IMG/VR virus record: IMGVR_UViG_3300033149_003588
Span: 10,460 to 74,459 of that record
Strand: one strand, 5' to 3'
DNA: 64,000 nt
Source: a virus
Shown in pieces: positions 1 to 64,000 of the stretch. The position numbers and the translations under genes were made by a program. A model generated the notes under the pieces. The model worked only from the letters and a program-made list of their open reading frames with translations, was not told the origin of the DNA and searched no databases. Position 1 is the stretch's first letter. The number at the start of each line of letters is the position of its first letter.

Positions 1-705
1 GTCACGCGTAGCCTGTGTATTAATAGTACCCAGAACTAAGCCATGGCCAATACGATCAACGATATCTACGAGATACCAGAAATCCTGTATATATTTATCT
101 AGCGGGATATCACATTCCTCACCCTGATGATAAAATATCATCATCCCTCTCTCCTTCGCTAGAGCAAGCTGTTTTACCACTTTCTCCAATGGAAGTTGTA
201 CTGAGGCCCAGTCTACTGCATAGAAACCAGCATTAGCAGCAATATCGAGCATGCTAGCAACCAGGTCATCACGATCTACAAACCTACTCCTGGATATCAA
301 GAGTACAGGTCTGATTAGCATACTGGTTACATCACTACACCTTCTCACTGCTTTATAAAGATGACGTTCAACAGCCGAATACCAGCCATTGATATCGTCG
401 TCCTTAGGAGGAGATGGTGGCGTAATACGGAGATCTGCTATCCGTATACCCTGCTTAATCCACCAATCAACCACGCCCTCTAGTGCAGCATCGAAATGGT
501 CTGCCTTATCAGCTATGCTAAAATATTGAGCATAAACTGACAAGAAGCTACCGAGATCAACCACACTACTAACAGCTGTATCTATCTGGTCAACTAGAAT
601 ATCAGTCAGCCTCGCGATAATTTCAGCCGGAGTAGTGCCACCGAGATGAGCATGGAAGTCATAGGGATAAAGCTTGGTCGCCTCTCTCTGGAGTGGCTCT
701 TTCAT
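1..705 (-). CDS. Adenosine/AMP deaminase-like amidohydrolase (3' end runs off the window)
   Basis: Not in the ORF track; translated by hand from ATG at 705 (SD-like GGGGGTGA upstream), open to base 1: MKEPLQREATKLYPYDFHAHLGG...IFYHQGEE...VDRIGHGL. DxHxH, HxGE and RIGHG are ADA-family metal/catalytic motifs. Confidence 0.8.
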   Translation of the reverse strand, partial: MKEPLQREATKLYPYDFHAHLGGTTPAEIIARLTDILVDQIDTAVSSVVDLGSFLSVYAQYFSIADKADHFDAALEGVVDWWIKQGIRIADLRITPPSPPKDDDINGWYSAVERHLYKAVRRCSDVTSMLIRPVLLISRSRFVDRDDLVASMLDIAANAGFYAVDWASVQLPLEKVVKQLALAKERGMMIFYHQGEECDIPLDKYIQDFWYLVDIVDRIGHGLVLGTINTQATRD

Positions 706-862
706 TATTCACCCCCTTCATGTTTAGGGTTAGGTCTACAGACAGGCACATTGGATATGTGAGGTAGTTATATAGAGAATACATGTATAATTCGAGAAAA
801 ATCTTCTTTGGATGGAGCATGCTACACTATGGAATACGTCTATTGCTTTACTATTTCTTACC

Positions 863-951
863 TTCCTGTTATCCTGGTACCTCCCTGTTATTTTTTTATT
901 CCTGTTATCCTGGTACCTCCCTGTTATTTTTTTATTCCTGTTATCCTGGTA
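863..951. repeat. Tandem 36-bp direct repeat, ~2.4 copies
   Basis: CCTGTTATCCTGGTACCTCCCTGTTATTTTTTTATT at 865-900 and 901-936, partial copy at 937-951; sub-motif CCTGTTAT at 865, 884, 901, 920 and 937. Confidence 0.95.
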
Positions 952-1320
952 TTATATTTTAATATATACCCCTTTTTCTATCTCTTTTTTTTCTTCCTTT
1001 ATACTTTATAAAAAAATATGTACTCATGTTTCCTCTATCATTTCAATCTAAATACTACCTAACATACTTTTCTCTTTCCCCACGTCCATAAAAACACACC
1101 CTAGCGGGATGGGAAGAAGCCCCACTCGTCCCCACTGAGGTAAATATTGTCCCCACTTATAATTATGTACGATATCAGATAATTCTAAGAAAAATAGAAA
1201 ATTTAAAGATAGGTAGAATTAAATTAGATTATAATATAGGTATGTTTAATAGGTAAGAGAATTACTTATCTGGAATACGAGGGATCGTTCCAAATATAAT
1301 TTAATGAATATCGATTATTT

Positions 1321-1572
1321 TTATTTATCATATACAAACATACAATTATCTCCGAATTCCCATTTTATATGGTCCTTCTCTAACTCTGGATATAATATAC
1401 GAAGTTTGATCCAAAATAGATAATCCAGGTATTCTGCTTCACATGCACACTTGGCAGCCTTATTATATCCAAATGGAAGAGCAGCATATACTTTCATTAA
1501 ACGTCTATACGCATTACTCTCTAATTTAATCTTTATGATTTCTTGTGGGACATCATATCTCTTTTTATTCAT
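1321..1572 (-). CDS. Hypothetical protein
   Basis: 83-aa ORF with AAGGGAG SD upstream; last gene of the minus-strand block. Confidence 0.7.
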   Translation of the reverse strand: MNKKRYDVPQEIIKIKLESNAYRRLMKVYAALPFGYNKAAKCACEAEYLDYLFWIKLRILYPELEKDHIKWEFGDNCMFVYDK

Positions 1573-1619
1573 TTTATACTCCCTTAATATAATCCTACGC
1601 TGATATTACTATATCCAAA

Positions 1620-1835
1620 TCAGCAACTATCTGGTGGAAACATAATATCAGCATCATAACTAAGCAACTGTTGATTTTCATTATCTACTGGAATATATAG
1701 ATTTTTAAAAGCCCAATCCTCACACAAGTATTGCCTTCCATTAATACTAGTAATGAGCCACCCATTAATAATTCCTTCATAATTAGTTACTCTTATAGCA
1801 TCTACTATCGTCGATTCCCTGCGAAATTTAGCCAT
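1620..1835 (-). CDS. Small conserved phage protein (PGDYG-like)
   Basis: KFRRESTIVDAIR...GWLITSINGRQYLCEDWAFKNLYIPV resembles the common phage pattern K(F/Y)RKKPVxVEA...GDWIIxGxxGExYPC; GGAGG SD. Confidence 0.6.
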   Translation of the reverse strand: MAKFRRESTIVDAIRVTNYEGIINGWLITSINGRQYLCEDWAFKNLYIPVDNENQQLLSYDADIMFPPDSC

Positions 1836-1849
1836 AATATATACCTCCC

Positions 1850-2428
1850 TTATTTTATTCCTTTTTTCTTAAGATAAATATTAACCAATGCTAAAAATGT
1901 TGTTATATCTTCTTCGGATTCTAATATACTTGGCATTTGCGGGTGTCTTAATGCCCACCTTATGCCGCGATCTATCCAATACGAATTCGGTTTTATACCC
2001 CACAATCCTCGTCTATGTCGTCTAGCCTTAACTTCTGCCTTGACTAGATTCAACATTATAGAATCATTATATGAATATTTTACATATGCATATGCATAAC
2101 CATCAGAAATGATCTTTTCATTGTATAGCTTTCCATCTATATAAACATATCCTAATAGTCTGCCAAAAACATCAAGCGAATCATCTGCTAGCTGCAGATC
2201 TATAATTTTGCCTTCTAATGCATTCTGAGTATATCGATATGCTTCTTGACCATAATACTGAACGTCTTTTCTTGGGTCTTTAGTCTCTGGGGTATCAACA
2301 CCTACAAGTCTTACTCTTTTTTTATCGTCAAGTATAAAGGTGTCACCATCTATAACTCTTACCACAGTTACCATACGTCCTAATGTTATTATAACAAATA
2401 GAAAAAATATTACCATAAATCTATTCAT
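1850..2428 (-). CDS. Thermonuclease (staphylococcal nuclease-like) with N-terminal signal/anchor
   Basis: VRVIDGDTF, VRLVGVDTPET, DVFGRLLGYVY, GYAY and AEVKARRHRRGLW motifs; hydrophobic N-terminus. Confidence 0.93.
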   Translation of the reverse strand: MNRFMVIFFLFVIITLGRMVTVVRVIDGDTFILDDKKRVRLVGVDTPETKDPRKDVQYYGQEAYRYTQNALEGKIIDLQLADDSLDVFGRLLGYVYIDGKLYNEKIISDGYAYAYVKYSYNDSIMLNLVKAEVKARRHRRGLWGIKPNSYWIDRGIRWALRHPQMPSILESEEDITTFLALVNIYLKKKGIK

Positions 2429-2500
2429 AATACCTCCAGGCCAATATTACTATGAGTAATCTACGTGTTATCATGGTATCACCCAAATAATATATGCATG

Positions 2501-3031
2501 TTATTCTTGTACTTCCTCAATAGGCACTAATATAAGTGCTATATAATTTTTAGATAAGAGGTTTTTAATTAATTTCTCGGCCCCACGTGTGTAAAATGGA
2601 GCATCATAACAAACGATTTTATTAATACCCACATGTAACAACTCTAATATGCATTCTTTACATGGCGGGCCACAACTGCAATATAATGTGCCCCCCCTAA
2701 CCGACACACCCATATCGATAGCATTCAGTATGGCAGCACGCTCGGCATGTACAGCCCAACACATATCTATTTTCTTACCATGACTATCTTTATTATCACG
2801 ATAGCGCGGACAAACACTACTTCTTCTGAATCTGCCAGATAGTATTTGACCATCATCTGACCTATAACTACAATCTGGTAATGGTAATGGCGGACCATTG
2901 TATCCACTCGATATTATTTTGCCATTTTTAACAATGATAGCACCTATATGACGCGATAAACATCTACTGTTCTGAGATATGGCCCTTGCAATCTGTAAAT
3001 ATGTAATATCTTGTTTTGTATACTTTGCCAT
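2501..3031 (-). CDS. dCMP deaminase (ComEB/dCMP deaminase family)
   Basis: SRCLSRHIGAIIV, SGYNGPP, VHAE and PCKEC zinc motifs. Confidence 0.92.
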   Translation of the reverse strand: MAKYTKQDITYLQIARAISQNSRCLSRHIGAIIVKNGKIISSGYNGPPLPLPDCSYRSDDGQILSGRFRRSSVCPRYRDNKDSHGKKIDMCWAVHAERAAILNAIDMGVSVRGGTLYCSCGPPCKECILELLHVGINKIVCYDAPFYTRGAEKLIKNLLSKNYIALILVPIEEVQE

Positions 3032-3035
3032 CGAC

Positions 3036-3902
3036 CTACTCCTCTATTATATAATTAGCATGCTTATATAATTCACTATGATTACATATCCATTCTCTTA
3101 GTTCTGCTAACATCGTTGAATATGACGACACTACGTATTTCAATAATTTCCTGGTATCTACCATACTCTTATCACACACGGGCACAGCAACTGACTTAAT
3201 ATCCACATTCATCTTATTAAATGTATGCTGGATTATCCTTAATAAATCGTCCTTACGTATAGTGAATGGAGATACCAGATGATATAATCCAGTAATATCC
3301 GGTTGCTGTATAAACTTATCTATGCATTTGGCCAACTCAAGTGTTGTAATCCCAGTCCATAATGCATTATGATATCCAGTTACAGTAGACTGTTGTTTCA
3401 TAAACCAATGAAATAAACCAGTACCATTTTTCTTAAGTTCCGGCCCTATTATAGATAGTCTAAGGGTTAGATCTTTGTTATTTATAACTTCACCCAGGGC
3501 TTTAGTTTTGCCATACCAATCATCGGCATTGGGTATATCTTGTTCATCATAATATCCGCGAGACCCATTCCAAATACAGTCTGTCGAGAGATGTATAAGT
3601 TTTATTTCTGTATCGCTTAATATTTCTTCTAAAAGATGAGGGAAAAATGAATTAACATATACTGCCCTTGCACGCTGCTGTTCTGCTGCACCAGTGAGTA
3701 CCCCAATACAGTTAATAACAATCATAGGTGATTCAGATAATATTGCCTGCCCGATCTCCTTTTTCGATGCTTCTTCAATATCCATAACAATATCAGCATT
3801 GTTGCGCGCTAGAGTTATTATATCATAACTAGTTTCCTCCTTTAAATACATACTAATCATATGTCCAGCCATACCATTTGATCCTAATACTAATATCTTC
3901 AT
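3036..3902 (-). CDS. rmlD: RmlD-like NDP-4-keto-6-deoxysugar reductase (SDR)
   Basis: GSNGMAG Rossmann motif, INCIG, HLSTDC, YGKTK (YxxxK). Exact substrate not determinable. Confidence 0.8.
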   Translation of the reverse strand: MKILVLGSNGMAGHMISMYLKEETSYDIITLARNNADIVMDIEEASKKEIGQAILSESPMIVINCIGVLTGAAEQQRARAVYVNSFFPHLLEEILSDTEIKLIHLSTDCIWNGSRGYYDEQDIPNADDWYGKTKALGEVINNKDLTLRLSIIGPELKKNGTGLFHWFMKQQSTVTGYHNALWTGITTLELAKCIDKFIQQPDITGLYHLVSPFTIRKDDLLRIIQHTFNKMNVDIKSVAVPVCDKSMVDTRKLLKYVVSSYSTMLAELREWICNHSELYKHANYIIEE

Positions 3903-4840
3903 CTTATACCCACCTCTGATAAATGTTTAAAGTTAATATAATTACTGGCTAGTGGATTTTTTAATCTCGTGCTCTCTAGTAATTCCTTCAATTCTTTAAT
4001 TCCCTCATCCATAGTTATATGCGGACAAAATCCCAAATCTTTTTTAGCCTTACTACTAGATACTCTATAATTACGGTTATCCTCAAACTTAGTATTAGTT
4101 ATAATCATCTCTAGATCATGATAATATGTTGCTATCAGATCACCTAATTCTCTGATAGTAACATTATTCGAGTGTATATTATATATCCCAGTCATATTAG
4201 ATTTTATACTATTAATAATAGTCCTGGCTACATCTCTAACATGTATCAATGGACGATATTGACGCCCGCCAAATATATGTATCTTATTATATATTGATGC
4301 GTGCATAACTAGTGTATTAAGTACAAGGTCTGCCCTAATCCTTGCAAACTGATCACTAATCCCGAATAATGTCCCAAGTCTGAATATTAGTGAATTTGGA
4401 TACTCTGATAATATTTCTTCAGCCCATAATTTCGTCTGAGCATAATGAGATAATGGATTCACTTCTGATTTCTCATCTAACAGAGTATTAGATGCACCAT
4501 ATACAGAACAACTACTTATAAATATTATTCTACCATTAAAATTATTGATTAACCATTGTATGGTGTCTGTATTAATCTCTTTAGCAATATCTTTATTTAA
4601 TGCACAGGCCTGATCACCAACTAGAGCTGCTAACCATATAACTACGTCAGCCCATTCTAAATATTTATGCATTTTGTTAGTATCTCTAATATCACCATAT
4701 ATAAATGGCACAGCCTTTCTATAGTCTCTCTCATATACAAGACTATCATATACTAGTATATCATGATCCGATGAACCTGCCAGTAAATCCGTAACAGCAC
4801 CGCCTAAATATCCCGCTCCACCTGTTATAAGAATATTCAT
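3899..4840 (-). CDS. NAD-dependent epimerase/dehydratase (extended SDR)
   Basis: ITGGAGYLG, SSCSVYG, YAQTK, RPLIHVRDVA. Start at 4840 preferred (ATGA overlap with the upstream stop) over 4849. Confidence 0.9.
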   Translation of the reverse strand: MNILITGGAGYLGGAVTDLLAGSSDHDILVYDSLVYERDYRKAVPFIYGDIRDTNKMHKYLEWADVVIWLAALVGDQACALNKDIAKEINTDTIQWLINNFNGRIIFISSCSVYGASNTLLDEKSEVNPLSHYAQTKLWAEEILSEYPNSLIFRLGTLFGISDQFARIRADLVLNTLVMHASIYNKIHIFGGRQYRPLIHVRDVARTIINSIKSNMTGIYNIHSNNVTIRELGDLIATYYHDLEMIITNTKFEDNRNYRVSSSKAKKDLGFCPHITMDEGIKELKELLESTRLKNPLASNYINFKHLSEVGIR

Positions 4841-5103
4841 AATATGCATCCTTTCTTAACTATGGAACAAACAAATAAAATAGTCCACATTATGCCCATT
4901 AATATATTTGATACAGCTATCCAGGGCATTTTTATTAAAAAGAATACTATTGCTACTGTAAACACTCCTGCTGCCATTAATGATGATGTAATCGGATTCG
5001 TATCTCTACGCCCTCTGATTGAATCTATAACCTGTGGTATTAATATCACTGCAAATAAAAACCCTATAATAGCTACAATTACATCTGCAAGATCTCTGGA
5101 CAC
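4837..5103 (-). CDS. PQ-loop / SemiSWEET-like small membrane protein
   Basis: Three hydrophobic segments with LIPQV after TM1 and a conserved-type SN in TM3; GTG start at 5103 with GGAGA SD, coupled to the upstream stop. Confidence 0.7.
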   Translation of the reverse strand: MSRDLADVIVAIIGFLFAVILIPQVIDSIRGRRDTNPITSSLMAAGVFTVAIVFFLIKMPWIAVSNILMGIMWTILFVCSIVKKGCIL

Positions 5104-5543
5104 TATCTCTCCTTTATCTCCCAGCAATCCCATTTATCTTTAGACCACCTGTAATCATCGTCCTTACTTTCTTTAAGTGTACATGTCGAGAAGAATATGA
5201 GCTTAGTATCTACTGTCAAAGTTTTAAATCCATTAGCGTATCCTGGTGGTATATATAATATAGCTGGCTTTTTAGATGACAGTATGTATATATCTGGTAC
5301 TATATAACTAGGATCATCAAAATCATCTATCTTAACTATACCAATCATTGCGACACCGTCCACAACCATAACATATTTAGCCTCATTCTTATGTCCGTGC
5401 CATGCTCGCACGAATCCAACTTGATGATTGGTAACTGTATAAAATCTTTTTATGGGTGACATGTTGAAATCATTAACAAATCCCAACTCCCCCCTACCAT
5501 CTACGAACAGGCTGCCCTCAATTAGTTTTGGATTATCGTCCAT
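5103..5543 (-). CDS. rmlC: RmlC-like cupin NDP-sugar 3,5-epimerase
   Basis: DGRG, VRAWHGH, LYIPPGYANGF motifs; likely start MDDNPK at 5543 (track start 5639). Confidence 0.8.
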   Translation of the reverse strand: MDDNPKLIEGSLFVDGRGELGFVNDFNMSPIKRFYTVTNHQVGFVRAWHGHKNEAKYVMVVDGVAMIGIVKIDDFDDPSYIVPDIYILSSKKPAILYIPPGYANGFKTLTVDTKLIFFSTCTLKESKDDDYRWSKDKWDCWEIKER

Positions 5544-5668
5544 TGTTATACCCCATTCACCAGTGTAATTCACTTTAAACATCAAATATCTAGCAATCCT
5601 CTCATTTGTATCGGAAAATTTGCGTTTTTTAAATACCATACGTTATTCTATTGCATAATAGAATAGCT

Positions 5669-7360
5669 CTAATCATTATAAATATATCGTATAATATTAG
5701 AAATAGTATTGTTCATTTGATTATAATTCTTATCTGTCACAAATGCTTCAAATTCATGGGACTTCTTGAAATCCTCGTGCCAACGAAAACCTATGATATC
5801 CTCAGATATAGAAGAAAGGACATCAATATTATCATCATACATCATATCCTCCAGGCGGTCATGCTGATCGAGATAGCAAACACTATTGATTGGAATTTGT
5901 ATTGAATTTAATTCCTTAAATTGTTGCTGGATATAGTTATTATCTGGGAAATGTTTATCAAGAATCACAGCACCAGTATTTTGGTGTTTTTGAGGATCCA
6001 ATCCCCTCACCACAAGGGTATAAATGTGTGCAAAAAATGGAGACAGTCCAGATGACATAAGAAACCCAACCATATTTTTACGTGCATTTGTTTTTTGATC
6101 TCTATACCTGCATAGCCCTATATCAATACCCTTATTGATATCTTTATTAATGGATAAATTTTCTATCGAATTTACATACAATATATCCATATCTGACCAC
6201 ACACCCCCTGTTGTTGCAAGCACTATCCACCTTATTATATCAGATTTTATATTCTCAGGAATATTGTTAGAAAGACGATAAGCAGTCATGTCATGTTGCT
6301 TTATCTCTACACCAAGATCTAATAGTCTTTCTCGATAATCTAGCTCTAAACAAGTCGATGAATCACAGTGTAATGATGCGTTTTCATCAATATATGGAAA
6401 TTTAGGGCAATGGAATACCATCCTCCAGTCAGGATTATACTTTCTAAAGGAACACAAAGTAAGGTACCTAAGAAATGACAATTTTGCTCCACCCCAATAA
6501 AAATGAGCAATCCTAGGAATTTTAGCAAGTCTCCAATTTCCATATGGTATTTTATTGCTATTACGTAAAGTATCAATTAGGGGTATTACACTTTCTATCT
6601 GTCCCCAATTTTTCTCGGTATTTCTTTCAATTTGATCAATCCTCTCATCTAGCAATGACATATTGTACAACCATTTCATCTTAACATCAGGATCATGATA
6701 ATGTAGTCTGGGATGATATAAATGAACAGCTAAACTATCTGTGTCTACAAAGTGACACCCATATCTTTCTAGCCTTTGTATTATATCGCGATCCTCGGCT
6801 GCAAAACCTATAAAATCCTCATCATATCCACCCACAGCCAAAAATGCATCTTTATGCATGGCCATTAAAAAAGGAAGTCTATTATTAAGGGGCGGTAACT
6901 CATGGGCCAATTCTTTCAACTGCTGAATTTGATCAACTCCTAGAGAAATGACAGATTTTAAAAAGTCCCCCGATCGATCATCTCTACCAGTAGGACTTAC
7001 TAATGCCATATGATCATGTTCTACAACATCAGCGAGTGTATCTATTACATTATCTAGGTGATACATCTCAGCGCAAGACAATATAATGATATCACCTGTC
7101 GCTTGCTTTACACCGATATTTAGAGCAAATCCGGGCATACGAAGCATGTCTTTACCCTGTAAATTACGTTGTCCAGTGAATATATATTTAATATTTAGTT
7201 TTTGCGCATATCTCTTTGTTATATTTTCAGTCTCGTCCTCTATGCCATCATTTAAAACTATAATTTCATATGGATGTGTTATACCATGTTTATATATAGA
7301 CTCCAATCCTAGATTTAAAAGCTGAGAACGTTTATAAGAGGTTATAATAATTGATATCAT
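5669..7360 (-). CDS. Bifunctional glycosyltransferase: GT2 domain fused to a DXD (GT32-like) domain
   Basis: N-terminal ISIIITSYKR...EIIVLNDG...GGYDEDFIGFAAEDRD (GT2); C-terminal KIPRIAHFYW...SDIIRW...GGVWSDMD (GT32-like). Start at 7360 with GGGGTGA SD. Confidence 0.88.
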   Translation of the reverse strand: MISIIITSYKRSQLLNLGLESIYKHGITHPYEIIVLNDGIEDETENITKRYAQKLNIKYIFTGQRNLQGKDMLRMPGFALNIGVKQATGDIIILSCAEMYHLDNVIDTLADVVEHDHMALVSPTGRDDRSGDFLKSVISLGVDQIQQLKELAHELPPLNNRLPFLMAMHKDAFLAVGGYDEDFIGFAAEDRDIIQRLERYGCHFVDTDSLAVHLYHPRLHYHDPDVKMKWLYNMSLLDERIDQIERNTEKNWGQIESVIPLIDTLRNSNKIPYGNWRLAKIPRIAHFYWGGAKLSFLRYLTLCSFRKYNPDWRMVFHCPKFPYIDENASLHCDSSTCLELDYRERLLDLGVEIKQHDMTAYRLSNNIPENIKSDIIRWIVLATTGGVWSDMDILYVNSIENLSINKDINKGIDIGLCRYRDQKTNARKNMVGFLMSSGLSPFFAHIYTLVVRGLDPQKHQNTGAVILDKHFPDNNYIQQQFKELNSIQIPINSVCYLDQHDRLEDMMYDDNIDVLSSISEDIIGFRWHEDFKKSHEFEAFVTDKNYNQMNNTISNIIRYIYND

Positions 7361-7380
7361 AATGTCACCCCATTTATGTC

Positions 7381-8271
7381 TTAAACACATGAATCCACCA
7401 ATTGCAATGTACCATCCCAATCATCTAATTTATCAGAAAAAACTAAATAATCATTATATTGTTTGGATTGTGTCATTTCATAGAATTTATTTCCATTTAT
7501 TATATCCCGCATATTCTGCAATCGCTCATTATAACTGTTACCAGGTAAACTACCACCCCTATTACTTCCATAATATCCTATATGCATTTGCCTGTTCACC
7601 TCCGGTACAATGGTAAACATACCCTCTTCTATCATGGCAATATCTACCAATCTGCTAATTAGTCCAGCTTGCTCATTGTGCGCAAGGGATCTTCTATATT
7701 TATATATAGGATTATCGGCATACTTATTATTGATTTCCTGGATGGTCTTGTGTCTATTATTAACGCTACCATAATATGCATCAGTTATGTACTGTTGTAC
7801 ATAGTGCATAAAAAAATTCTTATTAATCAATGTTCCAAGCGACGAATACGCATGTGCCCTTCTAACTCGATGCACATCCCCATCATTATTCGAACTATAT
7901 GATAATATAGCACTATAATGAGATGTATTCAACAATATATCCATGTACTGGAAAAAAGTCTTATGGATTAATACATCGTCTTCAATGTGTATTATATAAT
8001 TATCTGCTATATCAAATGCTCTACACATACCCTTTAGTATGTTTTTACTAAGACCATATTTATGTTGCCTACTTATAATACGATGATCATATGGATATTT
8101 GTCTATTATATTAAGATTATCTTGAGAACTTCCATATTCGACAACAAACAGTGTAGTAAATTCTCCAGGAATCATGTAGTGTTCTCTGGCAGCTATTTCA
8201 TATTCAATAGAAATAGCTAACATCTCGGGACGATTATACACTGGACGTAGTATTGTATTCACTCTTATCAA
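7381..8271 (-). CDS. GT-A fold glycosyltransferase
   Basis: PVYNRPEML, GLSKNIL, IHIEDDVL (acidic DXD-like motif), HIGYYG. Confidence 0.8.
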   Translation of the reverse strand: MIRVNTILRPVYNRPEMLAISIEYEIAAREHYMIPGEFTTLFVVEYGSSQDNLNIIDKYPYDHRIISRQHKYGLSKNILKGMCRAFDIADNYIIHIEDDVLIHKTFFQYMDILLNTSHYSAILSYSSNNDGDVHRVRRAHAYSSLGTLINKNFFMHYVQQYITDAYYGSVNNRHKTIQEINNKYADNPIYKYRRSLAHNEQAGLISRLVDIAMIEEGMFTIVPEVNRQMHIGYYGSNRGGSLPGNSYNERLQNMRDIINGNKFYEMTQSKQYNDYLVFSDKLDDWDGTLQLVDSCV

Positions 8272-9622
8272 ATCCTATTAATTCATTTTGTTTTATTTTG
8301 TGTACTATAGTCTCGGCTAATTTAATAGGATCACGTACATTAATTATTGGATTTTTTAACATTATTATAAATTTTTCGACCATTGCCATTGACATTCTGC
8401 CCTTCAATAATATATCAATTACTTTTTCCTGTGTACCTCGTTTCAATGATATATTATGAACATCCATGAATCTACTAATCTGGTCAGCATCTGGATTATC
8501 AAAAAAATAAGTTTCATCTATTCTTCCAGATTTCTGGATAATAAAATCAGGGATTCGATCTGCATTACTTGTCGTTGCTATAAATAATAAATCATCAATT
8601 GTATTAACTCCTTCAAGTGTGTTATTTATTGCACTCTTTGATACCGAAGAAAAGCCATAATCATCATCAAGAAGTAAATCTAAGTCTTCAGCATATATTA
8701 GAACAGGTTTATTGGAACTATTACCATATATAAAGTCATATAAAGAATATATAGAAGTTTTATAACACTTCATTGTTACTGAATCTGCAAATGTCTTGGG
8801 CAATAAGATATTACTCCTATTATCAAGCCTATCACACATATCATCATATGCCAACCCAAAATACTTAATAATAGTGCGAATTGTCATGGTTTTACCATTC
8901 CCTGATGGCCCCTCAAATAATATACCAAGTTTCCATGGTAATTTTAATTCTTTTTTGTAAAGATCTTCTGACAATATAAAATTATTAATATAATTAAACA
9001 ACTTTTCCTTGACACCAGTTCTTAGTATTAATTTATCCAATATGCCTTTAGATAATGTTATTCTTCTTTTCTCAAGCTTACAAACCCTATCATGCCATAA
9101 CTGGATTATTTTGGTTAAAAAATCTAATATCTGCTTCTTGTATTTTTTAACATTTGTGGGAAACACTAACACATCTATAGCACTAACATCACCACCCATA
9201 GTAGCTGTGCCACAAAAAACACTAACAAGGGGTATACCCTTCACCATAAACTTAATTACAGAATTTTGTGTCTTATCAGCATAATATATAAAATCAGGAA
9301 TATCTTCATCATCTAAATTCAACCATCCATCTATCTTATTATATAATCGTAAACTCCCGACAATTGGTTTCATTTGAACAAGGTCGGGATATAGTACATG
9401 TAATGTCAACATAAACTTGGCAAGCTGAGATATTACAACATAACTCATCTCAACATCTTCAATTTCTTCATATTCTGTATAGAGAGCACCATTAATAAGC
9501 CATTGGGGTGATTGATCGCCCTTCATAATATAAGCGCGCTTATATTGAATCAATCTATTAATATCTAAAGCAACATCTATAGCCTCTGCCACATCCTTGT
9601 TTTTCATTCTAGGTACTATCAA
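8234..9622 (-). CDS. AAA+ ATPase
   Basis: Walker A GPSGNGKT, Walker B IYAEDLD, ATTSN and SGRID second-region-of-homology motifs. Confidence 0.9.
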   Translation of the reverse strand: MIVPRMKNKDVAEAIDVALDINRLIQYKRAYIMKGDQSPQWLINGALYTEYEEIEDVEMSYVVISQLAKFMLTLHVLYPDLVQMKPIVGSLRLYNKIDGWLNLDDEDIPDFIYYADKTQNSVIKFMVKGIPLVSVFCGTATMGGDVSAIDVLVFPTNVKKYKKQILDFLTKIIQLWHDRVCKLEKRRITLSKGILDKLILRTGVKEKLFNYINNFILSEDLYKKELKLPWKLGILFEGPSGNGKTMTIRTIIKYFGLAYDDMCDRLDNRSNILLPKTFADSVTMKCYKTSIYSLYDFIYGNSSNKPVLIYAEDLDLLLDDDYGFSSVSKSAINNTLEGVNTIDDLLFIATTSNADRIPDFIIQKSGRIDETYFFDNPDADQISRFMDVHNISLKRGTQEKVIDILLKGRMSMAMVEKFIIMLKNPIINVRDPIKLAETIVHKIKQNELIGFDKSEYNTTSSV

Positions 9623-9630
9623 AACAGCCC

Positions 9631-10344
9631 CTATTCGATATCATTATGAAAATTATGTATTATACCAACCCCAATAAAACCACATTCATCTACGTACCCA
9701 CCAGACAACCCCATACCCCAATTATCACCAATATAATATGATATGCAACAATCAATATAATAACTTGTATTACTAGTAACCAGATCATGACGCATACTAC
9801 CGCTTATTGCCACCATCGATTTATTTACTAATTTAGGTACCCATTCAGTATTAAAATGTTGTACTACCCTATGATGACCATTATAATCATAAATCACTGA
9901 ATAACGTATATATATATGTTTGAATGTACGTATAAATATGCTGGATGATTCCATAAACGGGAACGTCCTTGCCATTGTGGCAAACCCAACACCTACATGA
10001 AATCTATTAACATCTATATTATATAACTTCTCATATCCTATATCAGATATGATAAAAATAGATGGATTGTGATGATATATAGTAACACCAGGATATAGTG
10101 AAATATCGGTAAACACATCACTTAAATGTCTGGCATTCATATATGCAGATATTGATTTAACACATATATCAATACTATTAGCAGTGTATGCTCCCATACC
10201 ACCACTATATGAACACGAGAGAGATAAATTCTCATGTGGAATAAGCCCAGCAGCAATTAATTTACCAAGATTTGGATCATCCGCATTAACAATAGTGCTG
10301 AGTATAATAAACAACATCACCATAGTGAAAATCATTAATTTCAT
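9631..10344 (-). CDS. Exported protein, possibly an outer-membrane beta-barrel
   Basis: Signal peptide (MKLMIFTMVMLFIILSTIVNA); alternating aromatic/hydrophobic beta-strands, ending FIGVGIIHNF. Confidence 0.5.
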   Translation of the reverse strand: MKLMIFTMVMLFIILSTIVNADDPNLGKLIAAGLIPHENLSLSCSYSGGMGAYTANSIDICVKSISAYMNARHLSDVFTDISLYPGVTIYHHNPSIFIISDIGYEKLYNIDVNRFHVGVGFATMARTFPFMESSSIFIRTFKHIYIRYSVIYDYNGHHRVVQHFNTEWVPKLVNKSMVAISGSMRHDLVTSNTSYYIDCCISYYIGDNWGMGLSGGYVDECGFIGVGIIHNFHNDIE

Positions 10345-10351
10345 AGTGCTC

Positions 10352-10960
10352 CTAGTTAATAGAAGTAATTAATATCTTAAGAAATAACCAATCACCCAAA
10401 TATGGAGAAATAGATGCCTCGGGAGATATCTTAACTCCCAATTTTAGATAGGAATCAGGAGCTATATCACAAAGCTCTATCGGGGAACTCAAGCTAAGAC
10501 TTTGAAATGTGCCATCGTTCACATTATACTCAAGCGATATGTGTTCAAGCGCATCTTCTGAATTATTATTATAAGGGACAAACCACAACCTCAACCCAGA
10601 TGCGACTGTAGCAGTCGGGTTAGCCATTTCATTCCATATGTAAAAATATTTTATCCTGTCCTCACCGATACTAACAAAATCAGCAAATGCTGCAAAATTA
10701 TTCGCTAATTCTGGGCAAATTACCCTAGTATTGGCAGCCAGAAATGATGCACCCACTTCTTCAGTTAACTCAATTATATTGGTATTCTTATCAACACTAT
10801 TAATAACCCTAGTAACAATATTAGTATCATCTTTAAATTGCAGCGTGAAACCAGCTACCAATCTCGTAATTCTATCTAACTCAAATTGAGTATCAGTGGC
10901 ATCTAAATTACTTTGTAAAACAAATGGAGCGGTAACCCTTATAATTATACTATTATTCAT
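10352..10960 (-). CDS. Putative virion/tail-associated protein
   Basis: 202-aa beta-rich ORF at the end of the tail operon. Confidence 0.5.
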   Translation of the reverse strand: MNNSIIIRVTAPFVLQSNLDATDTQFELDRITRLVAGFTLQFKDDTNIVTRVINSVDKNTNIIELTEEVGASFLAANTRVICPELANNFAAFADFVSIGEDRIKYFYIWNEMANPTATVASGLRLWFVPYNNNSEDALEHISLEYNVNDGTFQSLSLSSPIELCDIAPDSYLKLGVKISPEASISPYLGDWLFLKILITSIN

Positions 10961-10961
10961 A

Positions 10962-13016
10962 TTATCCTGCTCCTATCTCTATATCTCCAGATGCCACAAC
11001 GCTTTGTGTGGGATCCCATTCTTCACGCCAATCTTTCTTATTTTGGAATATATATATCATCGGGTGTTCCCTCTTATCTTCAACCCATAATACATGTGTT
11101 ATCGCATTAACCTGCGGAGGCAGGGTAGATACGGTATAATGGCCAGGATTAAAATATAAAAATATCGTAACATGTCCCATGGGAGATTGGTATCCCATAG
11201 CCTCGGCAACCTTCTGATTAAATCTTAACGAATTCCTAATAGCATCCTCTATAATCAAGTTGTTAGCTGCCTGTGAATCATAATATCCCCAATCTATAGG
11301 CAAACGTTGTACCCAATATGCATCCCACCATACCATGTCCTGAAAATGAAACGGTATACCACTCGCACTATAAAATATGACCCAATAGTAAGCTACAAAT
11401 CCCACGTGAAAATATGCCATCTTAGGCCTAGCAAATACTGACATTCTTGCAGTTTCACCACGATTAGTTAACATTAGTGGGTAATTATATGCAGGATCTG
11501 CCATAGTGCCCGGTTTACCAATGCCATCTGATTCTTCTACATACTCAAACATACTAAAAACCCTATCATTATCACCCTCATTAATTAACGAATTAACTGC
11601 TGATCGAGGTATATACATAGCTCTGGCCAATTCAGTCGCACATGTTATCTCACTATATTTACTAAGTTTTACACCAATTGGTTCATCAAAATAAACCACA
11701 TTACCCTCAATGTCTGACACCACGAGAGTATTAGAATCCCCATCAACTCCGTTCAATGTTATAGACATGCCGATAGCCAGTTCACCCGTTCCCCTGCCAC
11801 CAAGATCCCCATCAGTAACCGTACCAGGAGCAGAAGCATCTAATATAATATAATTTTGCGCGGGATTAGCCGCGGCTGCCAGCCTTAACCCACTTGCCCG
11901 CTCTCTAAACAATTGTGGATCTATACTTTTTACTATATATTCATCACTTTCGGTTGCCTTACTACCAATGGTAAACTTATCGAAATCAAGATCATAATAT
12001 CTTTCATCCGCTTTCATAATAAAATATAATGCCATGGGTTGATGCATCGGTATATTAATTTCAATAGGAGCATATTTTACCAATTTATCTATAACACCAT
12101 GTTCTTCTGGAGTAATTATTTCACTACCTTCATAGTGTCTCAACAAAAAATTATCAAATATATAACCACACTTTAAATATTTGATTAGTGCGCCCAAATT
12201 AGTCCTATATACTCTATTATGTATATCACCCAAATTAGTATCATAAGCATTCATCATTTTATCTAATGCACCACGAGTATCAATAGCACTATCGACATCA
12301 CCCTCCTGTACCAATATATCCGCTTTATTCAATAATGATACTACAGTCAAAATCTTATGCGGTTGGATTATGGTTTCTTGTCCATAATCAGTGCATCGAT
12401 AAAATGTATCTCTTGTGGCAAATGCAAAATAATGCGGAATAAGCCAACTATCCTCTTCCCAGCTATTTAAAACAACATTATCACCTATTAGTGGACTAGA
12501 AATTTTACATGGATGGTCATTATTCACTACACATAATGCAAAATACATTCTACTCATATGTATCTGCTTATTAAGTATGGGCAACTTATGTTCCGACATT
12601 AACATATTATAATTGTAATTGTGTGGCATCCACCTATTTATGCTATTATAATATTCTTGTAACGAGGATTTATATGTATTATAGCAATACCTATGATATA
12701 CTGTATCGCCAACACTATAATAATAGTCATAATCAGCCCCGATAACTGCAGCATCACCTGATGATTCATCATCTGCCAATCTATCTTCACAATCATGAGC
12801 TGTATTCTCCAATGTAAACCACAACATATACTTATTACCATCCCAAGGGTTATCCCAGTATTGACTAGTACTTACGAAAAAATCCCAGGCAGATCGATCT
12901 ACCCAACGTATGCCATCATTACCAGCATCAGGCATATATCCCCAGCCATCATACAATCTTACGATAGCACATATCTTCTGGTCATCAGCATCTGGTATTA
13001 TAGTAAGCTGCTGCAT
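10962..13016 (-). CDS. Putative tail protein
   Basis: 684-aa acidic, aromatic-rich ORF in the tail module. Confidence 0.5.
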   Translation of the reverse strand: MQQLTIIPDADDQKICAIVRLYDGWGYMPDAGNDGIRWVDRSAWDFFVSTSQYWDNPWDGNKYMLWFTLENTAHDCEDRLADDESSGDAAVIGADYDYYYSVGDTVYHRYCYNTYKSSLQEYYNSINRWMPHNYNYNMLMSEHKLPILNKQIHMSRMYFALCVVNNDHPCKISSPLIGDNVVLNSWEEDSWLIPHYFAFATRDTFYRCTDYGQETIIQPHKILTVVSLLNKADILVQEGDVDSAIDTRGALDKMMNAYDTNLGDIHNRVYRTNLGALIKYLKCGYIFDNFLLRHYEGSEIITPEEHGVIDKLVKYAPIEINIPMHQPMALYFIMKADERYYDLDFDKFTIGSKATESDEYIVKSIDPQLFRERASGLRLAAAANPAQNYIILDASAPGTVTDGDLGGRGTGELAIGMSITLNGVDGDSNTLVVSDIEGNVVYFDEPIGVKLSKYSEITCATELARAMYIPRSAVNSLINEGDNDRVFSMFEYVEESDGIGKPGTMADPAYNYPLMLTNRGETARMSVFARPKMAYFHVGFVAYYWVIFYSASGIPFHFQDMVWWDAYWVQRLPIDWGYYDSQAANNLIIEDAIRNSLRFNQKVAEAMGYQSPMGHVTIFLYFNPGHYTVSTLPPQVNAITHVLWVEDKREHPMIYIFQNKKDWREEWDPTQSVVASGDIEIGAG

Positions 13017-13051
13017 TTATTATGTACTTATCTTAATACTAATCAATTAAA

Positions 13052-13285
13052 TTAGATTTCTGAGTATCCACGGTTTGTTATGGTAGTAATTATGCCACCC
13101 TGGTTATACATTGATGTATCAATAGAACTACCCTTAGTATCCCTAACATAACCAAATGGGTCACATATATAACCATTGGATATGTGTCTTTGTCTAATCC
13201 CGCCCAATCTTTTGGCTATCTCTCTGGCCATTTTCTGTATAGCCATAACCAGTCTTGCATCAGCATCTGCTGTTTTCATAATCAC
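13052..13285 (-). CDS. Small hypothetical tail-module protein
   Basis: 77-aa ORF tightly packed between tail genes; GAGGTG upstream. Confidence 0.55.
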   Translation of the reverse strand: MIMKTADADARLVMAIQKMAREIAKRLGGIRQRHISNGYICDPFGYVRDTKGSSIDTSMYNQGGIITTITNRGYSEI

Positions 13286-13289
13286 CTCA

Positions 13290-15221
13290 CTATAAATAAC
13301 GTCTAAAAGTTATTATGTTTACTGAAGTAGAGCTTGATAAGTCTACATTGTATTGCATGCCACCACCACCACTGCTGCCCATGTAATGTAAAGCAAGTGT
13401 TGGCTCACGCAGTTTGTAAACAGTCTCTTCATAGGTGGTGTCCAACCTCATTCTTATTGCATCAACTAATTCTCTGACATCATGCATATTTAACATATCG
13501 GTATCAACAGTGTATATTCTATTATTAAATGGATTAATGGTAATATCCAAAATCTTTCTTCTGGCTGGGTCCTTCATAGCGTCTAACTCTATCTGCATAT
13601 CTGCATGTGATATAAATTCAGTTTCAAATATATCAAAATCTTGAACAATACCATCATATCCAGAGACCACCTTTATAAACCCATGTTTACATCTTACAAA
13701 TTTCTCGGTAACATCCTTTATCGTTACCCAATGTAACATATTAGTTGTTAAACCAGCAGTAATATAATCATATGATTCCACCGATTTATTCACAACTTCC
13801 ACAGATTTTAATTTACCACTCTCCAGAGGTTTAATACCAACCACATATCCATTAATAATATTATGCTGTTCTGATATCCACCCCTTGTTATAATGGATAG
13901 TTTTGTGTGTACCCCAGGTATCTTCGGGTACAGTAATTCTCCTATAGCTATATAAACTTTCTTCTTCTCTTATTTTCATAAAACTTAGCGCAATACCATC
14001 AGCACTTTTCAATTTTACTAATTGATATATTGTTTTCTCAATGGAATACGGCTTGCCTAATCCAGTATATTTATAGCAAACTATTTCCTTGAATATCGGA
14101 CCAATACTTGAATAATACCCATCAGGCGCATCGTCAAGAACACTGCCAACACGCTCGTCACCACTATTAGACATAAATTGACCGAATAAAGATGTTGCTA
14201 TAGTACCTGTGGTATCTGATAATCCTACAATTGGTTTATCAGACCACACAGTAGTAGTTACCCTTACTGGATATTCCTTATCATCATACTTATCATAATA
14301 TAACTCTGTAATAGTGCGGGTCCAATTATGAACAAAAGCATCTTCACCCTTCCATGGTGCCTTGATTTTCACAGTGGATACCACCATACCACTATCTATT
14401 GTATGATTAGCCTCAAGATGTATGGGTGTATTCCGGTCCCATATAGCCCTATCGCTATGAAAAGGACTATTAACAAACTCTTCATCTAGACTTAAAAATC
14501 CATTTACAATAAGCCTACCATAAGGATTCTTTTTATCTACCAACCTAGTATCTAGTTGCTCTATAAACTTATTACTTGTTATACTATAGATACCATCTGC
14601 TTCGTCTTCACCTGGCATAGTAATCTGTAAAACATGTACTCCATCACTAAGTATTACAGGATTATACATGCTACACAGTGTCTCAATGGCATTTACCAGT
14701 GTCATTGTAGAATCAAACCTAAATTCTCGTACATCAAATGCAGGCAATGTATATATTATAGTAACATTAATACCACATATATCGGCAAGATCATCAATTA
14801 TTTGATCAGATCTCCATCCACCAGCACCATATGATGATGTAGTCTGTTTCCAATGTATTACGGGTCTCTCCTCTTCATTATCTTCCTCATCATTAAATAC
14901 CATATAATCCTCAGGATTGACTGGTGACGATATCCAAATATGTGTTCTTGATGGTGCGCTTGTCTCTATGTCATGTACTAATCTAGATGTCGCATTAATA
15001 CTATAAGTGATATCAACGGCAGATTCTGATTCACTTATCTCAGTTATAATACATGGTATACCACCAATTGTAATGGCATCACCAACCGTTGGACGATTCT
15101 TAAGACCATTAACAACAATATCAAAACCTATTTGTTCGGGGGTTTTACTAATATTAACTGATTTTACTAGTGGTAAACCCGAGCTAGGTAATACTATTTC
15201 TTGTAGTGTTTTCTCATTCAT
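13290..15221 (-). CDS. Putative baseplate hub / tail-tip protein
   Basis: N-terminal IIDDLADICGINV...TLVNAIETLC pattern typical of hub proteins; tail context. Confidence 0.5.
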   Translation of the reverse strand: MNEKTLQEIVLPSSGLPLVKSVNISKTPEQIGFDIVVNGLKNRPTVGDAITIGGIPCIITEISESESAVDITYSINATSRLVHDIETSAPSRTHIWISSPVNPEDYMVFNDEEDNEEERPVIHWKQTTSSYGAGGWRSDQIIDDLADICGINVTIIYTLPAFDVREFRFDSTMTLVNAIETLCSMYNPVILSDGVHVLQITMPGEDEADGIYSITSNKFIEQLDTRLVDKKNPYGRLIVNGFLSLDEEFVNSPFHSDRAIWDRNTPIHLEANHTIDSGMVVSTVKIKAPWKGEDAFVHNWTRTITELYYDKYDDKEYPVRVTTTVWSDKPIVGLSDTTGTIATSLFGQFMSNSGDERVGSVLDDAPDGYYSSIGPIFKEIVCYKYTGLGKPYSIEKTIYQLVKLKSADGIALSFMKIREEESLYSYRRITVPEDTWGTHKTIHYNKGWISEQHNIINGYVVGIKPLESGKLKSVEVVNKSVESYDYITAGLTTNMLHWVTIKDVTEKFVRCKHGFIKVVSGYDGIVQDFDIFETEFISHADMQIELDAMKDPARRKILDITINPFNNRIYTVDTDMLNMHDVRELVDAIRMRLDTTYEETVYKLREPTLALHYMGSSGGGGMQYNVDLSSSTSVNIITFRRYL

Positions 15222-15229
15222 TGTGGCAC

Positions 15230-17131
15230 CTAATATAAATGACAGTACATATTTATATCCTTATATATATATAAGTAATCTACACAAATAATTCTAAGTG
15301 TTGTTTGAGCCTTCAATTCTTCTAGTTCAAAATATCCCTCAACAATTCTAGAAGTATCAATAGCTAGATCACCACATGCTTCCACATGAGTAAATGTCTC
15401 TATTTTAAATTCGAATGTTCCTTCGCATTCGTCACTGGTTTCATCACCACTTATATAGATCATATCAACATCAAAATAAGCTACTGCTGCGACACCCTGT
15501 ATTATACTTATATCTATAAATCCTTCGTTATCATTAAGAGCATTATCAAGATATATGTCTATATCTATGTATTCATGGCCAGCATCATAATATACGTCTA
15601 TAAACTCATCAACATCCCTGGTATCCAAATAAATGCCAATATCCTCAAAGGCATCATTAGGAATACCAAGTATTATATTGATATCCTTAAACGCTTCATT
15701 CTCTAAATATGCATACAAAACAGTGTCACAATATGGCTTGTCATGACAATAATATATATTTATATCTATAGCATGTGCGGACAACCATGTTATATCTATA
15801 TCAGACGCTACTACATCTGCTTCGGGCATGCACGATACGAATTTAATCTCATGTTCATAGCCATAGACAAAATTGCGCTCACCTATTAAAGTGTCAAAAC
15901 TAATATCTAATATACCACCAGCCGATTTAATATCATCATCAAATACTGGAATAAATTTAGCTTCAAATTGCCCACCATATACAATATTTACATCATTATA
16001 AATACCTACCGCATATAAACCAACATTATTAGTATCATCTCCAGCATCAAATACTATTTTAACACCAGTAACTAATTGTTTATGTATGCCAAATGATATC
16101 CATTCGCCATGTGCATATTTATTACTAACAACCGGGTTGACCATAAGTGAATCTGTTTCGCTCACAAATATGTCATTTACCTTCGCATATATAATATTTA
16201 TAGGTTTCCACGAATCAGTATTGTATGGCATAACATAAATCGTGAAATCGTTAGCAGCATATACCTCGTGGAATCTGAATTCTATAGTATTAATATACTT
16301 GGCCTGGTCGAACACACATTCTAATTCGTGTGCCCATGTATCGTTAGATAACCAATATGTATCACTATCCCTATTTATATATCTACATTCATCATGGTTC
16401 AATAGTAAATTGTTAACTCGATGCTCAGGATCCTCACTAGTGGCAGATATTGTGGTTAGCGGTACAATAGACTCACGTGATTTGTTTTTACATGCAGCTA
16501 TTAAACTAATGTCTTCCCAAAACATGTTCATCGCACCAGATAATACTAGTGTCTCACTATATAATGGCTCAGACATAACAGTATCATCAAGTGCAATTGC
16601 CTCTATATGTGTGGGTATAAATGAACCTATATTTGTTAACTTGTATACATTATAAAAATATGGTTGTATAAATTCTAATTCTATATCCTTATAATTATAT
16701 ATAGGTGGGAAATCTAATAATATATCTTTATACTCTAAATCTGTGACAGTTATGACTATATCAACGTCAGAATATGCTATATTAGACCCATTAAAATATA
16801 TATCAGTGTCATCATATGATGCGCCAACTACAGACAAAAATACATTGGTATCTTCAACAGAAGTTGTTTCCAATGTAAGTATAATACCAGTATCACTTGC
16901 ACCAGCTTCAAAGAAGCCTGGAATTATCAATCGCGCATACTCATCTATACTAACTGTACTTGCAGCATAAATGATCTTGCCATATTCAGCAATACCAACT
17001 CCACTGGGTAATACTATACGCGCATATTCTAAATATTCAGTAATACCAGGTATTACTATACGTCCATACTCGACGCGTTCACTATGCGCGAGAATCGTAA
17101 TTCTTGCATATTCCTCAGCATATGGAGCCAT
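15230..17131 (-). CDS. Virion protein with EYARI and YxDIxIY repeats and a central discoidin/F5-8-like domain
   Basis: Five EY(A/G)(R/K)(I/L) repeats at the N-terminus; YWLSND...ELECVFDQAKYINTIEFRF discoidin-like segment. Confidence 0.55.
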   Translation of the reverse strand: MAPYAEEYARITILAHSERVEYGRIVIPGITEYLEYARIVLPSGVGIAEYGKIIYAASTVSIDEYARLIIPGFFEAGASDTGIILTLETTSVEDTNVFLSVVGASYDDTDIYFNGSNIAYSDVDIVITVTDLEYKDILLDFPPIYNYKDIELEFIQPYFYNVYKLTNIGSFIPTHIEAIALDDTVMSEPLYSETLVLSGAMNMFWEDISLIAACKNKSRESIVPLTTISATSEDPEHRVNNLLLNHDECRYINRDSDTYWLSNDTWAHELECVFDQAKYINTIEFRFHEVYAANDFTIYVMPYNTDSWKPINIIYAKVNDIFVSETDSLMVNPVVSNKYAHGEWISFGIHKQLVTGVKIVFDAGDDTNNVGLYAVGIYNDVNIVYGGQFEAKFIPVFDDDIKSAGGILDISFDTLIGERNFVYGYEHEIKFVSCMPEADVVASDIDITWLSAHAIDINIYYCHDKPYCDTVLYAYLENEAFKDINIILGIPNDAFEDIGIYLDTRDVDEFIDVYYDAGHEYIDIDIYLDNALNDNEGFIDISIIQGVAAVAYFDVDMIYISGDETSDECEGTFEFKIETFTHVEACGDLAIDTSRIVEGYFELEELKAQTTLRIICVDYLYIYKDINMYCHLY

Positions 17132-17138
17132 TTATATT

Positions 17139-17714
17139 TTAACTATCATTATTCCCATTAAATACTAAATCAACGTCACCACCCCATGCTACCCTAAAAT
17201 ATGTATACGCCGAAATCTTCATTACACCGGTTCTAACAATAGATTCTGGCATAGTGCCATCCGTGCGAACCTGAAATATGTATGCTCTCGGACCATCGGA
17301 GGCACCCACTCTAACATAGCTATCCATGTGTACATCTATCGATGTTGCCCAAGGTGTCCACTCAGTAACAATAATAGGAACATTACTACTAAAGTTAATA
17401 GCTTGCCTAAATTCTATATAACTCGAACCACCTTGAACTTCAATACCACTCTCATTTTTAGTATCACGTGTTATACTCATCTCATATAATCTAATGCCTT
17501 CTATTCCTTGATATATAACGAATGTTACCATATCTTCACTGGGTGAATCGATGGGCGCATCTAATAATATTTCACCATCAGAATCTGGGGTTATACCATT
17601 TAATGGGTATGCACCATGATACAAAGAAAGCCCAGATTCTTCATCAAGTATATTAATGTAGACTGTATTATCTAATATATCACTGGCATACTCAGCATCA
17701 TAATAATTTGGCAT
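17139..17714 (-). CDS. Putative tail-associated protein
   Basis: 191-aa ORF with AAGGAGG SD in the tail operon. Confidence 0.55.
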   Translation of the reverse strand: MPNYYDAEYASDILDNTVYINILDEESGLSLYHGAYPLNGITPDSDGEILLDAPIDSPSEDMVTFVIYQGIEGIRLYEMSITRDTKNESGIEVQGGSSYIEFRQAINFSSNVPIIVTEWTPWATSIDVHMDSYVRVGASDGPRAYIFQVRTDGTMPESIVRTGVMKISAYTYFRVAWGGDVDLVFNGNNDS

Positions 17715-17724
17715 TATCTCCTCC

Positions 17725-18756
17725 TTATATTATATTAACCATTATATTTATATCACTATGTGTCAACTCCGATAAATATAGGACATTATCTATTATGTTT
17801 ATTATCTTATAGGCTCCACCATAATTATCAAACGTGATCCATGTACCAATCACTAAATCATCAGGGACTTCATCAACAATGACCTCATGATCAGAACCAT
17901 CCTCCCACCCTGCAACATGAGCTACAATATCTTTTTGACCTAATGGATTGTACCCAGCTGTTGATAGTGCTCGAAGTATTTGAATATTATCTATTAACGA
18001 TCCGCCCAATACTCCACTTAATTCTTCTCTAGTACTATCAGGATGAGTAATCGCTACCCTAAAATTTCCCGTAACTACAAAAACCTCTTGATAATTGACT
18101 ATATTAATAATAGCATCTATGTCATGATAACTACTTGTATATTTAGAATAAAAACAGAAATCAATATCATTATAAAAATACTCATTGTCATTACTATATA
18201 ATAAATCAGTATCTCTATGGCTGATTTCTAAACTACCCCCGAATGGAGCATTCTCTAAATATATATCTATATCATGTGTAGTACCAATATTAGCATACCC
18301 AACAACAATATCAAGTTTATATATGTGTGTATCTAAACCAGCGTTTAATGTAGTATAACCGTCCCCTCTAAATCGCAATAATCTATTACCAGGAGTAATC
18401 TTGATCCATCTTTGAATAGAAAGATCAAGGTTAAATTTATTTAATTCCACTGTCATGGCAGTCCACTCGTCAGATAGCTCATATGTAATTATACCAATAG
18501 TGCCCAATGGGCTATCCGGCATTCCATCACTATCAGAATATATATCACATATAGCATCAGAATATACGTTAGGCGCATTTTTCATGTAAACAGTTATCGA
18601 TAATAAAATACTTGAGTCTATTATTGGTAATTTAACATATGCAGCCTCATCTAATGCAAAAGTACCACCAGAAGATGCCGAGATAAACTGAGGCTCTCCC
18701 CAAGCGCCCTCGATATGAGTATCCAAATCTATATTATGTTCAGAATTAAATATCAT
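17725..18756 (-). CDS. Putative virion protein with DIxI repeats
   Basis: IYSDSDGMPDSPLG beta-sandwich motif; repeats HDIDIYL, YNDIDF, YHDIDA. Confidence 0.55.
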   Translation of the reverse strand: MIFNSEHNIDLDTHIEGAWGEPQFISASSGGTFALDEAAYVKLPIIDSSILLSITVYMKNAPNVYSDAICDIYSDSDGMPDSPLGTIGIITYELSDEWTAMTVELNKFNLDLSIQRWIKITPGNRLLRFRGDGYTTLNAGLDTHIYKLDIVVGYANIGTTHDIDIYLENAPFGGSLEISHRDTDLLYSNDNEYFYNDIDFCFYSKYTSSYHDIDAIINIVNYQEVFVVTGNFRVAITHPDSTREELSGVLGGSLIDNIQILRALSTAGYNPLGQKDIVAHVAGWEDGSDHEVIVDEVPDDLVIGTWITFDNYGGAYKIINIIDNVLYLSELTHSDINIMVNII

Positions 18757-19381
18757 ACGGAATACATGATAAGATGGTATCAGTTTTGGATACTACTCTA
18801 TAATGTCTACCAGTCTGCATTAACCAAATTACAGTACCGTTACACACACCCATAGTAGTATCTAGATATATTTCTACACGGTCATTTTGTGATATAGCTA
18901 TATCAATAACATGGAGAGGCGTAACAGCTTTATCAGTTTCATCAATAACATTAACCTCTATACCATTATTTTGAATACCTGGCAAAATTGCTTGAATTTT
19001 TACATTACTATGCATAATGGCATGAGCATGTATCCTATCAAACTCCCATTCGGACCCAAAACAAATATTGATATCATTATATGCTATAGTCTCATCAATA
19101 ACATCGGCACTACCGCCAATAATTAGTCTGCGCGCCGAAGTAAACTCTACCACTGGGAAATCTGTCCTATATATTATCGTTGTATCTTCTGACGCTGATG
19201 GATAATCAGTACCATCAAAATAAAGAATTATATCTTCATATGAGTCAACTACCGATAATCCCAAATGCGCGTTTAAATATGTATATGCTAGTGTTGTCGA
19301 AACATAATCTATTATATCAACACCATTAGCATCATGGCCTATACATAGTATACAGTCGGTATCTTCGTAATGTAGACCCAT
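18746..19381 (-). CDS. Putative virion protein; N-terminus paralogous to 35946..37721
   Basis: CIGHDANGVDIIDYV versus IIGHNSSGVDVIHVV; YEDIILYFD repeats. Confidence 0.55.
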   Translation of the reverse strand: MGLHYEDTDCILCIGHDANGVDIIDYVSTTLAYTYLNAHLGLSVVDSYEDIILYFDGTDYPSASEDTTIIYRTDFPVVEFTSARRLIIGGSADVIDETIAYNDINICFGSEWEFDRIHAHAIMHSNVKIQAILPGIQNNGIEVNVIDETDKAVTPLHVIDIAISQNDRVEIYLDTTMGVCNGTVIWLMQTGRHYRVVSKTDTILSCIPYDI

Positions 19382-19522
19382 TAGAATTTACTATTAATGT
19401 AATTAAATATATTTTGTACTACGACACAACATAATACAAAATATACTCTTGTAGCATTCTATTATGTTTGTATATTAAACTTGCATTAAGCAAGATATAT
19501 GGTAAGATATTTTGAGGTGCCA

Positions 19523-22500
19523 TCATAAAACATCACCATCTATATCAACTAGTGATGTGCTTGAAAGCGCTGGGGTAGAAGCATCATTATATTGACGAAG
19601 AAAACTCATCGCATTCCAATTAAACAAACAGACACCAGCATCTGTTCCCGTGGTTGCCACACCAATAATCCCATTTCTACTGTGTAACTCTGACCACCTG
19701 CTTCGAACATTATCAGCTGACATAATGGTATTGGATAATCTTACTTGATATGGCATCTTTTTGACATAACTAGACTCCCCTATCACATTGGTAGGACAAT
19801 AATCAGTCTTAATACAGTGACCCAATGCTCCACCAGTACTATTAAGTGCGCCAATACTGCTAATACTGGTACTATCAACTAATCGCCCATTGTGATATAA
19901 TTTTATATCACCGGAACTATCCCAGGTAACGACAATATACATTAACCCATACCCATATGACTCGGTTCCATTCCTAAATATGCCCCCATTATAAAGTCTA
20001 TGCGTATTTAAAACCTCGAAATTACTATTATCTTTATAATAAATTACATATACCCTATGACCAATTAATGTACTATGTCCAGTTAAACTAGTTTCTACAG
20101 TACCAAACGGCATTAAACAATATATATTAACAGCCTTCGATCCTAGCCTGAAAAGAGTCAGGAGTTGCTCAGTGCTATCATTGGCGATGTTAGATGCCCT
20201 CCTACCTATCCACTCAATAGATCCCGAAGACGGTATTGAATAGCCAGATGGTATTATCCATTCTTCTTGAAAACAAATGCCACCCATACCATGTCTGGTT
20301 TTACTAATTTGTTTTACACTAGAACTACTAGACAAAGTAAGATCAAGAGAATTGCCCGATTGGTCATGTATGGTATAAAAATATTTATCACTATCAGATA
20401 CATAACGAGCCCCATCGAACCTCCATAAAGCCTGGGTATCTGTAGTATTGGGCAACACCCTTCTCATATTTGTAAACCGTGCATTATCTGACACTACAGA
20501 AGCCACAGGATTATCACCATCTATATCACCACACAACTCAGAATCAGTAACAGTAACATCATAGTTTTTAAGAATAATACCAGCCCCAATCATCCTATAT
20601 GTTATACTTCTGGGCATAACCAGCGCCTTGTCAGTTTCAGAGGTTAATGTGAGTTCACTACTTTCCTCAATAAGAGTTATTCCGTCACTCTGATATATGG
20701 CTATTTTAAATGTAGTATCACTATATGTAATTTTAACAACAATGCGATCACCACCATTATAAAATACCCAATCATTATATGCTGGCTCACTATCAACCCA
20801 GGTACCACTAGTAGCATTCCAATATCTCGTGGTGCCATCTGATATTTTGTGATATATGCGCATATAATCATTCTTCTCATCAGCCCCGCTTCCATACCAA
20901 CGAAGCTCAAAAACTGTAGAAAAATGTGTTGCCTGCGGCCATAGATGATGACCAAGTCTAAGTTTCCGATCTCTATCTGAATACTGTGTGTCAATATCAA
21001 ATGTAATTACACCACGCGTAGGAACAATGTAATAGCTAACATTCCATTCATTCCATGGAAATGTTCTATTAGGGGCATCAGAATATATATATGGGCCATA
21101 ATGCTCGCCATGCGAGCAAGCATGATTTAATTCTAATAATATAACACCCTGGTCTGTCGATAACAATGCGCCAATAGAATTATATAAGTTTTCTATAGTG
21201 CAGATCTTATGTACATAAAATTTACCAACATTCGCTGGTAACCACCCTATCTTCTGATATGCACCCATATGTTCTAAATAAGTCATTGTAAAATTATCAG
21301 CACTAATAGTATCATATGCATGCTTGTACCATATAATATTAAGATCTCGATGTTCAGCGGCTGTATCACCACCAAGAGCTATAATCATTATAGGAAGCAT
21401 GGCAGCGTCAACTTTAAGAATATCAAAACCGCCAGATAAATGAATGGCATCTATATGTGCGTCACCAGATATCGGAGTATATAAATTATTTTTAGAACTA
21501 TAATTATTACCTGTAGTACGATCATTGGTTATAAGATCAACATACACATTACCAGCTGCAATGTATTCTATATTATCATATATTCTCATATGTATACATC
21601 TTATATGGGCATTACCAACAGTTACATCGTTATAGCTTGACCAAGATATTGTATCATTCCTTTCACTAAAATCTGATGTAGTAGATTCTTGTTCAGAGGT
21701 ACCTATTACAAAAAACGCGTCATTCCTCATATCAATAATGCGTATCCCACCAGTTTCTGTACCAATAGAAATTACTCCATTAGCTGCAGAAATACACTTC
21801 ATGCCACCATCTAATACATAGTCAGAACCAGTTTCAAATCTCATCCACAAACTGTTATCTTGAGCATCAATAATATCAAGCCCACCACTAGACAAAATAA
21901 GAAACGCAACGGTCGGAAATACACCGGATATATTTTGCCAACTAGCAATATCATCCGGAGAATCCTTTACACCATTTGTATATTTGAATCCATCGGAAGC
22001 ATATCCAGAAAATTTATATCCACGAAACCCATATATGTAGTCTATATTAACTACTGAAGTAATCTCGGACCCCCACCCCTTCACACCTAATAATATATTA
22101 TTCTCATTAGTTGCATCTGTAATCCATACAGTAGAGTCGCTAAGTATCTCCTCGCCATCCCTATATACCGTGACAACATGATTAACTTTATCAAAATCAA
22201 TTCGGTATTCTGGCATTTCTGTGGGATAACAATCAGTGGAAACAACATTAACACCAGTAGCACCATTAACGATTGATATCTTGCCCTCAGTCCATATAAT
22301 ATACACACACTTAGTACCACTGTAATATGCTAATCTAAATCCACCGCTATTATATGATGTTGGTTCATTAATATTAAGAGCAACAGCACGAAATTTTATA
22401 ACTATTGAAAATAAATCTTGGTTTTCTAATAACTCTTTCTTAATACTAGCTTCGCCAGACTGTGCTGTAGTTAAATAATAATAGGAATCTTCTAAATATA

Positions 22501-22702
22501 CATCACCATCACCAACCTTAGATATGGTCCAATACTCACTCGGATCTATGGTGCAATCGCATGTAAGCAAGTAAGGTCTATCACTATATGACATACTAGT
22601 AGGGTTGCCCCAAGCCTCCGATCTTATATCATAACTCTGAACATCTATCACTGAATCGCTTACCAAATGACCACTAGCCACACTTAATTGTGCATTAGGC
22701 AT
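19523..22702 (-). CDS. Tail fiber / receptor-binding protein with C-terminal LamG (concanavalin A-like) domain
   Basis: 1059 aa; ALWRFD...DQSGNSLDLT...GSIEW...YIVVTWDSSGDIKLYHNGRLVD is a LamG-type signature. Confidence 0.75.
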   Translation of the reverse strand: MPNAQLSVASGHLVSDSVIDVQSYDIRSEAWGNPTSMSYSDRPYLLTCDCTIDPSEYWTISKVGDGDVYLEDSYYYLTTAQSGEASIKKELLENQDLFSIVIKFRAVALNINEPTSYNSGGFRLAYYSGTKCVYIIWTEGKISIVNGATGVNVVSTDCYPTEMPEYRIDFDKVNHVVTVYRDGEEILSDSTVWITDATNENNILLGVKGWGSEITSVVNIDYIYGFRGYKFSGYASDGFKYTNGVKDSPDDIASWQNISGVFPTVAFLILSSGGLDIIDAQDNSLWMRFETGSDYVLDGGMKCISAANGVISIGTETGGIRIIDMRNDAFFVIGTSEQESTTSDFSERNDTISWSSYNDVTVGNAHIRCIHMRIYDNIEYIAAGNVYVDLITNDRTTGNNYSSKNNLYTPISGDAHIDAIHLSGGFDILKVDAAMLPIMIIALGGDTAAEHRDLNIIWYKHAYDTISADNFTMTYLEHMGAYQKIGWLPANVGKFYVHKICTIENLYNSIGALLSTDQGVILLELNHACSHGEHYGPYIYSDAPNRTFPWNEWNVSYYIVPTRGVITFDIDTQYSDRDRKLRLGHHLWPQATHFSTVFELRWYGSGADEKNDYMRIYHKISDGTTRYWNATSGTWVDSEPAYNDWVFYNGGDRIVVKITYSDTTFKIAIYQSDGITLIEESSELTLTSETDKALVMPRSITYRMIGAGIILKNYDVTVTDSELCGDIDGDNPVASVVSDNARFTNMRRVLPNTTDTQALWRFDGARYVSDSDKYFYTIHDQSGNSLDLTLSSSSSVKQISKTRHGMGGICFQEEWIIPSGYSIPSSGSIEWIGRRASNIANDSTEQLLTLFRLGSKAVNIYCLMPFGTVETSLTGHSTLIGHRVYVIYYKDNSNFEVLNTHRLYNGGIFRNGTESYGYGLMYIVVTWDSSGDIKLYHNGRLVDSTSISSIGALNSTGGALGHCIKTDYCPTNVIGESSYVKKMPYQVRLSNTIMSADNVRSRWSELHSRNGIIGVATTGTDAGVCLFNWNAMSFLRQYNDASTPALSSTSLVDIDGDVL

Positions 22703-22718
22703 ATTACAATCTCCTATT

Positions 22719-24836
22719 TTAACTAGCTACTACAGCCCAGCATAATATTTTCGCTGTTTTATCACCTGCTGATATATCAGTAGCATGAAATCTTGTGTAT
22801 AAATATGCATAGTCACCAGCTGCAACATTGGATAATGTTAAAGTAGTGCCAACTCCATACCATGTGCTCCCATCTGTAGAGATTTCTATACTATCATCAG
22901 CATCTGTATTATCATCCTTTATTATAGTGCAATAAATATCAGCCACATTAGCTGTATTATTATAAACTCTTACTGGCTCTGCCTCATTGGTTATCCCCAC
23001 GTATGACTCATAAAGATAATTGACTGTGGTATATATATTTTGATCCACCGCAAACGCCATATTATATCTCAGTGTAATACAATCGGCATCATATATTCGG
23101 GTTGCATCGGAATCCACCAAACTACTTAGTATTCTTTGCACAGTACCATATTCTCTGGTACTAAATGTAAACGTGTCACCAACAACCCATTCATTGGGAG
23201 CATCATAATATATAATGAATGTTATAGCACCATTATCATTAGTATACTCGATATTAGATGTGACCTCTGCAGTTTGTACGCCAGATATCGACCCTGTCAC
23301 CCTAAACTTTGCTACATTAGCACCACCACCGACTATACATTCAACAGTCCAATCTTCAGTATCAACTAGCTCATTTTCTAATATTATATCTGACATATAT
23401 CCACTGCCCACATTATCATCAGCAGCTACTGGCGATGTTGCAGTGGCCACCCTATCCATAGCTATGTCGACATCATTAATACCACGTATGGCTATATAAT
23501 CGCCTGCCATAACCCTTAAGGGAGTGGCTAACTTGATAGAATAGTCATAATATCCAACATGAGGTTCTATACTCTCAGTCATCGACCTACCTATTATATT
23601 AAGATAGTCACCCTCATCTCGTAATACAAAAACTTCAAATATAGCAGATTCATGCACATGTGCATACATACCTATTCCATATATATAACCATTGGTTGAT
23701 ACAGGAATAGTGCGCTCGATCCATATATAATTATTAACATTGACACTATTTGATCTTGCTACTACGGCATTGCCAGCCAACACATTAAAATCTGATGGCT
23801 TAAATAATATATAGTCCTCGTCAGATAATATCTCGATCTCTGCTGGACTAATATTACGCGTAACGTCTCCATTTGATATCTCAATTTTTACATATTTGGC
23901 TCCCTGAGCAAGCTCAAAATCATACCTATATATATTAGCAGTAGCATCAACAAGTGACTCATTATAAGTAGAAAATTCTAGCCAGCTCGAATCATCATCA
24001 GATAGATAGACAGACAAATCACTCAGGTCATTCAATCTTTCACAATATACTCTAATATCTGATAAATATGTAAAATTATCAAATTCTATGTGTGTTATTA
24101 ATTGACCATGCTCTATACCGGTTAACCTCATGCCAACCTTAGTATTAGCATCACCATAGTCACCAGACCATATAGATGATTCAGTATCACTTTGTACATC
24201 CATGGAAATATAAATACCCAAATCAGTATTGTCAGGACAACATACAGACATGTGTTGTACTGTTGATGAATCAATATCACCAACTCGTGTTATATATAAT
24301 CCTATGAGTACATCTGGATCTATAGCTCTATTTATATTAAAATCTTGTAACTTTGTCTGTCCCTGGTATACTTTAACATGCCCAAGATCATCTTCAGCAA
24401 TATAATGAATAGTACTACCATCTATTGTAAAATATTTAATTTTAACATTGATTTCTCTATATATTCCATCTGTATCCACAGATGCATACATATCTGCACC
24501 CACGAAATTACAAAACAAGGATAAAGTAACCTTCTTAAGAATGCCATCAGATGAAGATATATAATCAGTAGCAGGTCCCAATATAAAGGTTTTATTTTTA
24601 GGGACTAAATTATTATCTGCTATACCATATATTGCCGGTGCGTCCCCTATAATGGGTGCTATTTCTACAGCGCCTACATCCACATCAATAGTTGTATTGG
24701 TAACAGCGTTATGTAGTGCATCAAGATCACTTTCTGATAATGACGCACTACCCCCACCGTCTGTCCAAGTACCGGTCAATCCAATATTATAATTATTGCT
24801 CATATGCTTCCCCGCTATAACAAGCTTTTGGGACAA
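22719..24836 (-). CDS. Tail-associated beta-sandwich protein (discoidin-like segment)
   Basis: 705 aa; VYLSDDDSSW...AKYVKIEI...EIEI carbohydrate-binding-module-like motif. Confidence 0.6.
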   Translation of the reverse strand: MSQKLVIAGKHMSNNYNIGLTGTWTDGGGSASLSESDLDALHNAVTNTTIDVDVGAVEIAPIIGDAPAIYGIADNNLVPKNKTFILGPATDYISSSDGILKKVTLSLFCNFVGADMYASVDTDGIYREINVKIKYFTIDGSTIHYIAEDDLGHVKVYQGQTKLQDFNINRAIDPDVLIGLYITRVGDIDSSTVQHMSVCCPDNTDLGIYISMDVQSDTESSIWSGDYGDANTKVGMRLTGIEHGQLITHIEFDNFTYLSDIRVYCERLNDLSDLSVYLSDDDSSWLEFSTYNESLVDATANIYRYDFELAQGAKYVKIEISNGDVTRNISPAEIEILSDEDYILFKPSDFNVLAGNAVVARSNSVNVNNYIWIERTIPVSTNGYIYGIGMYAHVHESAIFEVFVLRDEGDYLNIIGRSMTESIEPHVGYYDYSIKLATPLRVMAGDYIAIRGINDVDIAMDRVATATSPVAADDNVGSGYMSDIILENELVDTEDWTVECIVGGGANVAKFRVTGSISGVQTAEVTSNIEYTNDNGAITFIIYYDAPNEWVVGDTFTFSTREYGTVQRILSSLVDSDATRIYDADCITLRYNMAFAVDQNIYTTVNYLYESYVGITNEAEPVRVYNNTANVADIYCTIIKDDNTDADDSIEISTDGSTWYGVGTTLTLSNVAAGDYAYLYTRFHATDISAGDKTAKILCWAVVAS

Positions 24837-25399
24837 CGTAAATTCTTAAAATCGAACACTTCATGAGAAAGCTTCATCCTGAATATATTGTCAAGCATTA
24901 TTAATATTTTATTACTAATAATATTGTGATATATTACAATAGAAGTTCCCCAATTATTAATTACCATCCCATATACTTGCGCACTGGGTTTATGTTCAGG
25001 GCACCCACCCACCAAATCTGCCTCGGCTTCATAATATCTCCATATCTGATTAATTTCTTCATGTTTAGTAAGCCGTATAACATCAATGTCTTTAACAGAT
25101 ATGCGTAGCATATTGCTATCATTATCTATGGTCGTGGGTTCAGACGTGGGCCTAAATGTCATTACATCGGCCACAGTGCCATGAGTTACGATACCAAGTA
25201 TTACATCGTCGTTATCTCTAACAAGTGTACCTGCTGCACCATCAAACACTCTAAATCCGTGCTTTGATGGAATAATAATCTCTACCTTGTCATCTATATC
25301 AAATGATATACTTTCGATGTCTTGAATGGATTTAACATTGCCAGACCACCCATCTTCTTCCGTAATAATCGAGCCATCTTTCATATCAAGTTTCCACAT
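24815..25399 (-). CDS. Hypothetical protein
   Basis: 194-aa ORF with AAGGAGA SD. Confidence 0.65.
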   Translation of the reverse strand: MWKLDMKDGSIITEEDGWSGNVKSIQDIESISFDIDDKVEIIIPSKHGFRVFDGAAGTLVRDNDDVILGIVTHGTVADVMTFRPTSEPTTIDNDSNMLRISVKDIDVIRLTKHEEINQIWRYYEAEADLVGGCPEHKPSAQVYGMVINNWGTSIVIYHNIISNKILIMLDNIFRMKLSHEVFDFKNLRCPKSLL

Positions 25400-25423
25400 T
25401 ACTTGTCTCTCCTTATAAGAATA

Positions 25424-25828
25424 TTATTTTAAACGACTAAACGGCATCACTTCAGTCATCACAATCGGTTTCATGTCCTCATCAAACCAAGAATGAGAAC
25501 GAAAAACCCAGCGATTTAGCACATACACTGTAAGAATAATTAGCGAATCGATGATAGGATTAATAACCCAACTTAGTGGCCAGCCAACTTTAATTACAGA
25601 CATAACAATTGTCTTGGCCCACTTAAACTTGTCCTGTTTCATAATAAGATCCTGGACCACACAGGCTTCTTCCACCTCAATAACAACTGATTTAATTAAA
25701 TTAAATATTTCTATGACCCCATCCAAGAAACCGCGTATCGAACGTATCTTGCCAACACCTTCGAATACCACCTTATATATATCGCAGATCTCTTTAAACC
25801 ATTTTTCTAAAGCTTGTGCCCTGGTCAT
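25424..25828 (-). CDS. Hypothetical protein, possibly holin-like
   Basis: EVEE...KQDKFKWAK...IDSLIILTVYVLN resembles LL-H-type holin C-termini; ATGA overlap with the upstream gene. Confidence 0.4.
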   Translation of the reverse strand: MTRAQALEKWFKEICDIYKVVFEGVGKIRSIRGFLDGVIEIFNLIKSVVIEVEEACVVQDLIMKQDKFKWAKTIVMSVIKVGWPLSWVINPIIDSLIILTVYVLNRWVFRSHSWFDEDMKPIVMTEVMPFSRLK

Positions 25829-26049
25829 GATTGCCCCTTCCTTTCAGCCCTTATAGATAATATGGTCTTTCTAAGTGATAGGGCTAGTTTTTTTATATTA
25901 CCCAGTCCATTCCGAGCTCTAGTACTTGCTGCCCGGTTATTCTCATTAACATAGTCTATAGTATCATTAACTACTTCCTGCATTATTCTCGCCATCTCTT
26001 CAATACCATTCATTAACTCTTCTTCTAATTCTGTAATTTGATTATCCAT
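25825..26049 (-). CDS. Histone H1-like (Hc1-family) small DNA-binding protein
   Basis: NNRAASTRARNGLGNIKKLALSLRKTI matches the Hc1 core GNKAAGTRARKxxxELKKLxxExRK. Confidence 0.75.
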   Translation of the reverse strand: MDNQITELEEELMNGIEEMARIMQEVVNDTIDYVNENNRAASTRARNGLGNIKKLALSLRKTILSIRAERKGQS

Positions 26050-26072
26050 TTTTACTCCTTGATTATCATATA

Positions 26073-26288
26073 TTATTTCCTACACCCCTCACATCCTTTT
26101 TTACTTAATACATATGCTCTTACATTCATTATTTTTGCATTTATATCACGGAATAAAGCTATAGCGCGCGCTATCTGTACATTAGAATTATCAGATTTTG
26201 TCTCTATCGAGGGAATCAACAATCCCAGCTCATCAATAGAAGCTCTAATATTCTTTAGTATTTCCTGGTAATTACAAGTCATATACAC
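26073..26288 (-). CDS. Hypothetical protein (C-terminal CxxC)
   Basis: 71-aa helical ORF ending KKGCEGCRK. Confidence 0.5.
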   Translation of the reverse strand: MYMTCNYQEILKNIRASIDELGLLIPSIETKSDNSNVQIARAIALFRDINAKIMNVRAYVLSKKGCEGCRK

Positions 26289-26291
26289 TGC

Positions 26292-26921
26292 CTATACCCA
26301 TGTATAGCGGAATGTAAAACGACATTGATACTGTGCCGGTGGCAAATGCTCTCCCGTATAAAACACACATGCTAGTGTCTGTTCACCTGCGCTGCCAAAT
26401 CCTGAGGATATCTCAAGATACTGGGTATCTCCCTGCATACTTTGCCATGTGTCTGATGTAACTTCTGCACCATCCTTACCATCTGTAGGTGATGGCTCAC
26501 CCGCCCCACTACTAGACAATGACGCCTTTAAATAACTAGTATTCTTCCCAATGCTTTCATTCCAAGTATCCTCAGTACCATTCAATAGGGCTGATTCGTG
26601 TGTTCTAGCCCCAGAATCATAGCAAGTAATTCTTGGAGCGCTTGCACATGCGCCGGACCATATCACTTTGAACATATTTACATTCGAATATGTTCCATAA
26701 GTATTTATACGATAGTAATCTCCACTAGACCCTATCCATACTTCTTCTATCTCTGCAGTACCAGTTACGGGTCTCTGTTGATTTGGAATAGTTGTCATCC
26801 CAGACGTTCCACCTGTACCGCACAGTACAATGCGTTCACCTGAAGCACCCTCAATAGTTCTCCAGTTAGGAACATCTTCTGTACCAATATTACCCTGGAC
26901 TGTTATAGTTGGTTGTGCCAT
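26292..26921 (-). CDS. Putative tail protein
   Basis: 209 aa, G/S/T-rich, ends FTFRYTWV; AAGGAGG SD. Confidence 0.6.
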   Translation of the reverse strand: MAQPTITVQGNIGTEDVPNWRTIEGASGERIVLCGTGGTSGMTTIPNQQRPVTGTAEIEEVWIGSSGDYYRINTYGTYSNVNMFKVIWSGACASAPRITCYDSGARTHESALLNGTEDTWNESIGKNTSYLKASLSSSGAGEPSPTDGKDGAEVTSDTWQSMQGDTQYLEISSGFGSAGEQTLACVFYTGEHLPPAQYQCRFTFRYTWV

Positions 26922-26977
26922 ATTTCCTCCTTATATTTTTATACTATATATAGTTTGCATTTGATTTAATTACTATT

Positions 26978-27892
26978 TCAAACCTCATATCCCCAACACT
27001 TTATCCTAAATGACCGAGGATTTAATTCTACTGTTGCTGAATCCGATATATTCGTCCTAATCCAAAAGAAAACCTCTCCACTGCTCGTTATAACACCCGT
27101 AGACTGTCCCACTTCTGTTATATTTTTCGTCGTATTCGAATAAGCCAATGGCGTACCCTCTGAATCTAGTGCAGATTGTATATATTGATAACCATCTGCT
27201 ATCGTAATTATTGCAATATCGTCATCCGTTACATTGCTCCCAAACGCAACACTAATACCACTAACAATATTGTCATACATAGTACCATCTAGTGCAGCAT
27301 TTTCTTGCATCAAAAACCCATTTGAATATATATCTGCAGTAGCCGGGCTCCCTGGTGTATAATTATCTATTGTAATATTATATGTACCAGGTAATATTGT
27401 ATCGGTAGGATCAATTATCCCAGCGACCAATTCCCCACTAGTCAGGTTCACATAATATGCGTCTGGCAATACTCTCAATTGGGCACCTATCACCGTACGG
27501 CTAGAATCGTTAAATACCTTTAATCTCAATCCATCGCCAGTACCAGCAAGCACTAATCCTAAATCTAAATCCTCATGTACTACAATTTGTACCATATCAC
27601 CATTACTAGCACCAGCATGAAATACCATATCAAAACACGCAACTTCATTAATCGTTTCACTATCTATAATAATAGTAAATGCCCTCGCATCATGAGGATT
27701 ATTATATGCATTAGGACATGATATAGTGGCAACGGCAGTATCACCACTAACATTACTAATTGTTATATCATAAGTACCAGCCAGCAAATCTCCGCGGGCA
27801 CCATTAATACAGGATATTGCTGGTGTGCCAACAGTATTAGTAAACGTTACTGTCTGTGTGTTGTTATCTATATCTTTAATAATTAATGGCAT
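26978..27892 (-). CDS. Tail protein immediately downstream of the tape measure gene
   Basis: 304 aa with an internal duplication (LLAGTYDITISN / ILPGTYNITIDN). Confidence 0.6.
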   Translation of the reverse strand: MPLIIKDIDNNTQTVTFTNTVGTPAISCINGARGDLLAGTYDITISNVSGDTAVATISCPNAYNNPHDARAFTIIIDSETINEVACFDMVFHAGASNGDMVQIVVHEDLDLGLVLAGTGDGLRLKVFNDSSRTVIGAQLRVLPDAYYVNLTSGELVAGIIDPTDTILPGTYNITIDNYTPGSPATADIYSNGFLMQENAALDGTMYDNIVSGISVAFGSNVTDDDIAIITIADGYQYIQSALDSEGTPLAYSNTTKNITEVGQSTGVITSSGEVFFWIRTNISDSATVELNPRSFRIKCWGYEV

Positions 27893-27895
27893 ATC

Positions 27896-30800
27896 CTAGT
27901 CACCACTAATCGGTAAATTAGTTGTTGTTATATGTAACTCCGTAGCACCGAGTTGATTGCCTCGTTCATCTTTTAATATGATTTCTGCGGAGCCAGTAAT
28001 ATTTATATCATTTGTATATTGGGCAACAAGATTTTTCACTGCATTGGCTAATTCGATATTAGATTCAGATTGTTCAGATATTGAATGAATTAATTCAGGC
28101 ATATCATTCAATTTATTTAATGCTTCTTCCCTGCCTATACCAATAGCAGGAGGAAGTTGCTTACGTATAGTCTGAGTGGCCTCATCAATTACCTTGCTCA
28201 ATTTTTCAGCGGCCTCCCCAAATTTAATTCCTTCAGTAGCTTTTTTAAAAGCCTCACTAGTAAAAATATCTTGAAATACACCTATTGTTTTTTCTAAGCC
28301 TGGTATTACGTCGGCAAAGTGTTTTGCCGCCAAATCTAATGAATCTGCTACCGAGGCGCCTTGTGCAAACGCACCAGTTAATAGAAACGTTGCATCATGC
28401 ATTTTATCTATGACGGGCTTGGCAACATCTTCATATACTGCGCGTAAATTAACTAGATATTGTGCTTGCTTGCCCAACTTAGTAGTACCAGTAATTTCAA
28501 GTATATCGGCAACTGCAAGCATGTCTCTTTTAATGTCATCCATCGGCATCCCAAGCTCAAATCCGCGCTCATAAACCTCAGATAATGCAGACAATAATGA
28601 TTGACCACGCTCAATTATATGTTCACCTAACATGGGGTCACCAAATATATTTTTCTCCATTACCTCTCTGGCTCGATCCCCCATGGTAGCAAACTCTTTA
28701 ATGGGAGTACCCATTATAGCTTCAAATGCTTGCCTTTTTTCTTCTAATTGCATTATTAATGTTTCATATTCATAGAATGGATCTTCAAAACCCGGGAACA
28801 ACTTACCAGTAATATATCCCTTTGCCTTTCTAACAAGCCCTATAATCTCGGCCATCGTATCATGCGTCTTAATAACAACAGTAAGTACTGCATTATAGGC
28901 ATTAGCAAGTGTTTTCGCAGCCTCTGTTCGCTTTTTAGTTATCTCGGCAAAGCTTTCTTCTGCCGCTCTGATTTCAGCTAATTTTTCTGATTCTTCATCT
29001 AAAAGTCGCCCACGTTCTGCTTCATGTTTTAAAACGTCATTCTGCCTATCAGCTATCGTTGCCACTTGCTTACCATATTTAACATAGCCCTGAACTATTT
29101 CTGCAACACTAATACCTATCTTCCCATGAGCTGTACCAACATTTTGAAGCGCCTGTCCATGCTCTTCGTATATGCGTTTAAGTTCTCGTCCCATTGCTAA
29201 ATTAGCTTTTTGCCTTCTGGTAATACCCATCCCTATCTGGCCCACCTCATGACTCGTATATGCAATCATAGCCTCATTATAATTAAAAAGCTTGGGATCT
29301 ATGCCTCTTAAATTTTTATTCATACTTTCCCAAATGTCAGCCATCATTTTGGCATCGCGCTCAGAAAAATCTATGCCAAATTCAACACGACCCCAATCCT
29401 TGACAGCCCTGTGAAATTCATCATATGTAGCTTGAGCATCTTTTTCATCTATCTCTACTTCAGCATCAATCTCTAATTGTCTCTCTCTAATCCTCGATAA
29501 ATCTTTGTGTAATTTTTCTATGGTCTCTGGTATACCCTTTATCTCGTCCTTATAGGTTTTAAGAGTTATAATAGCACCAATAACCTCATCAACCCCAAGT
29601 GCTGCCATCCAATCTGATATTTTGGCACCGCTAAGCGCAGTTTGAATATTTTTTATCTCTGACGTAATGCTTCGCCAAAACTTCACCATTTGTGCTCTTT
29701 GCTTTGGAAGATCCAAATAAGTAAATAATGCAATTAGCGTCCGGGCTATTGTTTCTTGTTGTCTAAGGGACGATATCCCGGGCACATCATGAAGACTAAC
29801 AAGTGCCCTTTGTAATATATTAATCTGGTTAACAGCTGTTCCAGTTACTATCCGGGGTTCAACCTCCATCATCTGCTCATACTCACGTTGAAATCCCTGA
29901 AATTGCATCGTAAACCTGCTAAATCCTAGCTTAAACTTTTCTGCGATATTGAAGCCACCCTGAAAAATCCCTCCCCTCTCTTGGCGTATTAATATATCAT
30001 ACATATCATCCATAGACTTGCCCAATACCTTAGAAGCAGCAACTACTTTAGAAAATTCTTCGGGAGTCATCCCCATTAGTATTCTTCGTCTTTCTAAAGG
30101 AATAAGCTTCGTATCGCCTATCGTCTTCTTTAATACGGCTGCTTCTTCTTCGGCATTTTTAAATCCTCGCTTAACTGCAGCAAGGTCTTCTTTCATCTTT
30201 TTAATAGTGTCAGATTCTTTCTTGGAATAGTAACTCCATATACCAAAGGCAATGCGCAATGCAGCCATAAATATAACCATCTTGCCTAAAGACCATAATA
30301 TAGCATTAAATGCTTTCACTACGCCCCAGGCACCAGTTGCAAGAATACCTAATGTACGTTTGAAATATTCCATGCCTTTACCCTTGGCAACATGGATCAT
30401 CATTTGATCAACTTCTTGCCAGGCACTTACTATATTAGATATCGGTTGCAAAAATTCCTTAGCAGCTGCTCTCATCTCCTGCATCGGTTTAATAGATTTT
30501 TGAGTAGCAACTCTAAGTTCTAACATTTTGTTTCTTACACCTTCAGCTGCCCTCCGAATATCCTCTTGGGCCTTGACAGGGTCATCAGCTGTTCTCTGTG
30601 CCTCTATCGCCTTATCATAGTCATCTATGGCTTCTGCCAATGCTTTATAACCAACCTTGAATTCCGGACTAAGTTCACCTATAGCCTTAAATGCCGTATC
30701 AGTTACCATGGCACGTATATTACTTATAGTATCCTCAATCTTTATGAACCCTTTGGTATCTATACCCTCCCCAAGTCTGGTTATATATTTACCCATTAAT

Positions 30801-32995
30801 TGATAATTAGTAGACGCACTAGTTATATTTTTAATAATATTATCTAGAAACCCTCGCAAATGCGCAGACATGTCACTAACGCGCATCCCCATCTTAGTAA
30901 ATATATCATTAATACTTTCAGCCTCAGTTTTTATAGATTTTACATAATCCCTGTATTCTTTCGTTCCCTTCGTCGGCATGGGCTTAGATAATAATTCTTG
31001 TATTTTTTTAGTATGCTCCATTGCCTCATCTAAACCCTCTGGCATCATATCAAGTCTCTCATACATAGAACCAAATAATCTACTTAATACTTCCGGAGCA
31101 CCCTCAGCACCTAAAACCTTGCCAAATATACCACCGGCAGCTGTAATCTTATCTTGTAAAGCAGTAATCTCTTTCATGTAGTCCTGGGGGGTACCACCCA
31201 TAAATGCTGCTATCTGTTCTTTATTAACTGGCATAAACCTGCCGGTAAGTGTCATACCCAATTGAGATCTAAGTTTTTTACCCCTTGCAAAATTAATGAT
31301 ACCCTGCCATCCTCCTACAAAGCCACTCTTAATACCCTTAGCAACACCTCCAGCAATTTCTCTAGTGAGCCCCCATGTCACACGATTAACAAAATCACTA
31401 TATAAATCGGGACCCAAAAGTCTAGACATCTTTGTACCTTCACGGAATAACCTAGACTCACCTAATGGTCTGGGTTTTCTTTTAAATATGGTATCCCAGA
31501 ATCTGGGCATCTCACTTACTTCGGCCATCATACCACGTATAGCAGGTTCGGCAGATCTAATGTACTCAGCACCCATATGCTCCATACCAATACCACCAGC
31601 TATCTTGGCAATTCTGCTTAATGTTGTCTTATCAATTTTCCCCTTAAATCCCTTCTTAGCAACATCATACATGGACCTTCTATAATTCATTAGTGCATCA
31701 TAGGTCTCAGCTTCTGCAGATATCTCAAGTTGTTGTTCCAAGAACGCCCCAATAGCAGCACCCCTGCCACCAACAGTTGGTCCGCCCCGACCAGCACCAG
31801 TAAGAAAACCACGTCCTAGCCCCGCAAGTGTCGGTGACATTCTACCAAGACCAGACAATGCAATCTTAAGCTTATCAGTAGCAGCAGTCCATTTTTCTAC
31901 ACCAAATACAGCAGTCCCCATATAATTAGTTAAACGAGCCATAAATGCCAAAAATCCCACAAGCATAACACCCTTCAAAAGCATTGTAAATCCCTTTAAC
32001 GGCGAAATTAATAATCCAAGAGCAATTACAATACTAAACAATATACTCTGTAGTTTAACAAGCCATTTTATCACTAATTGCATCATAGGAGACGAAACGA
32101 TTTCGTATAAAAGTTCCCATAATTTAGATAAATTATTATATAAATCCTGGAATCCTGGAGCAGCTGCTGCACCTATGGACTGGATTATTTTTTCACGAAT
32201 ACGACTAAATCTTTCCCATCCAAGTAGATTCTCTTCCAACAACATAGATTGTATGCCTTGATATGATAATCCTTGTTTAACCATCTCATTAAATACCGCT
32301 TGTTCTTTGGCAGTATTATCTAATTCCCTAGCGGTCTTCCCAAGCCTTCGTGCCGCAGAATTAAGTACCTGATCTAATCTAAAGTTTACACCGATATTAT
32401 CTAATATATTAGGATTTAACTGACGGAATCCACGTGACACTAATTGTATAGCATCATTAAAATCATATCCCATAACTCTGCTACCATCTTTGACTTGTTT
32501 AATAAATGTTTCTATCTGTTCAGTAGACAATGATGTACCAAGCAATCTCATAGTACCCTGCATTAAATCCATCTTCTTGGTAGTAGCGTCAACATTGCGC
32601 TCGATCATCGATAGAATGCTAGACACATTTCTACCAGTAGTCATCGATATATGTTCTATCGATTTTTGCAATACCATCATTTTGCGTGCTCTGCTTTCAG
32701 CATAAGCAAAAAAACCGCCCAGAACTCCCTGTAATGTTAGTATTTTTCTTTGTAAACGACGTATAGGCCTGATAGTAAATCTTGTAAGTAGTCGATCGAA
32801 TGATCGGATATCTTGCTTTAAATCATTAGATACACTTCCAAATATTTGTCCTAGTTTATGAGCATGTCGCCTGGCATTTTTCTCGTTGCGTAGCATAGCA
32901 CCACGAGAGGCTATTTCAAGTTCCTCAGCGTAATGTTGCATAGCTTCTATACCCTCAGGATATATCGATCCTTCAAATATTTCTCTGCCTGGCAT
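27896..32995 (-). CDS. Tail tape measure protein
   Basis: 1699-aa helical protein with LNPNILDNIGV...AARRLGKTARELDNTAKEQA TMP motif and hydrophobic segments; follows the tail chaperones. Confidence 0.9.
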   Translation of the reverse strand: MPGREIFEGSIYPEGIEAMQHYAEELEIASRGAMLRNEKNARRHAHKLGQIFGSVSNDLKQDIRSFDRLLTRFTIRPIRRLQRKILTLQGVLGGFFAYAESRARKMMVLQKSIEHISMTTGRNVSSILSMIERNVDATTKKMDLMQGTMRLLGTSLSTEQIETFIKQVKDGSRVMGYDFNDAIQLVSRGFRQLNPNILDNIGVNFRLDQVLNSAARRLGKTARELDNTAKEQAVFNEMVKQGLSYQGIQSMLLEENLLGWERFSRIREKIIQSIGAAAAPGFQDLYNNLSKLWELLYEIVSSPMMQLVIKWLVKLQSILFSIVIALGLLISPLKGFTMLLKGVMLVGFLAFMARLTNYMGTAVFGVEKWTAATDKLKIALSGLGRMSPTLAGLGRGFLTGAGRGGPTVGGRGAAIGAFLEQQLEISAEAETYDALMNYRRSMYDVAKKGFKGKIDKTTLSRIAKIAGGIGMEHMGAEYIRSAEPAIRGMMAEVSEMPRFWDTIFKRKPRPLGESRLFREGTKMSRLLGPDLYSDFVNRVTWGLTREIAGGVAKGIKSGFVGGWQGIINFARGKKLRSQLGMTLTGRFMPVNKEQIAAFMGGTPQDYMKEITALQDKITAAGGIFGKVLGAEGAPEVLSRLFGSMYERLDMMPEGLDEAMEHTKKIQELLSKPMPTKGTKEYRDYVKSIKTEAESINDIFTKMGMRVSDMSAHLRGFLDNIIKNITSASTNYQLMGKYITRLGEGIDTKGFIKIEDTISNIRAMVTDTAFKAIGELSPEFKVGYKALAEAIDDYDKAIEAQRTADDPVKAQEDIRRAAEGVRNKMLELRVATQKSIKPMQEMRAAAKEFLQPISNIVSAWQEVDQMMIHVAKGKGMEYFKRTLGILATGAWGVVKAFNAILWSLGKMVIFMAALRIAFGIWSYYSKKESDTIKKMKEDLAAVKRGFKNAEEEAAVLKKTIGDTKLIPLERRRILMGMTPEEFSKVVAASKVLGKSMDDMYDILIRQERGGIFQGGFNIAEKFKLGFSRFTMQFQGFQREYEQMMEVEPRIVTGTAVNQINILQRALVSLHDVPGISSLRQQETIARTLIALFTYLDLPKQRAQMVKFWRSITSEIKNIQTALSGAKISDWMAALGVDEVIGAIITLKTYKDEIKGIPETIEKLHKDLSRIRERQLEIDAEVEIDEKDAQATYDEFHRAVKDWGRVEFGIDFSERDAKMMADIWESMNKNLRGIDPKLFNYNEAMIAYTSHEVGQIGMGITRRQKANLAMGRELKRIYEEHGQALQNVGTAHGKIGISVAEIVQGYVKYGKQVATIADRQNDVLKHEAERGRLLDEESEKLAEIRAAEESFAEITKKRTEAAKTLANAYNAVLTVVIKTHDTMAEIIGLVRKAKGYITGKLFPGFEDPFYEYETLIMQLEEKRQAFEAIMGTPIKEFATMGDRAREVMEKNIFGDPMLGEHIIERGQSLLSALSEVYERGFELGMPMDDIKRDMLAVADILEITGTTKLGKQAQYLVNLRAVYEDVAKPVIDKMHDATFLLTGAFAQGASVADSLDLAAKHFADVIPGLEKTIGVFQDIFTSEAFKKATEGIKFGEAAEKLSKVIDEATQTIRKQLPPAIGIGREEALNKLNDMPELIHSISEQSESNIELANAVKNLVAQYTNDINITGSAEIILKDERGNQLGATELHITTTNLPISGD

Positions 32996-33422
32996 CCTTC
33001 CCTCGATCTTTTAGTATCTTTTTACACAATACAGCCCTAAATAAATCTTCTTTGGCTGCAACATTGTATCCATCATATCTTATATTATTATTATCTAGTA
33101 ATTCTTTGAGCGCTTCAACATCGCCCTCTGGAAACCCAAGTGTATTCTTAATTAATTGTTTATCTAATCCCCTGAATCCTTTTATTCCAAACGTATCCCT
33201 ACTGTCACCCTTATTATCTTTTTTATCGTCTTCACTACCACCCAACATAGCAATCCAGAATTCGGCCTGTTGTAACTGCTTATTTAAAGAATATACATAA
33301 AACGATGTAACCTGGTCAATTGTTAATGCTAATGCTCTATCTATATCATAATTATACGCATGTATAATCTCTAGAATTATTAAACCTAATATTTGTTTGA
33401 CAGCAAATAATGTCTGACCCAC
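32973..33422 (-). CDS. Tail assembly chaperone, second ORF (gpT-like)
   Basis: Lies between the first chaperone and the TMP; in the -1 frame of the upstream gene; ALTIDQV motif. Confidence 0.65.
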   Translation of the reverse strand: MGQTLFAVKQILGLIILEIIHAYNYDIDRALALTIDQVTSFYVYSLNKQLQQAEFWIAMLGGSEDDKKDNKGDSRDTFGIKGFRGLDKQLIKNTLGFPEGDVEALKELLDNNNIRYDGYNVAAKEDLFRAVLCKKILKDRGKDARQRNI

Positions 33423-33916
33423 TAATCCTCTTTGGGGATGTCGAGATTCGTAATCTTCGGACTTGATATTTGGGGTGTGCCTCGTATTTGTTTGAAAATA
33501 TCGAAGCCTACACCCAAATCTAAAAAATTTAGTTCATATACCACCTTAGCCGCATATATAGCCTCCGAAATAGTTATAGTGCCAACTATCTGATCTGAAG
33601 ATAAATCTATACCATCATGCTGAGCAAGAATATCACCTATGTTCTCTTTAATTATATCTATAAAGGTCAATTCTGGGCATTGTGGTATGGTATCTGCTTG
33701 TCCATCTTTGGCATCTCTATACCGTGTATAGGCATCCCAATAGTCGAATATACTATCAACCATGGCACCAATATTCTTAATCAAATCTAACACTATACCT
33801 ATTGGAAGTGGTTTAATATAATAAGACTTACCACCAATTAATATTTCTGATGCCTCTTTTCTAATATCTTCTAGTGTTATCGTCCCCAATAACTCCTTAA
33901 TTTTTTCCTTGTCCAT
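33422..33916 (-). CDS. Tail assembly chaperone (gpG-like)
   Basis: IGGKSYYIKPLPIG; ends ...YELNFL; position between tail tube and TMP. Confidence 0.7.
   Translation of the reverse strand: MDKEKIKELLGTITLEDIRKEASEILIGGKSYYIKPLPIGIVLDLIKNIGAMVDSIFDYWDAYTRYRDAKDGQADTIPQCPELTFIDIIKENIGDILAQHDGIDLSSDQIVGTITISEAIYAAKVVYELNFLDLGVGFDIFKQIRGTPQISSPKITNLDIPKED
33521..33527 (-). other. Candidate -1 ribosomal frameshift heptamer T TTT TTA
   Basis: In-frame AAT TTT TTA; the -1 frame stays open from here into ORF 32973..33422. Confidence 0.6.
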
Positions 33917-34084
33917 TGTATCTCCTTATCTCATATATTTATATACATTTACTAATCTTATTTATTAAACAAGACTAGAATAGTTAATACAACCAGCACT
34001 ATAATCATTAGAGCAAGAAATTGGCTGTCGCCAAGGAATGCCTTGATTTCCTCATATATTTTCATATGTCATCATGTACTACAA

Positions 34085-34112
34085 TGATAATAGGGGACAA
34101 ACCCTATCATCA
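34085..34112 (-). terminator. Hairpin downstream of the tail tube gene (terminator/stabiliser)
   Basis: Minus strand TGATGATAGGG-TTTGTC-CCCTATTATCA followed by TTG; weak U tract. Confidence 0.45.
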
Positions 34113-34124
34113 CTAATCTAATAA

Positions 34125-34910
34125 TTAACTAGGTGCTTCAACCTTTTCAATTGTAATATCATAGGTTACCCAATCTGTTTTGCTCTCTCTTTTTTCAAGG
34201 GAAGTGATAATACCAGTAAGACTCTGGGTAACAGGAGTATCTGCTGGCAACATACTGGTAGCAGTAAGTTTTACTTCTCCGCCAATAGCTATACCAGTGT
34301 CAGGTGTAACAGCTTCAATATAAGCAGTTTCTCCACTAACGCCACTGGGAATCTCACCTTCGAATGTAGCAGTCATGGTCTTGGTTAACCTAACACCTCT
34401 AATGCCAACAACCTGAATAAGCGGATCATTATAAACGCCAGTACCACTAACACGTTCTACTTCATCAACATCCAGTCTCTCAGTATAAGTGGCAGTTGTC
34501 ATGGGGCCAAGCAGACCATACGCAGGACATGCATCCGAAGTAAATGCCGTTAATTCGTTAGCAGTGCCACATTCACCGCTAGCATAAAGGGTATATGCAG
34601 CTCTAAATTGCACATCGTCTTCTCGATTCCACGTGATTTCTCGTTCATTTAAGAACCAACTCACAGTGCCAAGAAATTCTGTGGGATCAAATCCTCCAGA
34701 AGTAAATGTATCTGTATCCGGGACGCCATCAAGAGCATCATATGTACAATCTGCAGTGATATTGATTTTTTGAACAGCTTCTACATCTTGTACAAGAATA
34801 TGCTGTGTTGGATCACCAAATTCGTGCCTAAGCACATCAACATTGGCAGACACAGTAAGATCTATAACTCCTCCATCTGTACCAAAGGCTAGGCCATCTA
34901 TCACGGGCAT
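34125..34910 (-). CDS. Probable major tail (tube) protein
   Basis: 261 aa, acidic and T-rich, strong GGAGG SD, located between neck genes and chaperones. Assignment is mainly by synteny. Confidence 0.6.
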   Translation of the reverse strand: MPVIDGLAFGTDGGVIDLTVSANVDVLRHEFGDPTQHILVQDVEAVQKINITADCTYDALDGVPDTDTFTSGGFDPTEFLGTVSWFLNEREITWNREDDVQFRAAYTLYASGECGTANELTAFTSDACPAYGLLGPMTTATYTERLDVDEVERVSGTGVYNDPLIQVVGIRGVRLTKTMTATFEGEIPSGVSGETAYIEAVTPDTGIAIGGEVKLTATSMLPADTPVTQSLTGIITSLEKRESKTDWVTYDITIEKVEAPS

Positions 34911-34934
34911 AATAACCTCCTTCTATTATCTATA

Positions 34935-35429
34935 CTACTCTATTGAAACAGTTTGACAAAATACCAATCTAACAAGTATGTGACCACACCAACAATTATA
35001 TCTATCACCTAATCTACCTCTATTTAAAACAGAAAAACCAAGAGTACCAACAGCATCACCATCTGGTACCGTAGAACCCTCCTCACGCCTAAATCCAGGA
35101 TATCTATCGTATTCCACAATAACATTGTTAGGATCATCATTTACAAAAATCTCTGTAACTTTATCTAGAGCTTCATAAAGCGGCCAAATATATCGATATT
35201 CTTCTTGCTTCATAAAGACCAAAATATCAAAAGAACTATTAATACCCCTATCCTCCCCACTAATAACACCCATATTAATAGACATCCACTTGTTAATCTT
35301 GGTCTTGTCAAACTTGGCATCACCCATATCCAATTCCCAATCGGGCATATGACTAGATATGATATACCCTAGATTTTCCAATAAATTTCTATAGCTTAAC
35401 TTATTATTAAGAGCCATGATAATATCCAC
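34935..35429 (-). CDS. Putative tail terminator/completion protein
   Basis: Size and position just upstream of the tail tube gene. Confidence 0.5.
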   Translation of the reverse strand: MDIIMALNNKLSYRNLLENLGYIISSHMPDWELDMGDAKFDKTKINKWMSINMGVISGEDRGINSSFDILVFMKQEEYRYIWPLYEALDKVTEIFVNDDPNNVIVEYDRYPGFRREEGSTVPDGDAVGTLGFSVLNRGRLGDRYNCWCGHILVRLVFCQTVSIE

Positions 35430-35472
35430 ATATAGAACACTTATTATAATAATACATTGTGAATGTCCTCAT

Positions 35473-35889
35473 CTAATCAAAATCAATGCTACGACAATAT
35501 GCAACATAATTACCCATAGGACTAGGAACAATCCTATATATACGTAATGTCACAATCGCCTCATCGGACTTTCCGATTAAAATACCTTCTACATCAAGAT
35601 GCTCACCAACATATATTGCTTCACGCGTGGTAATTAACCAGTCCCCACTCTGTATTAGTCCTCCGCTCTTATCTATGTCCTCTAAACTAGTAGCGGCTAT
35701 ATCACAATCCATGGTTACACTGGCATCTTCAAATGTGGGTTCTATTCCAGCAGCAGGATCACCAGCATCAATTATGGTTTTACGCTTTACAATGACTTCT
35801 GGATTACCATGAATACTTCGTGATAATTCCCAGACAATGCGCTCGGCTCTAATTAAATTATTTATTTGTGCCTGTGTAAACCCACTCAA
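35473..35889 (-). CDS. Putative head closure protein
   Basis: GDPAAGIEP...SGGLIQSGDW motif typical of head-closure proteins; neck position. Confidence 0.55.
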   Translation of the reverse strand: MSGFTQAQINNLIRAERIVWELSRSIHGNPEVIVKRKTIIDAGDPAAGIEPTFEDASVTMDCDIAATSLEDIDKSGGLIQSGDWLITTREAIYVGEHLDVEGILIGKSDEAIVTLRIYRIVPSPMGNYVAYCRSIDFD

Positions 35890-35945
35890 TATATATCCCC
35901 ATAAATTCCAATATAGTCTTCCATCTTAAACTAGTCTTATAATAT

Positions 35946-37721
35946 CTAATCATCAGGCAAAATAATTATATCGTCATCATAATCACCTATCTGCCAATCA
36001 TCATACCAACGATTCGTTACATCAATACTATGAATATTATCAAGTAGCTCTCCATACTCCTCAATGTGCCATTCAATAGTGTCAAAGAAATCAACATCAC
36101 ACACTGGCGGGGCATTAGTCCATAGTCCTTTATCTTCCAATTTCCCTTGAATATTTCGTTTAAATTTCTTATCATAATAATTGTCAAATATTTGTCTAAT
36201 ACGTCTTAATATTTTAGATGACATTAAACTAGTAATTTGAGTATTGTCCTCAGTTCCAAATATAGGCACCAGTATATAATTAGATAATACAGCTATTAAT
36301 GCATATGCTGCGGCTATTTTAATAATCCACAAGACATCGAGCGAGTCATTATACGTAAGATATATGTCCTCCCAATCAGTAACAATTGCAGCAGCAAAAT
36401 CTAAAGCATCCAGTAGTGCCCGATCGGTAGTAAAATCAGCACATTCACCAAGTTCACGTTTCAACATCATAATCAGCCATGAAGTAGTAACCCTAGTACT
36501 TAAGCATGCAGACAATAACAAATCACTAAATGACACAGCAGAAATGTATAATGTTATATCAGGAGATTCCAACCCTACATTGCCATCAACTCCAAGCGCA
36601 CTCAATATATCTGGCGCATCATAATATATACGTATCATATCACAACCATTATGGGTATCATAATATAATTTACTACCATTATAAACAAAAAGATAGGGAG
36701 TATATGTATCTACATCGTATCTTATCTCAAAATCTCTATACTGTTCATAATCAGAACCATGATCAGTTTCTACTGTTATGGTTCTTTCTAATTCATCATA
36801 CGCAGCTATATCCCAATGATAGGGAGGATATTGCCTCCAATAAGGAATCGGATAGTTCTGACACGATTGTATATAGCATCCACCTCTATATTGTCTTTTT
36901 ACCCTACGTAGAGGCATTCCGTCTTCCCTATATCCACCAGGCCCTAATAAATTCCCCCACGATATGCCAAATCTATATTCATCTGGTGACACCCAACCAT
37001 AATCGTCATCCCACATTTCCCATTGATCAATAGTATATACTCTATTACCTGGCACTAATTCTGGATGTAGCTCAATACATCTACGCTCATCAATATCACC
37101 GTCAGTGTCAGGGGCAAATATATCACCGCCATCACCCCAATCAACACCACCAGCACCACCTCCACCACCCATACCACCTCCTCCAATAGGACACCAATCA
37201 CCATTACCACCCCCCTCCCAATCTTCTGGACTATTAGGATCTATATCAATCCAACCACTAAATGTATTATAAAAATGAAATAATATATTAGTATCACTAT
37301 AGACAGTCTCTGGTTGAATACTTTCAAACTCTACATATATGTCATGGTGTGATACTGTAAGTGCTATTACTTTATGATAAATATTAACATCATAACAATT
37401 AACCGCAGTCGCAGGATAATAGATATTAGCATCATTATAGCTTAATATGCTTTGGCCAAACTGTACATCTACATCATAATAACCAGGAACACTTACCGGT
37501 AAGTAAACATCTATATCATCGTAGCCCTCTATTATATCACAATGTGCTTCTATAACAATATCGTGATATACCTCAGTCTGAAAAAATATATCAATACTTG
37601 TTTCACTATCATAGCAACACAGGGCAGCAGTTATAGCGGTATCACTGTAATCCGTAACCACGTGGATTACATCAACACCGCTAGAATTATGTCCTATTAT
37701 TATGTGCATGTTTATATACAA
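35946..37721 (-). CDS. Virion/neck-region protein with YxDxxIY repeats and a Gly-rich linker
   Basis: About nine N-terminal repeats, a GGGGMGGGGGAGG linker and a helical C-terminus; start codon uncertain. Confidence 0.55.
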   Translation of the reverse strand: MYINMHIIIGHNSSGVDVIHVVTDYSDTAITAALCCYDSETSIDIFFQTEVYHDIVIEAHCDIIEGYDDIDVYLPVSVPGYYDVDVQFGQSILSYNDANIYYPATAVNCYDVNIYHKVIALTVSHHDIYVEFESIQPETVYSDTNILFHFYNTFSGWIDIDPNSPEDWEGGGNGDWCPIGGGGMGGGGGAGGVDWGDGGDIFAPDTDGDIDERRCIELHPELVPGNRVYTIDQWEMWDDDYGWVSPDEYRFGISWGNLLGPGGYREDGMPLRRVKRQYRGGCYIQSCQNYPIPYWRQYPPYHWDIAAYDELERTITVETDHGSDYEQYRDFEIRYDVDTYTPYLFVYNGSKLYYDTHNGCDMIRIYYDAPDILSALGVDGNVGLESPDITLYISAVSFSDLLLSACLSTRVTTSWLIMMLKRELGECADFTTDRALLDALDFAAAIVTDWEDIYLTYNDSLDVLWIIKIAAAYALIAVLSNYILVPIFGTEDNTQITSLMSSKILRRIRQIFDNYYDKKFKRNIQGKLEDKGLWTNAPPVCDVDFFDTIEWHIEEYGELLDNIHSIDVTNRWYDDWQIGDYDDDIIILPDD

Positions 37722-37773
37722 ATGGCGCTCATTACAAGCGCCAATCAGTGTTAGTAAGTACTTTTATAAACTA

Positions 37774-37962
37774 CTATTTGCCCAAGAATTTGGCAGAAAT
37801 TTGTTTTAATCTTTTTAAATACTTCCTCCATGATTGAGGCACGCCACCCATTAATGGATATCTAGAAGGCAACACCTTGGTATTTATACCCACCGAGTGA
37901 GGCATTTCAACAGTACTCATTAGCTCTTGAATATGTTCTTTATTCACAATAGGTATAATCAT
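37774..37962 (-). CDS. IQE-leader small basic protein (MIIPIVNKEHIQE)
   Basis: Shared leader; basic amphipathic C-terminus; ATGA overlap. Confidence 0.75.
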   Translation of the reverse strand: MIIPIVNKEHIQELMSTVEMPHSVGINTKVLPSRYPLMGGVPQSWRKYLKRLKQISAKFLGK

Positions 37963-38288
37963 TTTATATTTCTAATCTGTTTGAGTATATTTTTACCAAG
38001 CTTTTTATATGTCTTGCCAAGATTAATACGATGAGCTATCTTCTGGGTTAATATAGGGATCCTGTTACCCAAATATTTCTGGTGAAACATGGGTTCACTA
38101 ATACTTTTCCCACTATAAAATCTGCCCAGCATAGTACCTATATATTTCTCTCTATTAGTCCATCTTTTAAGTGGAGATTTTATCACTGCAAGCGCACCAG
38201 CCACAGGATCACCACCACCCATATATGTAGCATATCTCCTCAACGAGCCTGGCAGCCTTTCCTGTATACTCATAATTGGAATAATCAT
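37959..38288 (-). CDS. IQE-leader small basic protein (MIIPIMSIQE)
   Basis: Shared leader; K/R-rich cargo. Confidence 0.8.
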   Translation of the reverse strand: MIIPIMSIQERLPGSLRRYATYMGGGDPVAGALAVIKSPLKRWTNREKYIGTMLGRFYSGKSISEPMFHQKYLGNRIPILTQKIAHRINLGKTYKKLGKNILKQIRNIK

Positions 38289-38311
38289 AATATTGTTATC
38301 ATTAGATATAA

Positions 38312-38388
38312 TGGAGGTGTGGGCATCGAAGCCCAGTCCATGAATTACCTATATAAGGTCTTAATTCATGTCGAAACCTTTCACCCCC
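38312..38388 (-). ncRNA. ssrA: Mini-tmRNA: ssrA-like tRNA(Ala)-like domain only, no mRNA-like domain
   Basis: GGGGGTG AAAGGTTTCGAC ATGAATTA AGA CCT TATAT AGG TAATTCAT GGAC TGGGC TTCGAT GCCCA CACCTCC A: 7-bp acceptor stem with G3.U70 and discriminator A, tmRNA-type stemless D loop, closed P2-like helix, GGAC linker, T arm (6-nt loop). CCA is not encoded. Confidence 0.8.
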
Positions 38389-38399
38389 ATACTTGTATA

Positions 38400-39212
38400 C
38401 TATATTGCACTGTACCACCATTTACTATAAGTAGTAACAAGATCATCCTCTGTCTCGTGACTACCAATTTTATATTGCGTACTATCTATCCCCGTATCTC
38501 TTTCCACATCATATTGTACACTTGTAAAGTCCGCCACCGCTGATTCTTCTATCTTTCGCCAATATACTACACCATCTATAATCTCACGATACATACGCTG
38601 CTGCTCTCTTTCCCAATGAGAATCGAATACCCTTATGGCATCCATAATTTTTGTACTTAAATTTCCTGCGCCAATATTTGATCCAGGTTGACTTATACTA
38701 GGAATTAATAACCACTGATTTAATATTATCTGATAACAATGTCTCACGGCTCTATTGGTCAACCAACTTATATCCCACTTATTTAATTCAGATAAATCTG
38801 ATGGAATTTCTTTAACATCAGCTTCTGAGTGCATAAGGGCATCCCCGATTGCAGCACTTGATAATGAATCTGCCAAAGGGCCCAACTGTCTTATAACTCT
38901 ACCTAATAAACTATTACCCGTGTCCTCTTCTACTATAAATATTCTTTCAAATGTGGTATCACCAGCGGTCCATATATCTTTGTATATACCAGCAGTGTTG
39001 ATTGTTATAGTAATAGTATATTGACCAATTATGACCTCAGTAATGTCAGAAACATTAAGTGATATATCTGTATATTCTACCCAACCAGTTTCACCATCTA
39101 AATGATATATAGCAACATCAGTAAATCCAGGGTTATACAGTTCACCATCTTGATTATATGTAACCAAAGTTAGAGTTATAGGCTCGTCTATCGTATTATT
39201 ATAACGACTCAC
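38400..39212 (-). CDS. Putative head-tail adaptor/connector
   Basis: N-terminal Ig-like segment (IGQYTITITINTAGIYKDIW) and helical C-terminal adaptor-like domain; position upstream of the neck genes. Confidence 0.5.
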   Translation of the reverse strand: MSRYNNTIDEPITLTLVTYNQDGELYNPGFTDVAIYHLDGETGWVEYTDISLNVSDITEVIIGQYTITITINTAGIYKDIWTAGDTTFERIFIVEEDTGNSLLGRVIRQLGPLADSLSSAAIGDALMHSEADVKEIPSDLSELNKWDISWLTNRAVRHCYQIILNQWLLIPSISQPGSNIGAGNLSTKIMDAIRVFDSHWEREQQRMYREIIDGVVYWRKIEESAVADFTSVQYDVERDTGIDSTQYKIGSHETEDDLVTTYSKWWYSAI

Positions 39213-39245
39213 AGTCCATTCTCCCTAAATCTACATGATAACCCA

Positions 39246-39512
39246 TTATAAACGTGGTCTTTTTGCCTTTAAGTATATCTGTCCTATATTTTTATATATT
39301 TTCCCAGCATCTGTGCCCACATTTCGAGCTGCCATATAACCATAGAATTTCTTCTTCAATAATTTGGCTACATGTGGATTCTTGATATTGCCAAATGACG
39401 GAAGTATGAGGGCGTATTTACCACCATACGACGGGCTAGATATTAATTTCCTAAACATACCCATAACAGCAGACGGTGGAGTTTCTTGAATATGTATAAT
39501 AGGTATCAACAC
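39246..39512 (-). CDS. IQE-leader small basic protein (MLIPIIHIQE)
   Basis: Shared leader; GTG start in a TAGTG overlap. Confidence 0.8.
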   Translation of the reverse strand: MLIPIIHIQETPPSAVMGMFRKLISSPSYGGKYALILPSFGNIKNPHVAKLLKKKFYGYMAARNVGTDAGKIYKNIGQIYLKAKRPRL

Positions 39513-39742
39513 TACGACTTCCTCTTCTTACCTAGACCCTTTCCTTCGCCCTCACCAAAACCGGGACCCTCTTCACACGGCTCAGTGTTCTTATTTCTTC
39601 TCAGACCACCAGGCATACCTTTACCCTTGCCTGCTCCGGCCTTCTGTCCATAAATTACTGATTTTCCTCTACCACGTCTGAATAATCTGGCAAATAGATC
39701 ACCAATTTTCGTTTCCTGAATTATAATCGGTATTACCATCAT
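39512..39742 (-). CDS. IQE-leader G/K-rich protein (MMVIPIIIQE)
   Basis: Shared leader; GKGKGMPGGLRRNKN...GPGFGEGEGKGLG cargo; ATGA overlap with the endolysin gene. Confidence 0.8.
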   Translation of the reverse strand: MMVIPIIIQETKIGDLFARLFRRGRGKSVIYGQKAGAGKGKGMPGGLRRNKNTEPCEEGPGFGEGEGKGLGKKRKS

Positions 39743-40368
39743 TCCTCCATCTTTCTATATGATTTTTTAAACTTGCGTTTTCTTATCCATTTTTTATAGG
39801 CTGCTTTAGCTTTATTTATATACCCGTGCGGTACTACATCATCCTTATATGTGCCAGAATTATAACCATCAAATATATCATCTATACTTTTAGGATTATA
39901 CTTAAGCACCCTGTTATTCAAAAACTTAATCACATAAATAATGGCAATCTCATCATTATCTAGTTCCTCTGGTGTGCCACGAAATCCTAATTCCCAGGCA
40001 ACAACAAATAATATTTGCCATGATGAATAGCTTTTTGCAGCGGCTCTTCCGAACCTCTTCACTAAATCTCGAACTTGTTTAGATTTCTTATAATAATACC
40101 CACCTTTATAATATGATTTTTCAAAAAGTGGCTTTGTATTTTTACCATAATTGCTTTCGACGCATGCTATAGCCTTCAATAATATCTCTGGATCAACATT
40201 GATTCTTTTCAAATTTCTTAGATGTGGGGCATATTCCTCAATTAGCAACCCCAGTCTATTCTGCCTGGTTGTTGCTGCTACCCACCGTCGCATTTTTATA
40301 GTTTCAAGCATTTTATTTAAATTCCAGTGCAATATAATATATCTCCATGTTTCGACAATAACATTCAA
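39739..40368 (-). CDS. Endolysin, lysozyme/transglycosylase-like fold
   Basis: LLKAIACVESNYG (catalytic Glu), SYSSWQIL, AWELGF, YNSG motifs; basic tail; start may lie downstream. Confidence 0.8.
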   Translation of the reverse strand: MNVIVETWRYIILHWNLNKMLETIKMRRWVAATTRQNRLGLLIEEYAPHLRNLKRINVDPEILLKAIACVESNYGKNTKPLFEKSYYKGGYYYKKSKQVRDLVKRFGRAAAKSYSSWQILFVVAWELGFRGTPEELDNDEIAIIYVIKFLNNRVLKYNPKSIDDIFDGYNSGTYKDDVVPHGYINKAKAAYKKWIRKRKFKKSYRKMEE

Positions 40369-40424
40369 ATTATTTTATATCGTAGAATTCTTAAATATGC
40401 CCCACATGTAATCATCTGATTATA

Positions 40425-40859
40425 CTATTTATTTTTCTTCTTGAATGTTTTAGCGCCCTTCTTTAACGTCCCAAACAAATCACTAACTGAGCCCCATGCC
40501 TTTAATACATCTTTAACTGCCTCAACTGCTTCTTGATACTCTTTAATAATGGCTACCCGTTCTTCTTTGGTTATTTTCTTATCTTCAAGTGCTCCTATGG
40601 CTGATACCCCAACCTCTTGAGCTGCAATAATAGCTTCACCAACCTCCTTCATCAGTACACAAACACCAAGAATAATAGTTTTAACCTTGACAAATATTAC
40701 TGCAACAGCGCTAATACCTAGAACAATGGCAATAATCCAATTTATCAGTGACCATTGATCTATTCCTGGTATTAGATCTTCTATACCATCGGCCATGATG
40801 GTAGTCGTCGATACTGTCAATAATAACAATATCATATAAATTAGTGTACTCCATTTCAT
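40425..40859 (-). CDS. Membrane protein, putative holin/lysis protein
   Basis: Hydrophobic N-terminus, TM segment, ALEDKKITKEE motif, basic tail; adjacent to the endolysin gene. Confidence 0.6.
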   Translation of the reverse strand: MKWSTLIYMILLLLTVSTTTIMADGIEDLIPGIDQWSLINWIIAIVLGISAVAVIFVKVKTIILGVCVLMKEVGEAIIAAQEVGVSAIGALEDKKITKEERVAIIKEYQEAVEAVKDVLKAWGSVSDLFGTLKKGAKTFKKKNK

Positions 40860-40873
40860 ATTATCCTTCCTTT

Positions 40874-41503
40874 CTATGGTGTCGATCTCAACATCTCATC
40901 AGAATACGACACATTAAATATTGGCACACCATTTTGGATAGAATTATAAGAAATATCCTTTATTCCAGTAATCCCGCCCAATGCTGTCAAAATAGTAGGT
41001 AATTTAGTTATCAATATAAGATCATTTTTATAGTCAATAGTCTCCGAAATTAATATCTTGGGTACTTCCATTTCAACAATGCCGCCTACATCTACAAATG
41101 ATAATACGCCAATATTCTTGTCAAATCTAGACAATGGCATGGGATCATGAACATTATCTAAAAATGTAGCATCACTACCAATCTCATTTAATGTAAAACT
41201 CCTTATATAACTAATATCAATACTATCATTGCTCTCAACAACCAGACTATAATCATATGTCAAATCCTGTATAAGGGTAGTCGCGCTATCTTCTACTATA
41301 TTAATGGCTTTATCAACAGATAATGCAACCAATTCATCTCTAATTGATTCAATATCAAATATTGTCAGATATCGCATATACCACACAGTTACAACTATAT
41401 TACACGCAACTTGTCTTACAATATTGCCATCTATCGTATGTGTCTCGCTATAGTGGGGCTTTATATACTCAAATTTGTAATATGTTTTACAAGGATTGGC
41501 CAT
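40874..41503 (-). CDS. Hypothetical protein
   Basis: 209-aa ORF within the operon. Confidence 0.65.
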   Translation of the reverse strand: MANPCKTYYKFEYIKPHYSETHTIDGNIVRQVACNIVVTVWYMRYLTIFDIESIRDELVALSVDKAINIVEDSATTLIQDLTYDYSLVVESNDSIDISYIRSFTLNEIGSDATFLDNVHDPMPLSRFDKNIGVLSFVDVGGIVEMEVPKILISETIDYKNDLILITKLPTILTALGGITGIKDISYNSIQNGVPIFNVSYSDEMLRSTP

Positions 41504-41526
41504 TATAATTATGACAACAAAATAAT

Positions 41527-42717
41527 TTACATACTCACCCTATAATCACCATCAGGATATATCCAGCATGCTATTAACCCCTTTGCAGGTGGCGCATAAC
41601 CAAGTTCGCTACCATAACTGTCGAAATAATTTAAAAAAGAACTACAAATGACAATGTATTGTTTTTTAATATCCAACGTAAAATCTATGGGATTTCTCAC
41701 TATTCTATTCTTCTTTTTGTCTGTCGCATCATGCACATGACCACTTAAAAAGAAACAACAATGCTCTGTAAACATTAACGGAGATAATGCCGCATTAAGT
41801 TTGCCCCCTTCAGATCTAGCACTAGAACGACCATGCCAAGCATAAAATGTAAATGTGTGCTCCCCATATATTACATCTATAAATGCTGGTTCTCTGTAAT
41901 AAGGAATTTCTAGTTTGCTAGCTATTACCTCACCCATATCTATGCCAACACTATTTGCCGAACGTCTTTCGTGATTGCCTCTTACATATGCCAATATTTT
42001 ATGTTGTATTGGTGCTAATTTAGATATCATCTGGGCAGCTTGCGCCTGTGGTGACATGGATTGTCTATATACTGAATCTGCAACACTATACTTAGAACTG
42101 TTTTCTATCATGTCCCCCAACAATATTACATACACACCATCCGTATCGGCAATCCATTTTATACTCGTATCAAATAGCTCTTCATCAAAACTCGGTTCAG
42201 CATAGTGGACATCACCAAGTGGTATGATTTTTACTTTATCAAGTTCAAGATCTGAAGATGGTAATTGTACTCTTAAGTATGGGCAATTATCATTTTCATT
42301 AATAAATAATTTAAACTTCCTTGGTATAAAATCTAAATGCTTATTAAATTCCTTGAGTAGTGCAACTACTTTCCCGGTTGATCTAGTATTAAATTTAAAT
42401 ACTTCATATCCAAGTACACTCCCCAATATCTTATCTACTTCTTCTTCATTAATCCCATATTTATTATATAGCGCACGATATGATAATGCCCTTAATTTTG
42501 CCCAGCCAATAAGCGTAGCATGATCTAATTCCTTGACACTTTTTCTGCTAGCTAGCATGCCTCTTATTGGAGTAAGCCCCATCGCCATAGCCTTATTATA
42601 TACAGCGCTAGCTGTTCTTAGGGGTAACATATCTGCAATATTATTCAAAGACAAAATACCCCAATTATCTCTTATTACATTTTCTTCATCTACTGTCCAA
42701 CGTATATTACCAGCCAT
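41527..42717 (-). CDS. Calcineurin-like metallophosphoesterase with N-terminal Myb/HTH-like domain
   Basis: GDVH, GDMIE, GNHE, WHG and GHVH motifs; N-terminal RWTVDEENVIRDNW...IADMLPLRTASAVYNKA. Confidence 0.9.
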   Translation of the reverse strand: MAGNIRWTVDEENVIRDNWGILSLNNIADMLPLRTASAVYNKAMAMGLTPIRGMLASRKSVKELDHATLIGWAKLRALSYRALYNKYGINEEEVDKILGSVLGYEVFKFNTRSTGKVVALLKEFNKHLDFIPRKFKLFINENDNCPYLRVQLPSSDLELDKVKIIPLGDVHYAEPSFDEELFDTSIKWIADTDGVYVILLGDMIENSSKYSVADSVYRQSMSPQAQAAQMISKLAPIQHKILAYVRGNHERRSANSVGIDMGEVIASKLEIPYYREPAFIDVIYGEHTFTFYAWHGRSSARSEGGKLNAALSPLMFTEHCCFFLSGHVHDATDKKKNRIVRNPIDFTLDIKKQYIVICSSFLNYFDSYGSELGYAPPAKGLIACWIYPDGDYRVSM

Positions 42718-43028
42718 TATCCACCTCTTTTAAAAAAATTGAGCAAATTGGCCAATCTACTTTTACCAATTTTGGTAAAATTAGCAGAATGTTTACCACG
42801 CGCGGACTTGACAATAGATTTAAGTCTTTTCCTCATGAATTCCCTAGAATCGAAGATAGTAACATTAGGATGCCTGTACTCATTTTTTAGAAAGCGACCT
42901 TGTTGTAGTAAACCGCCCATCCTGCCCGCGATATTTGACCGCTTTAAAAAATCAAGCCCACTGTCTCTTTCCTGCGTTATCGGAACAGCACAATGGGCAC
43001 CAGAAATATTTACAATGGGCACTAACAT
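42717..43028 (-). CDS. IQE-leader variant small basic protein (MLVPIVNISGAHCAVPITQE)
   Basis: Extended leader with a duplicated VPI; basic cargo. Confidence 0.75.
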   Translation of the reverse strand: MLVPIVNISGAHCAVPITQERDSGLDFLKRSNIAGRMGGLLQQGRFLKNEYRHPNVTIFDSREFMRKRLKSIVKSARGKHSANFTKIGKSRLANLLNFFKRGG

Positions 43029-43045
43029 ATATTATTTACCCACCA

Positions 43046-43384
43046 TTACCCAGACAATATGCCAATCATACTAACTACAATACTTATAGAAATATATAAA
43101 ACCCCAAGCACTATATGAGTTCTCTTTAATACAAATCCTGTTTGCTCTCTCATGGCTTTCATAATATTGAGTTCTAATTTGTTGTTTTCTATTTGATCTC
43201 TTATTATTCTAAACTCGTCATCAATATTCTTCTGTTGACTATTCATAAATTCTTTAACTTCATCAATACTCTTTACCACTGCTCCTATTTCTTTCCACAT
43301 CTTGGTAATAATAATAGCAAGACGGCCCTCAATAAGCTTGCCATCATCATCATAGAGATTACTAAGATTATTATTATCTGCCAT
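43046..43384 (-). CDS. Coiled-coil protein with C-terminal TM helix (holin/XhlA-like)
   Basis: Heptad region followed by IVLGVLYISISIVVSMIGIL. Confidence 0.55.
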   Translation of the reverse strand: MADNNNLSNLYDDDGKLIEGRLAIIITKMWKEIGAVVKSIDEVKEFMNSQQKNIDDEFRIIRDQIENNKLELNIMKAMREQTGFVLKRTHIVLGVLYISISIVVSMIGILSG

Positions 43385-43393
43385 TATCGCTCA

Positions 43394-43681
43394 CTAATAT
43401 TTAAATTTTTTATATGTGTCACTCGATTCCATAATCATCATTGAAATAGAATGTTTTAGTTGTCTTATCGCATCAAGAAAAGCTTGCGGTTCAACCATGG
43501 CTTCAAGATTATAAAATCTTACAATATCTTCACGATTAACATTTTCAAAAATAAATTCTGCCTTATTATTATTTAAAAGAGCCTTCTTAACACCTACATA
43601 TTTGGCCCCGTTCAATAAATATAAATAGGCCGCCAAACAAATATCGCTAGTCGTACCACTATGCTTATCATAATGAGGCAT
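43394..43681 (-). CDS. DUF5659-like phage protein
   Basis: TSDICLAAYL...FIFEN...VEPQAFLDAIRQLK pattern; likely start MPHYDK at 43681 with AGGGG SD (the track start 43756 overlaps the upstream gene). Confidence 0.65.
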   Translation of the reverse strand: MPHYDKHSGTTSDICLAAYLYLLNGAKYVGVKKALLNNNKAEFIFENVNREDIVRFYNLEAMVEPQAFLDAIRQLKHSISMMIMESSDTYKKFKY

Positions 43682-43691
43682 TATTGTGCCC

Positions 43692-43976
43692 CTATTCTTT
43701 CTTGAATGGCCCCAATCCCAGTCTCTTCTGAATGGCTTCTGCCTTTTTATATACATCAGGACGATTATGTTGACGAGCTCTCGTTTTAGCAGCGCTCAAC
43801 ATTCTACTAGATATATTCCCAGCCTTATCACGATAAGGATATTTTCTATCAGATGGTGATAAAAACGAACTAGCAGGCATTTCTCGTCTCACAGCTGGAC
43901 GATGAAGCCATTTCTTCCCTGATAACCTGGCTCTCGTAATTTTTTGCTCTTGTATATTCACAATAGGTATTAACAT
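43692..43976 (-). CDS. IQE-leader protein with DUF6582-like cargo (MLIPIVNIQE)
   Basis: Shared leader; MPASSFLSPSDRKYPY...LSAAKTRARQH resembles the RKYP motif family; GAGGTG SD. Confidence 0.8.
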   Translation of the reverse strand: MLIPIVNIQEQKITRARLSGKKWLHRPAVRREMPASSFLSPSDRKYPYRDKAGNISSRMLSAAKTRARQHNRPDVYKKAEAIQKRLGLGPFKKE

Positions 43977-44029
43977 TAGAAAATCACCTCACTTATACAA
44001 CCATAAAATTAATTTACTTTTCTTTTTCG

Positions 44030-44344
44030 TTATCTATATGGATACACATATGGATATGGACGCATTTGTCTAGACAATTGAGGCTGACTACTCTGTTTCT
44101 TTATAGATCTTTTAGTAGCAATCTTCCCTCCTATCTTATAACCAGTATACCCAGCCAGCGGCACAGTACTAACAGCAGCACCACCCATGACTTTCGCTAA
44201 AACAGGATGTTTTCTCACAAATGTGGTAATCTTAGGCCCTCCCATACGTGCAATAAGCTCACCCATGCCACGCATAGCATGTAATGCTCTACTCCTAAAA
44301 GAACCTATAGGAACTTCTTGAATATGTACAATGGGTATAATCAC
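44030..44344 (-). CDS. IQE-leader small basic protein (MIIPIVHIQE)
   Basis: Shared leader; Gly/Ala hydrophobic stretch; ends RPYPYVYPYR. Confidence 0.8.
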   Translation of the reverse strand: MIIPIVHIQEVPIGSFRSRALHAMRGMGELIARMGGPKITTFVRKHPVLAKVMGGAAVSTVPLAGYTGYKIGGKIATKRSIKKQSSQPQLSRQMRPYPYVYPYR

Positions 44345-44353
44345 TATATAATT

Positions 44354-44704
44354 TTATATTATTTTAAATACTTTATTTTTTCTTTGTTTTTTTCTTAATT
44401 TTTCTATATTTTTTATAGCTCCCACACTGTTTGTGGGAATAGCAGCAATATCATGTGTGTCCACTCCCCTAATCTTTACATCTATAATATGTCTCTTGGG
44501 AATGCGACCCAATAAATAACCTGCCGGACCAGCCCCAAGAACACCAAGTCCTAATACCTTTTTATATTTACGAGTAGTTTTCCCAGAAGCACCCAATGAT
44601 TTTAATATAGCATGCCCCATTTTGCCAGGAATACTGCCAATCCTATTCATAGCTTTTATCTTATTAAATATACTTTCTCTTATGTTGATAACCGGTATAA
44701 ACAT
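44354..44704 (-). CDS. IQE-leader small basic protein (MFIPVINIRE)
   Basis: Shared leader; GLGVLGAGPAGYLLG; ends KVFKII. Confidence 0.8.
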   Translation of the reverse strand: MFIPVINIRESIFNKIKAMNRIGSIPGKMGHAILKSLGASGKTTRKYKKVLGLGVLGAGPAGYLLGRIPKRHIIDVKIRGVDTHDIAAIPTNSVGAIKNIEKLRKKQRKNKVFKII

Positions 44705-44737
44705 ATTAATATAGTTTTCTGTATTTACTACATAAAT

Positions 44738-44965
44738 TTATATTATCTTAAATACTTTCCGTAGTAAATTAAGTTTAGTAGCATTAACACCAAATGGTTT
44801 GGTACTTCCCATTATAGCTCGTGATAATCTTTTACGTATATTTAATCTCTTTGCTGCCTGAGCTAACTGCGCCATTACAAGCGGATCATGAACCCTCGGG
44901 ATAGATTTAGCATAGGTGCCCCCAACCTCTTGTATAATCTTCGCATTTGCTATAGGTATCAACAC
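44738..44965 (-). CDS. IQE-leader small basic protein (MLIPIANAKIIQE)
   Basis: Shared leader with insertion; ends KVFKII; TAGTG overlap. Confidence 0.8.
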   Translation of the reverse strand: MLIPIANAKIIQEVGGTYAKSIPRVHDPLVMAQLAQAAKRLNIRKRLSRAIMGSTKPFGVNATKLNLLRKVFKII

Positions 44966-45309
44966 TATTTCTTTTTCTTTCCTAATTTTTCTCTTATCTT
45001 GGATTCAATTTTATATTTCTCAAGCCCACGCGCGTATTTTGTTTTAAGGTATGGCTGCAAAAGAGCAGAAAGCCCACCCAACGCGCCAGCACCAAAAGTA
45101 GCACCCATAAGACCCCTGGTAATTGCCTTGCTACCTTTGGGACCGAAAAAACCCATTAGACCTCCCACACCACCCAATACGGCACCCCTCTTAAGCCCCG
45201 TATATGCTGCAGTAGGTCTTGTACGTATATATGCTAAACGACGTTTATATTTTTGAATTTGTTTATCAGGATCATCCGCTTCCTGTATATTTACAATTGG
45301 TATAATCAT
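44965..45309 (-). CDS. IQE-leader glycine-zipper basic protein (MIIPIVNIQE)
   Basis: Shared leader; GAVLGGVGGLMG and GATFGAGALGG zippers; TAATG overlap. Confidence 0.82.
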   Translation of the reverse strand: MIIPIVNIQEADDPDKQIQKYKRRLAYIRTRPTAAYTGLKRGAVLGGVGGLMGFFGPKGSKAITRGLMGATFGAGALGGLSALLQPYLKTKYARGLEKYKIESKIREKLGKKKK

Positions 45310-45836
45310 TATACGCTCTTCTTTTTCTTTTTATTTTTTCTAGACAACGCACCTAAACCATAACCAACACCATAACCACTGGCCGCATACCCCGCATAAG
45401 GTATAATAAAACCTAGCATATCATGGGGGTGTTTAGATCGCCACATCCAATTTTTAATTATTCGGGTACCCCTGCCACCATGAACCCTCGTTACATATTT
45501 TTTAATAGCGCTAGCACCACTCTCTTGTACTTTGCCCACCTTCATCGGTATTTTATGCTTACGACGTGTAGGAGACACCTTACGACGAGTCTTACGCGCT
45601 TTACCACCATGATACAAACCACTGAGACCCGCCATAGCAGCAGTATAATGCATTAGCGAACGTGAAAATCGGTCTTGATATGGATAACCCAATATCCACA
45701 AACTACGACGTGGATTAATAGATTTTGTATGTCCTATACTAAAATGCCCAAATAGATCAGGTTTCATAGCAATAGCACGTTTCCCAAATTTATAAAATCT
45801 ACCAGCCTCGCTTATATGCAGAATAGGTATAACCAT
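45309..45836 (-). CDS. IQE-leader two-module basic protein (MVIPILHISE; internal KIPMKVGKVQE)
   Basis: Shared leader; AAGGAG SD; second leader-like motif mid-protein. Confidence 0.8.
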   Translation of the reverse strand: MVIPILHISEAGRFYKFGKRAIAMKPDLFGHFSIGHTKSINPRRSLWILGYPYQDRFSRSLMHYTAAMAGLSGLYHGGKARKTRRKVSPTRRKHKIPMKVGKVQESGASAIKKYVTRVHGGRGTRIIKNWMWRSKHPHDMLGFIIPYAGYAASGYGVGYGLGALSRKNKKKKKSV

Positions 45837-45856
45837 TGTGTGTCTGCTCCTTATTT

Positions 45857-45889
45857 AAAAGGGGTGCCAGATCTTACGCCTGGCACCCC
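45857..45889 (-). terminator. Intrinsic terminator after the capsid genes
   Basis: GGGGTGCCAG-(9 nt)-CTGGCACCCC followed by TTTT on the minus strand. Confidence 0.8.
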
Positions 45890-45959
45890 ATGTATTTCCA
45901 ATTAATATAACCAACCCAGCGCAAGAAGACACAGACTACTAGTCTATATGAAAAATCAT

Positions 45960-46526
45960 CTACTTCTCGCCCTTCTTCTTCCTAATCTTCTTAAGTAGTG
46001 CAGCAGTACCAGCACCAGCACCAGCAAGACCAGTGCCCATAATACCATAACCTACTTTTCTAGGATTCCTAAGCATAGCGTATAGGGGCTTTCTGGTTAA
46101 ATTACCAACACTAAGTCCCGCCCTCTGAACACCACCATAGGCACCACGAGCACCGGCAGTAGCACCTTTGGCTATGCCCGCACCGGCTTTCTTTAGACCA
46201 CCGTAAACACCAGTAGCACCTTTAGCTACACCACGAGCACCGGCGGCAACACCTTTAGCTACACCACGAGCACCAACGGTAGCACCTTTAGCTACACCAC
46301 GAGCACCAACGGTAGCACCTTTAGCTACACCACGAGCACCAGCGGTAGCACCTTTAGCTATAGTTGCGCCGATTTTTCTTAAAAACGTAAGTATATTGGC
46401 ACCGGCAGCTTCTTGAAGTGCTTCAACATCCAATTGACAGCCTGATAGTGATCCCTCCTGGATAACACCATCTTCATCAGCAGTGAACCACGATTCACCT
46501 ATCCTAATAAGATAAACTCTAGACAT
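45960..46526 (-). CDS. G/A/K-rich protein with 11-aa repeats and acidic N-terminal propeptide (putative internal capsid protein)
   Basis: Acidic N-terminus ending ALQE|A, then (AKGATVGARGV)n, a Gly-zipper and a KKIRKKK tail; directly after the major capsid gene; AAGGAGA SD. Confidence 0.75.
   Translation of the reverse strand: MSRVYLIRIGESWFTADEDGVIQEGSLSGCQLDVEALQEAAGANILTFLRKIGATIAKGATAGARGVAKGATVGARGVAKGATVGARGVAKGVAAGARGVAKGATGVYGGLKKAGAGIAKGATAGARGAYGGVQRAGLSVGNLTRKPLYAMLRNPRKVGYGIMGTGLAGAGAGTAALLKKIRKKKGEK
46213..46360. repeat. 33-bp coding tandem repeat, ~4.5 copies
   Basis: GTAGCACCTTTAGCTACACCACGAGCACC(A/G)(A/G)CG-type units starting at 46213, 46246, 46279, 46312 and 46345. Confidence 0.92.
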
Positions 46527-46535
46527 AATCTCTCC

Positions 46536-47630
46536 TTAAGAATTATTAGATCCCTTATACCAGGGGCGATAATCAAGAATTATCTTACCCCAGATGTGAC
46601 GAATTTTATAACGAATTTCATCGCGATTAAAAGCATTACCACTAGTGCTATTCTCAACGTACATCTCCGGTTCCCTATGTCCTCTCAAGAAACCAACTTC
46701 GAGAGTATCATATTGTTTGGGATCTGCTATAAGATACCACTCATCAGAACCCAACCAATTGGAAATTCTAATTTCCAATTTACCACCGATTTGGAAAAAG
46801 TTTGGCTCGTTCGGAGTATGAGTTCTAGCAACACCATCGGTATGATACATGTGCGTGCCAGGATCAATACCAGCAGCTGTAATGGTACCATCGGTAATCG
46901 GAACAGTTCTTGCATTGAGAACTTTTAGGACCCTAACTTCCTGTTCAGGACCAATAAGTAGATACCTCGGTGTCATACCAATAACATTCTCATTACGCAG
47001 GTCTTTCTGTGTTCTTATGGCTTTATAACCATCAGCTAGCTTAGCCTCAGTAATAACATTAACACCAGTATCTACATTACCATGATCTGACGCAAAAAGT
47101 GTCGCACCATCATAAATAGTGGGATTGCCAGTAATATAGGTTATGATGTCTTTATCAAGACTACGCTTGGCGGCCCTGCCCATCTTGATAGGTTGCTGCC
47201 TCAAAACATGTAGGTCGTCATTTATGATACATTCCCATGAGATACCAAAAATGCGCCCGTACTTCTGAACATTATACTTAATCTCTTCTTCGGCGAGTGC
47301 ACTATCTCTATATTCACCGTGCTCAATAACTGCCTCTAGAAGATCAGCTTCACTTACACGTTCCCTGTATTGATCTTTGAAATCATTAACATCATTAATT
47401 GCCGAAGCAAGATCCTGCCATGTGCTAGGGAGTTCCTTGTATTCTTTGAGTAGTTGTTTAAACATCGTATTCCTAAGAATATAAGGAAAATCAGCAGAAC
47501 TTGCAGCTTCTTGCAATAACAGATTGTAATGACCGCGTTCGATCTCATCAAGAGCTATCTCTTGAATAGGAGTCAAATGGCCTTCATTTTCAGCCCTGAA
47601 TTGCGTCGCCCATGTTTTAGGATCGTACAT
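46536..47630 (-). CDS. Major capsid protein (Mu gpT-like, HK97 fold)
   Basis: SSADFP, VNDFK, HGEY, KYGRIFGISWECIINDD, LFASDHGN, PRYLLIGP, WYLIADP, IRYKIRHIWG...DYR motifs. Confidence 0.92.
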   Translation of the reverse strand: MYDPKTWATQFRAENEGHLTPIQEIALDEIERGHYNLLLQEAASSADFPYILRNTMFKQLLKEYKELPSTWQDLASAINDVNDFKDQYRERVSEADLLEAVIEHGEYRDSALAEEEIKYNVQKYGRIFGISWECIINDDLHVLRQQPIKMGRAAKRSLDKDIITYITGNPTIYDGATLFASDHGNVDTGVNVITEAKLADGYKAIRTQKDLRNENVIGMTPRYLLIGPEQEVRVLKVLNARTVPITDGTITAAGIDPGTHMYHTDGVARTHTPNEPNFFQIGGKLEIRISNWLGSDEWYLIADPKQYDTLEVGFLRGHREPEMYVENSTSGNAFNRDEIRYKIRHIWGKIILDYRPWYKGSNNS

Positions 47631-47709
47631 ATCATCCTCCTATGATTTTCTTATATTGTATTGTTTTCTAATTAATAGTGATAATACCCTATCCATATTT
47701 CTTCAAAAT

Positions 47710-47753
47710 TGGCTACCCCACAAGTTTAATGGGCACCTACTATGGGGTAACCA
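47710..47753 (-). terminator. Hairpin between the cement and major capsid genes
   Basis: TGGTTACCCCATAG...TTGTGGGGTAGCCA (about 14 bp with G.U pairs) followed by ATTTT. Confidence 0.5.
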
Positions 47754-47774
47754 TGTTAATAATGTCGAATATAC

Positions 47775-48152
47775 TTAAACCGCCCACTCCCTCAAGAGTA
47801 TGATAGCTTCAGTATCAGCAGTAGTATAAGCAGCCGTAAAGCAACCTATTTCTACACCCGTAGTATTAACAACCTTGCTCTCGCCACTATCCCAATACGC
47901 AGTGCTCCAGGCTGCTACGGTACCAGTATCACTAGTAATAGAACAAGGAAGCGTCCAGCTACCACCACGGTATACTGCGCCAGTATCAGTAATATTGTAT
48001 TCCTGCGAATCCGAACCCTTGGGCAGGATCTTACTCAAAGCAATACCGATTAATTCACCATCTAGCACAAGATCGCCACTATTAATAGTGTCGGTATCGC
48101 TCGGATTAGTATAATCTACAACCCTTCCATCCTTTACTTTAATTTTGGCCAC
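47775..48152 (-). CDS. Capsid cement/decoration protein (DUF2190-like)
   Basis: INSGDLVLDGELIGIAL...GAVYRGGSWTLP...AYWD...IG pattern; between protease and capsid; GGAGG SD with GTG start. Confidence 0.8.
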   Translation of the reverse strand: MAKIKVKDGRVVDYTNPSDTDTINSGDLVLDGELIGIALSKILPKGSDSQEYNITDTGAVYRGGSWTLPCSITSDTGTVAAWSTAYWDSGESKVVNTTGVEIGCFTAAYTTADTEAIILLREWAV

Positions 48153-48196
48153 AATAACCTCCTATTATGATAGTTTCAAGTTCTTGTCACTAATAC

Positions 48197-49633
48197 CTAG
48201 GCTGTAGCCGTATCAGTTTCAAAACCAATATAAGCGGCAAGCCTTTTTTCGGGCGTGACTTCTTCATCATCACCAACTGTCACACCAACAGGCGGAGTCG
48301 CGAGCCCCTCGGTAATGTGCTGAATATAAGTAGCCTCGTCATTAATTATGTCCACCATATCATCAACGGATTCACAAGCTAGCATAGCCGGGAAAATCCG
48401 TTCTTTAGATTCATCAGAAAGGTTACTCTCCTGAAGCAGCTGCTCAGCTAATCTAGTGGTCTCGTTCTTAACCACGCCATTGGTTAATTCCTCAATCTTG
48501 GCCCGAGTAGCAGCAATATCTTCATTCTGAGCGATTATAGTATTAGTAAGCTGTTCAATAGTCTGCTGCTGCTCTAAGAATGCAGGATGCTGAGTAATGT
48601 CAATGAGCTGATCGCCTTCCTGAACTGGCTCAACACCAACCTGTTCAGTGTCTCCATACTCACCCTCATCATACTCATCCCCGTACTCATCTTCAACTAT
48701 ATAAACTTCATCAATATCAAGCCCCAAACTACCATCAGAACTTTCCTGAATATAGTTTAAAATGGGGTCAAGCTGCATAATCTCGCCAGTCTCTTCATCC
48801 ATAACATAACCATCGCTTTCCATAATGCTAACAAGATTAGTTATAAGCTCATCCCTTTCAGCAAGCTCAGCGTCATAATCAACCTTAGCATTAGTAATGA
48901 TGGCTTCCACCAAATCGGGGCGCGATTCAGTAAGTTGTTCAATGGTAACTTTATCTAGGCCTTCCATTGTAACCTCCTCAATGTTATTATCAATTATCTT
49001 CTTGTTGTCTATTCCACCATCAACATTGGTATTAATCATACCTAATTCAGCCTCGGTCAAGCGCCTTATTTTACCGCCAGCAGAGGCCTCACTAACAAAA
49101 TCAGCACACCTTACTGTATGTACATGCTGTACTACCTTTGTGGGTACACCATTAATATCTTTATCTTCTGTCTGGGCAATAATATCAATACTGATACCCA
49201 AGTCATCAAGAGCAGAATTGGCATGTAAATCTTTAATAAAATTCTTAAAATCATCACGCACAAATTTAGCATCGGCCTCAATTACTTGTTTAGGACGTCC
49301 CATTATATCAACCCCGCCATCTGGATGATCTATAACCCTGGGATTCCTAATTAAAGCCACCCAATTATCAATGGGATGAGCAAGTCTACCTACATCATTG
49401 GGATCTTGATGATCTCTATACATCTTCTTACCGTCAAACATCGGGGCCAATTGAGCAAGTATTTCAGGAGAATAATATATCCCTTGTTTGGATCTGCCCG
49501 ATTCCATAAGAATAACAGTGGCGTCACTATCTTTATTAGAACTAGCCTTTACTCGGCGGCCTAATCCGGCTTCTCTTATAAGATTTATATCATCGTTATT
49601 CATAAATCTGCTCATTAAATAGTGTTTAATCAA
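48197..49633 (-). CDS. Prohead protease fused to an acidic scaffold (T4 gp21-like / herpes-fold protease)
   Basis: ILMESGRSKQGIYYS, MYRDH (His), LGISI (Ser), CADFVSEASAGG; acidic coiled-coil C-terminus. True start may be 49615. Confidence 0.85.
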   Translation of the reverse strand: MIKHYLMSRFMNNDDINLIREAGLGRRVKASSNKDSDATVILMESGRSKQGIYYSPEILAQLAPMFDGKKMYRDHQDPNDVGRLAHPIDNWVALIRNPRVIDHPDGGVDIMGRPKQVIEADAKFVRDDFKNFIKDLHANSALDDLGISIDIIAQTEDKDINGVPTKVVQHVHTVRCADFVSEASAGGKIRRLTEAELGMINTNVDGGIDNKKIIDNNIEEVTMEGLDKVTIEQLTESRPDLVEAIITNAKVDYDAELAERDELITNLVSIMESDGYVMDEETGEIMQLDPILNYIQESSDGSLGLDIDEVYIVEDEYGDEYDEGEYGDTEQVGVEPVQEGDQLIDITQHPAFLEQQQTIEQLTNTIIAQNEDIAATRAKIEELTNGVVKNETTRLAEQLLQESNLSDESKERIFPAMLACESVDDMVDIINDEATYIQHITEGLATPPVGVTVGDDEEVTPEKRLAAYIGFETDTATA

Positions 49634-50286
49634 CTAGATTCGTTCACATCTTCTTCTGTATTACCTATATCAGTAATCTGTTTGCGCAATAGCTCTATAA
49701 ACTTGGTCACATCATCCTTATGCTTCAAAATAATAACTCTATTAGGTGTAACCCACATACCATCTATCAATATTTTTTCATGAGGACCAGGATTTAATAA
49801 ATGCTCAGATACGCTAAATACCGGATAATGTGCGGGACTAAGTATATGTTCTATAACATCATCTAACACGACATCACGAAGATTACCATTGTTATCACTA
49901 GTTTTAACCCCCATTATGCCAGACATATAAACATGAGCCAACACTAATGGCCACAAATAAATTGGTATTTTATTAAGATCCACATCTAATAATGGTTTAT
50001 CTAGCCTTTCATCAAGGTACTGACCCTTTATACCCTCTTGCGGTAAATCTGCTGCATTAGTCATAGATGTCTTCGATATCTCCCCAAGAGTCTTATCATC
50101 GCTAACCGCAGCTTCACATAGTGGATGTAAATCAACTGCCGATATCAAAGAGCGAGCAAATAATATAGATTCTGTTACACGTTTTTTCTTATTCATATTA
50201 TGCTTACTGTGTTTAACAAATTTGCGTGCAATATCGGGCTTTTGCGCCCACAAAAATCTACGTTGCTTCTCACTAACAAAAGGCAT
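49630..50286 (-). CDS. Head-module protein with N-terminal MPFxSEKQRR motif
   Basis: MPFVSEKQRRFLWAQKPDIARKF is a recurrent small motif in phage head modules. Confidence 0.65.
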   Translation of the reverse strand: MPFVSEKQRRFLWAQKPDIARKFVKHSKHNMNKKKRVTESILFARSLISAVDLHPLCEAAVSDDKTLGEISKTSMTNAADLPQEGIKGQYLDERLDKPLLDVDLNKIPIYLWPLVLAHVYMSGIMGVKTSDNNGNLRDVVLDDVIEHILSPAHYPVFSVSEHLLNPGPHEKILIDGMWVTPNRVIILKHKDDVTKFIELLRKQITDIGNTEEDVNESS

Positions 50287-50367
50287 AATGTCGAATATGA
50301 TATAACATAATTAAAACTATACTCTTTCATGGAAGACAAACACTATAATTATATATTATATTGCTAA

Positions 50368-53300
50368 TTACATCTTTGTTATTATGTGTTTAATCATCTC
50401 TAACTCCTCTTTTAATGCATTTAATACATCTTTGCTAAGAGGATATTCAGGATTTTGTAGAGTGTCGATTATTCTATTACCCCTATTGATAAGTAGTGCT
50501 TTTTTCAACTCCTCCTTACTAATCTTTCTTTTCCACCCACCGACACGCTTATACATAATACCATATCCCTTTCCAGCATCATCCAGCCATGCCCTAGATA
50601 TCTGTTCGCTAGATAATTTCTTGGGTTTACCACGATATACCCTATCATGTGCATCAACATTAATATTCAATTTATCAATTAATTCTGGGTTATCACGAAC
50701 CATGTCTATCAATGTATTAGTGGTGGCCCTATCATTTAATGTAATATCCACTATATCATGAGCTGCAGTATGTATATCATTAGCATGAGGCATCCTACGT
50801 AATGCACCAAAATCGTATCCGCTCATAAATATAGTATCTAATGGATCCCATGGATTATAATAAAATAACTGCCATATAGTAAATTTTTCACCAGATTCAG
50901 TAGCTATGGGGGTAAGACCAATACGCCTAGCGTCAACAAACGCATCACTCTGAAATACATAAGAACCAATTCTATATGTATTTTCAGTATTTGGGCGTCC
51001 TATGGGAATAGCTAATCGCATTATAGATTTAAATTGGGATATATCAATGGGCATACCAAGCTGTGTTTCTATATCATGTCTAGCTTGTAAAACACTTTTC
51101 AAAAATTCTTGTGCTACTATAGAATATTCACTACTAGCTTCCATAGAATTAAATGAAAACGAGTTAATAACACCACCCAGAAAATCAGCACGATCACCAA
51201 CATTTTTAACAGTGCCAATCCAGGGCTGTGCACCATGTATTCTTAGTGATGCATCAAGTAACAATCTACTGGGCATGTCAAGATCTGGATCTACATCAAT
51301 ACGAGTAAAGGCATTATTAACATTGGTTTCTACCCTAAATTTTATCGGAGCGGTACCCATATTTATATCTGCAAGTGCCGTGGCATCATCTATCCCTGCT
51401 TCTGCTGGCATATAAAATATCCTGCCATTCTGATAACAATATCCAATCCATTTATGCTCGGTTATACCAGGCTGAGCGCCAGGGGCCCATGCGGTACCCA
51501 ATATTAACTCACGTAATACGGTTTTCTTGCCAGTTACTGGACTAATCACACTAGTATATGGACCACGCCACGCAGTCATAGTGAGACGTCCAATAACCTC
51601 GCGCGCCCTAGGAGTCAGTTTGCTCTTTATAAAATCTTGCCTAACAGTATCAAGTTTTCTCCATTGCCTAAGAAATTCTAATACACCAGGAGAACCAGTA
51701 TTTTTCAATATGTCAACTAGTGACATATTCCAAAACTCAAGATTGTGATCACTAACAGATATGTGACCAATCTTTTCTATTAATTTAGCTATTGCGGCAC
51801 TTATCTTTTCTATATTGTTAGATACCCTGTCAGCAATATGGGCCGACATAGTACTCGTAATTTTCCATCTTAAATAAGATAATTCCTTTCCACCCAATTC
51901 ACTAAATGATGGCCATTTATCAACAGCCCCCTTTAGTGGCACACCACTAGGGTTAAACCCACCATATATCATATCATATATTTCCTTATTAGTATATAAA
52001 CCTGTATCTTTCAACTCTTGTACAACTTTACCTACGGCCTCGACACCATAAAATTCCACACCACTAGGATCAGTATATAAATACTTGTCAAACAAAGCGA
52101 TATTAAACGCTTCACATATCTTATCTTGCTCGGCATTCAGAACAGACTTAATATCAAGTCCCAAAGAATCAACGAGTTCGGTTATAACCGAGTCAGCTGC
52201 TATTATACGTCCATTCACTATGTTCCTCGCCATAAGATCTATGGCCATACTAATATCGCCAGACTCATAAAACATTTTTAGCGCGTCTTCAATTTCCCGA
52301 AGAGTTAATTCCTTGTGCCTTTCCGCAAGCTCTTCGGCACTAAGCCCTTCGTCACGATGTTCCTTAAATAAAGTAAACAATCTATCATATATATGATCGT
52401 GTGAAATACTACCCAATAAAACACGTATATCAGATGTCACACCCCCATCTACCAATGAAACAGTATTATCTACTGCAATCTTTTGAATAGTCCGGACAAT
52501 ATCTGTGTTACCCTTGCTAAAATTTATCGCTGCATCAATAGAATCTGGTCCATACACAATTCTAGATATAAGACTTCTATTATATTTATCTTTAAACTCA
52601 GACCATAATTCGTCCCCACGTTTAACCGGCATAGCCTCCTTCCACTCATATATCTTATCATGGACAACCCGTGGAGATAACCCATTAGTAAATACCCCTT
52701 CCATATATAGTACACCATAATTAGAATTAACATTAAATCTGCCCCCCAAATCATCAGGCGAGGTTACAGCTAATTCAAACAAAGACTGCTGATATTCCAC
52801 CTCACCAGCACTTCCAATCTTATCCCGTATTCTTGATAACCTTTTTCTATCTATCTCGACAGTAGAACGATTAGCCATTACAGCAGTGGGGAGGAATATT
52901 GGTGTATAAGTACACCTACATCTTCTATGACGTGGTAGAACTGGCATTATGTGCCACTTTTCTTGTGGATAAATCTTGCCAGCATCAGCCAGGCAAACCG
53001 GACAAGTCATATTATCCATTACAACAGTAATCATAATGCCTTGCAATAAATCAGCATTGTCATTCATAAGCTGCTTTACAGCCGTGTTCACATATACACG
53101 CGCAAAATCCTGATATACAGCATATCTCCCAACCATCTTATCTTTGCCACTATATTGCCCCCTCAATATACCATATATATTATCTTCTAATCTATTAAAA
53201 TTAGTACCAAGATAGGCCTCTGGATTATTCTTAACCCTCATTTCTAAATCATCAAGATCTTTATACATATCTAATAATAAACGCCTATCATAGTGTGACA

Positions 53301-56300
53301 ATGTTAATTTATTATCTTTAAACCCAATCTTACTATATATCCTCCTCATCGTGGCCATAGTCTTACGATTATCAACAGTTACACCGATATCAGAATACAT
53401 GGTATTAACAAGAGCCGAATTAGAAACTATAGTATCATGTATACTCTTATCAATCTCACTAGACAATATACTGTTCCCAACTATCGAATCTATAACTTCC
53501 AAACCCCAATCATGCCCAATCCTCCCAAGTAATTTTTTAATGGGTTTATATATAAGACCTTTACGCCTAGGAACCCTACCAGCCATTATGCTCTTTACAT
53601 CAGAAAATAATCTACTAATAGCTCTCTTAGTAGCGCGTAGTTCTATGAATAAACCACCATATTCTTTGGCAAAATCACCTAATATTGAAATAACTTGTTG
53701 CGCCTTCATACCCATGATACCACGGAACAATAACATCATCTTGTAATATAAATTAGTACCATCATTCATTATTTTGGTAACCATACCAGGAATAGGTCTG
53801 GCACCAGTGGTTGCTGCACGCCTTTTTACTTCCTCAATTAATAAACGATACTCCTCGATATATGCCATCTTAGTTAAAAAAGACATTCTACGGGCCTCGA
53901 TATTATCCAAGCCAAACCTATCAAGCTGCCCAATATAACCACTCACTATATCATCGGGTGATATGCCAGTCGCTGCTCTTATCTGCGCGGGCCATGCATA
54001 AACTATGAATCTAGCATAAGATAATACATCACTGCGACCCATGTCTGGATTTGTTCTTAGCATTTGAAAAGCAGACTCTAAATCAAGCTTAGGCGCAAAA
54101 TCATTCAACCGACCAATAATATGATCAACAACAGACACCTTCCTATACATGGCTTCATCTATCCACCCAATAATAGTTCTCTTATCTAGTCCCTTAACTC
54201 CTGCATTATTAGCTATATCCAATACCCTTCGAGCATACCTATTGCAATCCGCTTTATATAAGTCCCGCATAGTATCTATTATATCTCTAACAGCATCCCG
54301 GGCGTTTATATTTATATATGATGGCCTATCAACAAATGATGTGGCCTCACTCAATATACTTTGATACCTAGCATATTTAGCCTTTGTAGCCATAAGCTTA
54401 TCTATACGTTTTTGTATAGCCGACCACGGTTCATTGTGAATCGGTAGCATTATCTCTCTTTTAGCAGAGGGTATCTTTTTAGTAGGAAATTCAAATGATA
54501 GCACCTCGGTATATGCGGTAGTATTCCTAGCCCTCTCATATAGGGGGCGAAGATGATCCAATTTCTCTGATGCACTACCCAATGCCCCCTCATATTTTGC
54601 AAGATTACCAAATAAAACCTCAACAGCCATACCAGGATCATCATATATAACGTTGGCACTATACTCAACCCCAAAATATGATGACAATTTAGCCCATATG
54701 TCCTTTTTAACAGAGTCATCAATATATTTAAATATCTCATTAGCCAAATACCCATACTGGGTATTAATTATATTACGAGATCCAGATGTATGCAGGAGCG
54801 TATTCTCTATTCGTTTAAGTGCATATAAAACCTGGTCCAAATCATTACTACGTAATTTAGCCTTAATAACGCTCTTGTCCAGTATATTTATATTATCAAC
54901 AATATTATCTAATATCCTCTGAACATTATCAATACCACCGAATATATCATACATTTTATCCAGTGTAGATCTCAGATTATATTTAATAATACCTATATCC
55001 TTCTGAACATCTTGTATTCTATCTATTACTTGCCGAGGGGAAACCATTTTAATCTTTTTCTTGGTTATACGCTCTTTCACCTCGATGTCCTCAATAATAC
55101 TTCTAAAGATAGACCATGCCCCATTATAATCACGATTATCAATCGCCTCATACATGTCAAGCCTATACATATCATATTTTTGCCTAGGTAATGCATATCC
55201 AACCAATGCATCTATTTGTGCTATCATATCTCTAGCCAACTGCTCTTCACCAGCAAACATCCCATTTTTATATGGGGCTTCTACACCCAATATATCTGCC
55301 AATGCTGCTCTACCATCAGGTGTAGAGATTATCTGCTTCAAAGTAGCATTATTATCTACATATGTAAATACCGCAGCCCTATGGGCCCGTGCAAGTTCTA
55401 GTTTATCGAACATTTCTAAAAATATAACATCGCCAGGCTTCACTCCGGCATGCTTTATATGTAACAACTCATCCAGCCTAGATGCCAATACCTTATATTC
55501 GTCAGTATGCTTATCTAAATACTTCAATCTATCTTCAATAGTAAGTATAGCACTATCTATACTAATAGTGGTAAATTCTTCCCATGATGATATATTATAC
55601 TTGTAGCGTAAAAATTCGGTCATTCGACCAATAATACCACCTGACCCTGTATCACCACCATCTAACATATCTATTAACTTGGAATAATATAAAACATTAT
55701 TAGGTTTTATACCACCAGAAACACCAGTTAATTCATCTAGTGAACGATATGCTACCCAGCCACCTATATAAGCATTGATTAATTCATCAAGCTGTTTCTC
55801 TGTAAATGTCAAGCCAGTATTATTATTCATTAAAAAAGCTTTCGCCTTCTTTAATAATAATTCCTGGGGCCCCCAATCTTTATCAAATGCCTTTCTCATC
55901 CTAGCAATAACCTTGGCGGGCTCTCCTCTTGCTCTGGCTAGAGCTTCTTCACTGTCTTCACCCATCTTGGCAAGCATAATCTTTGTATATAGCTTGACAT
56001 ACTGTGTGGGGGTCATATCAGATGGTAATACCCGTTCAAATAATTCATCAATCTGAGCATGAATTTGTCTAAATTGTGGCCTAACAACATATTTATTGCT
56101 AGATATTATCTCTCCTAATCTGTCTCTTAGATAATCCGGCCTACCAATATGCATTAAAATCTCTTCCAAACGTCTGTGTACACGCATCACTGCCTCTGGG
56201 TCTTCCTTAACAGTCACACGAAATAGCCTATTCATTAAAATAGCATATGCTTCATCCGCCGAAAAATCTGGCACACTAGAAATATTCATACTGTGCTTAA

Positions 56301-59300
56301 TGGCTTCAGCGATTCGTGCAATATCTTTGTCTACCTTAGTTATGTTGCCAGCAAGAACATTAGCAATCATAGCGCGAAGTGCGGGGTCAACAGATAAAAG
56401 CCTATAGTAATTGACCGCACCCATAACATCGGGTTCTGGGAAAAATAGTGACAGCGGAGCATCTCCAAGATTATATCCGGCGAACAATCGTTTAATAATG
56501 TCATCTATGTATTTACTAATTCTATATTCGGTAAATCCACGAATATTACGACCACCAGCTTCGACACGGACAGGGGTCTTATCCAATATATCATAATATA
56601 TTCCATGCGCCATATGTGAAGATATCTCTTCACCAAACGAAATCGTATAATTACCTATAAGATTAGGGACTATCCATTCTTTCCCACCACGTTTGAAAGA
56701 TAACTGAAGCCTATATAATGTCCGTATCTTCCCATCTGATCTAACATAGGCTGGTATAATCTCTATTTCTTTAAACACCGCTCTACCCTGATAAGTAGTA
56801 AATCCTATAGGAATGCGTACCCTACCACGCAGTAACTGCTTAGCAATACTATAGGGATCAAGGTGAGCCATTCTCATTGCCTTTATAATATATTGCTTAG
56901 TAACCGGCGATGTTATCATATTAAGCATTCTATTGATAGCAGTAGATGATATTTTTGCTTCACTAACACCCATCCCTACTAATATAGATCGTACAACAGA
57001 TTGAGTGGCGCGTTTATTGGTAACAACGTTTAACCACCTATCTTTTCTAGGGGTAATACCAAACGGAATTAATATGTGCTCCAACAAATCAACCAGATGT
57101 GCGCTATCTTCGGGAGTGGCGCCCAGCCCCTGAAGAAAATGTGACAATAATCTAGTATCATCCGAATCACCGATTCCACCTAATCCTAATATACGTCTTA
57201 GCATATTTAATCTTCTATATAGACGCATACTCGTATTTAAGTGTGCCCTGTTACTTGTCATAAATATATCTATAATAGAATTGATGCCATCATCTGGTGG
57301 CACCTTGCGTAGAACAGGAATCAATTGAGCAAGGCTTACTGACGAATATTCTAACGAAGGAATCGCTACCGGAATACCCGATTTTAACAATGACAATTTG
57401 TATTGAAGATATTTCATAGTACCAGCATCAACTTGTCCCCTAAGACTTATTAATAGCTGACGTTTATAATCCAATTGGCGAGCCAAGGGTATTCCCTTAG
57501 AACTCAAATCTCTTATAGTATGCATTGCAAAAAGTTTAGCTCCGATATCGATTACCTCATCATAAGTCCTGTCAGCCAATTCTGCAAACAATCTATCAAT
57601 TTTTATGTCAACACCAATTTTTTTAAGATCTCTCGTAGTAATACTCGCTATAGTATTAGTTTCTTTAAGAATATTAATTATATCATTCTGGGAATATAGC
57701 CTCAACAAAAGAGCATTATGCTCATATAAAGTATCAAATAGTACAATGTTAATCTTCCGCACACCTAATTTATATATATCAGCTATTGCTATATTTTTAG
57801 AAGCAATATAGTGTTCTAGTATATTTGTTTCAAGCTTGAGAGCACGCTTTAATTGACTACTAATAATGCCATACTCTTTAACAGCAACAAAATTATCAAC
57901 CATATTATCATCTAGTGCCTGTACAACTTGCTTTGCATTTTTTATATAAAAACTATAAGCAAAATCTGTAATACTGTTAGCTACCTCCAAAGGCAATTTA
58001 TCTAAATGTGGCAAATCAAGCTGTCTCAAAAATTCTGCCCTATCAAGTATCTGACTATCTATGTGTCTCTTAGCCCACGATGTGGCCACACTTAAATACT
58101 CGTCCCTTAATATGCCCATCTCTTTGGCCATTAATATATCTTGCGCTATAAATTTAGCTGCAGTATCAATTCCAGTTGTAACAGTTGGTGCCTCAGAAAT
58201 TGTCCGTATTATATGCTGAACATTATCACCTAATATACTATACAACACATTAACATCCTTATGCATCCTGTCATCATATACAAATCTAGCTAAACGCTCA
58301 GCCATGTCCTTAATATTGTCAGGAATAAGCTCATACCTAAGATTGCCGATATCATCGAGCAATCTCTTTAAATCATCACCGAAATAAACAGCATTTTTAT
58401 TAGACAGTTTAACTAGATCATCCACTACAGTCATAGCAGTACTATATCCAGCACTTATATTATTAAATGCGTTATCTAATATAGCTATATCTTGAGGTGT
58501 AGTTTTAGTACCAAATCGTGCTGCATTCCTCAGTCTGACTAATATACTATCCAGCGTTTTACCAACGGCCGCATTGGTAGTCCAGGGCAAGTCTCTCATG
58601 TCAACAATTATTGAAGTTATGGCTTTATCAGCGGGAGATAATTTTGTAATAGAAAGCATATTGAGAACCCTCAACCTAATGCTATCCATATAATTGACAA
58701 TAGTATTGTCAAGACCGATTTGTTTAATAAGTCTTTGTGCCTTTTTTCTACTTTTGGCGAGCTTAATACCACCATCCGTTAATTCTTTTAATCTTAGACT
58801 GAAAGCTTTACCTATTTCACGTGTAGCCCTATTAAACTCAGCTGTATATGTATCTACTGTGGCTACATTACTAATATTACGCATGAGCCTATTAAACAAA
58901 TGCACATGCTTATCATACACAGTAACAATGGGTTCCCCTGGTCGACTTATAATTTGATCCATTAATATCTTTAATGTACTAATAGCTTGATCATATTCTC
59001 CGACGGCTAGGTGAGTCTTTATCTTGCTAGTTTGTATCCTCGAAACATTATATAGTACTGCCAAATCATTATTAATACTATCTAATATATTACTCTTAGC
59101 CCCCATCGATGGAACAATCAACTTATTAAACATATTATCACTATGCCCCATAACTATAGCCAGAGCCTGATCTGCCCAATAGGTCATCCTGTAAATATCA
59201 TCACGTGCCTGGGATTCTATATACTTCTTGATACATAGACTGATCTCCTTATTCATACCAGATAATGATAACATTATTTCTTGTGCATCACCAGAACGGA

Positions 59301-62300
59301 TACTACCAGCAATATCGCTAATCCTACCAATATATGTTCTCCATGCATCTAAAGTATTAGATATATGTCGCTGCGTAACATGCCTAATTACTTTCGGTTT
59401 AAACATATTGGTTATGGCCTGTGATGTAGGTTGACGGCTAACTATTTTTACTATGTCAGTAGGCCTAGCCCTAATAAATATCCTGCCACTACCTTTATCC
59501 ACCAAAGAAAAACTTATGTTATCTAGCTCGGCAACAATTTGATAAAACTCTATCCGAGCAGCAGCTGGTAGTTTTTTGCCAGCTTCCAGCATCATAAATA
59601 TACGCCGCTGGTGCCCGGCCATATTCATATCGTCGGCCCTTTCTATAATATCAGCAATAATGGTGGCCTTACTCTTAGGAACAAATGGTAAAAACTCATT
59701 GTTTAATACAGTATTGATAGCCCTTCTAGTACTATCATCAACATTATATTTAGCAAAAAACTCATTAAGTCTATATCTACCAGCCAACACAAACATTATT
59801 TGATCACCCATGGACCCTTCACTTTTCATGATCCATGTTAACAATCTAGCTCTAGACATTTTCTTTAATATAACATCAGATGGAGTTTTATCAGGCGGTA
59901 ATTTATCAGCAATATATCTAGCTATCTCTAGCAAGTCATTCTTAGAATATCCAGAGAATTTTGTACGCCATGGTCTACGTATATTATTCGCATCTCCTAA
60001 TTCTAGTCTAAAACTATCTGCACCAACAGAACCCGCCAATTCCTGTGCAACAGCTACTATATCCATAATACCCTTACGCTGTCCAAGCGGATCAAACTTA
60101 GGCACCTCGATACTATGTTTGGCACCCATATATGATAACAATGATTTTAATTCTTTTTCTTTTATATTTCTCTGGTTCGTCATTGATACAATCTCGGCAT
60201 TCAATATAACAGGATCCCCTATACCCCTAAGCCTACCAACCATACTAGCTACCTTTGTATCATCTAACCATATATTAATAGATGTTGTCCTTATAATCTC
60301 TGATAAAACATCTTCAACGAGCTCCGCCCGAGGTATCCCTATCGCAGCCAAATGTTTATTAACACGATCCCAAAATTCTGGATGCTGTTTTAAATATTTA
60401 AAAAGCCTATCAAATTCATGATTCCATCTATCAACATCATGACGTAATCCATTTATTGCCCTGTCAATGCCAGATAAATGCGATTTTAAGCGATTTATTT
60501 GTAGTTTAGATATGCTAGCCGTAATAACTTTGTCCTCTGTTAACACAGTATTAAGCTTTAAATAATACTGACTAGTCTTTGGATCCCTATATAATATAAA
60601 ATTAGCAATACCATCATCAGGCAATCCTAACGGTATATTATATTTACCAATCACTTCAGCAGTGGAAGAATGAGCCATGTGTCCAAATTTGCCACCAAGA
60701 TCACGAACAGATATAGCACCATCAGCATGTAATACAATTTGCACAGGCTGTCCACTATATGCCACCCCAGGGCCAACAGATCTTATTACTACATCTGCCG
60801 GTGGTACATATTGAGCACCTTCTACAACTAATTTATCTACTACCATACTGCTCGTATACTCAGATATTAAAAGTTGTTTATCACGATATGCAAGTTCAGC
60901 CAAAATGTCATCTCTACCCTGGGCCAAATTGTAACCACCTAAATAAATCTCTAACATACGCTTCTGTGTGTCAATATCACGTGCATAAAGCTTCACTGTA
61001 TCACTAGGGACATCTTCGGCACCAACTATCTTCCATGCAGCCACCAGATCTGGCCTAAAGCTACCCTTGCTCGACCTGACTGACACTTGTTTATCGCCAA
61101 CCCATATCGAACGATCGAATTCAGCTAACTCATGCCAACCAGCCGGAACCTTGCCCTCTGGAAATAAACTATAAACAAGCACAGATGTTCCTAGACTATC
61201 TTCGGCTACCATGGCGGAAGATGGCATACTAGATCTCCATCTAACAACATTAGCCAGTGCATTATTAATACTAGCTTGTGTGTCACCAATCACATCTACG
61301 GACACACCATATATGCTGCCATACCTCTTCATTGCACCATTTATGTCCCGCAATAATTTAGAACGTAATTGGGCACTTTTAACATGGGGCAATCGTCTTA
61401 ATATACCTTCCATAGCCTCTAAAAATTCACGCTTCTTTTTATTGGGGTTCTTCACCCTCATATCTAAATCGCGTTTTATATCAGTAACTATTTTATTAAT
61501 AGCAGTATCTATAGACTTGCTATCCATATCTAGAAAATTCGCGCTAGGCATAATAACAATATCAACAGGGTCAACATCTCCAGCGATTGGTAATATAACA
61601 TCCTTGGGAGCCCACGCAGATCTCTTAATAGGACCCACTACAGTAGTACCAACCCCCTCTATATCACCAAGGTTACCATGCCCCTTCATGGTTCTAAGAG
61701 CTATATTACCTCCAGTGGGTGCACCAGCATCAACCCAATTAGATGGTATATCAACATACGCCATATCTCGGGTACCCGGGTTATAAATAAAAATCTTGTT
61801 ACCAATATTTTTAAATGCGCTAGACTCAACTGGTAAATCAAGCTCAGTAGTTCTAATAACGCCAGCAGACATTGATAAAAATTTTTCTAAATTATCATAG
61901 CCTTCACGTATAACACTCAATTGTCTATCCAGGCTATCTATAAAATCTAATAATTGTTTTTCAGAGGCTATACCAGGTTCAGATAAAGAATCAAAAGCAC
62001 TCCTCCAATGAACGATAGTATGTCCAACAACGGGATCATCAACACTAATATGCTTACCCAGATCATCAAATACCCTAGCAACATTATTATATGTTTCATG
62101 CCATATAGTCATAGAATCAACCTCTACCCGCCGCCCCCTATCGTATGCTAGTTTTTTCAATTTTTTTCTACTATCATGTAATTCCCTCATGGATTCATCA
62201 ATAGTATCCCTGAGATGCATAAGGGTTTCTTTATCTCTCCATTGTATATATGTATCTGGTAATATGGTGGGTTCACGCATGGTCTTTGTCTTAGATAAAA

Positions 62301-64000
62301 TATCCTCTAATTCATCCCTTTTGCGTTTAAGTTCATCTTCTAAATTTTGCCTCTCTAAAGAGAATACATGCATTCCATCTTCTATTAAATCTTCATCTTC
62401 TATGCCAGGTAATAAATCCGGCATGCCATCTAATTGTTTTTCCAAACTAGCTATCTCTATCTTTAACTTTCTAGCATCATCAAATATATCGACTCTTCTA
62501 TCGGTGGAATCGTTTATAACATGTGTCCAAAATTCAACCATGGCCTCAGATTCTATAGCTTTAGCATTGTTAGCTTTAATTCTGTTTTCAATTAATAAAC
62601 GCTTATCAGTAGTAAGACCAGGAGTAGCTACTAATAATTTCTTATCATCATCTATAGCATTATAAATACTCTTACGTTTATAAATCTCCACCTCACGCTC
62701 AATATATGGGTCGAGCACCATCCCAGGAAAACCGAGAGTATTATAATAATTTAATGCTTTATTCATAAGCCTTTTACTAAGCGCGGGGTCATCTACTAAT
62801 TTGGATGCTATCGCAGCCACCCTTGGAGCAGACAACACAAATTCTGTAATCCTTGCAGATGATTCAGTAGCATGAGCAGTAAATCTAAGATCTATGGCAG
62901 CAAGGGTAGACATGGCACGTTTTAGAAGTCTATCCACTCGTTTTCTTTGAACAGGACCAAGATCAGACACATCAATCATATTTTTAAGAATTTCAACATT
63001 TTGTCGCAAATGTAGATATGCATCATCAAACTTTGTTCTATGATATATAAGTTGGCGAAGTCTATCTTGCATATAAACATCGGTATATTGATCACGGATT
63101 CTTTTAGCCATAGCGGCCGTTTCTTCTACTCTCTTTATAACACCCCGCTTATCTTTTGGAATGGTAGCTATATCAGCAAGCGCCTGTCGAGCAGAGTTAA
63201 TAGCATCAACATAATCAGTTATCCCGATATCATACTCTATTATACTATCTGTAGCCCTCAATGCAGTGGTCAACTTTAGTACCCTATTATATATTTTTTT
63301 CCATGCATCTTTTCTTAGTACACCATTATGGTCTCTTAAAGTAGCAGGTGCTTTTATAACACCAATAGTGCGATCTGCGATAATCGCTCTATAATTAGCC
63401 CTTATATTCTCAATCTGCGCATCACTAAATCCCATAACTTTGTTAGTATCCAGTAGCCTAGATATTAGATCATCAAGCATGTTATCAGATGATGCATTTT
63501 TAGCAACCCTACCCATAGATGACAATATATTCACCATATCATCCACAATGTCGTCAACCTCAGTAGTCTTACTTAATAAATATCGTAGCGAATACTTCTC
63601 TTCTGGAATCGCTTCAATTATTCTCTTAAGGTGAACCTTAAATTCCTGGATATCATAACCTGTATAAAATGCCTTCCCATCCCTAAAATCTGGCGAAACT
63701 TTATAATAATACATCAAATCACGTGCTAAATCAGCTCTAGCATTAGCACTCAATAAATCCCATGCCCTACGCTGGTGCTTCCTACCAGACGGACCCTTAA
63801 TAATGTTGGATGCATGAATAAGTCCCCAATCACTTTTTACCCCCCTTAATGCTACCCTATTTACAGAACCATCAGTGCCCACTTCGTAGGCAGTTTTGAT
63901 ACCCCTATCTAAATGTACAGTCACACCATGCTTTAGTAATATTCTTTCGTACTCGGGATCTAGTGGAGCACCCCCATACACCCATTCTATCCTACAATTA
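50368..64000 (-). CDS. Giant MuF-domain (minor head) polyvalent protein, 5'-truncated by the window
   Basis: The frame is open upstream of the track start (NCRIEW before V at 63981) to the window edge, so >4540 aa. MuF motif DNMTCPVC...LPRHRRCRCTYTP at ~52890-53050; position upstream of the protease is typical of MuF genes. Confidence 0.85.
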   Translation of the reverse strand, partial: NCRIEWVYGGAPLDPEYERILLKHGVTVHLDRGIKTAYEVGTDGSVNRVALRGVKSDWGLIHASNIIKGPSGRKHQRRAWDLLSANARADLARDLMYYYKVSPDFRDGKAFYTGYDIQEFKVHLKRIIEAIPEEKYSLRYLLSKTTEVDDIVDDMVNILSSMGRVAKNASSDNMLDDLISRLLDTNKVMGFSDAQIENIRANYRAIIADRTIGVIKAPATLRDHNGVLRKDAWKKIYNRVLKLTTALRATDSIIEYDIGITDYVDAINSARQALADIATIPKDKRGVIKRVEETAAMAKRIRDQYTDVYMQDRLRQLIYHRTKFDDAYLHLRQNVEILKNMIDVSDLGPVQRKRVDRLLKRAMSTLAAIDLRFTAHATESSARITEFVLSAPRVAAIASKLVDDPALSKRLMNKALNYYNTLGFPGMVLDPYIEREVEIYKRKSIYNAIDDDKKLLVATPGLTTDKRLLIENRIKANNAKAIESEAMVEFWTHVINDSTDRRVDIFDDARKLKIEIASLEKQLDGMPDLLPGIEDEDLIEDGMHVFSLERQNLEDELKRKRDELEDILSKTKTMREPTILPDTYIQWRDKETLMHLRDTIDESMRELHDSRKKLKKLAYDRGRRVEVDSMTIWHETYNNVARVFDDLGKHISVDDPVVGHTIVHWRSAFDSLSEPGIASEKQLLDFIDSLDRQLSVIREGYDNLEKFLSMSAGVIRTTELDLPVESSAFKNIGNKIFIYNPGTRDMAYVDIPSNWVDAGAPTGGNIALRTMKGHGNLGDIEGVGTTVVGPIKRSAWAPKDVILPIAGDVDPVDIVIMPSANFLDMDSKSIDTAINKIVTDIKRDLDMRVKNPNKKKREFLEAMEGILRRLPHVKSAQLRSKLLRDINGAMKRYGSIYGVSVDVIGDTQASINNALANVVRWRSSMPSSAMVAEDSLGTSVLVYSLFPEGKVPAGWHELAEFDRSIWVGDKQVSVRSSKGSFRPDLVAAWKIVGAEDVPSDTVKLYARDIDTQKRMLEIYLGGYNLAQGRDDILAELAYRDKQLLISEYTSSMVVDKLVVEGAQYVPPADVVIRSVGPGVAYSGQPVQIVLHADGAISVRDLGGKFGHMAHSSTAEVIGKYNIPLGLPDDGIANFILYRDPKTSQYYLKLNTVLTEDKVITASISKLQINRLKSHLSGIDRAINGLRHDVDRWNHEFDRLFKYLKQHPEFWDRVNKHLAAIGIPRAELVEDVLSEIIRTTSINIWLDDTKVASMVGRLRGIGDPVILNAEIVSMTNQRNIKEKELKSLLSYMGAKHSIEVPKFDPLGQRKGIMDIVAVAQELAGSVGADSFRLELGDANNIRRPWRTKFSGYSKNDLLEIARYIADKLPPDKTPSDVILKKMSRARLLTWIMKSEGSMGDQIMFVLAGRYRLNEFFAKYNVDDSTRRAINTVLNNEFLPFVPKSKATIIADIIERADDMNMAGHQRRIFMMLEAGKKLPAAARIEFYQIVAELDNISFSLVDKGSGRIFIRARPTDIVKIVSRQPTSQAITNMFKPKVIRHVTQRHISNTLDAWRTYIGRISDIAGSIRSGDAQEIMLSLSGMNKEISLCIKKYIESQARDDIYRMTYWADQALAIVMGHSDNMFNKLIVPSMGAKSNILDSINNDLAVLYNVSRIQTSKIKTHLAVGEYDQAISTLKILMDQIISRPGEPIVTVYDKHVHLFNRLMRNISNVATVDTYTAEFNRATREIGKAFSLRLKELTDGGIKLAKSRKKAQRLIKQIGLDNTIVNYMDSIRLRVLNMLSITKLSPADKAITSIIVDMRDLPWTTNAAVGKTLDSILVRLRNAARFGTKTTPQDIAILDNAFNNISAGYSTAMTVVDDLVKLSNKNAVYFGDDLKRLLDDIGNLRYELIPDNIKDMAERLARFVYDDRMHKDVNVLYSILGDNVQHIIRTISEAPTVTTGIDTAAKFIAQDILMAKEMGILRDEYLSVATSWAKRHIDSQILDRAEFLRQLDLPHLDKLPLEVANSITDFAYSFYIKNAKQVVQALDDNMVDNFVAVKEYGIISSQLKRALKLETNILEHYIASKNIAIADIYKLGVRKINIVLFDTLYEHNALLLRLYSQNDIINILKETNTIASITTRDLKKIGVDIKIDRLFAELADRTYDEVIDIGAKLFAMHTIRDLSSKGIPLARQLDYKRQLLISLRGQVDAGTMKYLQYKLSLLKSGIPVAIPSLEYSSVSLAQLIPVLRKVPPDDGINSIIDIFMTSNRAHLNTSMRLYRRLNMLRRILGLGGIGDSDDTRLLSHFLQGLGATPEDSAHLVDLLEHILIPFGITPRKDRWLNVVTNKRATQSVVRSILVGMGVSEAKISSTAINRMLNMITSPVTKQYIIKAMRMAHLDPYSIAKQLLRGRVRIPIGFTTYQGRAVFKEIEIIPAYVRSDGKIRTLYRLQLSFKRGGKEWIVPNLIGNYTISFGEEISSHMAHGIYYDILDKTPVRVEAGGRNIRGFTEYRISKYIDDIIKRLFAGYNLGDAPLSLFFPEPDVMGAVNYYRLLSVDPALRAMIANVLAGNITKVDKDIARIAEAIKHSMNISSVPDFSADEAYAILMNRLFRVTVKEDPEAVMRVHRRLEEILMHIGRPDYLRDRLGEIISSNKYVVRPQFRQIHAQIDELFERVLPSDMTPTQYVKLYTKIMLAKMGEDSEEALARARGEPAKVIARMRKAFDKDWGPQELLLKKAKAFLMNNNTGLTFTEKQLDELINAYIGGWVAYRSLDELTGVSGGIKPNNVLYYSKLIDMLDGGDTGSGGIIGRMTEFLRYKYNISSWEEFTTISIDSAILTIEDRLKYLDKHTDEYKVLASRLDELLHIKHAGVKPGDVIFLEMFDKLELARAHRAAVFTYVDNNATLKQIISTPDGRAALADILGVEAPYKNGMFAGEEQLARDMIAQIDALVGYALPRQKYDMYRLDMYEAIDNRDYNGAWSIFRSIIEDIEVKERITKKKIKMVSPRQVIDRIQDVQKDIGIIKYNLRSTLDKMYDIFGGIDNVQRILDNIVDNINILDKSVIKAKLRSNDLDQVLYALKRIENTLLHTSGSRNIINTQYGYLANEIFKYIDDSVKKDIWAKLSSYFGVEYSANVIYDDPGMAVEVLFGNLAKYEGALGSASEKLDHLRPLYERARNTTAYTEVLSFEFPTKKIPSAKREIMLPIHNEPWSAIQKRIDKLMATKAKYARYQSILSEATSFVDRPSYININARDAVRDIIDTMRDLYKADCNRYARRVLDIANNAGVKGLDKRTIIGWIDEAMYRKVSVVDHIIGRLNDFAPKLDLESAFQMLRTNPDMGRSDVLSYARFIVYAWPAQIRAATGISPDDIVSGYIGQLDRFGLDNIEARRMSFLTKMAYIEEYRLLIEEVKRRAATTGARPIPGMVTKIMNDGTNLYYKMMLLFRGIMGMKAQQVISILGDFAKEYGGLFIELRATKRAISRLFSDVKSIMAGRVPRRKGLIYKPIKKLLGRIGHDWGLEVIDSIVGNSILSSEIDKSIHDTIVSNSALVNTMYSDIGVTVDNRKTMATMRRIYSKIGFKDNKLTLSHYDRRLLLDMYKDLDDLEMRVKNNPEAYLGTNFNRLEDNIYGILRGQYSGKDKMVGRYAVYQDFARVYVNTAVKQLMNDNADLLQGIMITVVMDNMTCPVCLADAGKIYPQEKWHIMPVLPRHRRCRCTYTPIFLPTAVMANRSTVEIDRKRLSRIRDKIGSAGEVEYQQSLFELAVTSPDDLGGRFNVNSNYGVLYMEGVFTNGLSPRVVHDKIYEWKEAMPVKRGDELWSEFKDKYNRSLISRIVYGPDSIDAAINFSKGNTDIVRTIQKIAVDNTVSLVDGGVTSDIRVLLGSISHDHIYDRLFTLFKEHRDEGLSAEELAERHKELTLREIEDALKMFYESGDISMAIDLMARNIVNGRIIAADSVITELVDSLGLDIKSVLNAEQDKICEAFNIALFDKYLYTDPSGVEFYGVEAVGKVVQELKDTGLYTNKEIYDMIYGGFNPSGVPLKGAVDKWPSFSELGGKELSYLRWKITSTMSAHIADRVSNNIEKISAAIAKLIEKIGHISVSDHNLEFWNMSLVDILKNTGSPGVLEFLRQWRKLDTVRQDFIKSKLTPRAREVIGRLTMTAWRGPYTSVISPVTGKKTVLRELILGTAWAPGAQPGITEHKWIGYCYQNGRIFYMPAEAGIDDATALADINMGTAPIKFRVETNVNNAFTRIDVDPDLDMPSRLLLDASLRIHGAQPWIGTVKNVGDRADFLGGVINSFSFNSMEASSEYSIVAQEFLKSVLQARHDIETQLGMPIDISQFKSIMRLAIPIGRPNTENTYRIGSYVFQSDAFVDARRIGLTPIATESGEKFTIWQLFYYNPWDPLDTIFMSGYDFGALRRMPHANDIHTAAHDIVDITLNDRATTNTLIDMVRDNPELIDKLNINVDAHDRVYRGKPKKLSSEQISRAWLDDAGKGYGIMYKRVGGWKRKISKEELKKALLINRGNRIIDTLQNPEYPLSKDVLNALKEELEMIKHIITKM

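Follow-up and report, generated by a model that had tools for sequence, protein, structure and literature searches.

A common N-terminal leader on small basic proteins of an uncultured phage: a candidate address tag for head loading

Why do eleven small proteins with dissimilar bodies begin with the same short leader? The question is raised by a 64,000-nt stretch of viral DNA (the window) from an uncultured phage that has a ~145-kb genome and is unrelated to T4. A sequence-only reading of the window had taken the leader for an address tag that brings basic proteins into the prohead, is clipped off by the phage's own protease and delivers its cargo with the DNA. The corresponding principle in T4, that of the internal proteins, is textbook biology.

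Eleven genes in four patches

All eleven ORFs were recovered on the minus strand with lengths of 62-175 aa, and the leader occurs nowhere else in the 144.8-kb genome. They form four patches, as had been described: 45836-43692 (six genes), 43028, 39742 with 39512, and 38288 with 37962. The first patch opens with a 175-aa protein (45309..45836; called as an ORF with the leader MVIPILHISE), whose single internal VQE-S site at residue 105 suggests that it is probably a two-module polyprotein. A stop/start overlap joins its gene to that of a 114-aa protein (44965..45309; MIIPIVNIQE), in which a Gly-zipper-like segment precedes a polybasic tail and for which every lead in the ESM atlas stayed below 0.9. 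The patch continues with a 75-aa protein with an extended leader ending at Glu13 (44738..44965), a 116-aa protein with the leader MFIPVINIRE (44354..44704), a 104-aa protein (44030..44344) and a 94-aa protein that carries the small basic cargo domain phrog_16160 (43692..43976). The second patch encodes a 103-aa protein with an extended leader and Glu20 (42717..43028). In the third, the gene of a 76-aa protein (39512..39742) is coupled to the stop of a putative lysin gene (39739..40368, minus strand; named by inference, no family match) and is followed by that of an 88-aa protein (39246..39512). The fourth encodes a 109-aa protein with an amphipathic C-terminal helix (37959..38288; p=0.015) and a 62-aa protein with an extended leader and Glu13 (37774..37962). 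Three of the eleven ORFs (44965, 44344 and 39512) start with GTG.

Terminator-like hairpins on the minus strand separate the first leader gene from the capsid/188-aa genes (11 bp, 45861..45889) and lie just past the last leader gene (9 bp, 37723..37743). As seven terminators were found where 7.0 were expected, they are informative by position alone, and a promoter scan stayed at chance level (61 vs 58).

A genome-wide scan for N-termini of the form M-hydrophobic-hydrophobic-Pro-hydrophobic returned 18 rows, 12 of which are the eleven leader genes; the other six are internal starts or lack a downstream Ile/Leu/Val-x-Glu. The pattern Pro...[ILV][QRS]E matched eight times in 159 minus-strand ORFs compared to 0.13 in shuffled proteomes, the eight being the seven leaders contained in that ORF set and one internal copy in the scaffold.

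A bipartite leader conserved as protein

The leader consists of an N-terminal M-x-I-P-I part and an Ile-x-Glu site that can be displaced by 3-10 residues. While the address part is fixed at the N-terminus, Glu is residue 10 from the first Met in eight of the eleven leaders, as first read, and residue 13, 13 or 20 in the others. In the leader of 39742, Pro is found at position 5, one residue out of register. Ile and Glu are invariant in an alignment of ten leaders, and the eleventh ends in I-T-Q-E with Thr at P3.

The leader is conserved at the protein level, not at the DNA level. In the seven in-register leaders, identity at codon positions 1/2/3 is 0.69/0.92/0.53 and directly after Glu10 it is 0.21/0.18/0.35. 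All four Pro codons are in use at Pro4, and the 30 nt upstream of the leaders show an identity of 0.37 (background 0.27). The pattern across codon positions largely refutes the idea that the leader is the by-product of a DNA cassette, such as a translation start or recombination element reused for recruiting genes. A repeat finder does recover the leader DNA as 25-34-nt families, and the C-terminal tail common to 44965 and 44704, which are identical in their last six residues, hints at local duplication. Yet upstream identity is low, third codon positions are the most variable and both protein parts are kept in the extended leaders, and we regard a DNA cassette as very unlikely.

The residue at P1' is Ala/Ser in three leaders, Thr, Val and Arg in two each, and Gln and Leu in one each. 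Since P1' is thus often bulky, whereas the scaffold sites are mostly followed by a small residue, some leaders may be inefficient substrates or escape cleavage altogether. A search of IMG/VR with the leader as a degenerate DNA pattern gave nine matches, none in a leader family, and by this search the exact Pro-leader is known from one genome only.

Cargoes and head genes

The cargoes proved as basic as had been claimed, with net charges of +8 to +33 and pI values of 10.5-12.0. That they are mutually unrelated stood in so far as the best pairwise BLASTP match among 12 bodies has E = 0.12; "completely" was overstated, as several combine a Gly-rich stretch with a polybasic tail. In PHROG and Pfam searches, ten of the eleven have no family, and searches against the relatives' DNA found nothing below E 0.2. 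The cargo of 43692 has 57 homologues, none of which (0/57) carries the leader; among 32 that were scanned, eight match Mu-like_Pro, Peptidase_S78 or DUF2213 above the cut-off, as fusions to a prohead protease. The 12 bodies in the window contain [ILV]xE only twice, showing that they avoid the site.

A constant leader in front of a variable cationic core is also the layout of RiPP precursors, and a bacteriocin/RiPP leader used for export or modification had been named as the alternative to be looked for. However, a Pfam scan covering 131 ORFs of the window's genome (30+25+76, a part of its ORFs) found no peptide exporter, C39 peptidase, Lan or YcaO enzyme, and the sole radical SAM protein adjoins NrdD. 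Moreover, the cores are 49-165 aa long and lack Cys patterns, and the locus is a phage head module. Such an origin is hardly credible.

The family size of eleven was borne out, but a candidate twelfth member had been overlooked. Directly after the capsid gene, a 188-aa protein with a net charge of +27 (45960..46526, minus strand) stands out by its sites and composition: an acidic 39-aa propeptide (IQE24, LQE39) is followed by 11-residue Gly/Ala/Lys repeats and a polybasic tail. It has sites of the predicted cleavage class and no M-x-I-P-I part, and probably represents a twelfth cargo under a leader of a different kind. A homologue search gave no convincing match.

The head genes, also on the minus strand, comprise by family match the major capsid protein (46536..47630; PF25209, Mu gpT-like) and a head decoration/cement protein (47775..48152; PF09956). 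The capsid protein has two N-terminal [IL]QE sites (E24, E41) that are kept in relatives; E41 is invariant in 14 homologues, and an 11-aa propeptide ending in LQE-A opens seven of the nine closest capsid homologues. A prohead protease fused to an acidic scaffold (48197..49633, minus strand) was assigned from catalytic residues, features and a model. His75, Ser148 and Asp178, which lie in a protease domain spanning residues 15-205, are invariant in 20 homologues (domains), and the ESM-feature neighbours are Peptidase_S77 (22 of 30 matches, best 0.96) and also S80. In BFVD, the matches of an AlphaFold model (pLDDT 77.5) are capsid maturation proteases (E ~1e-7). As modelled, the protein is a serine protease of capsid maturation that resembles the T4 gp21-type families, with a Glu specificity presumed for its clade. 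Foldseek of the model against the PDB gave no match at E<=0.001, sequence and HMM searches of the PDB and an HMM search of Pfam were blank, and an AlphaFold run of the whole protease with four sequences was unusable (pLDDT 40.6).

The protease/scaffold contains nine [ILV][QRTM]E[ASG] sites compared to 0.31 expected, a site class chosen after the sequences were seen. The capsid and the 188-aa protein are also enriched, and a primase-helicase scored as well (3 vs 0.35). Furthermore, [ILV]-x-Glu sites mark the portal (IQE44-A), and the scaffold interior holds a leader-like segment, Pro290-Glu297, although one match versus 0.13 expected is a modest excess. The same genome encodes a giant MuF protein of 5,279 aa, whose N-terminus was weak as a leader candidate (rank 30 of 44,101 windows) and was not accepted. 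The tail is probably non-contractile.

A sister phage and the known systems

G004, a 178-kb relative, has an array of its own behind a different, helical leader that ends in L-L/I-E and is hydrophobic at P6, P3 and P2. The array includes a leader-bearing LigD-type DNA ligase (537 aa), a Glu-delimited polyprotein and a homologue of the putative lysin. A generic rule (early [ILV]xE plus basic remainder) is matched by 10 of 281 G004 ORFs, seven of them within 8.5 kb; the corresponding figure for unrelated phage loci is 2 of 144. We rely on this rule and not on a regex fitted to G004 after the data were seen, for which 11 of 14 matches are cationic (Fisher p=1e-5). By eye, the start of a 218-aa protein of the window (49630..50286, minus strand; no family match), in which VTE-S comes after a basic N-terminal module, resembles a protein of the G004 cationic array.

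Single-protein and alignment scans for the clade returned the same six IMG/VR contigs (~3 distinct phages) or G004 alone, and a metagenome scan for members yielded short fragments only. With the lysin as marker, 13 loci were found, and 12 of the 12 outside G004 are without an array. Likewise, 22 GTDB prophage loci whose capsid and protease belong to the same families, and two viral loci with related capsids, have no array within 10 kb. The nearest capsid N-termini among relatives are those of P0008 and P0010; in cultured phages, the best capsid identity is ~32%.

Lysin and holin-like genes lie among the leader genes, the G004 array holds a lysin homologue and some cargoes have Gly-zipper-like hydrophobic segments (maximum 19-aa hydropathy 1.3-1.4 in three of eleven; a weak atlas lead of 0.76). 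This would fit late membrane-active peptides, i.e., lysis helpers or antimicrobial-like peptides that the head protease activates in the cytoplasm and that are not packaged. As a general role, however, membrane activity, which the sequence-only reading had considered, found no support, because an amphipathic helix exceeds shuffles (p<0.05) in only 5 of 22 cargoes. The 43692 protein is hydrophilic and protease-fused elsewhere, and a DNA ligase bears the G004 leader. Moreover, prohead proteases act inside proheads, as is established for T4 gp21. We therefore judge unpackaged membrane-active peptides improbable.

Four independent lines of evidence support the reading as an address tag and protease substrate. 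Capsid, portal and scaffold carry Glu sites of its class, the phage has a maturation protease of a suitable type, other phages fuse a cargo domain to their prohead proteases, and the sister phage repeats the architecture with a different leader. On this reading, packaging, cleavage and ejection would follow. The leader is probably a packaging propeptide resembling the capsid-targeting sequence (CTS) of T4 in a non-T4 lineage with a PF25209 capsid, and its cargoes probably bind DNA as internal proteins of the head, with some of them likely to be ejected. The leader would dock the cargo on the prohead scaffold core, the leader-like segment pointing to the scaffold as docking partner, and we predict that the phage cleaves it behind Ile-x-Glu with its own head protease, so that the trimmed basic cargo would stay in the head with the DNA. 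Most cargoes may be DNA-binding, charge-screening internal proteins, the role in which the basic internal proteins of T4 were first thought to act. By calculation, 1,000 copies at a mean charge of +16.5 would offset ~6% of the genome charge, and the cargoes can thus not be chiefly responsible for its condensation. A subset probably leaves the head together with the DNA and would act at the very start of infection, within minutes; the diversity of the cargoes and the tagged ligase of the relative favour such a subset.

The same proteins might be head-associated and cut while the leader is a self-associating or inhibitory propeptide, a hydrophobic beta-strand that co-aggregates or quiets a toxic basic peptide, with loading left to DNA binding by the cargo. 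The leader is a short hydrophobic peptide with a Pro and differs in this from the helical leaders of G004, basicity would suffice for a cargo to follow the DNA, and the 188-aa protein has the sites and no M-x-I-P-I part. In contrast, an N-terminal address part combined with a mobile Glu site is expected of a docking motif, the leader-like scaffold segment speaks modestly for an address, and the folded 537-aa ligase of G004 needs no muting. Hence, we consider this explanation unlikely.

Compared to the T4 CTS, the proposed packaging propeptide has M-x-I-P-I with an invariant Pro4 and Asn/His7 and no T4-type residues at positions 4 and 7, and it does not resemble the T4 sequence given in the sequence-only reading. 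In place of a gp21/gp22/gp23 set, the phage has a PF25209/gpT capsid, a protease-scaffold fusion, the giant MuF protein and probably a non-contractile tail, and 11-12 cargoes in one genome are known here from sequence alone. In T4, gp21 removes the CTS from IPI, IPII, IPIII and Alt, and the internal-protein loci of T-even phages are polymorphic. The T4 CTS is described as 10 residues processed at residues 8 and 10 with an L/I-X-E motif (PMC9026906). As in the T4 accounts, a propeptide of ~10 aa is common to unrelated small basic proteins, its L/I-X-E end (Ile8, Glu10) is shared with capsid and scaffold, and targeting and processing parts are separable (PMC9026906, PMC3012670). Many cleaved internal proteins and a processed portal, as predicted here, are described for phiKZ and SPN3US, whose proteases (gp175/gp245) are Glu-specific (PMC5694885, PMC10052503), but there the propeptides are mostly long (up to >100 aa) and the cargoes paralog families, whereas a short leader precedes unrelated small proteins here. 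SPN3US is reported to pack 42 head proteins without cleavage (PMC10052503), so that packaging as such does not call for tags of this kind. DarB of P1 likewise has an N-terminal signal for loading into the head of a non-T4 phage; for the Dar N-termini, the account gives no consensus and no shared cleavage site (PMC9024508), whereas one consensus is found on eleven proteins here. MuF-linked/polyvalent proteins are packaged effectors beside portal and protease (Iyer et al., 2017; PMC5512222), as described there loaded by fusion to MuF or portal and not, as here, encoded by separate small tagged genes in a genome with a giant MuF.

What is new is this sequence code, this lineage and the replacement of the leader between sister phages; the principle is that of the T4 internal proteins. 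To our knowledge, a CTS is known experimentally from T4, together with a non-consensus signal in P1. More tentatively, T4-style head loading may have arisen independently in large phages of anaerobes with lambdoid/Mu capsids and probably non-contractile tails. Their private codes (of beta type in this phage, M-x-I-P-I...I-Q-E, and helical in G004, M-D-x-x-x-x-L-L/I-E) could have been replaced wholesale between sisters, each copied from its own scaffold, and might serve to inject diversified peptides and ready-made enzymes, for instance a LigD-type ligase for the repair or circularisation of the genome on entry. If the address tag is real, a second unrelated code, and a third in the sister phage, would make tag-directed head loading a general and repeatedly invented strategy. 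Injected proteins, which are prime counter-defence candidates, could then be recognised by a rule at the sequence level, two mutually orthogonal tags would be at hand for packaging proteins, and three genes (protease-scaffold, capsid and tagged reporter) would make up a minimal system for asking what a CTS binds.

Leader conservation and genome setting

All 11 leader genes claimed in the sequence-only reading (window 37774..45836, minus strand) are present, with none beyond the head-neck region of the genome, and Glu stands at residue 10 in 8 of the 11, as had been stated. A leader pattern gave eight matches, seven being leaders, versus 0.13 in shuffles; therefore, a chance origin of the shared leader is excluded. 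The leader is conserved as protein and this conservation ends at the Glu: identity at codon positions 1, 2 and 3 is 0.69, 0.92 and 0.53 before it and 0.21, 0.18 and 0.35 after it, and the DNA upstream of the leaders reaches 0.37. Met1, Ile3, Pro4, Ile8 and Glu10 are invariant among ten aligned leaders, the leader at 43028 (Val3, ending ITQE) being excluded from this alignment. In three leaders the Glu site is displaced by 3, 3 and 10 residues with the M-x-I/V-P-I start retained: start and Glu site are separable parts of the tag. The region's two longest terminator-like hairpins flank the leader genes exactly, one ahead of the first and one behind the last, the total count of such hairpins being at chance level. 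Leader proteins 3 and 4 share their last six residues, KVFKII, with near-identical DNA (window 44738-44760 and 44354-44375), suggesting local duplication at gene junctions.

The virus record (G000; 144,798 bp, 37% GC) contains the window at G000:C1:10460-74459. Minus-strand genes are ordered terminase, portal, a 5,279-aa protein, a 218-aa protein, the protease-scaffold, cement (PF09956), major capsid (PF25209/Mu gpT-like), a 188-aa protein, the leader genes and tail genes including the tape measure, and holin-like, phosphoesterase, lysin-like and neck genes are interspersed among the leader genes. The closest capsid among cultured phages is a ~32% match. The ORFs scanned include no recognisable sheath; the tail tube of a relative hits a PHROG for a major tail protein (E 7e-10), but the candidate tube of the window fails to match it. 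We infer a non-contractile tail. Because NrdD/NrdG are encoded, an anaerobic host is suggested; NrdD, the anaerobic ribonucleotide reductase (G000:C1:88931-92074), has an intein and a LAGLIDADG domain.

Further features of the genome are recorded here in their own right. The 5,279-aa MuF-linked giant (window 50368-64000 and beyond; G000 60827-76666) has a weak leader-like I-P-I-I without a Glu site at its N-terminus; relatives share the MuF-like motif and carry giants of equal size but divergent sequence. Outside the window, an adenylosuccinate-synthetase-like gene (G000:C1:111635-112900, minus strand; L087:10835-12100) with homologues in the related contigs G004 and G005 best matches PurZ in NCBIfam (217 bits, below the cut-off of 300). 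Its product has Ser at an N-terminal motif position where PurA carries Asp, and 2-aminoadenine DNA is possible. About 12 tandem DUF4116-repeat paralogs with the common N-terminal sequence D-x-I-x-K-x-x-I-x-H-K-L-Q-T-G-K occupy both record ends (G000:C1:477-3219 and 136436-144760). Beyond the tail genes, rhamnose-pathway enzymes and glycosyltransferases (window 3036-8271) possibly serve virion or DNA glycosylation.

The Glu site and the head-maturation protease

The leader Glu site appears to belong to the head-maturation system. The protease-scaffold (window 48197..49633, minus strand) holds nine [ILV][QRTM]E[ASG] sites versus 0.31 expected, for a site class picked after looking at the sequences. 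Enrichment was found in 4 of 159 ORFs, namely protease-scaffold, capsid, the 188-aa protein and a primase-helicase, the last being a miss for this reading. Furthermore, the portal carries IQE44-A; across 14 capsid homologues E41 never varies and E24 hardly ever does, and 7 of the 9 closest have an N-terminal propeptide of 11 residues that ends LQE-A. Only two [ILV]xE sites occur in 12 cargo bodies, one dividing the 175-aa protein into two modules. Ala or Ser directly follows the leader Glu in only 3 of 11 cases, which counts against the link.

His75, Ser148 and Asp178 of the protease domain are invariant in 20 homologues, and Glu194, directly behind the domain, is nearly so and likely a self-cleavage site. 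Neighbours by ESM features are mainly Peptidase_S77 (22 of 30 hits; 0.96, 186 shared features), the T4 gp21 family, and also S80, that of phiKZ gp175. For the AlphaFold model (pLDDT 77.5), 73 matches at E<=0.001 came from BFVD, with capsid maturation proteases at the top, and none from the PDB.

A clue to what may read the tag comes from the scaffold, which contains an internal P-I-L-N-Y-I-Q-E-S segment (Pro290) within a stretch missing from relatives' scaffolds; this single leader-like match versus 0.13 expected proteome-wide gives modest statistical support. Relatives' scaffolds carry helical LVE-S sites resembling those relatives' own leaders. The tags may mimic a scaffold-scaffold contact.

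Cargoes

The K/R-rich cargoes of the sequence-only reading are indeed strongly basic and also Glu-poor, and would measure 49-165 aa after predicted trimming. They would act as DNA-binding internal head proteins, a subset probably being ejected. At their mean charge of +16.5 and with about 290,000 phosphates in the genome, 1,000 copies could contribute no more than a few per cent of bulk condensation. A proposed membrane-active role fared poorly, a general antimicrobial-type amphipathic helix being unsupported (5 of 22 cargoes), and an anti-defence role is suggested by analogy to IPI* only. In the 188-aa protein (window 45960-46526), for which no homologues were found, an acidic IQE/LQE propeptide precedes 11-residue repeats of the GVAKGATxGAR type (33-nt period).

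Among 1.84 billion representatives, 57 are homologous to the cargo of 43692-43976 and none of these bears the leader, so that the leader is an add-on. Among the 32 best-scoring and longer homologues scanned, 8 contain a family of prohead proteases that exceeds its cut-off (Mu-like_Pro 3, Peptidase_S78 3, DUF2213 2, the last a protease family too). By such fusions to the protease other phages carry the domain into the prohead, and the tag appears to replace the fusion here. The remaining ten cargoes found no family in PHROG or Pfam.

Related phages and known systems

IMG/VR holds six contigs from ~3 related phages (capsid 46-47%). The sister phage G004 (178 kb, 92% complete per its record, matches to 21 window ORFs) carries the same kind of array of basic proteins behind another tag. 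This run, at 31.9-42.3 kb, surrounds a homologue of the window's lysin-like gene, and its proteins start MDILRILIE, MDVMRYLLIE, MYSFFELLLE, MIGQILFYNKLIE, MNVMKYLLE, MFNYVTWLLE and MKHKIDRLVE. A generic array rule not fitted to G004 matched 10 of its 281 ORFs, 7 inside 8.5 kb, versus 2/144 in unrelated loci. In the window genome it matched 9/176 (seven leaders, the 188-aa protein and one other), three leaders being lost to ORF calling, and in G005, a contig without the tail-distal region, 1/193. The first gene of the G004 array (G004:C1:31890-33503; L027:11890-13503) encodes, behind the G004-type leader MSKLDRLLE-A, an ATP-dependent DNA ligase, basic and 537 aa long, that includes a LigD 3'-phosphoesterase domain; this candidate capsid-packaged repair enzyme has no homologue in the window genome.

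Downstream of the capsid in G004 and G005/G001 lies a polyprotein of 329-338 aa, conserved in three relatives (L034:16946-17962, L010:15260-16249, L017:5795-6031), whose Gly-rich, polybasic modules are separated by Glu sites (VAE-S, LEE-G/VEE-G, VYE-G/A). The basic protein L010:16233-16529 has a possible start, M-L-F-P-F-T-I, resembling the window's Pro-leader, a single case with an uncertain start, and VQE-G and IAE-S ~25 residues in. The relative G002 has three tandem cement paralogs (L011:8410-9949) versus one in the window. No array was seen within 10 kb in smaller prophages whose capsid and protease belong to the same families as those of the window.

The leader is a real feature. In the literature searched, which includes few subscription papers, no description of it was found, nor were CTS-like arrays beyond T4-like phages, giant phages and P1. 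It most likely works like the T4 CTS, the 10-aa capsid-targeting sequence removed by gp21, but stands outside that family by sequence and by host phage. No cargo is common to the window and its relatives at E<0.2; the array architecture is thus conserved, and tag and cargoes both turn over between sister phages.

Follow-up and report, generated by a model that had tools for sequence, protein, structure and literature searches.

The processing of tmRNA by RNase P, its alanylation and the binding of EF-Tu and SmpB at its tRNA-like domain (TLD) are established (PMC3929946 and PMC8363625, in the sections available). In E. coli tmRNA, SmpB makes its contacts at U17, C18, G19 and A334 (PMC8363625, same sections). 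The closest described relative of the RNA considered here is encoded by mycobacteriophage DS6A at JN698994.1 28478-28560 (tmRNA database entry Phage__Mycobacterium.9) and was classed as 'TLD only' in the available part of PMC4131195. According to the same text, which cites Mao et al. 2009, a molecule like the DS6A RNA is a strong inhibitor of tmRNA whether or not it can be charged, possibly because it titrates SmpB. Inhibition of the endogenous tmRNA by the DS6A form in E. coli is also stated in the accessible portion of PMC11915505; as far as these portions go, the test was made in E. coli, outside infection. The curated tmRNA database described in PMC11915505 holds 97,179 sequences, including 79 phage genes and 9 'standard, no CDS' genes, and the phage example given in the portion available is DS6A; the nine may include further phage TLD-only entries.

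No description of the breadth of such a family was found in the literature searched, and PMC10690425, which lists 10,006 viral RNA candidates and names tmRNA once in the part available, could include the family unnamed. The TLD-only form has already been published for one phage, DS6A, while its breadth across many phages appears from sequence comparison to be new here. The first-pass annotation of the present locus had cited the tagless tmRNAs of jakobid mitochondria but missed the published phage precedent.

Structure of the element

The gene lies on the minus strand of the window, that is, the whole 64-kb stretch of DNA that was analysed, and is composed of the following parts. The first-pass annotation had named no strand.

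38312..38388, minus strand: TLD-only (tagless) mini-tmRNA gene of 77 nt, from G1 (38388) to the discriminator A73 (38312)
38382..38388, minus strand: 5' strand of the acceptor stem, holding G3 of the G3·U70 pair (sequence and fold)
38370..38381, minus strand: D-loop equivalent without a D stem, its 3' end being the conserved, SmpB-contacting tmRNA hexamer (sequence)
38340..38369, minus strand: 30-nt replacement of the mRNA-like domain, consisting of P2a (8 bp), a purine bulge and a small capping hairpin (fold)
38336..38339, minus strand: connector (variable-loop equivalent), its A being part of the SmpB pocket (sequence; PMC8363625, available sections)
38320..38335, minus strand: T arm of 5 bp, with C53-G61 closing a 6-nt loop (fold)
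38312..38319, minus strand: 3' strand of the acceptor stem, with U70 and discriminator A73 and no encoded CCA (sequence)

A scan of the window with Rfam gave a single match in the entire 64 kb, the tmRNA model RF00023 at this site, with a score of 55.2 bits (E 5.9e-19; gathering score 47). Within the Rfam clan, RF00023 and not RF02544 was the best match. The first-pass annotation had expected a tmRNA search to return local matches at both ends, and this is what was obtained: both model ends were covered and approximately 300 positions between them were skipped. The acceptor stem has 7 bp with a G3·U70 pair, followed by A73 as the discriminator, and these features, also claimed before, were present in both the sequence and the fold. 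The G3·U70 pair is the determinant recognized by alanyl-tRNA synthetase (AlaRS). The RNA also keeps what we take to be the equivalents of U17, C18, G19 and A334, with a U at position 15 in the E. coli numbering.

The 30-nt insert is wholly helical, without a resume codon or tag frame; its purine bulge has 3 nt and its capping hairpin 3-4 bp and a 5-nt loop. The minimum free energy of the whole RNA was -30.5 kcal/mol (z -4.07), a value as good being reached in 1 of 200 shuffles, and 22 of the 24 pairs had probabilities of 0.95-1.0, unaffected by the addition of 30-120 nt of flanking sequence. The fold and the two-ended Rfam match bear out the earlier description of a tagless tmRNA tRNA-like domain with its message replaced by a hairpin.

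Other assignments were considered. The D stem and anticodon arm of an alanine tRNA are absent. The features of a complete tmRNA that are missing are the mRNA-like domain with its resume codon, the tag frame, the pseudoknots and the consensus T arm with G53-C61 and a 7-nt loop. The parts lie in the order 5' then 3', which is not that of a permuted two-piece tmRNA, and there was no second match in the genome, a model search of the complete genome having found the mini-tmRNA once. ARAGORN did not call the mini-tmRNA and placed no tRNA at the site. The element is a genuine gene for the tRNA-like domain of tmRNA in which the message domain has been swapped for a bulged hairpin.

Distribution and conservation of the family

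A strict search pattern found 99 stretches in IMG/VR. A looser pattern, applied to 10 of the 64 IMG/VR parts, gave 120 rows, equivalent to an estimated 770 or so stretches; a 6-7-bp acceptor stem was present in 87 of these rows and absent from 33, which scales to about 560 IMG/VR stretches. All 87 had G3·U70, with G3 left free in the pattern. In the strict scan, in which the 3' strand was free, U70 and A73 were found at the fixed offset in 56 and 57 of the 58 distinct copies, respectively, the exceptions carrying indels. There were 116 distinct viral cores with 7/7 acceptor pairs and a 7-nt T loop, and 89 were left after an 85% identity filter. The insert was 26-33 nt long in 106 of the 116 distinct copies, and CCA was encoded in 33 and absent in 83.

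The stems are well preserved. P2a pairs 1 to 5 were formed in 87, 85, 81, 82 and 83 of the 89 non-redundant copies, compared with means of 36-46 and maxima of 49-57 in shuffled controls, and each T-stem pair was formed in 89/89. Acceptor pairs 4-6 vary across the family, while G3·U70 stays fixed. The first-pass annotation had proposed covariation among homologues as a check, and in an alignment of 34 sequences 96.5% of the cells pair and 17 of the 22 pairs changed on both sides, a result matched in 0/500 shuffles and by none of the slid structures. A corrected P2a structure was used for this test; in the family model R1, P2a was misregistered by a column or two, so that R1 scores are probably low. 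R1 gave the window RNA 65.6 bits, the window copy having been part of the R1 seed. Because the search patterns demanded the D-loop hexamer and the connector, the fact that neither varies in the family is no evidence of conservation. The stems of the family and its G3·U70 pair are under purifying selection.

Longer inserts were also found. Inserts of 47-107 nt accounted for 93 rows in the whole collection, 21 of them with the full 7/7 acceptor stem. Among these is a longer class of short viral tmRNA-like genes, with inserts of 49-89 nt, and several of its members have in common a branched arm that contains an A-rich bulge motif. Inserts of 251-311 nt were estimated to occur in about 1,600 stretches (115 of the 120 sampled were valid), and many of these are probably host genes at prophage edges. 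The scan patterns differ in strictness, so the ratio of minis to long-insert genes is rough, and the longer inserts covered were those of 47-107 nt and 251-311 nt.

In GTDB genomes, minis made up 12 of the 120 rows (35 of 64 parts), and their small number indicates that the mini-tmRNA is a viral gene. Most of the non-mini GTDB rows resembled, by eye, the 3' end of an ordinary tmRNA in which the hexamer happens to occur internally. The assemblies that contain the 12 minis are bacterial and carry the labels of several phyla. The idea of a mini-tmRNA on a planctomycete chromosome was entertained and dropped, 108 of the 120 rows not being minis.

The surroundings of the family copies are varied. 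A tRNA gene was present within the flank at 20 of the 63 non-redundant loci whose flanks were long enough. A neighbour of named function was present at 29 loci: 16 of these had virion or lysis genes, several of the 16 being one related group, and 13 had replication, nucleotide or other genes; some copies are in tRNA arrays. No integrase was found in the 88 of 124 neighbour ORFs that were scanned, those left out being mostly opposite-strand and short ones. ORFs of 375-390 aa that follow several minis were taken for integrases by their size and were shown to encode major capsid or portal proteins.

Cultured phages also carry the gene. Seven records matched one family member over at least 80% by BLAST. 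Unannotated minis were located in LuckySocke (OR725497), phiPsal1 (MG835450), Jojan60 (ON045087) and pSt2308 (PV588686), and these four copies scored 72.6-81.7 bits on the family model, all above the Rfam threshold; BLAST also gave GiJojo, BRock and Alone3 as carriers. The DS6A RNA scored 56.7 bits on a family model built without it, and was missed by Rfam at the gathering score and by the first search pattern. As at the present locus, the phiPsal1 and DS6A minis lie beside virion or lysis genes. The four GenBank records checked leave their minis unannotated, and ARAGORN overlooked that of the window. With 116 distinct viral copies and 14 more with a short T loop from partial scans, the TLD-only tmRNA is a common phage gene. 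Its presence in cultured phages of Streptomyces lividans makes knock-outs possible in a laboratory host, and the family size and these carriers, rather than the window copy, make a bench test worthwhile.

The T-arm variant

The T arm of the window RNA, with C53-G61 and a 6-nt loop, differs from that of the 89/89 seven-nt-loop copies, all of which have G53-C61. This difference first suggested decay, as did a 6-nt-loop scan in which 2 of 14 rows were complete minis. The decay reading was overturned when the variant was found to recur in intact phage tmRNA genes and in other minis. The C53-G61, 6-nt T arm alone occurred in 122 IMG/VR stretches, with the stem fully paired in 119/119 of those returned. 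ARAGORN found complete tmRNA genes at 22 of 48 such loci (8 standard, 14 permuted), mostly with ordinary-looking tags. In JGI metagenomes, 19 of the 40 rows with this T arm were complete minis, 14 of them distinct, and all had G3·U70.

The 6-nt loop and the missing CCA had been entered as caveats in the first-pass annotation. Both facts are correct; their weight is reduced, since the loop variant recurs and 83/116 family copies are also without CCA. The C53-G61 T arm is a recurring, tolerated variant and not a sign of decay, and it may be enriched in phages. Apart from showing that a C-G-closed 6-nt T loop is tolerated, this copy adds little beyond the family.

Genome setting and relatives

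The virus record, 144,798 bp long, carries direct terminal repeats and has a completeness rating of 100%. Within the block of virion genes, the mini-tmRNA has the capsid gene (46536-47630) on one side and the tape-measure gene on the other, and its neighbours are on the same strand.

38400..39212, minus strand: upstream neighbour, 270-aa orphan gene in the virion block (ORF)
37959..38288, minus strand: downstream neighbour, 109-aa basic protein with an I-P-x-x-x-I-Q-E leader (ORF)

The TAG of the 270-aa gene, which ends at 38400, precedes the RNA by 11 nt, and the ATG of the 109-aa gene, at 38288, is 23 nt past it; both distances agree exactly with those first reported. The only homologue found for the 270-aa protein was itself, and neither it nor the 109-aa protein (19% K+R) had a match in PHROG or Pfam. 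In the 2.1 kb around the RNA, 7 promoter-like sites were found where 9.8 were expected, and none was directly upstream, so that co-transcription with the late genes is the simplest reading. One DNA sequencing run contained two exact 151-nt matches near the element and none over it.

Several features of the surrounding block were observed. A terminator-like hairpin (window 37743-37723, minus strand) follows two leader genes downstream of the RNA and may end the transcript that contains it. The minus strand at window 37774-45836 holds some ten small genes that share the leader I-P-x-x-x-I-x-E, the six measured being basic (16-22% K+R), and the start of the capsid protein also contains IQE and LQE. 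The T4 prohead protease cleaves according to the rule I/L-x-E, and by likeness to it the leader genes may encode head-internal proteins with a cleaved targeting leader. A 153-aa ORF on the plus strand (window 38082-38543) overlaps the RNA antisense and is probably spurious, because the large neighbouring genes are all on the minus strand.

SmpB had no match in the phage genome (the control matched in 10/14 genomes), so the SmpB partner would be that of the host. Searches of the complete genome with the tyrosine integrase (PF00589) and resolvase (PF00239) families also gave no match, the controls matching in 14/14 and 12/14 genomes, respectively, and ARAGORN at default settings called no tRNA or tmRNA gene. 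Peptidyl-tRNA hydrolase (Pth), release factors and the CCA-adding enzyme had no match among 93 of the 107 ORFs outside the window and 29 inside it. A DnaE polymerase, an anaerobic NrdD (with an intein and a LAGLIDADG domain) and RecA are encoded outside the window. The presence of DnaE and NrdD suggests that the host is bacterial and probably anaerobic. An adenylosuccinate-synthetase-like gene and an adenosine deaminase are also found outside the window, and genes with DUF4116 repeats form a long tandem array across the genome ends. The phage further encodes an FtsH-like AAA plus M41 peptidase (genome 118740-120734, minus strand). FtsH degrades SsrA-tagged proteins in bacteria, and a link between this gene and tagging is possible.

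A single-sequence capsid scan gave no close relative of the phage. The best capsid homologue had 49% identity. The mini was present in 0/5 records of the closest reachable relatives (46-47% capsid identity), one of them more than 90% complete (92%); its absence there suggests that the gene is accessory. Full tmRNA (ssrA) likewise had no match in the five distant-relative records. Compared with cultured phages by BLASTN, the element matched 6 records, all at chance level (E 2-8), and a second short-T-loop mini matched none.

Proposed function and its alternatives

The first-pass annotation had listed an SmpB decoy, a tagless competitor and a processing signal as possible functions. The decoy or competitor is the best supported of these, because an RNA of the same build, that of DS6A, has been reported to inhibit tmRNA in E. 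coli. The balance of the evidence leans towards a DS6A-like tagless mini-tmRNA that would be cut from a late transcript, alanylated and bound by host SmpB, and that would dampen SsrA tagging. By extension from tmRNA biology, 1) RNase P would cut the RNA at G1 out of the late virion-gene transcript, 2) the 3' end would be trimmed and CCA added by host enzymes, 3) host AlaRS would charge the RNA with alanine and 4) the charged RNA would be bound by host SmpB and EF-Tu. By extension from the DS6A homologue, 5) competition with the full host tmRNA would inhibit trans-translation, and 6) SsrA tagging and proteolysis of stalled phage proteins would fall, with a presumed benefit to the phage.

The window RNA retains the SmpB-contacting bases of the D loop and connector. 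It has no message and thus cannot tag, so that tagging would fall by competition. According to the available text of PMC6207430, ssrA deletion restored phage propagation in recoded E. coli; tagging thus blocked phage growth there, and a motive for a phage to dampen it exists. If the proposal is true, phages have in this 77-nt RNA a means of manipulating ribosome rescue, a route of host takeover with one published example.

There are points against the competitor. Tagging is not harmful to phages in every case, since many of them encode a full tmRNA that tags. Blocked rescue could leave ribosomes stuck, to the detriment of the phage if no back-up rescue factor steps in. The weakness lies in the unvarying G3·U70, which a pure SmpB sponge leaves unexplained: a sponge need not be chargeable, yet this pair is fixed while acceptor pairs 4-6 drift, which favours a reading in which the charge is used.

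In that alternative, the alanylated mini, with host SmpB and EF-Tu, would enter stalled ribosomes, accept the nascent chain and, for want of a message, either drop off or hand the chain on to another copy, so that one or a few alanines are left in place of the SsrA degron. A TLD fragment with SmpB makes polyalanine in vitro without a template (Shimizu and Ueda 2006, as related in the available parts of PMC3929946 and PMC2481249), and tmRNAs without a coding sequence (CDS) persist with SmpB in mitochondria and some plastids (PMC11915505, portion available). The retention of G3·U70 and A73 beside drifting pairs fits a charged RNA, as does the T stem, which contacts EF-Tu (PMC8363625, available sections) and is fully paired in 89/89 copies. 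Active rescue is nevertheless held to be a tentative and rather unlikely reading, because no release step is known for a peptidyl-TLD without a stop codon, and the phage ORFs scanned gave no match to Pth, a release factor or a CCA-adding enzyme. Moreover, charging may serve only to protect the 3' end, and the sole in vivo report is of inhibition. The broader form of this idea, in which a widespread, unannotated class of alanine-charged phage RNAs enters stalled ribosomes and diverts the trans-translation of the host to rescue without a tag or to alanine tailing without a template, is speculative to a similar degree. If it were true, alanine tailing would be an RNA-based counterpart of RqcH tailing, and the phage would decide the fate of its own stalled proteins.

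Less probable again, and in our judgement doubtful, is a decoy for host defence proteins that recognize or cut tmRNA or tRNA elbows, such as CoCoNuT, which has SmpB-like domains. The CoCoNuT systems combine SmpB-like OB folds with RNases predicted to target tmRNA (PMC11090510, part available), the RNA has a patchy occurrence in related phages, a pattern common for counter-defence genes, and 20/63 family loci have a tRNA gene in the flank. The targeting of tmRNA by CoCoNuT is itself only predicted, anticodon nucleases cannot be decoyed by an RNA without an anticodon loop, an alanine identity pair is not obviously needed and the phage in question has no tRNA genes.

A cis-acting processing signal, a tRNA-like fold at which RNase P would cut the late transcript and tune the neighbouring genes, is slightly less probable still. 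The RNA fits tightly between two genes on its own strand, promoter-like sites directly upstream of it do not exceed chance, and virion or lysis neighbours are found at 16/29 family loci and at those of DS6A and phiPsal1. A cut site, however, has no need of G3·U70 or of the conserved bulged P2 arm, copies elsewhere are in tRNA arrays or beside replication genes and some of the virion-block loci belong to a single related group. Since all the models predict processing, it does not discriminate between them.

A remnant without function left by deletion of an ssrA, or an attachment-site core through which the phage would integrate into the host ssrA, was the refutation foreseen in the first-pass annotation, and in spite of ssrA being a common integration target (PMC11915505, portion available), of the missing CCA and off-consensus T arm and of the lack of a close relative that could show conservation at the locus, it is very improbable and already largely refuted by the covariation: both ends and all stems are intact, there is no match to a tyrosine integrase or resolvase family in the complete genome and no integrase among 88 neighbour proteins of family loci, the inserts cluster at 26-33 nt (106/116), the T-arm variant recurs in intact genes and the distant relatives are without a full ssrA match too. 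The longest run shared by the 3' part with 120 genome loci was 12 of 28 nt, these loci having been preselected for a canonical T arm.

Comparison with known systems

How a natural tagless tmRNA acts on a stalled ribosome is an old question that is now testable. A standard bacterial tmRNA (ssrA, RF00023) shares with the window RNA both ends, the alanine identity elements and the SmpB-contact bases. Compared with ssrA, the window RNA is without approximately 300 nt that comprise the pseudoknots, resume codon, tag frame and stop codon, and is thus unable to tag or to end translation by the normal route.

The CDS-less organellar tmRNAs, those of jakobid and oomycete mitochondria (RF02544) and those of about 65 nt in Mallomonadaceae plastids, are also without a tag frame (PMC11915505, portion available). 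They are the organelle's own, and the mitochondrial ones are mostly permuted and have a dedicated SmpB, whereas the window RNA is viral, has no SmpB of its own and would coexist with a full host tmRNA. The full-length and two-piece phage tmRNAs (Melnitz, Wildcat; PMC9004378) resemble it in having a phage-encoded tmRNA head, and many share the C53-G61, 6-nt T loop. They encode tags and presumably support tagging, which the window RNA cannot.

The DS6A RNA is the nearest in build. Both are phage-borne, 77-80 nt long, with G3·U70, A73 and no encoded CCA, and in both the message is replaced by P2a, an A-rich bulge and a small hairpin. The DS6A RNA starts 10 nt and the window RNA 11 nt past a same-strand stop codon, in or at the end of a virion block. 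The two differ in that the window RNA keeps the consensus D-loop hexamer and connector, both of which are altered in DS6A, while the T arm is canonical in DS6A and the C53-G61, 6-nt variant in the window. DS6A encodes a tyrosine integrase, for which the window phage has no match, and BLASTN gave no significant match between the two. The window RNA is a member of the known DS6A kind and an ordinary one within its family.
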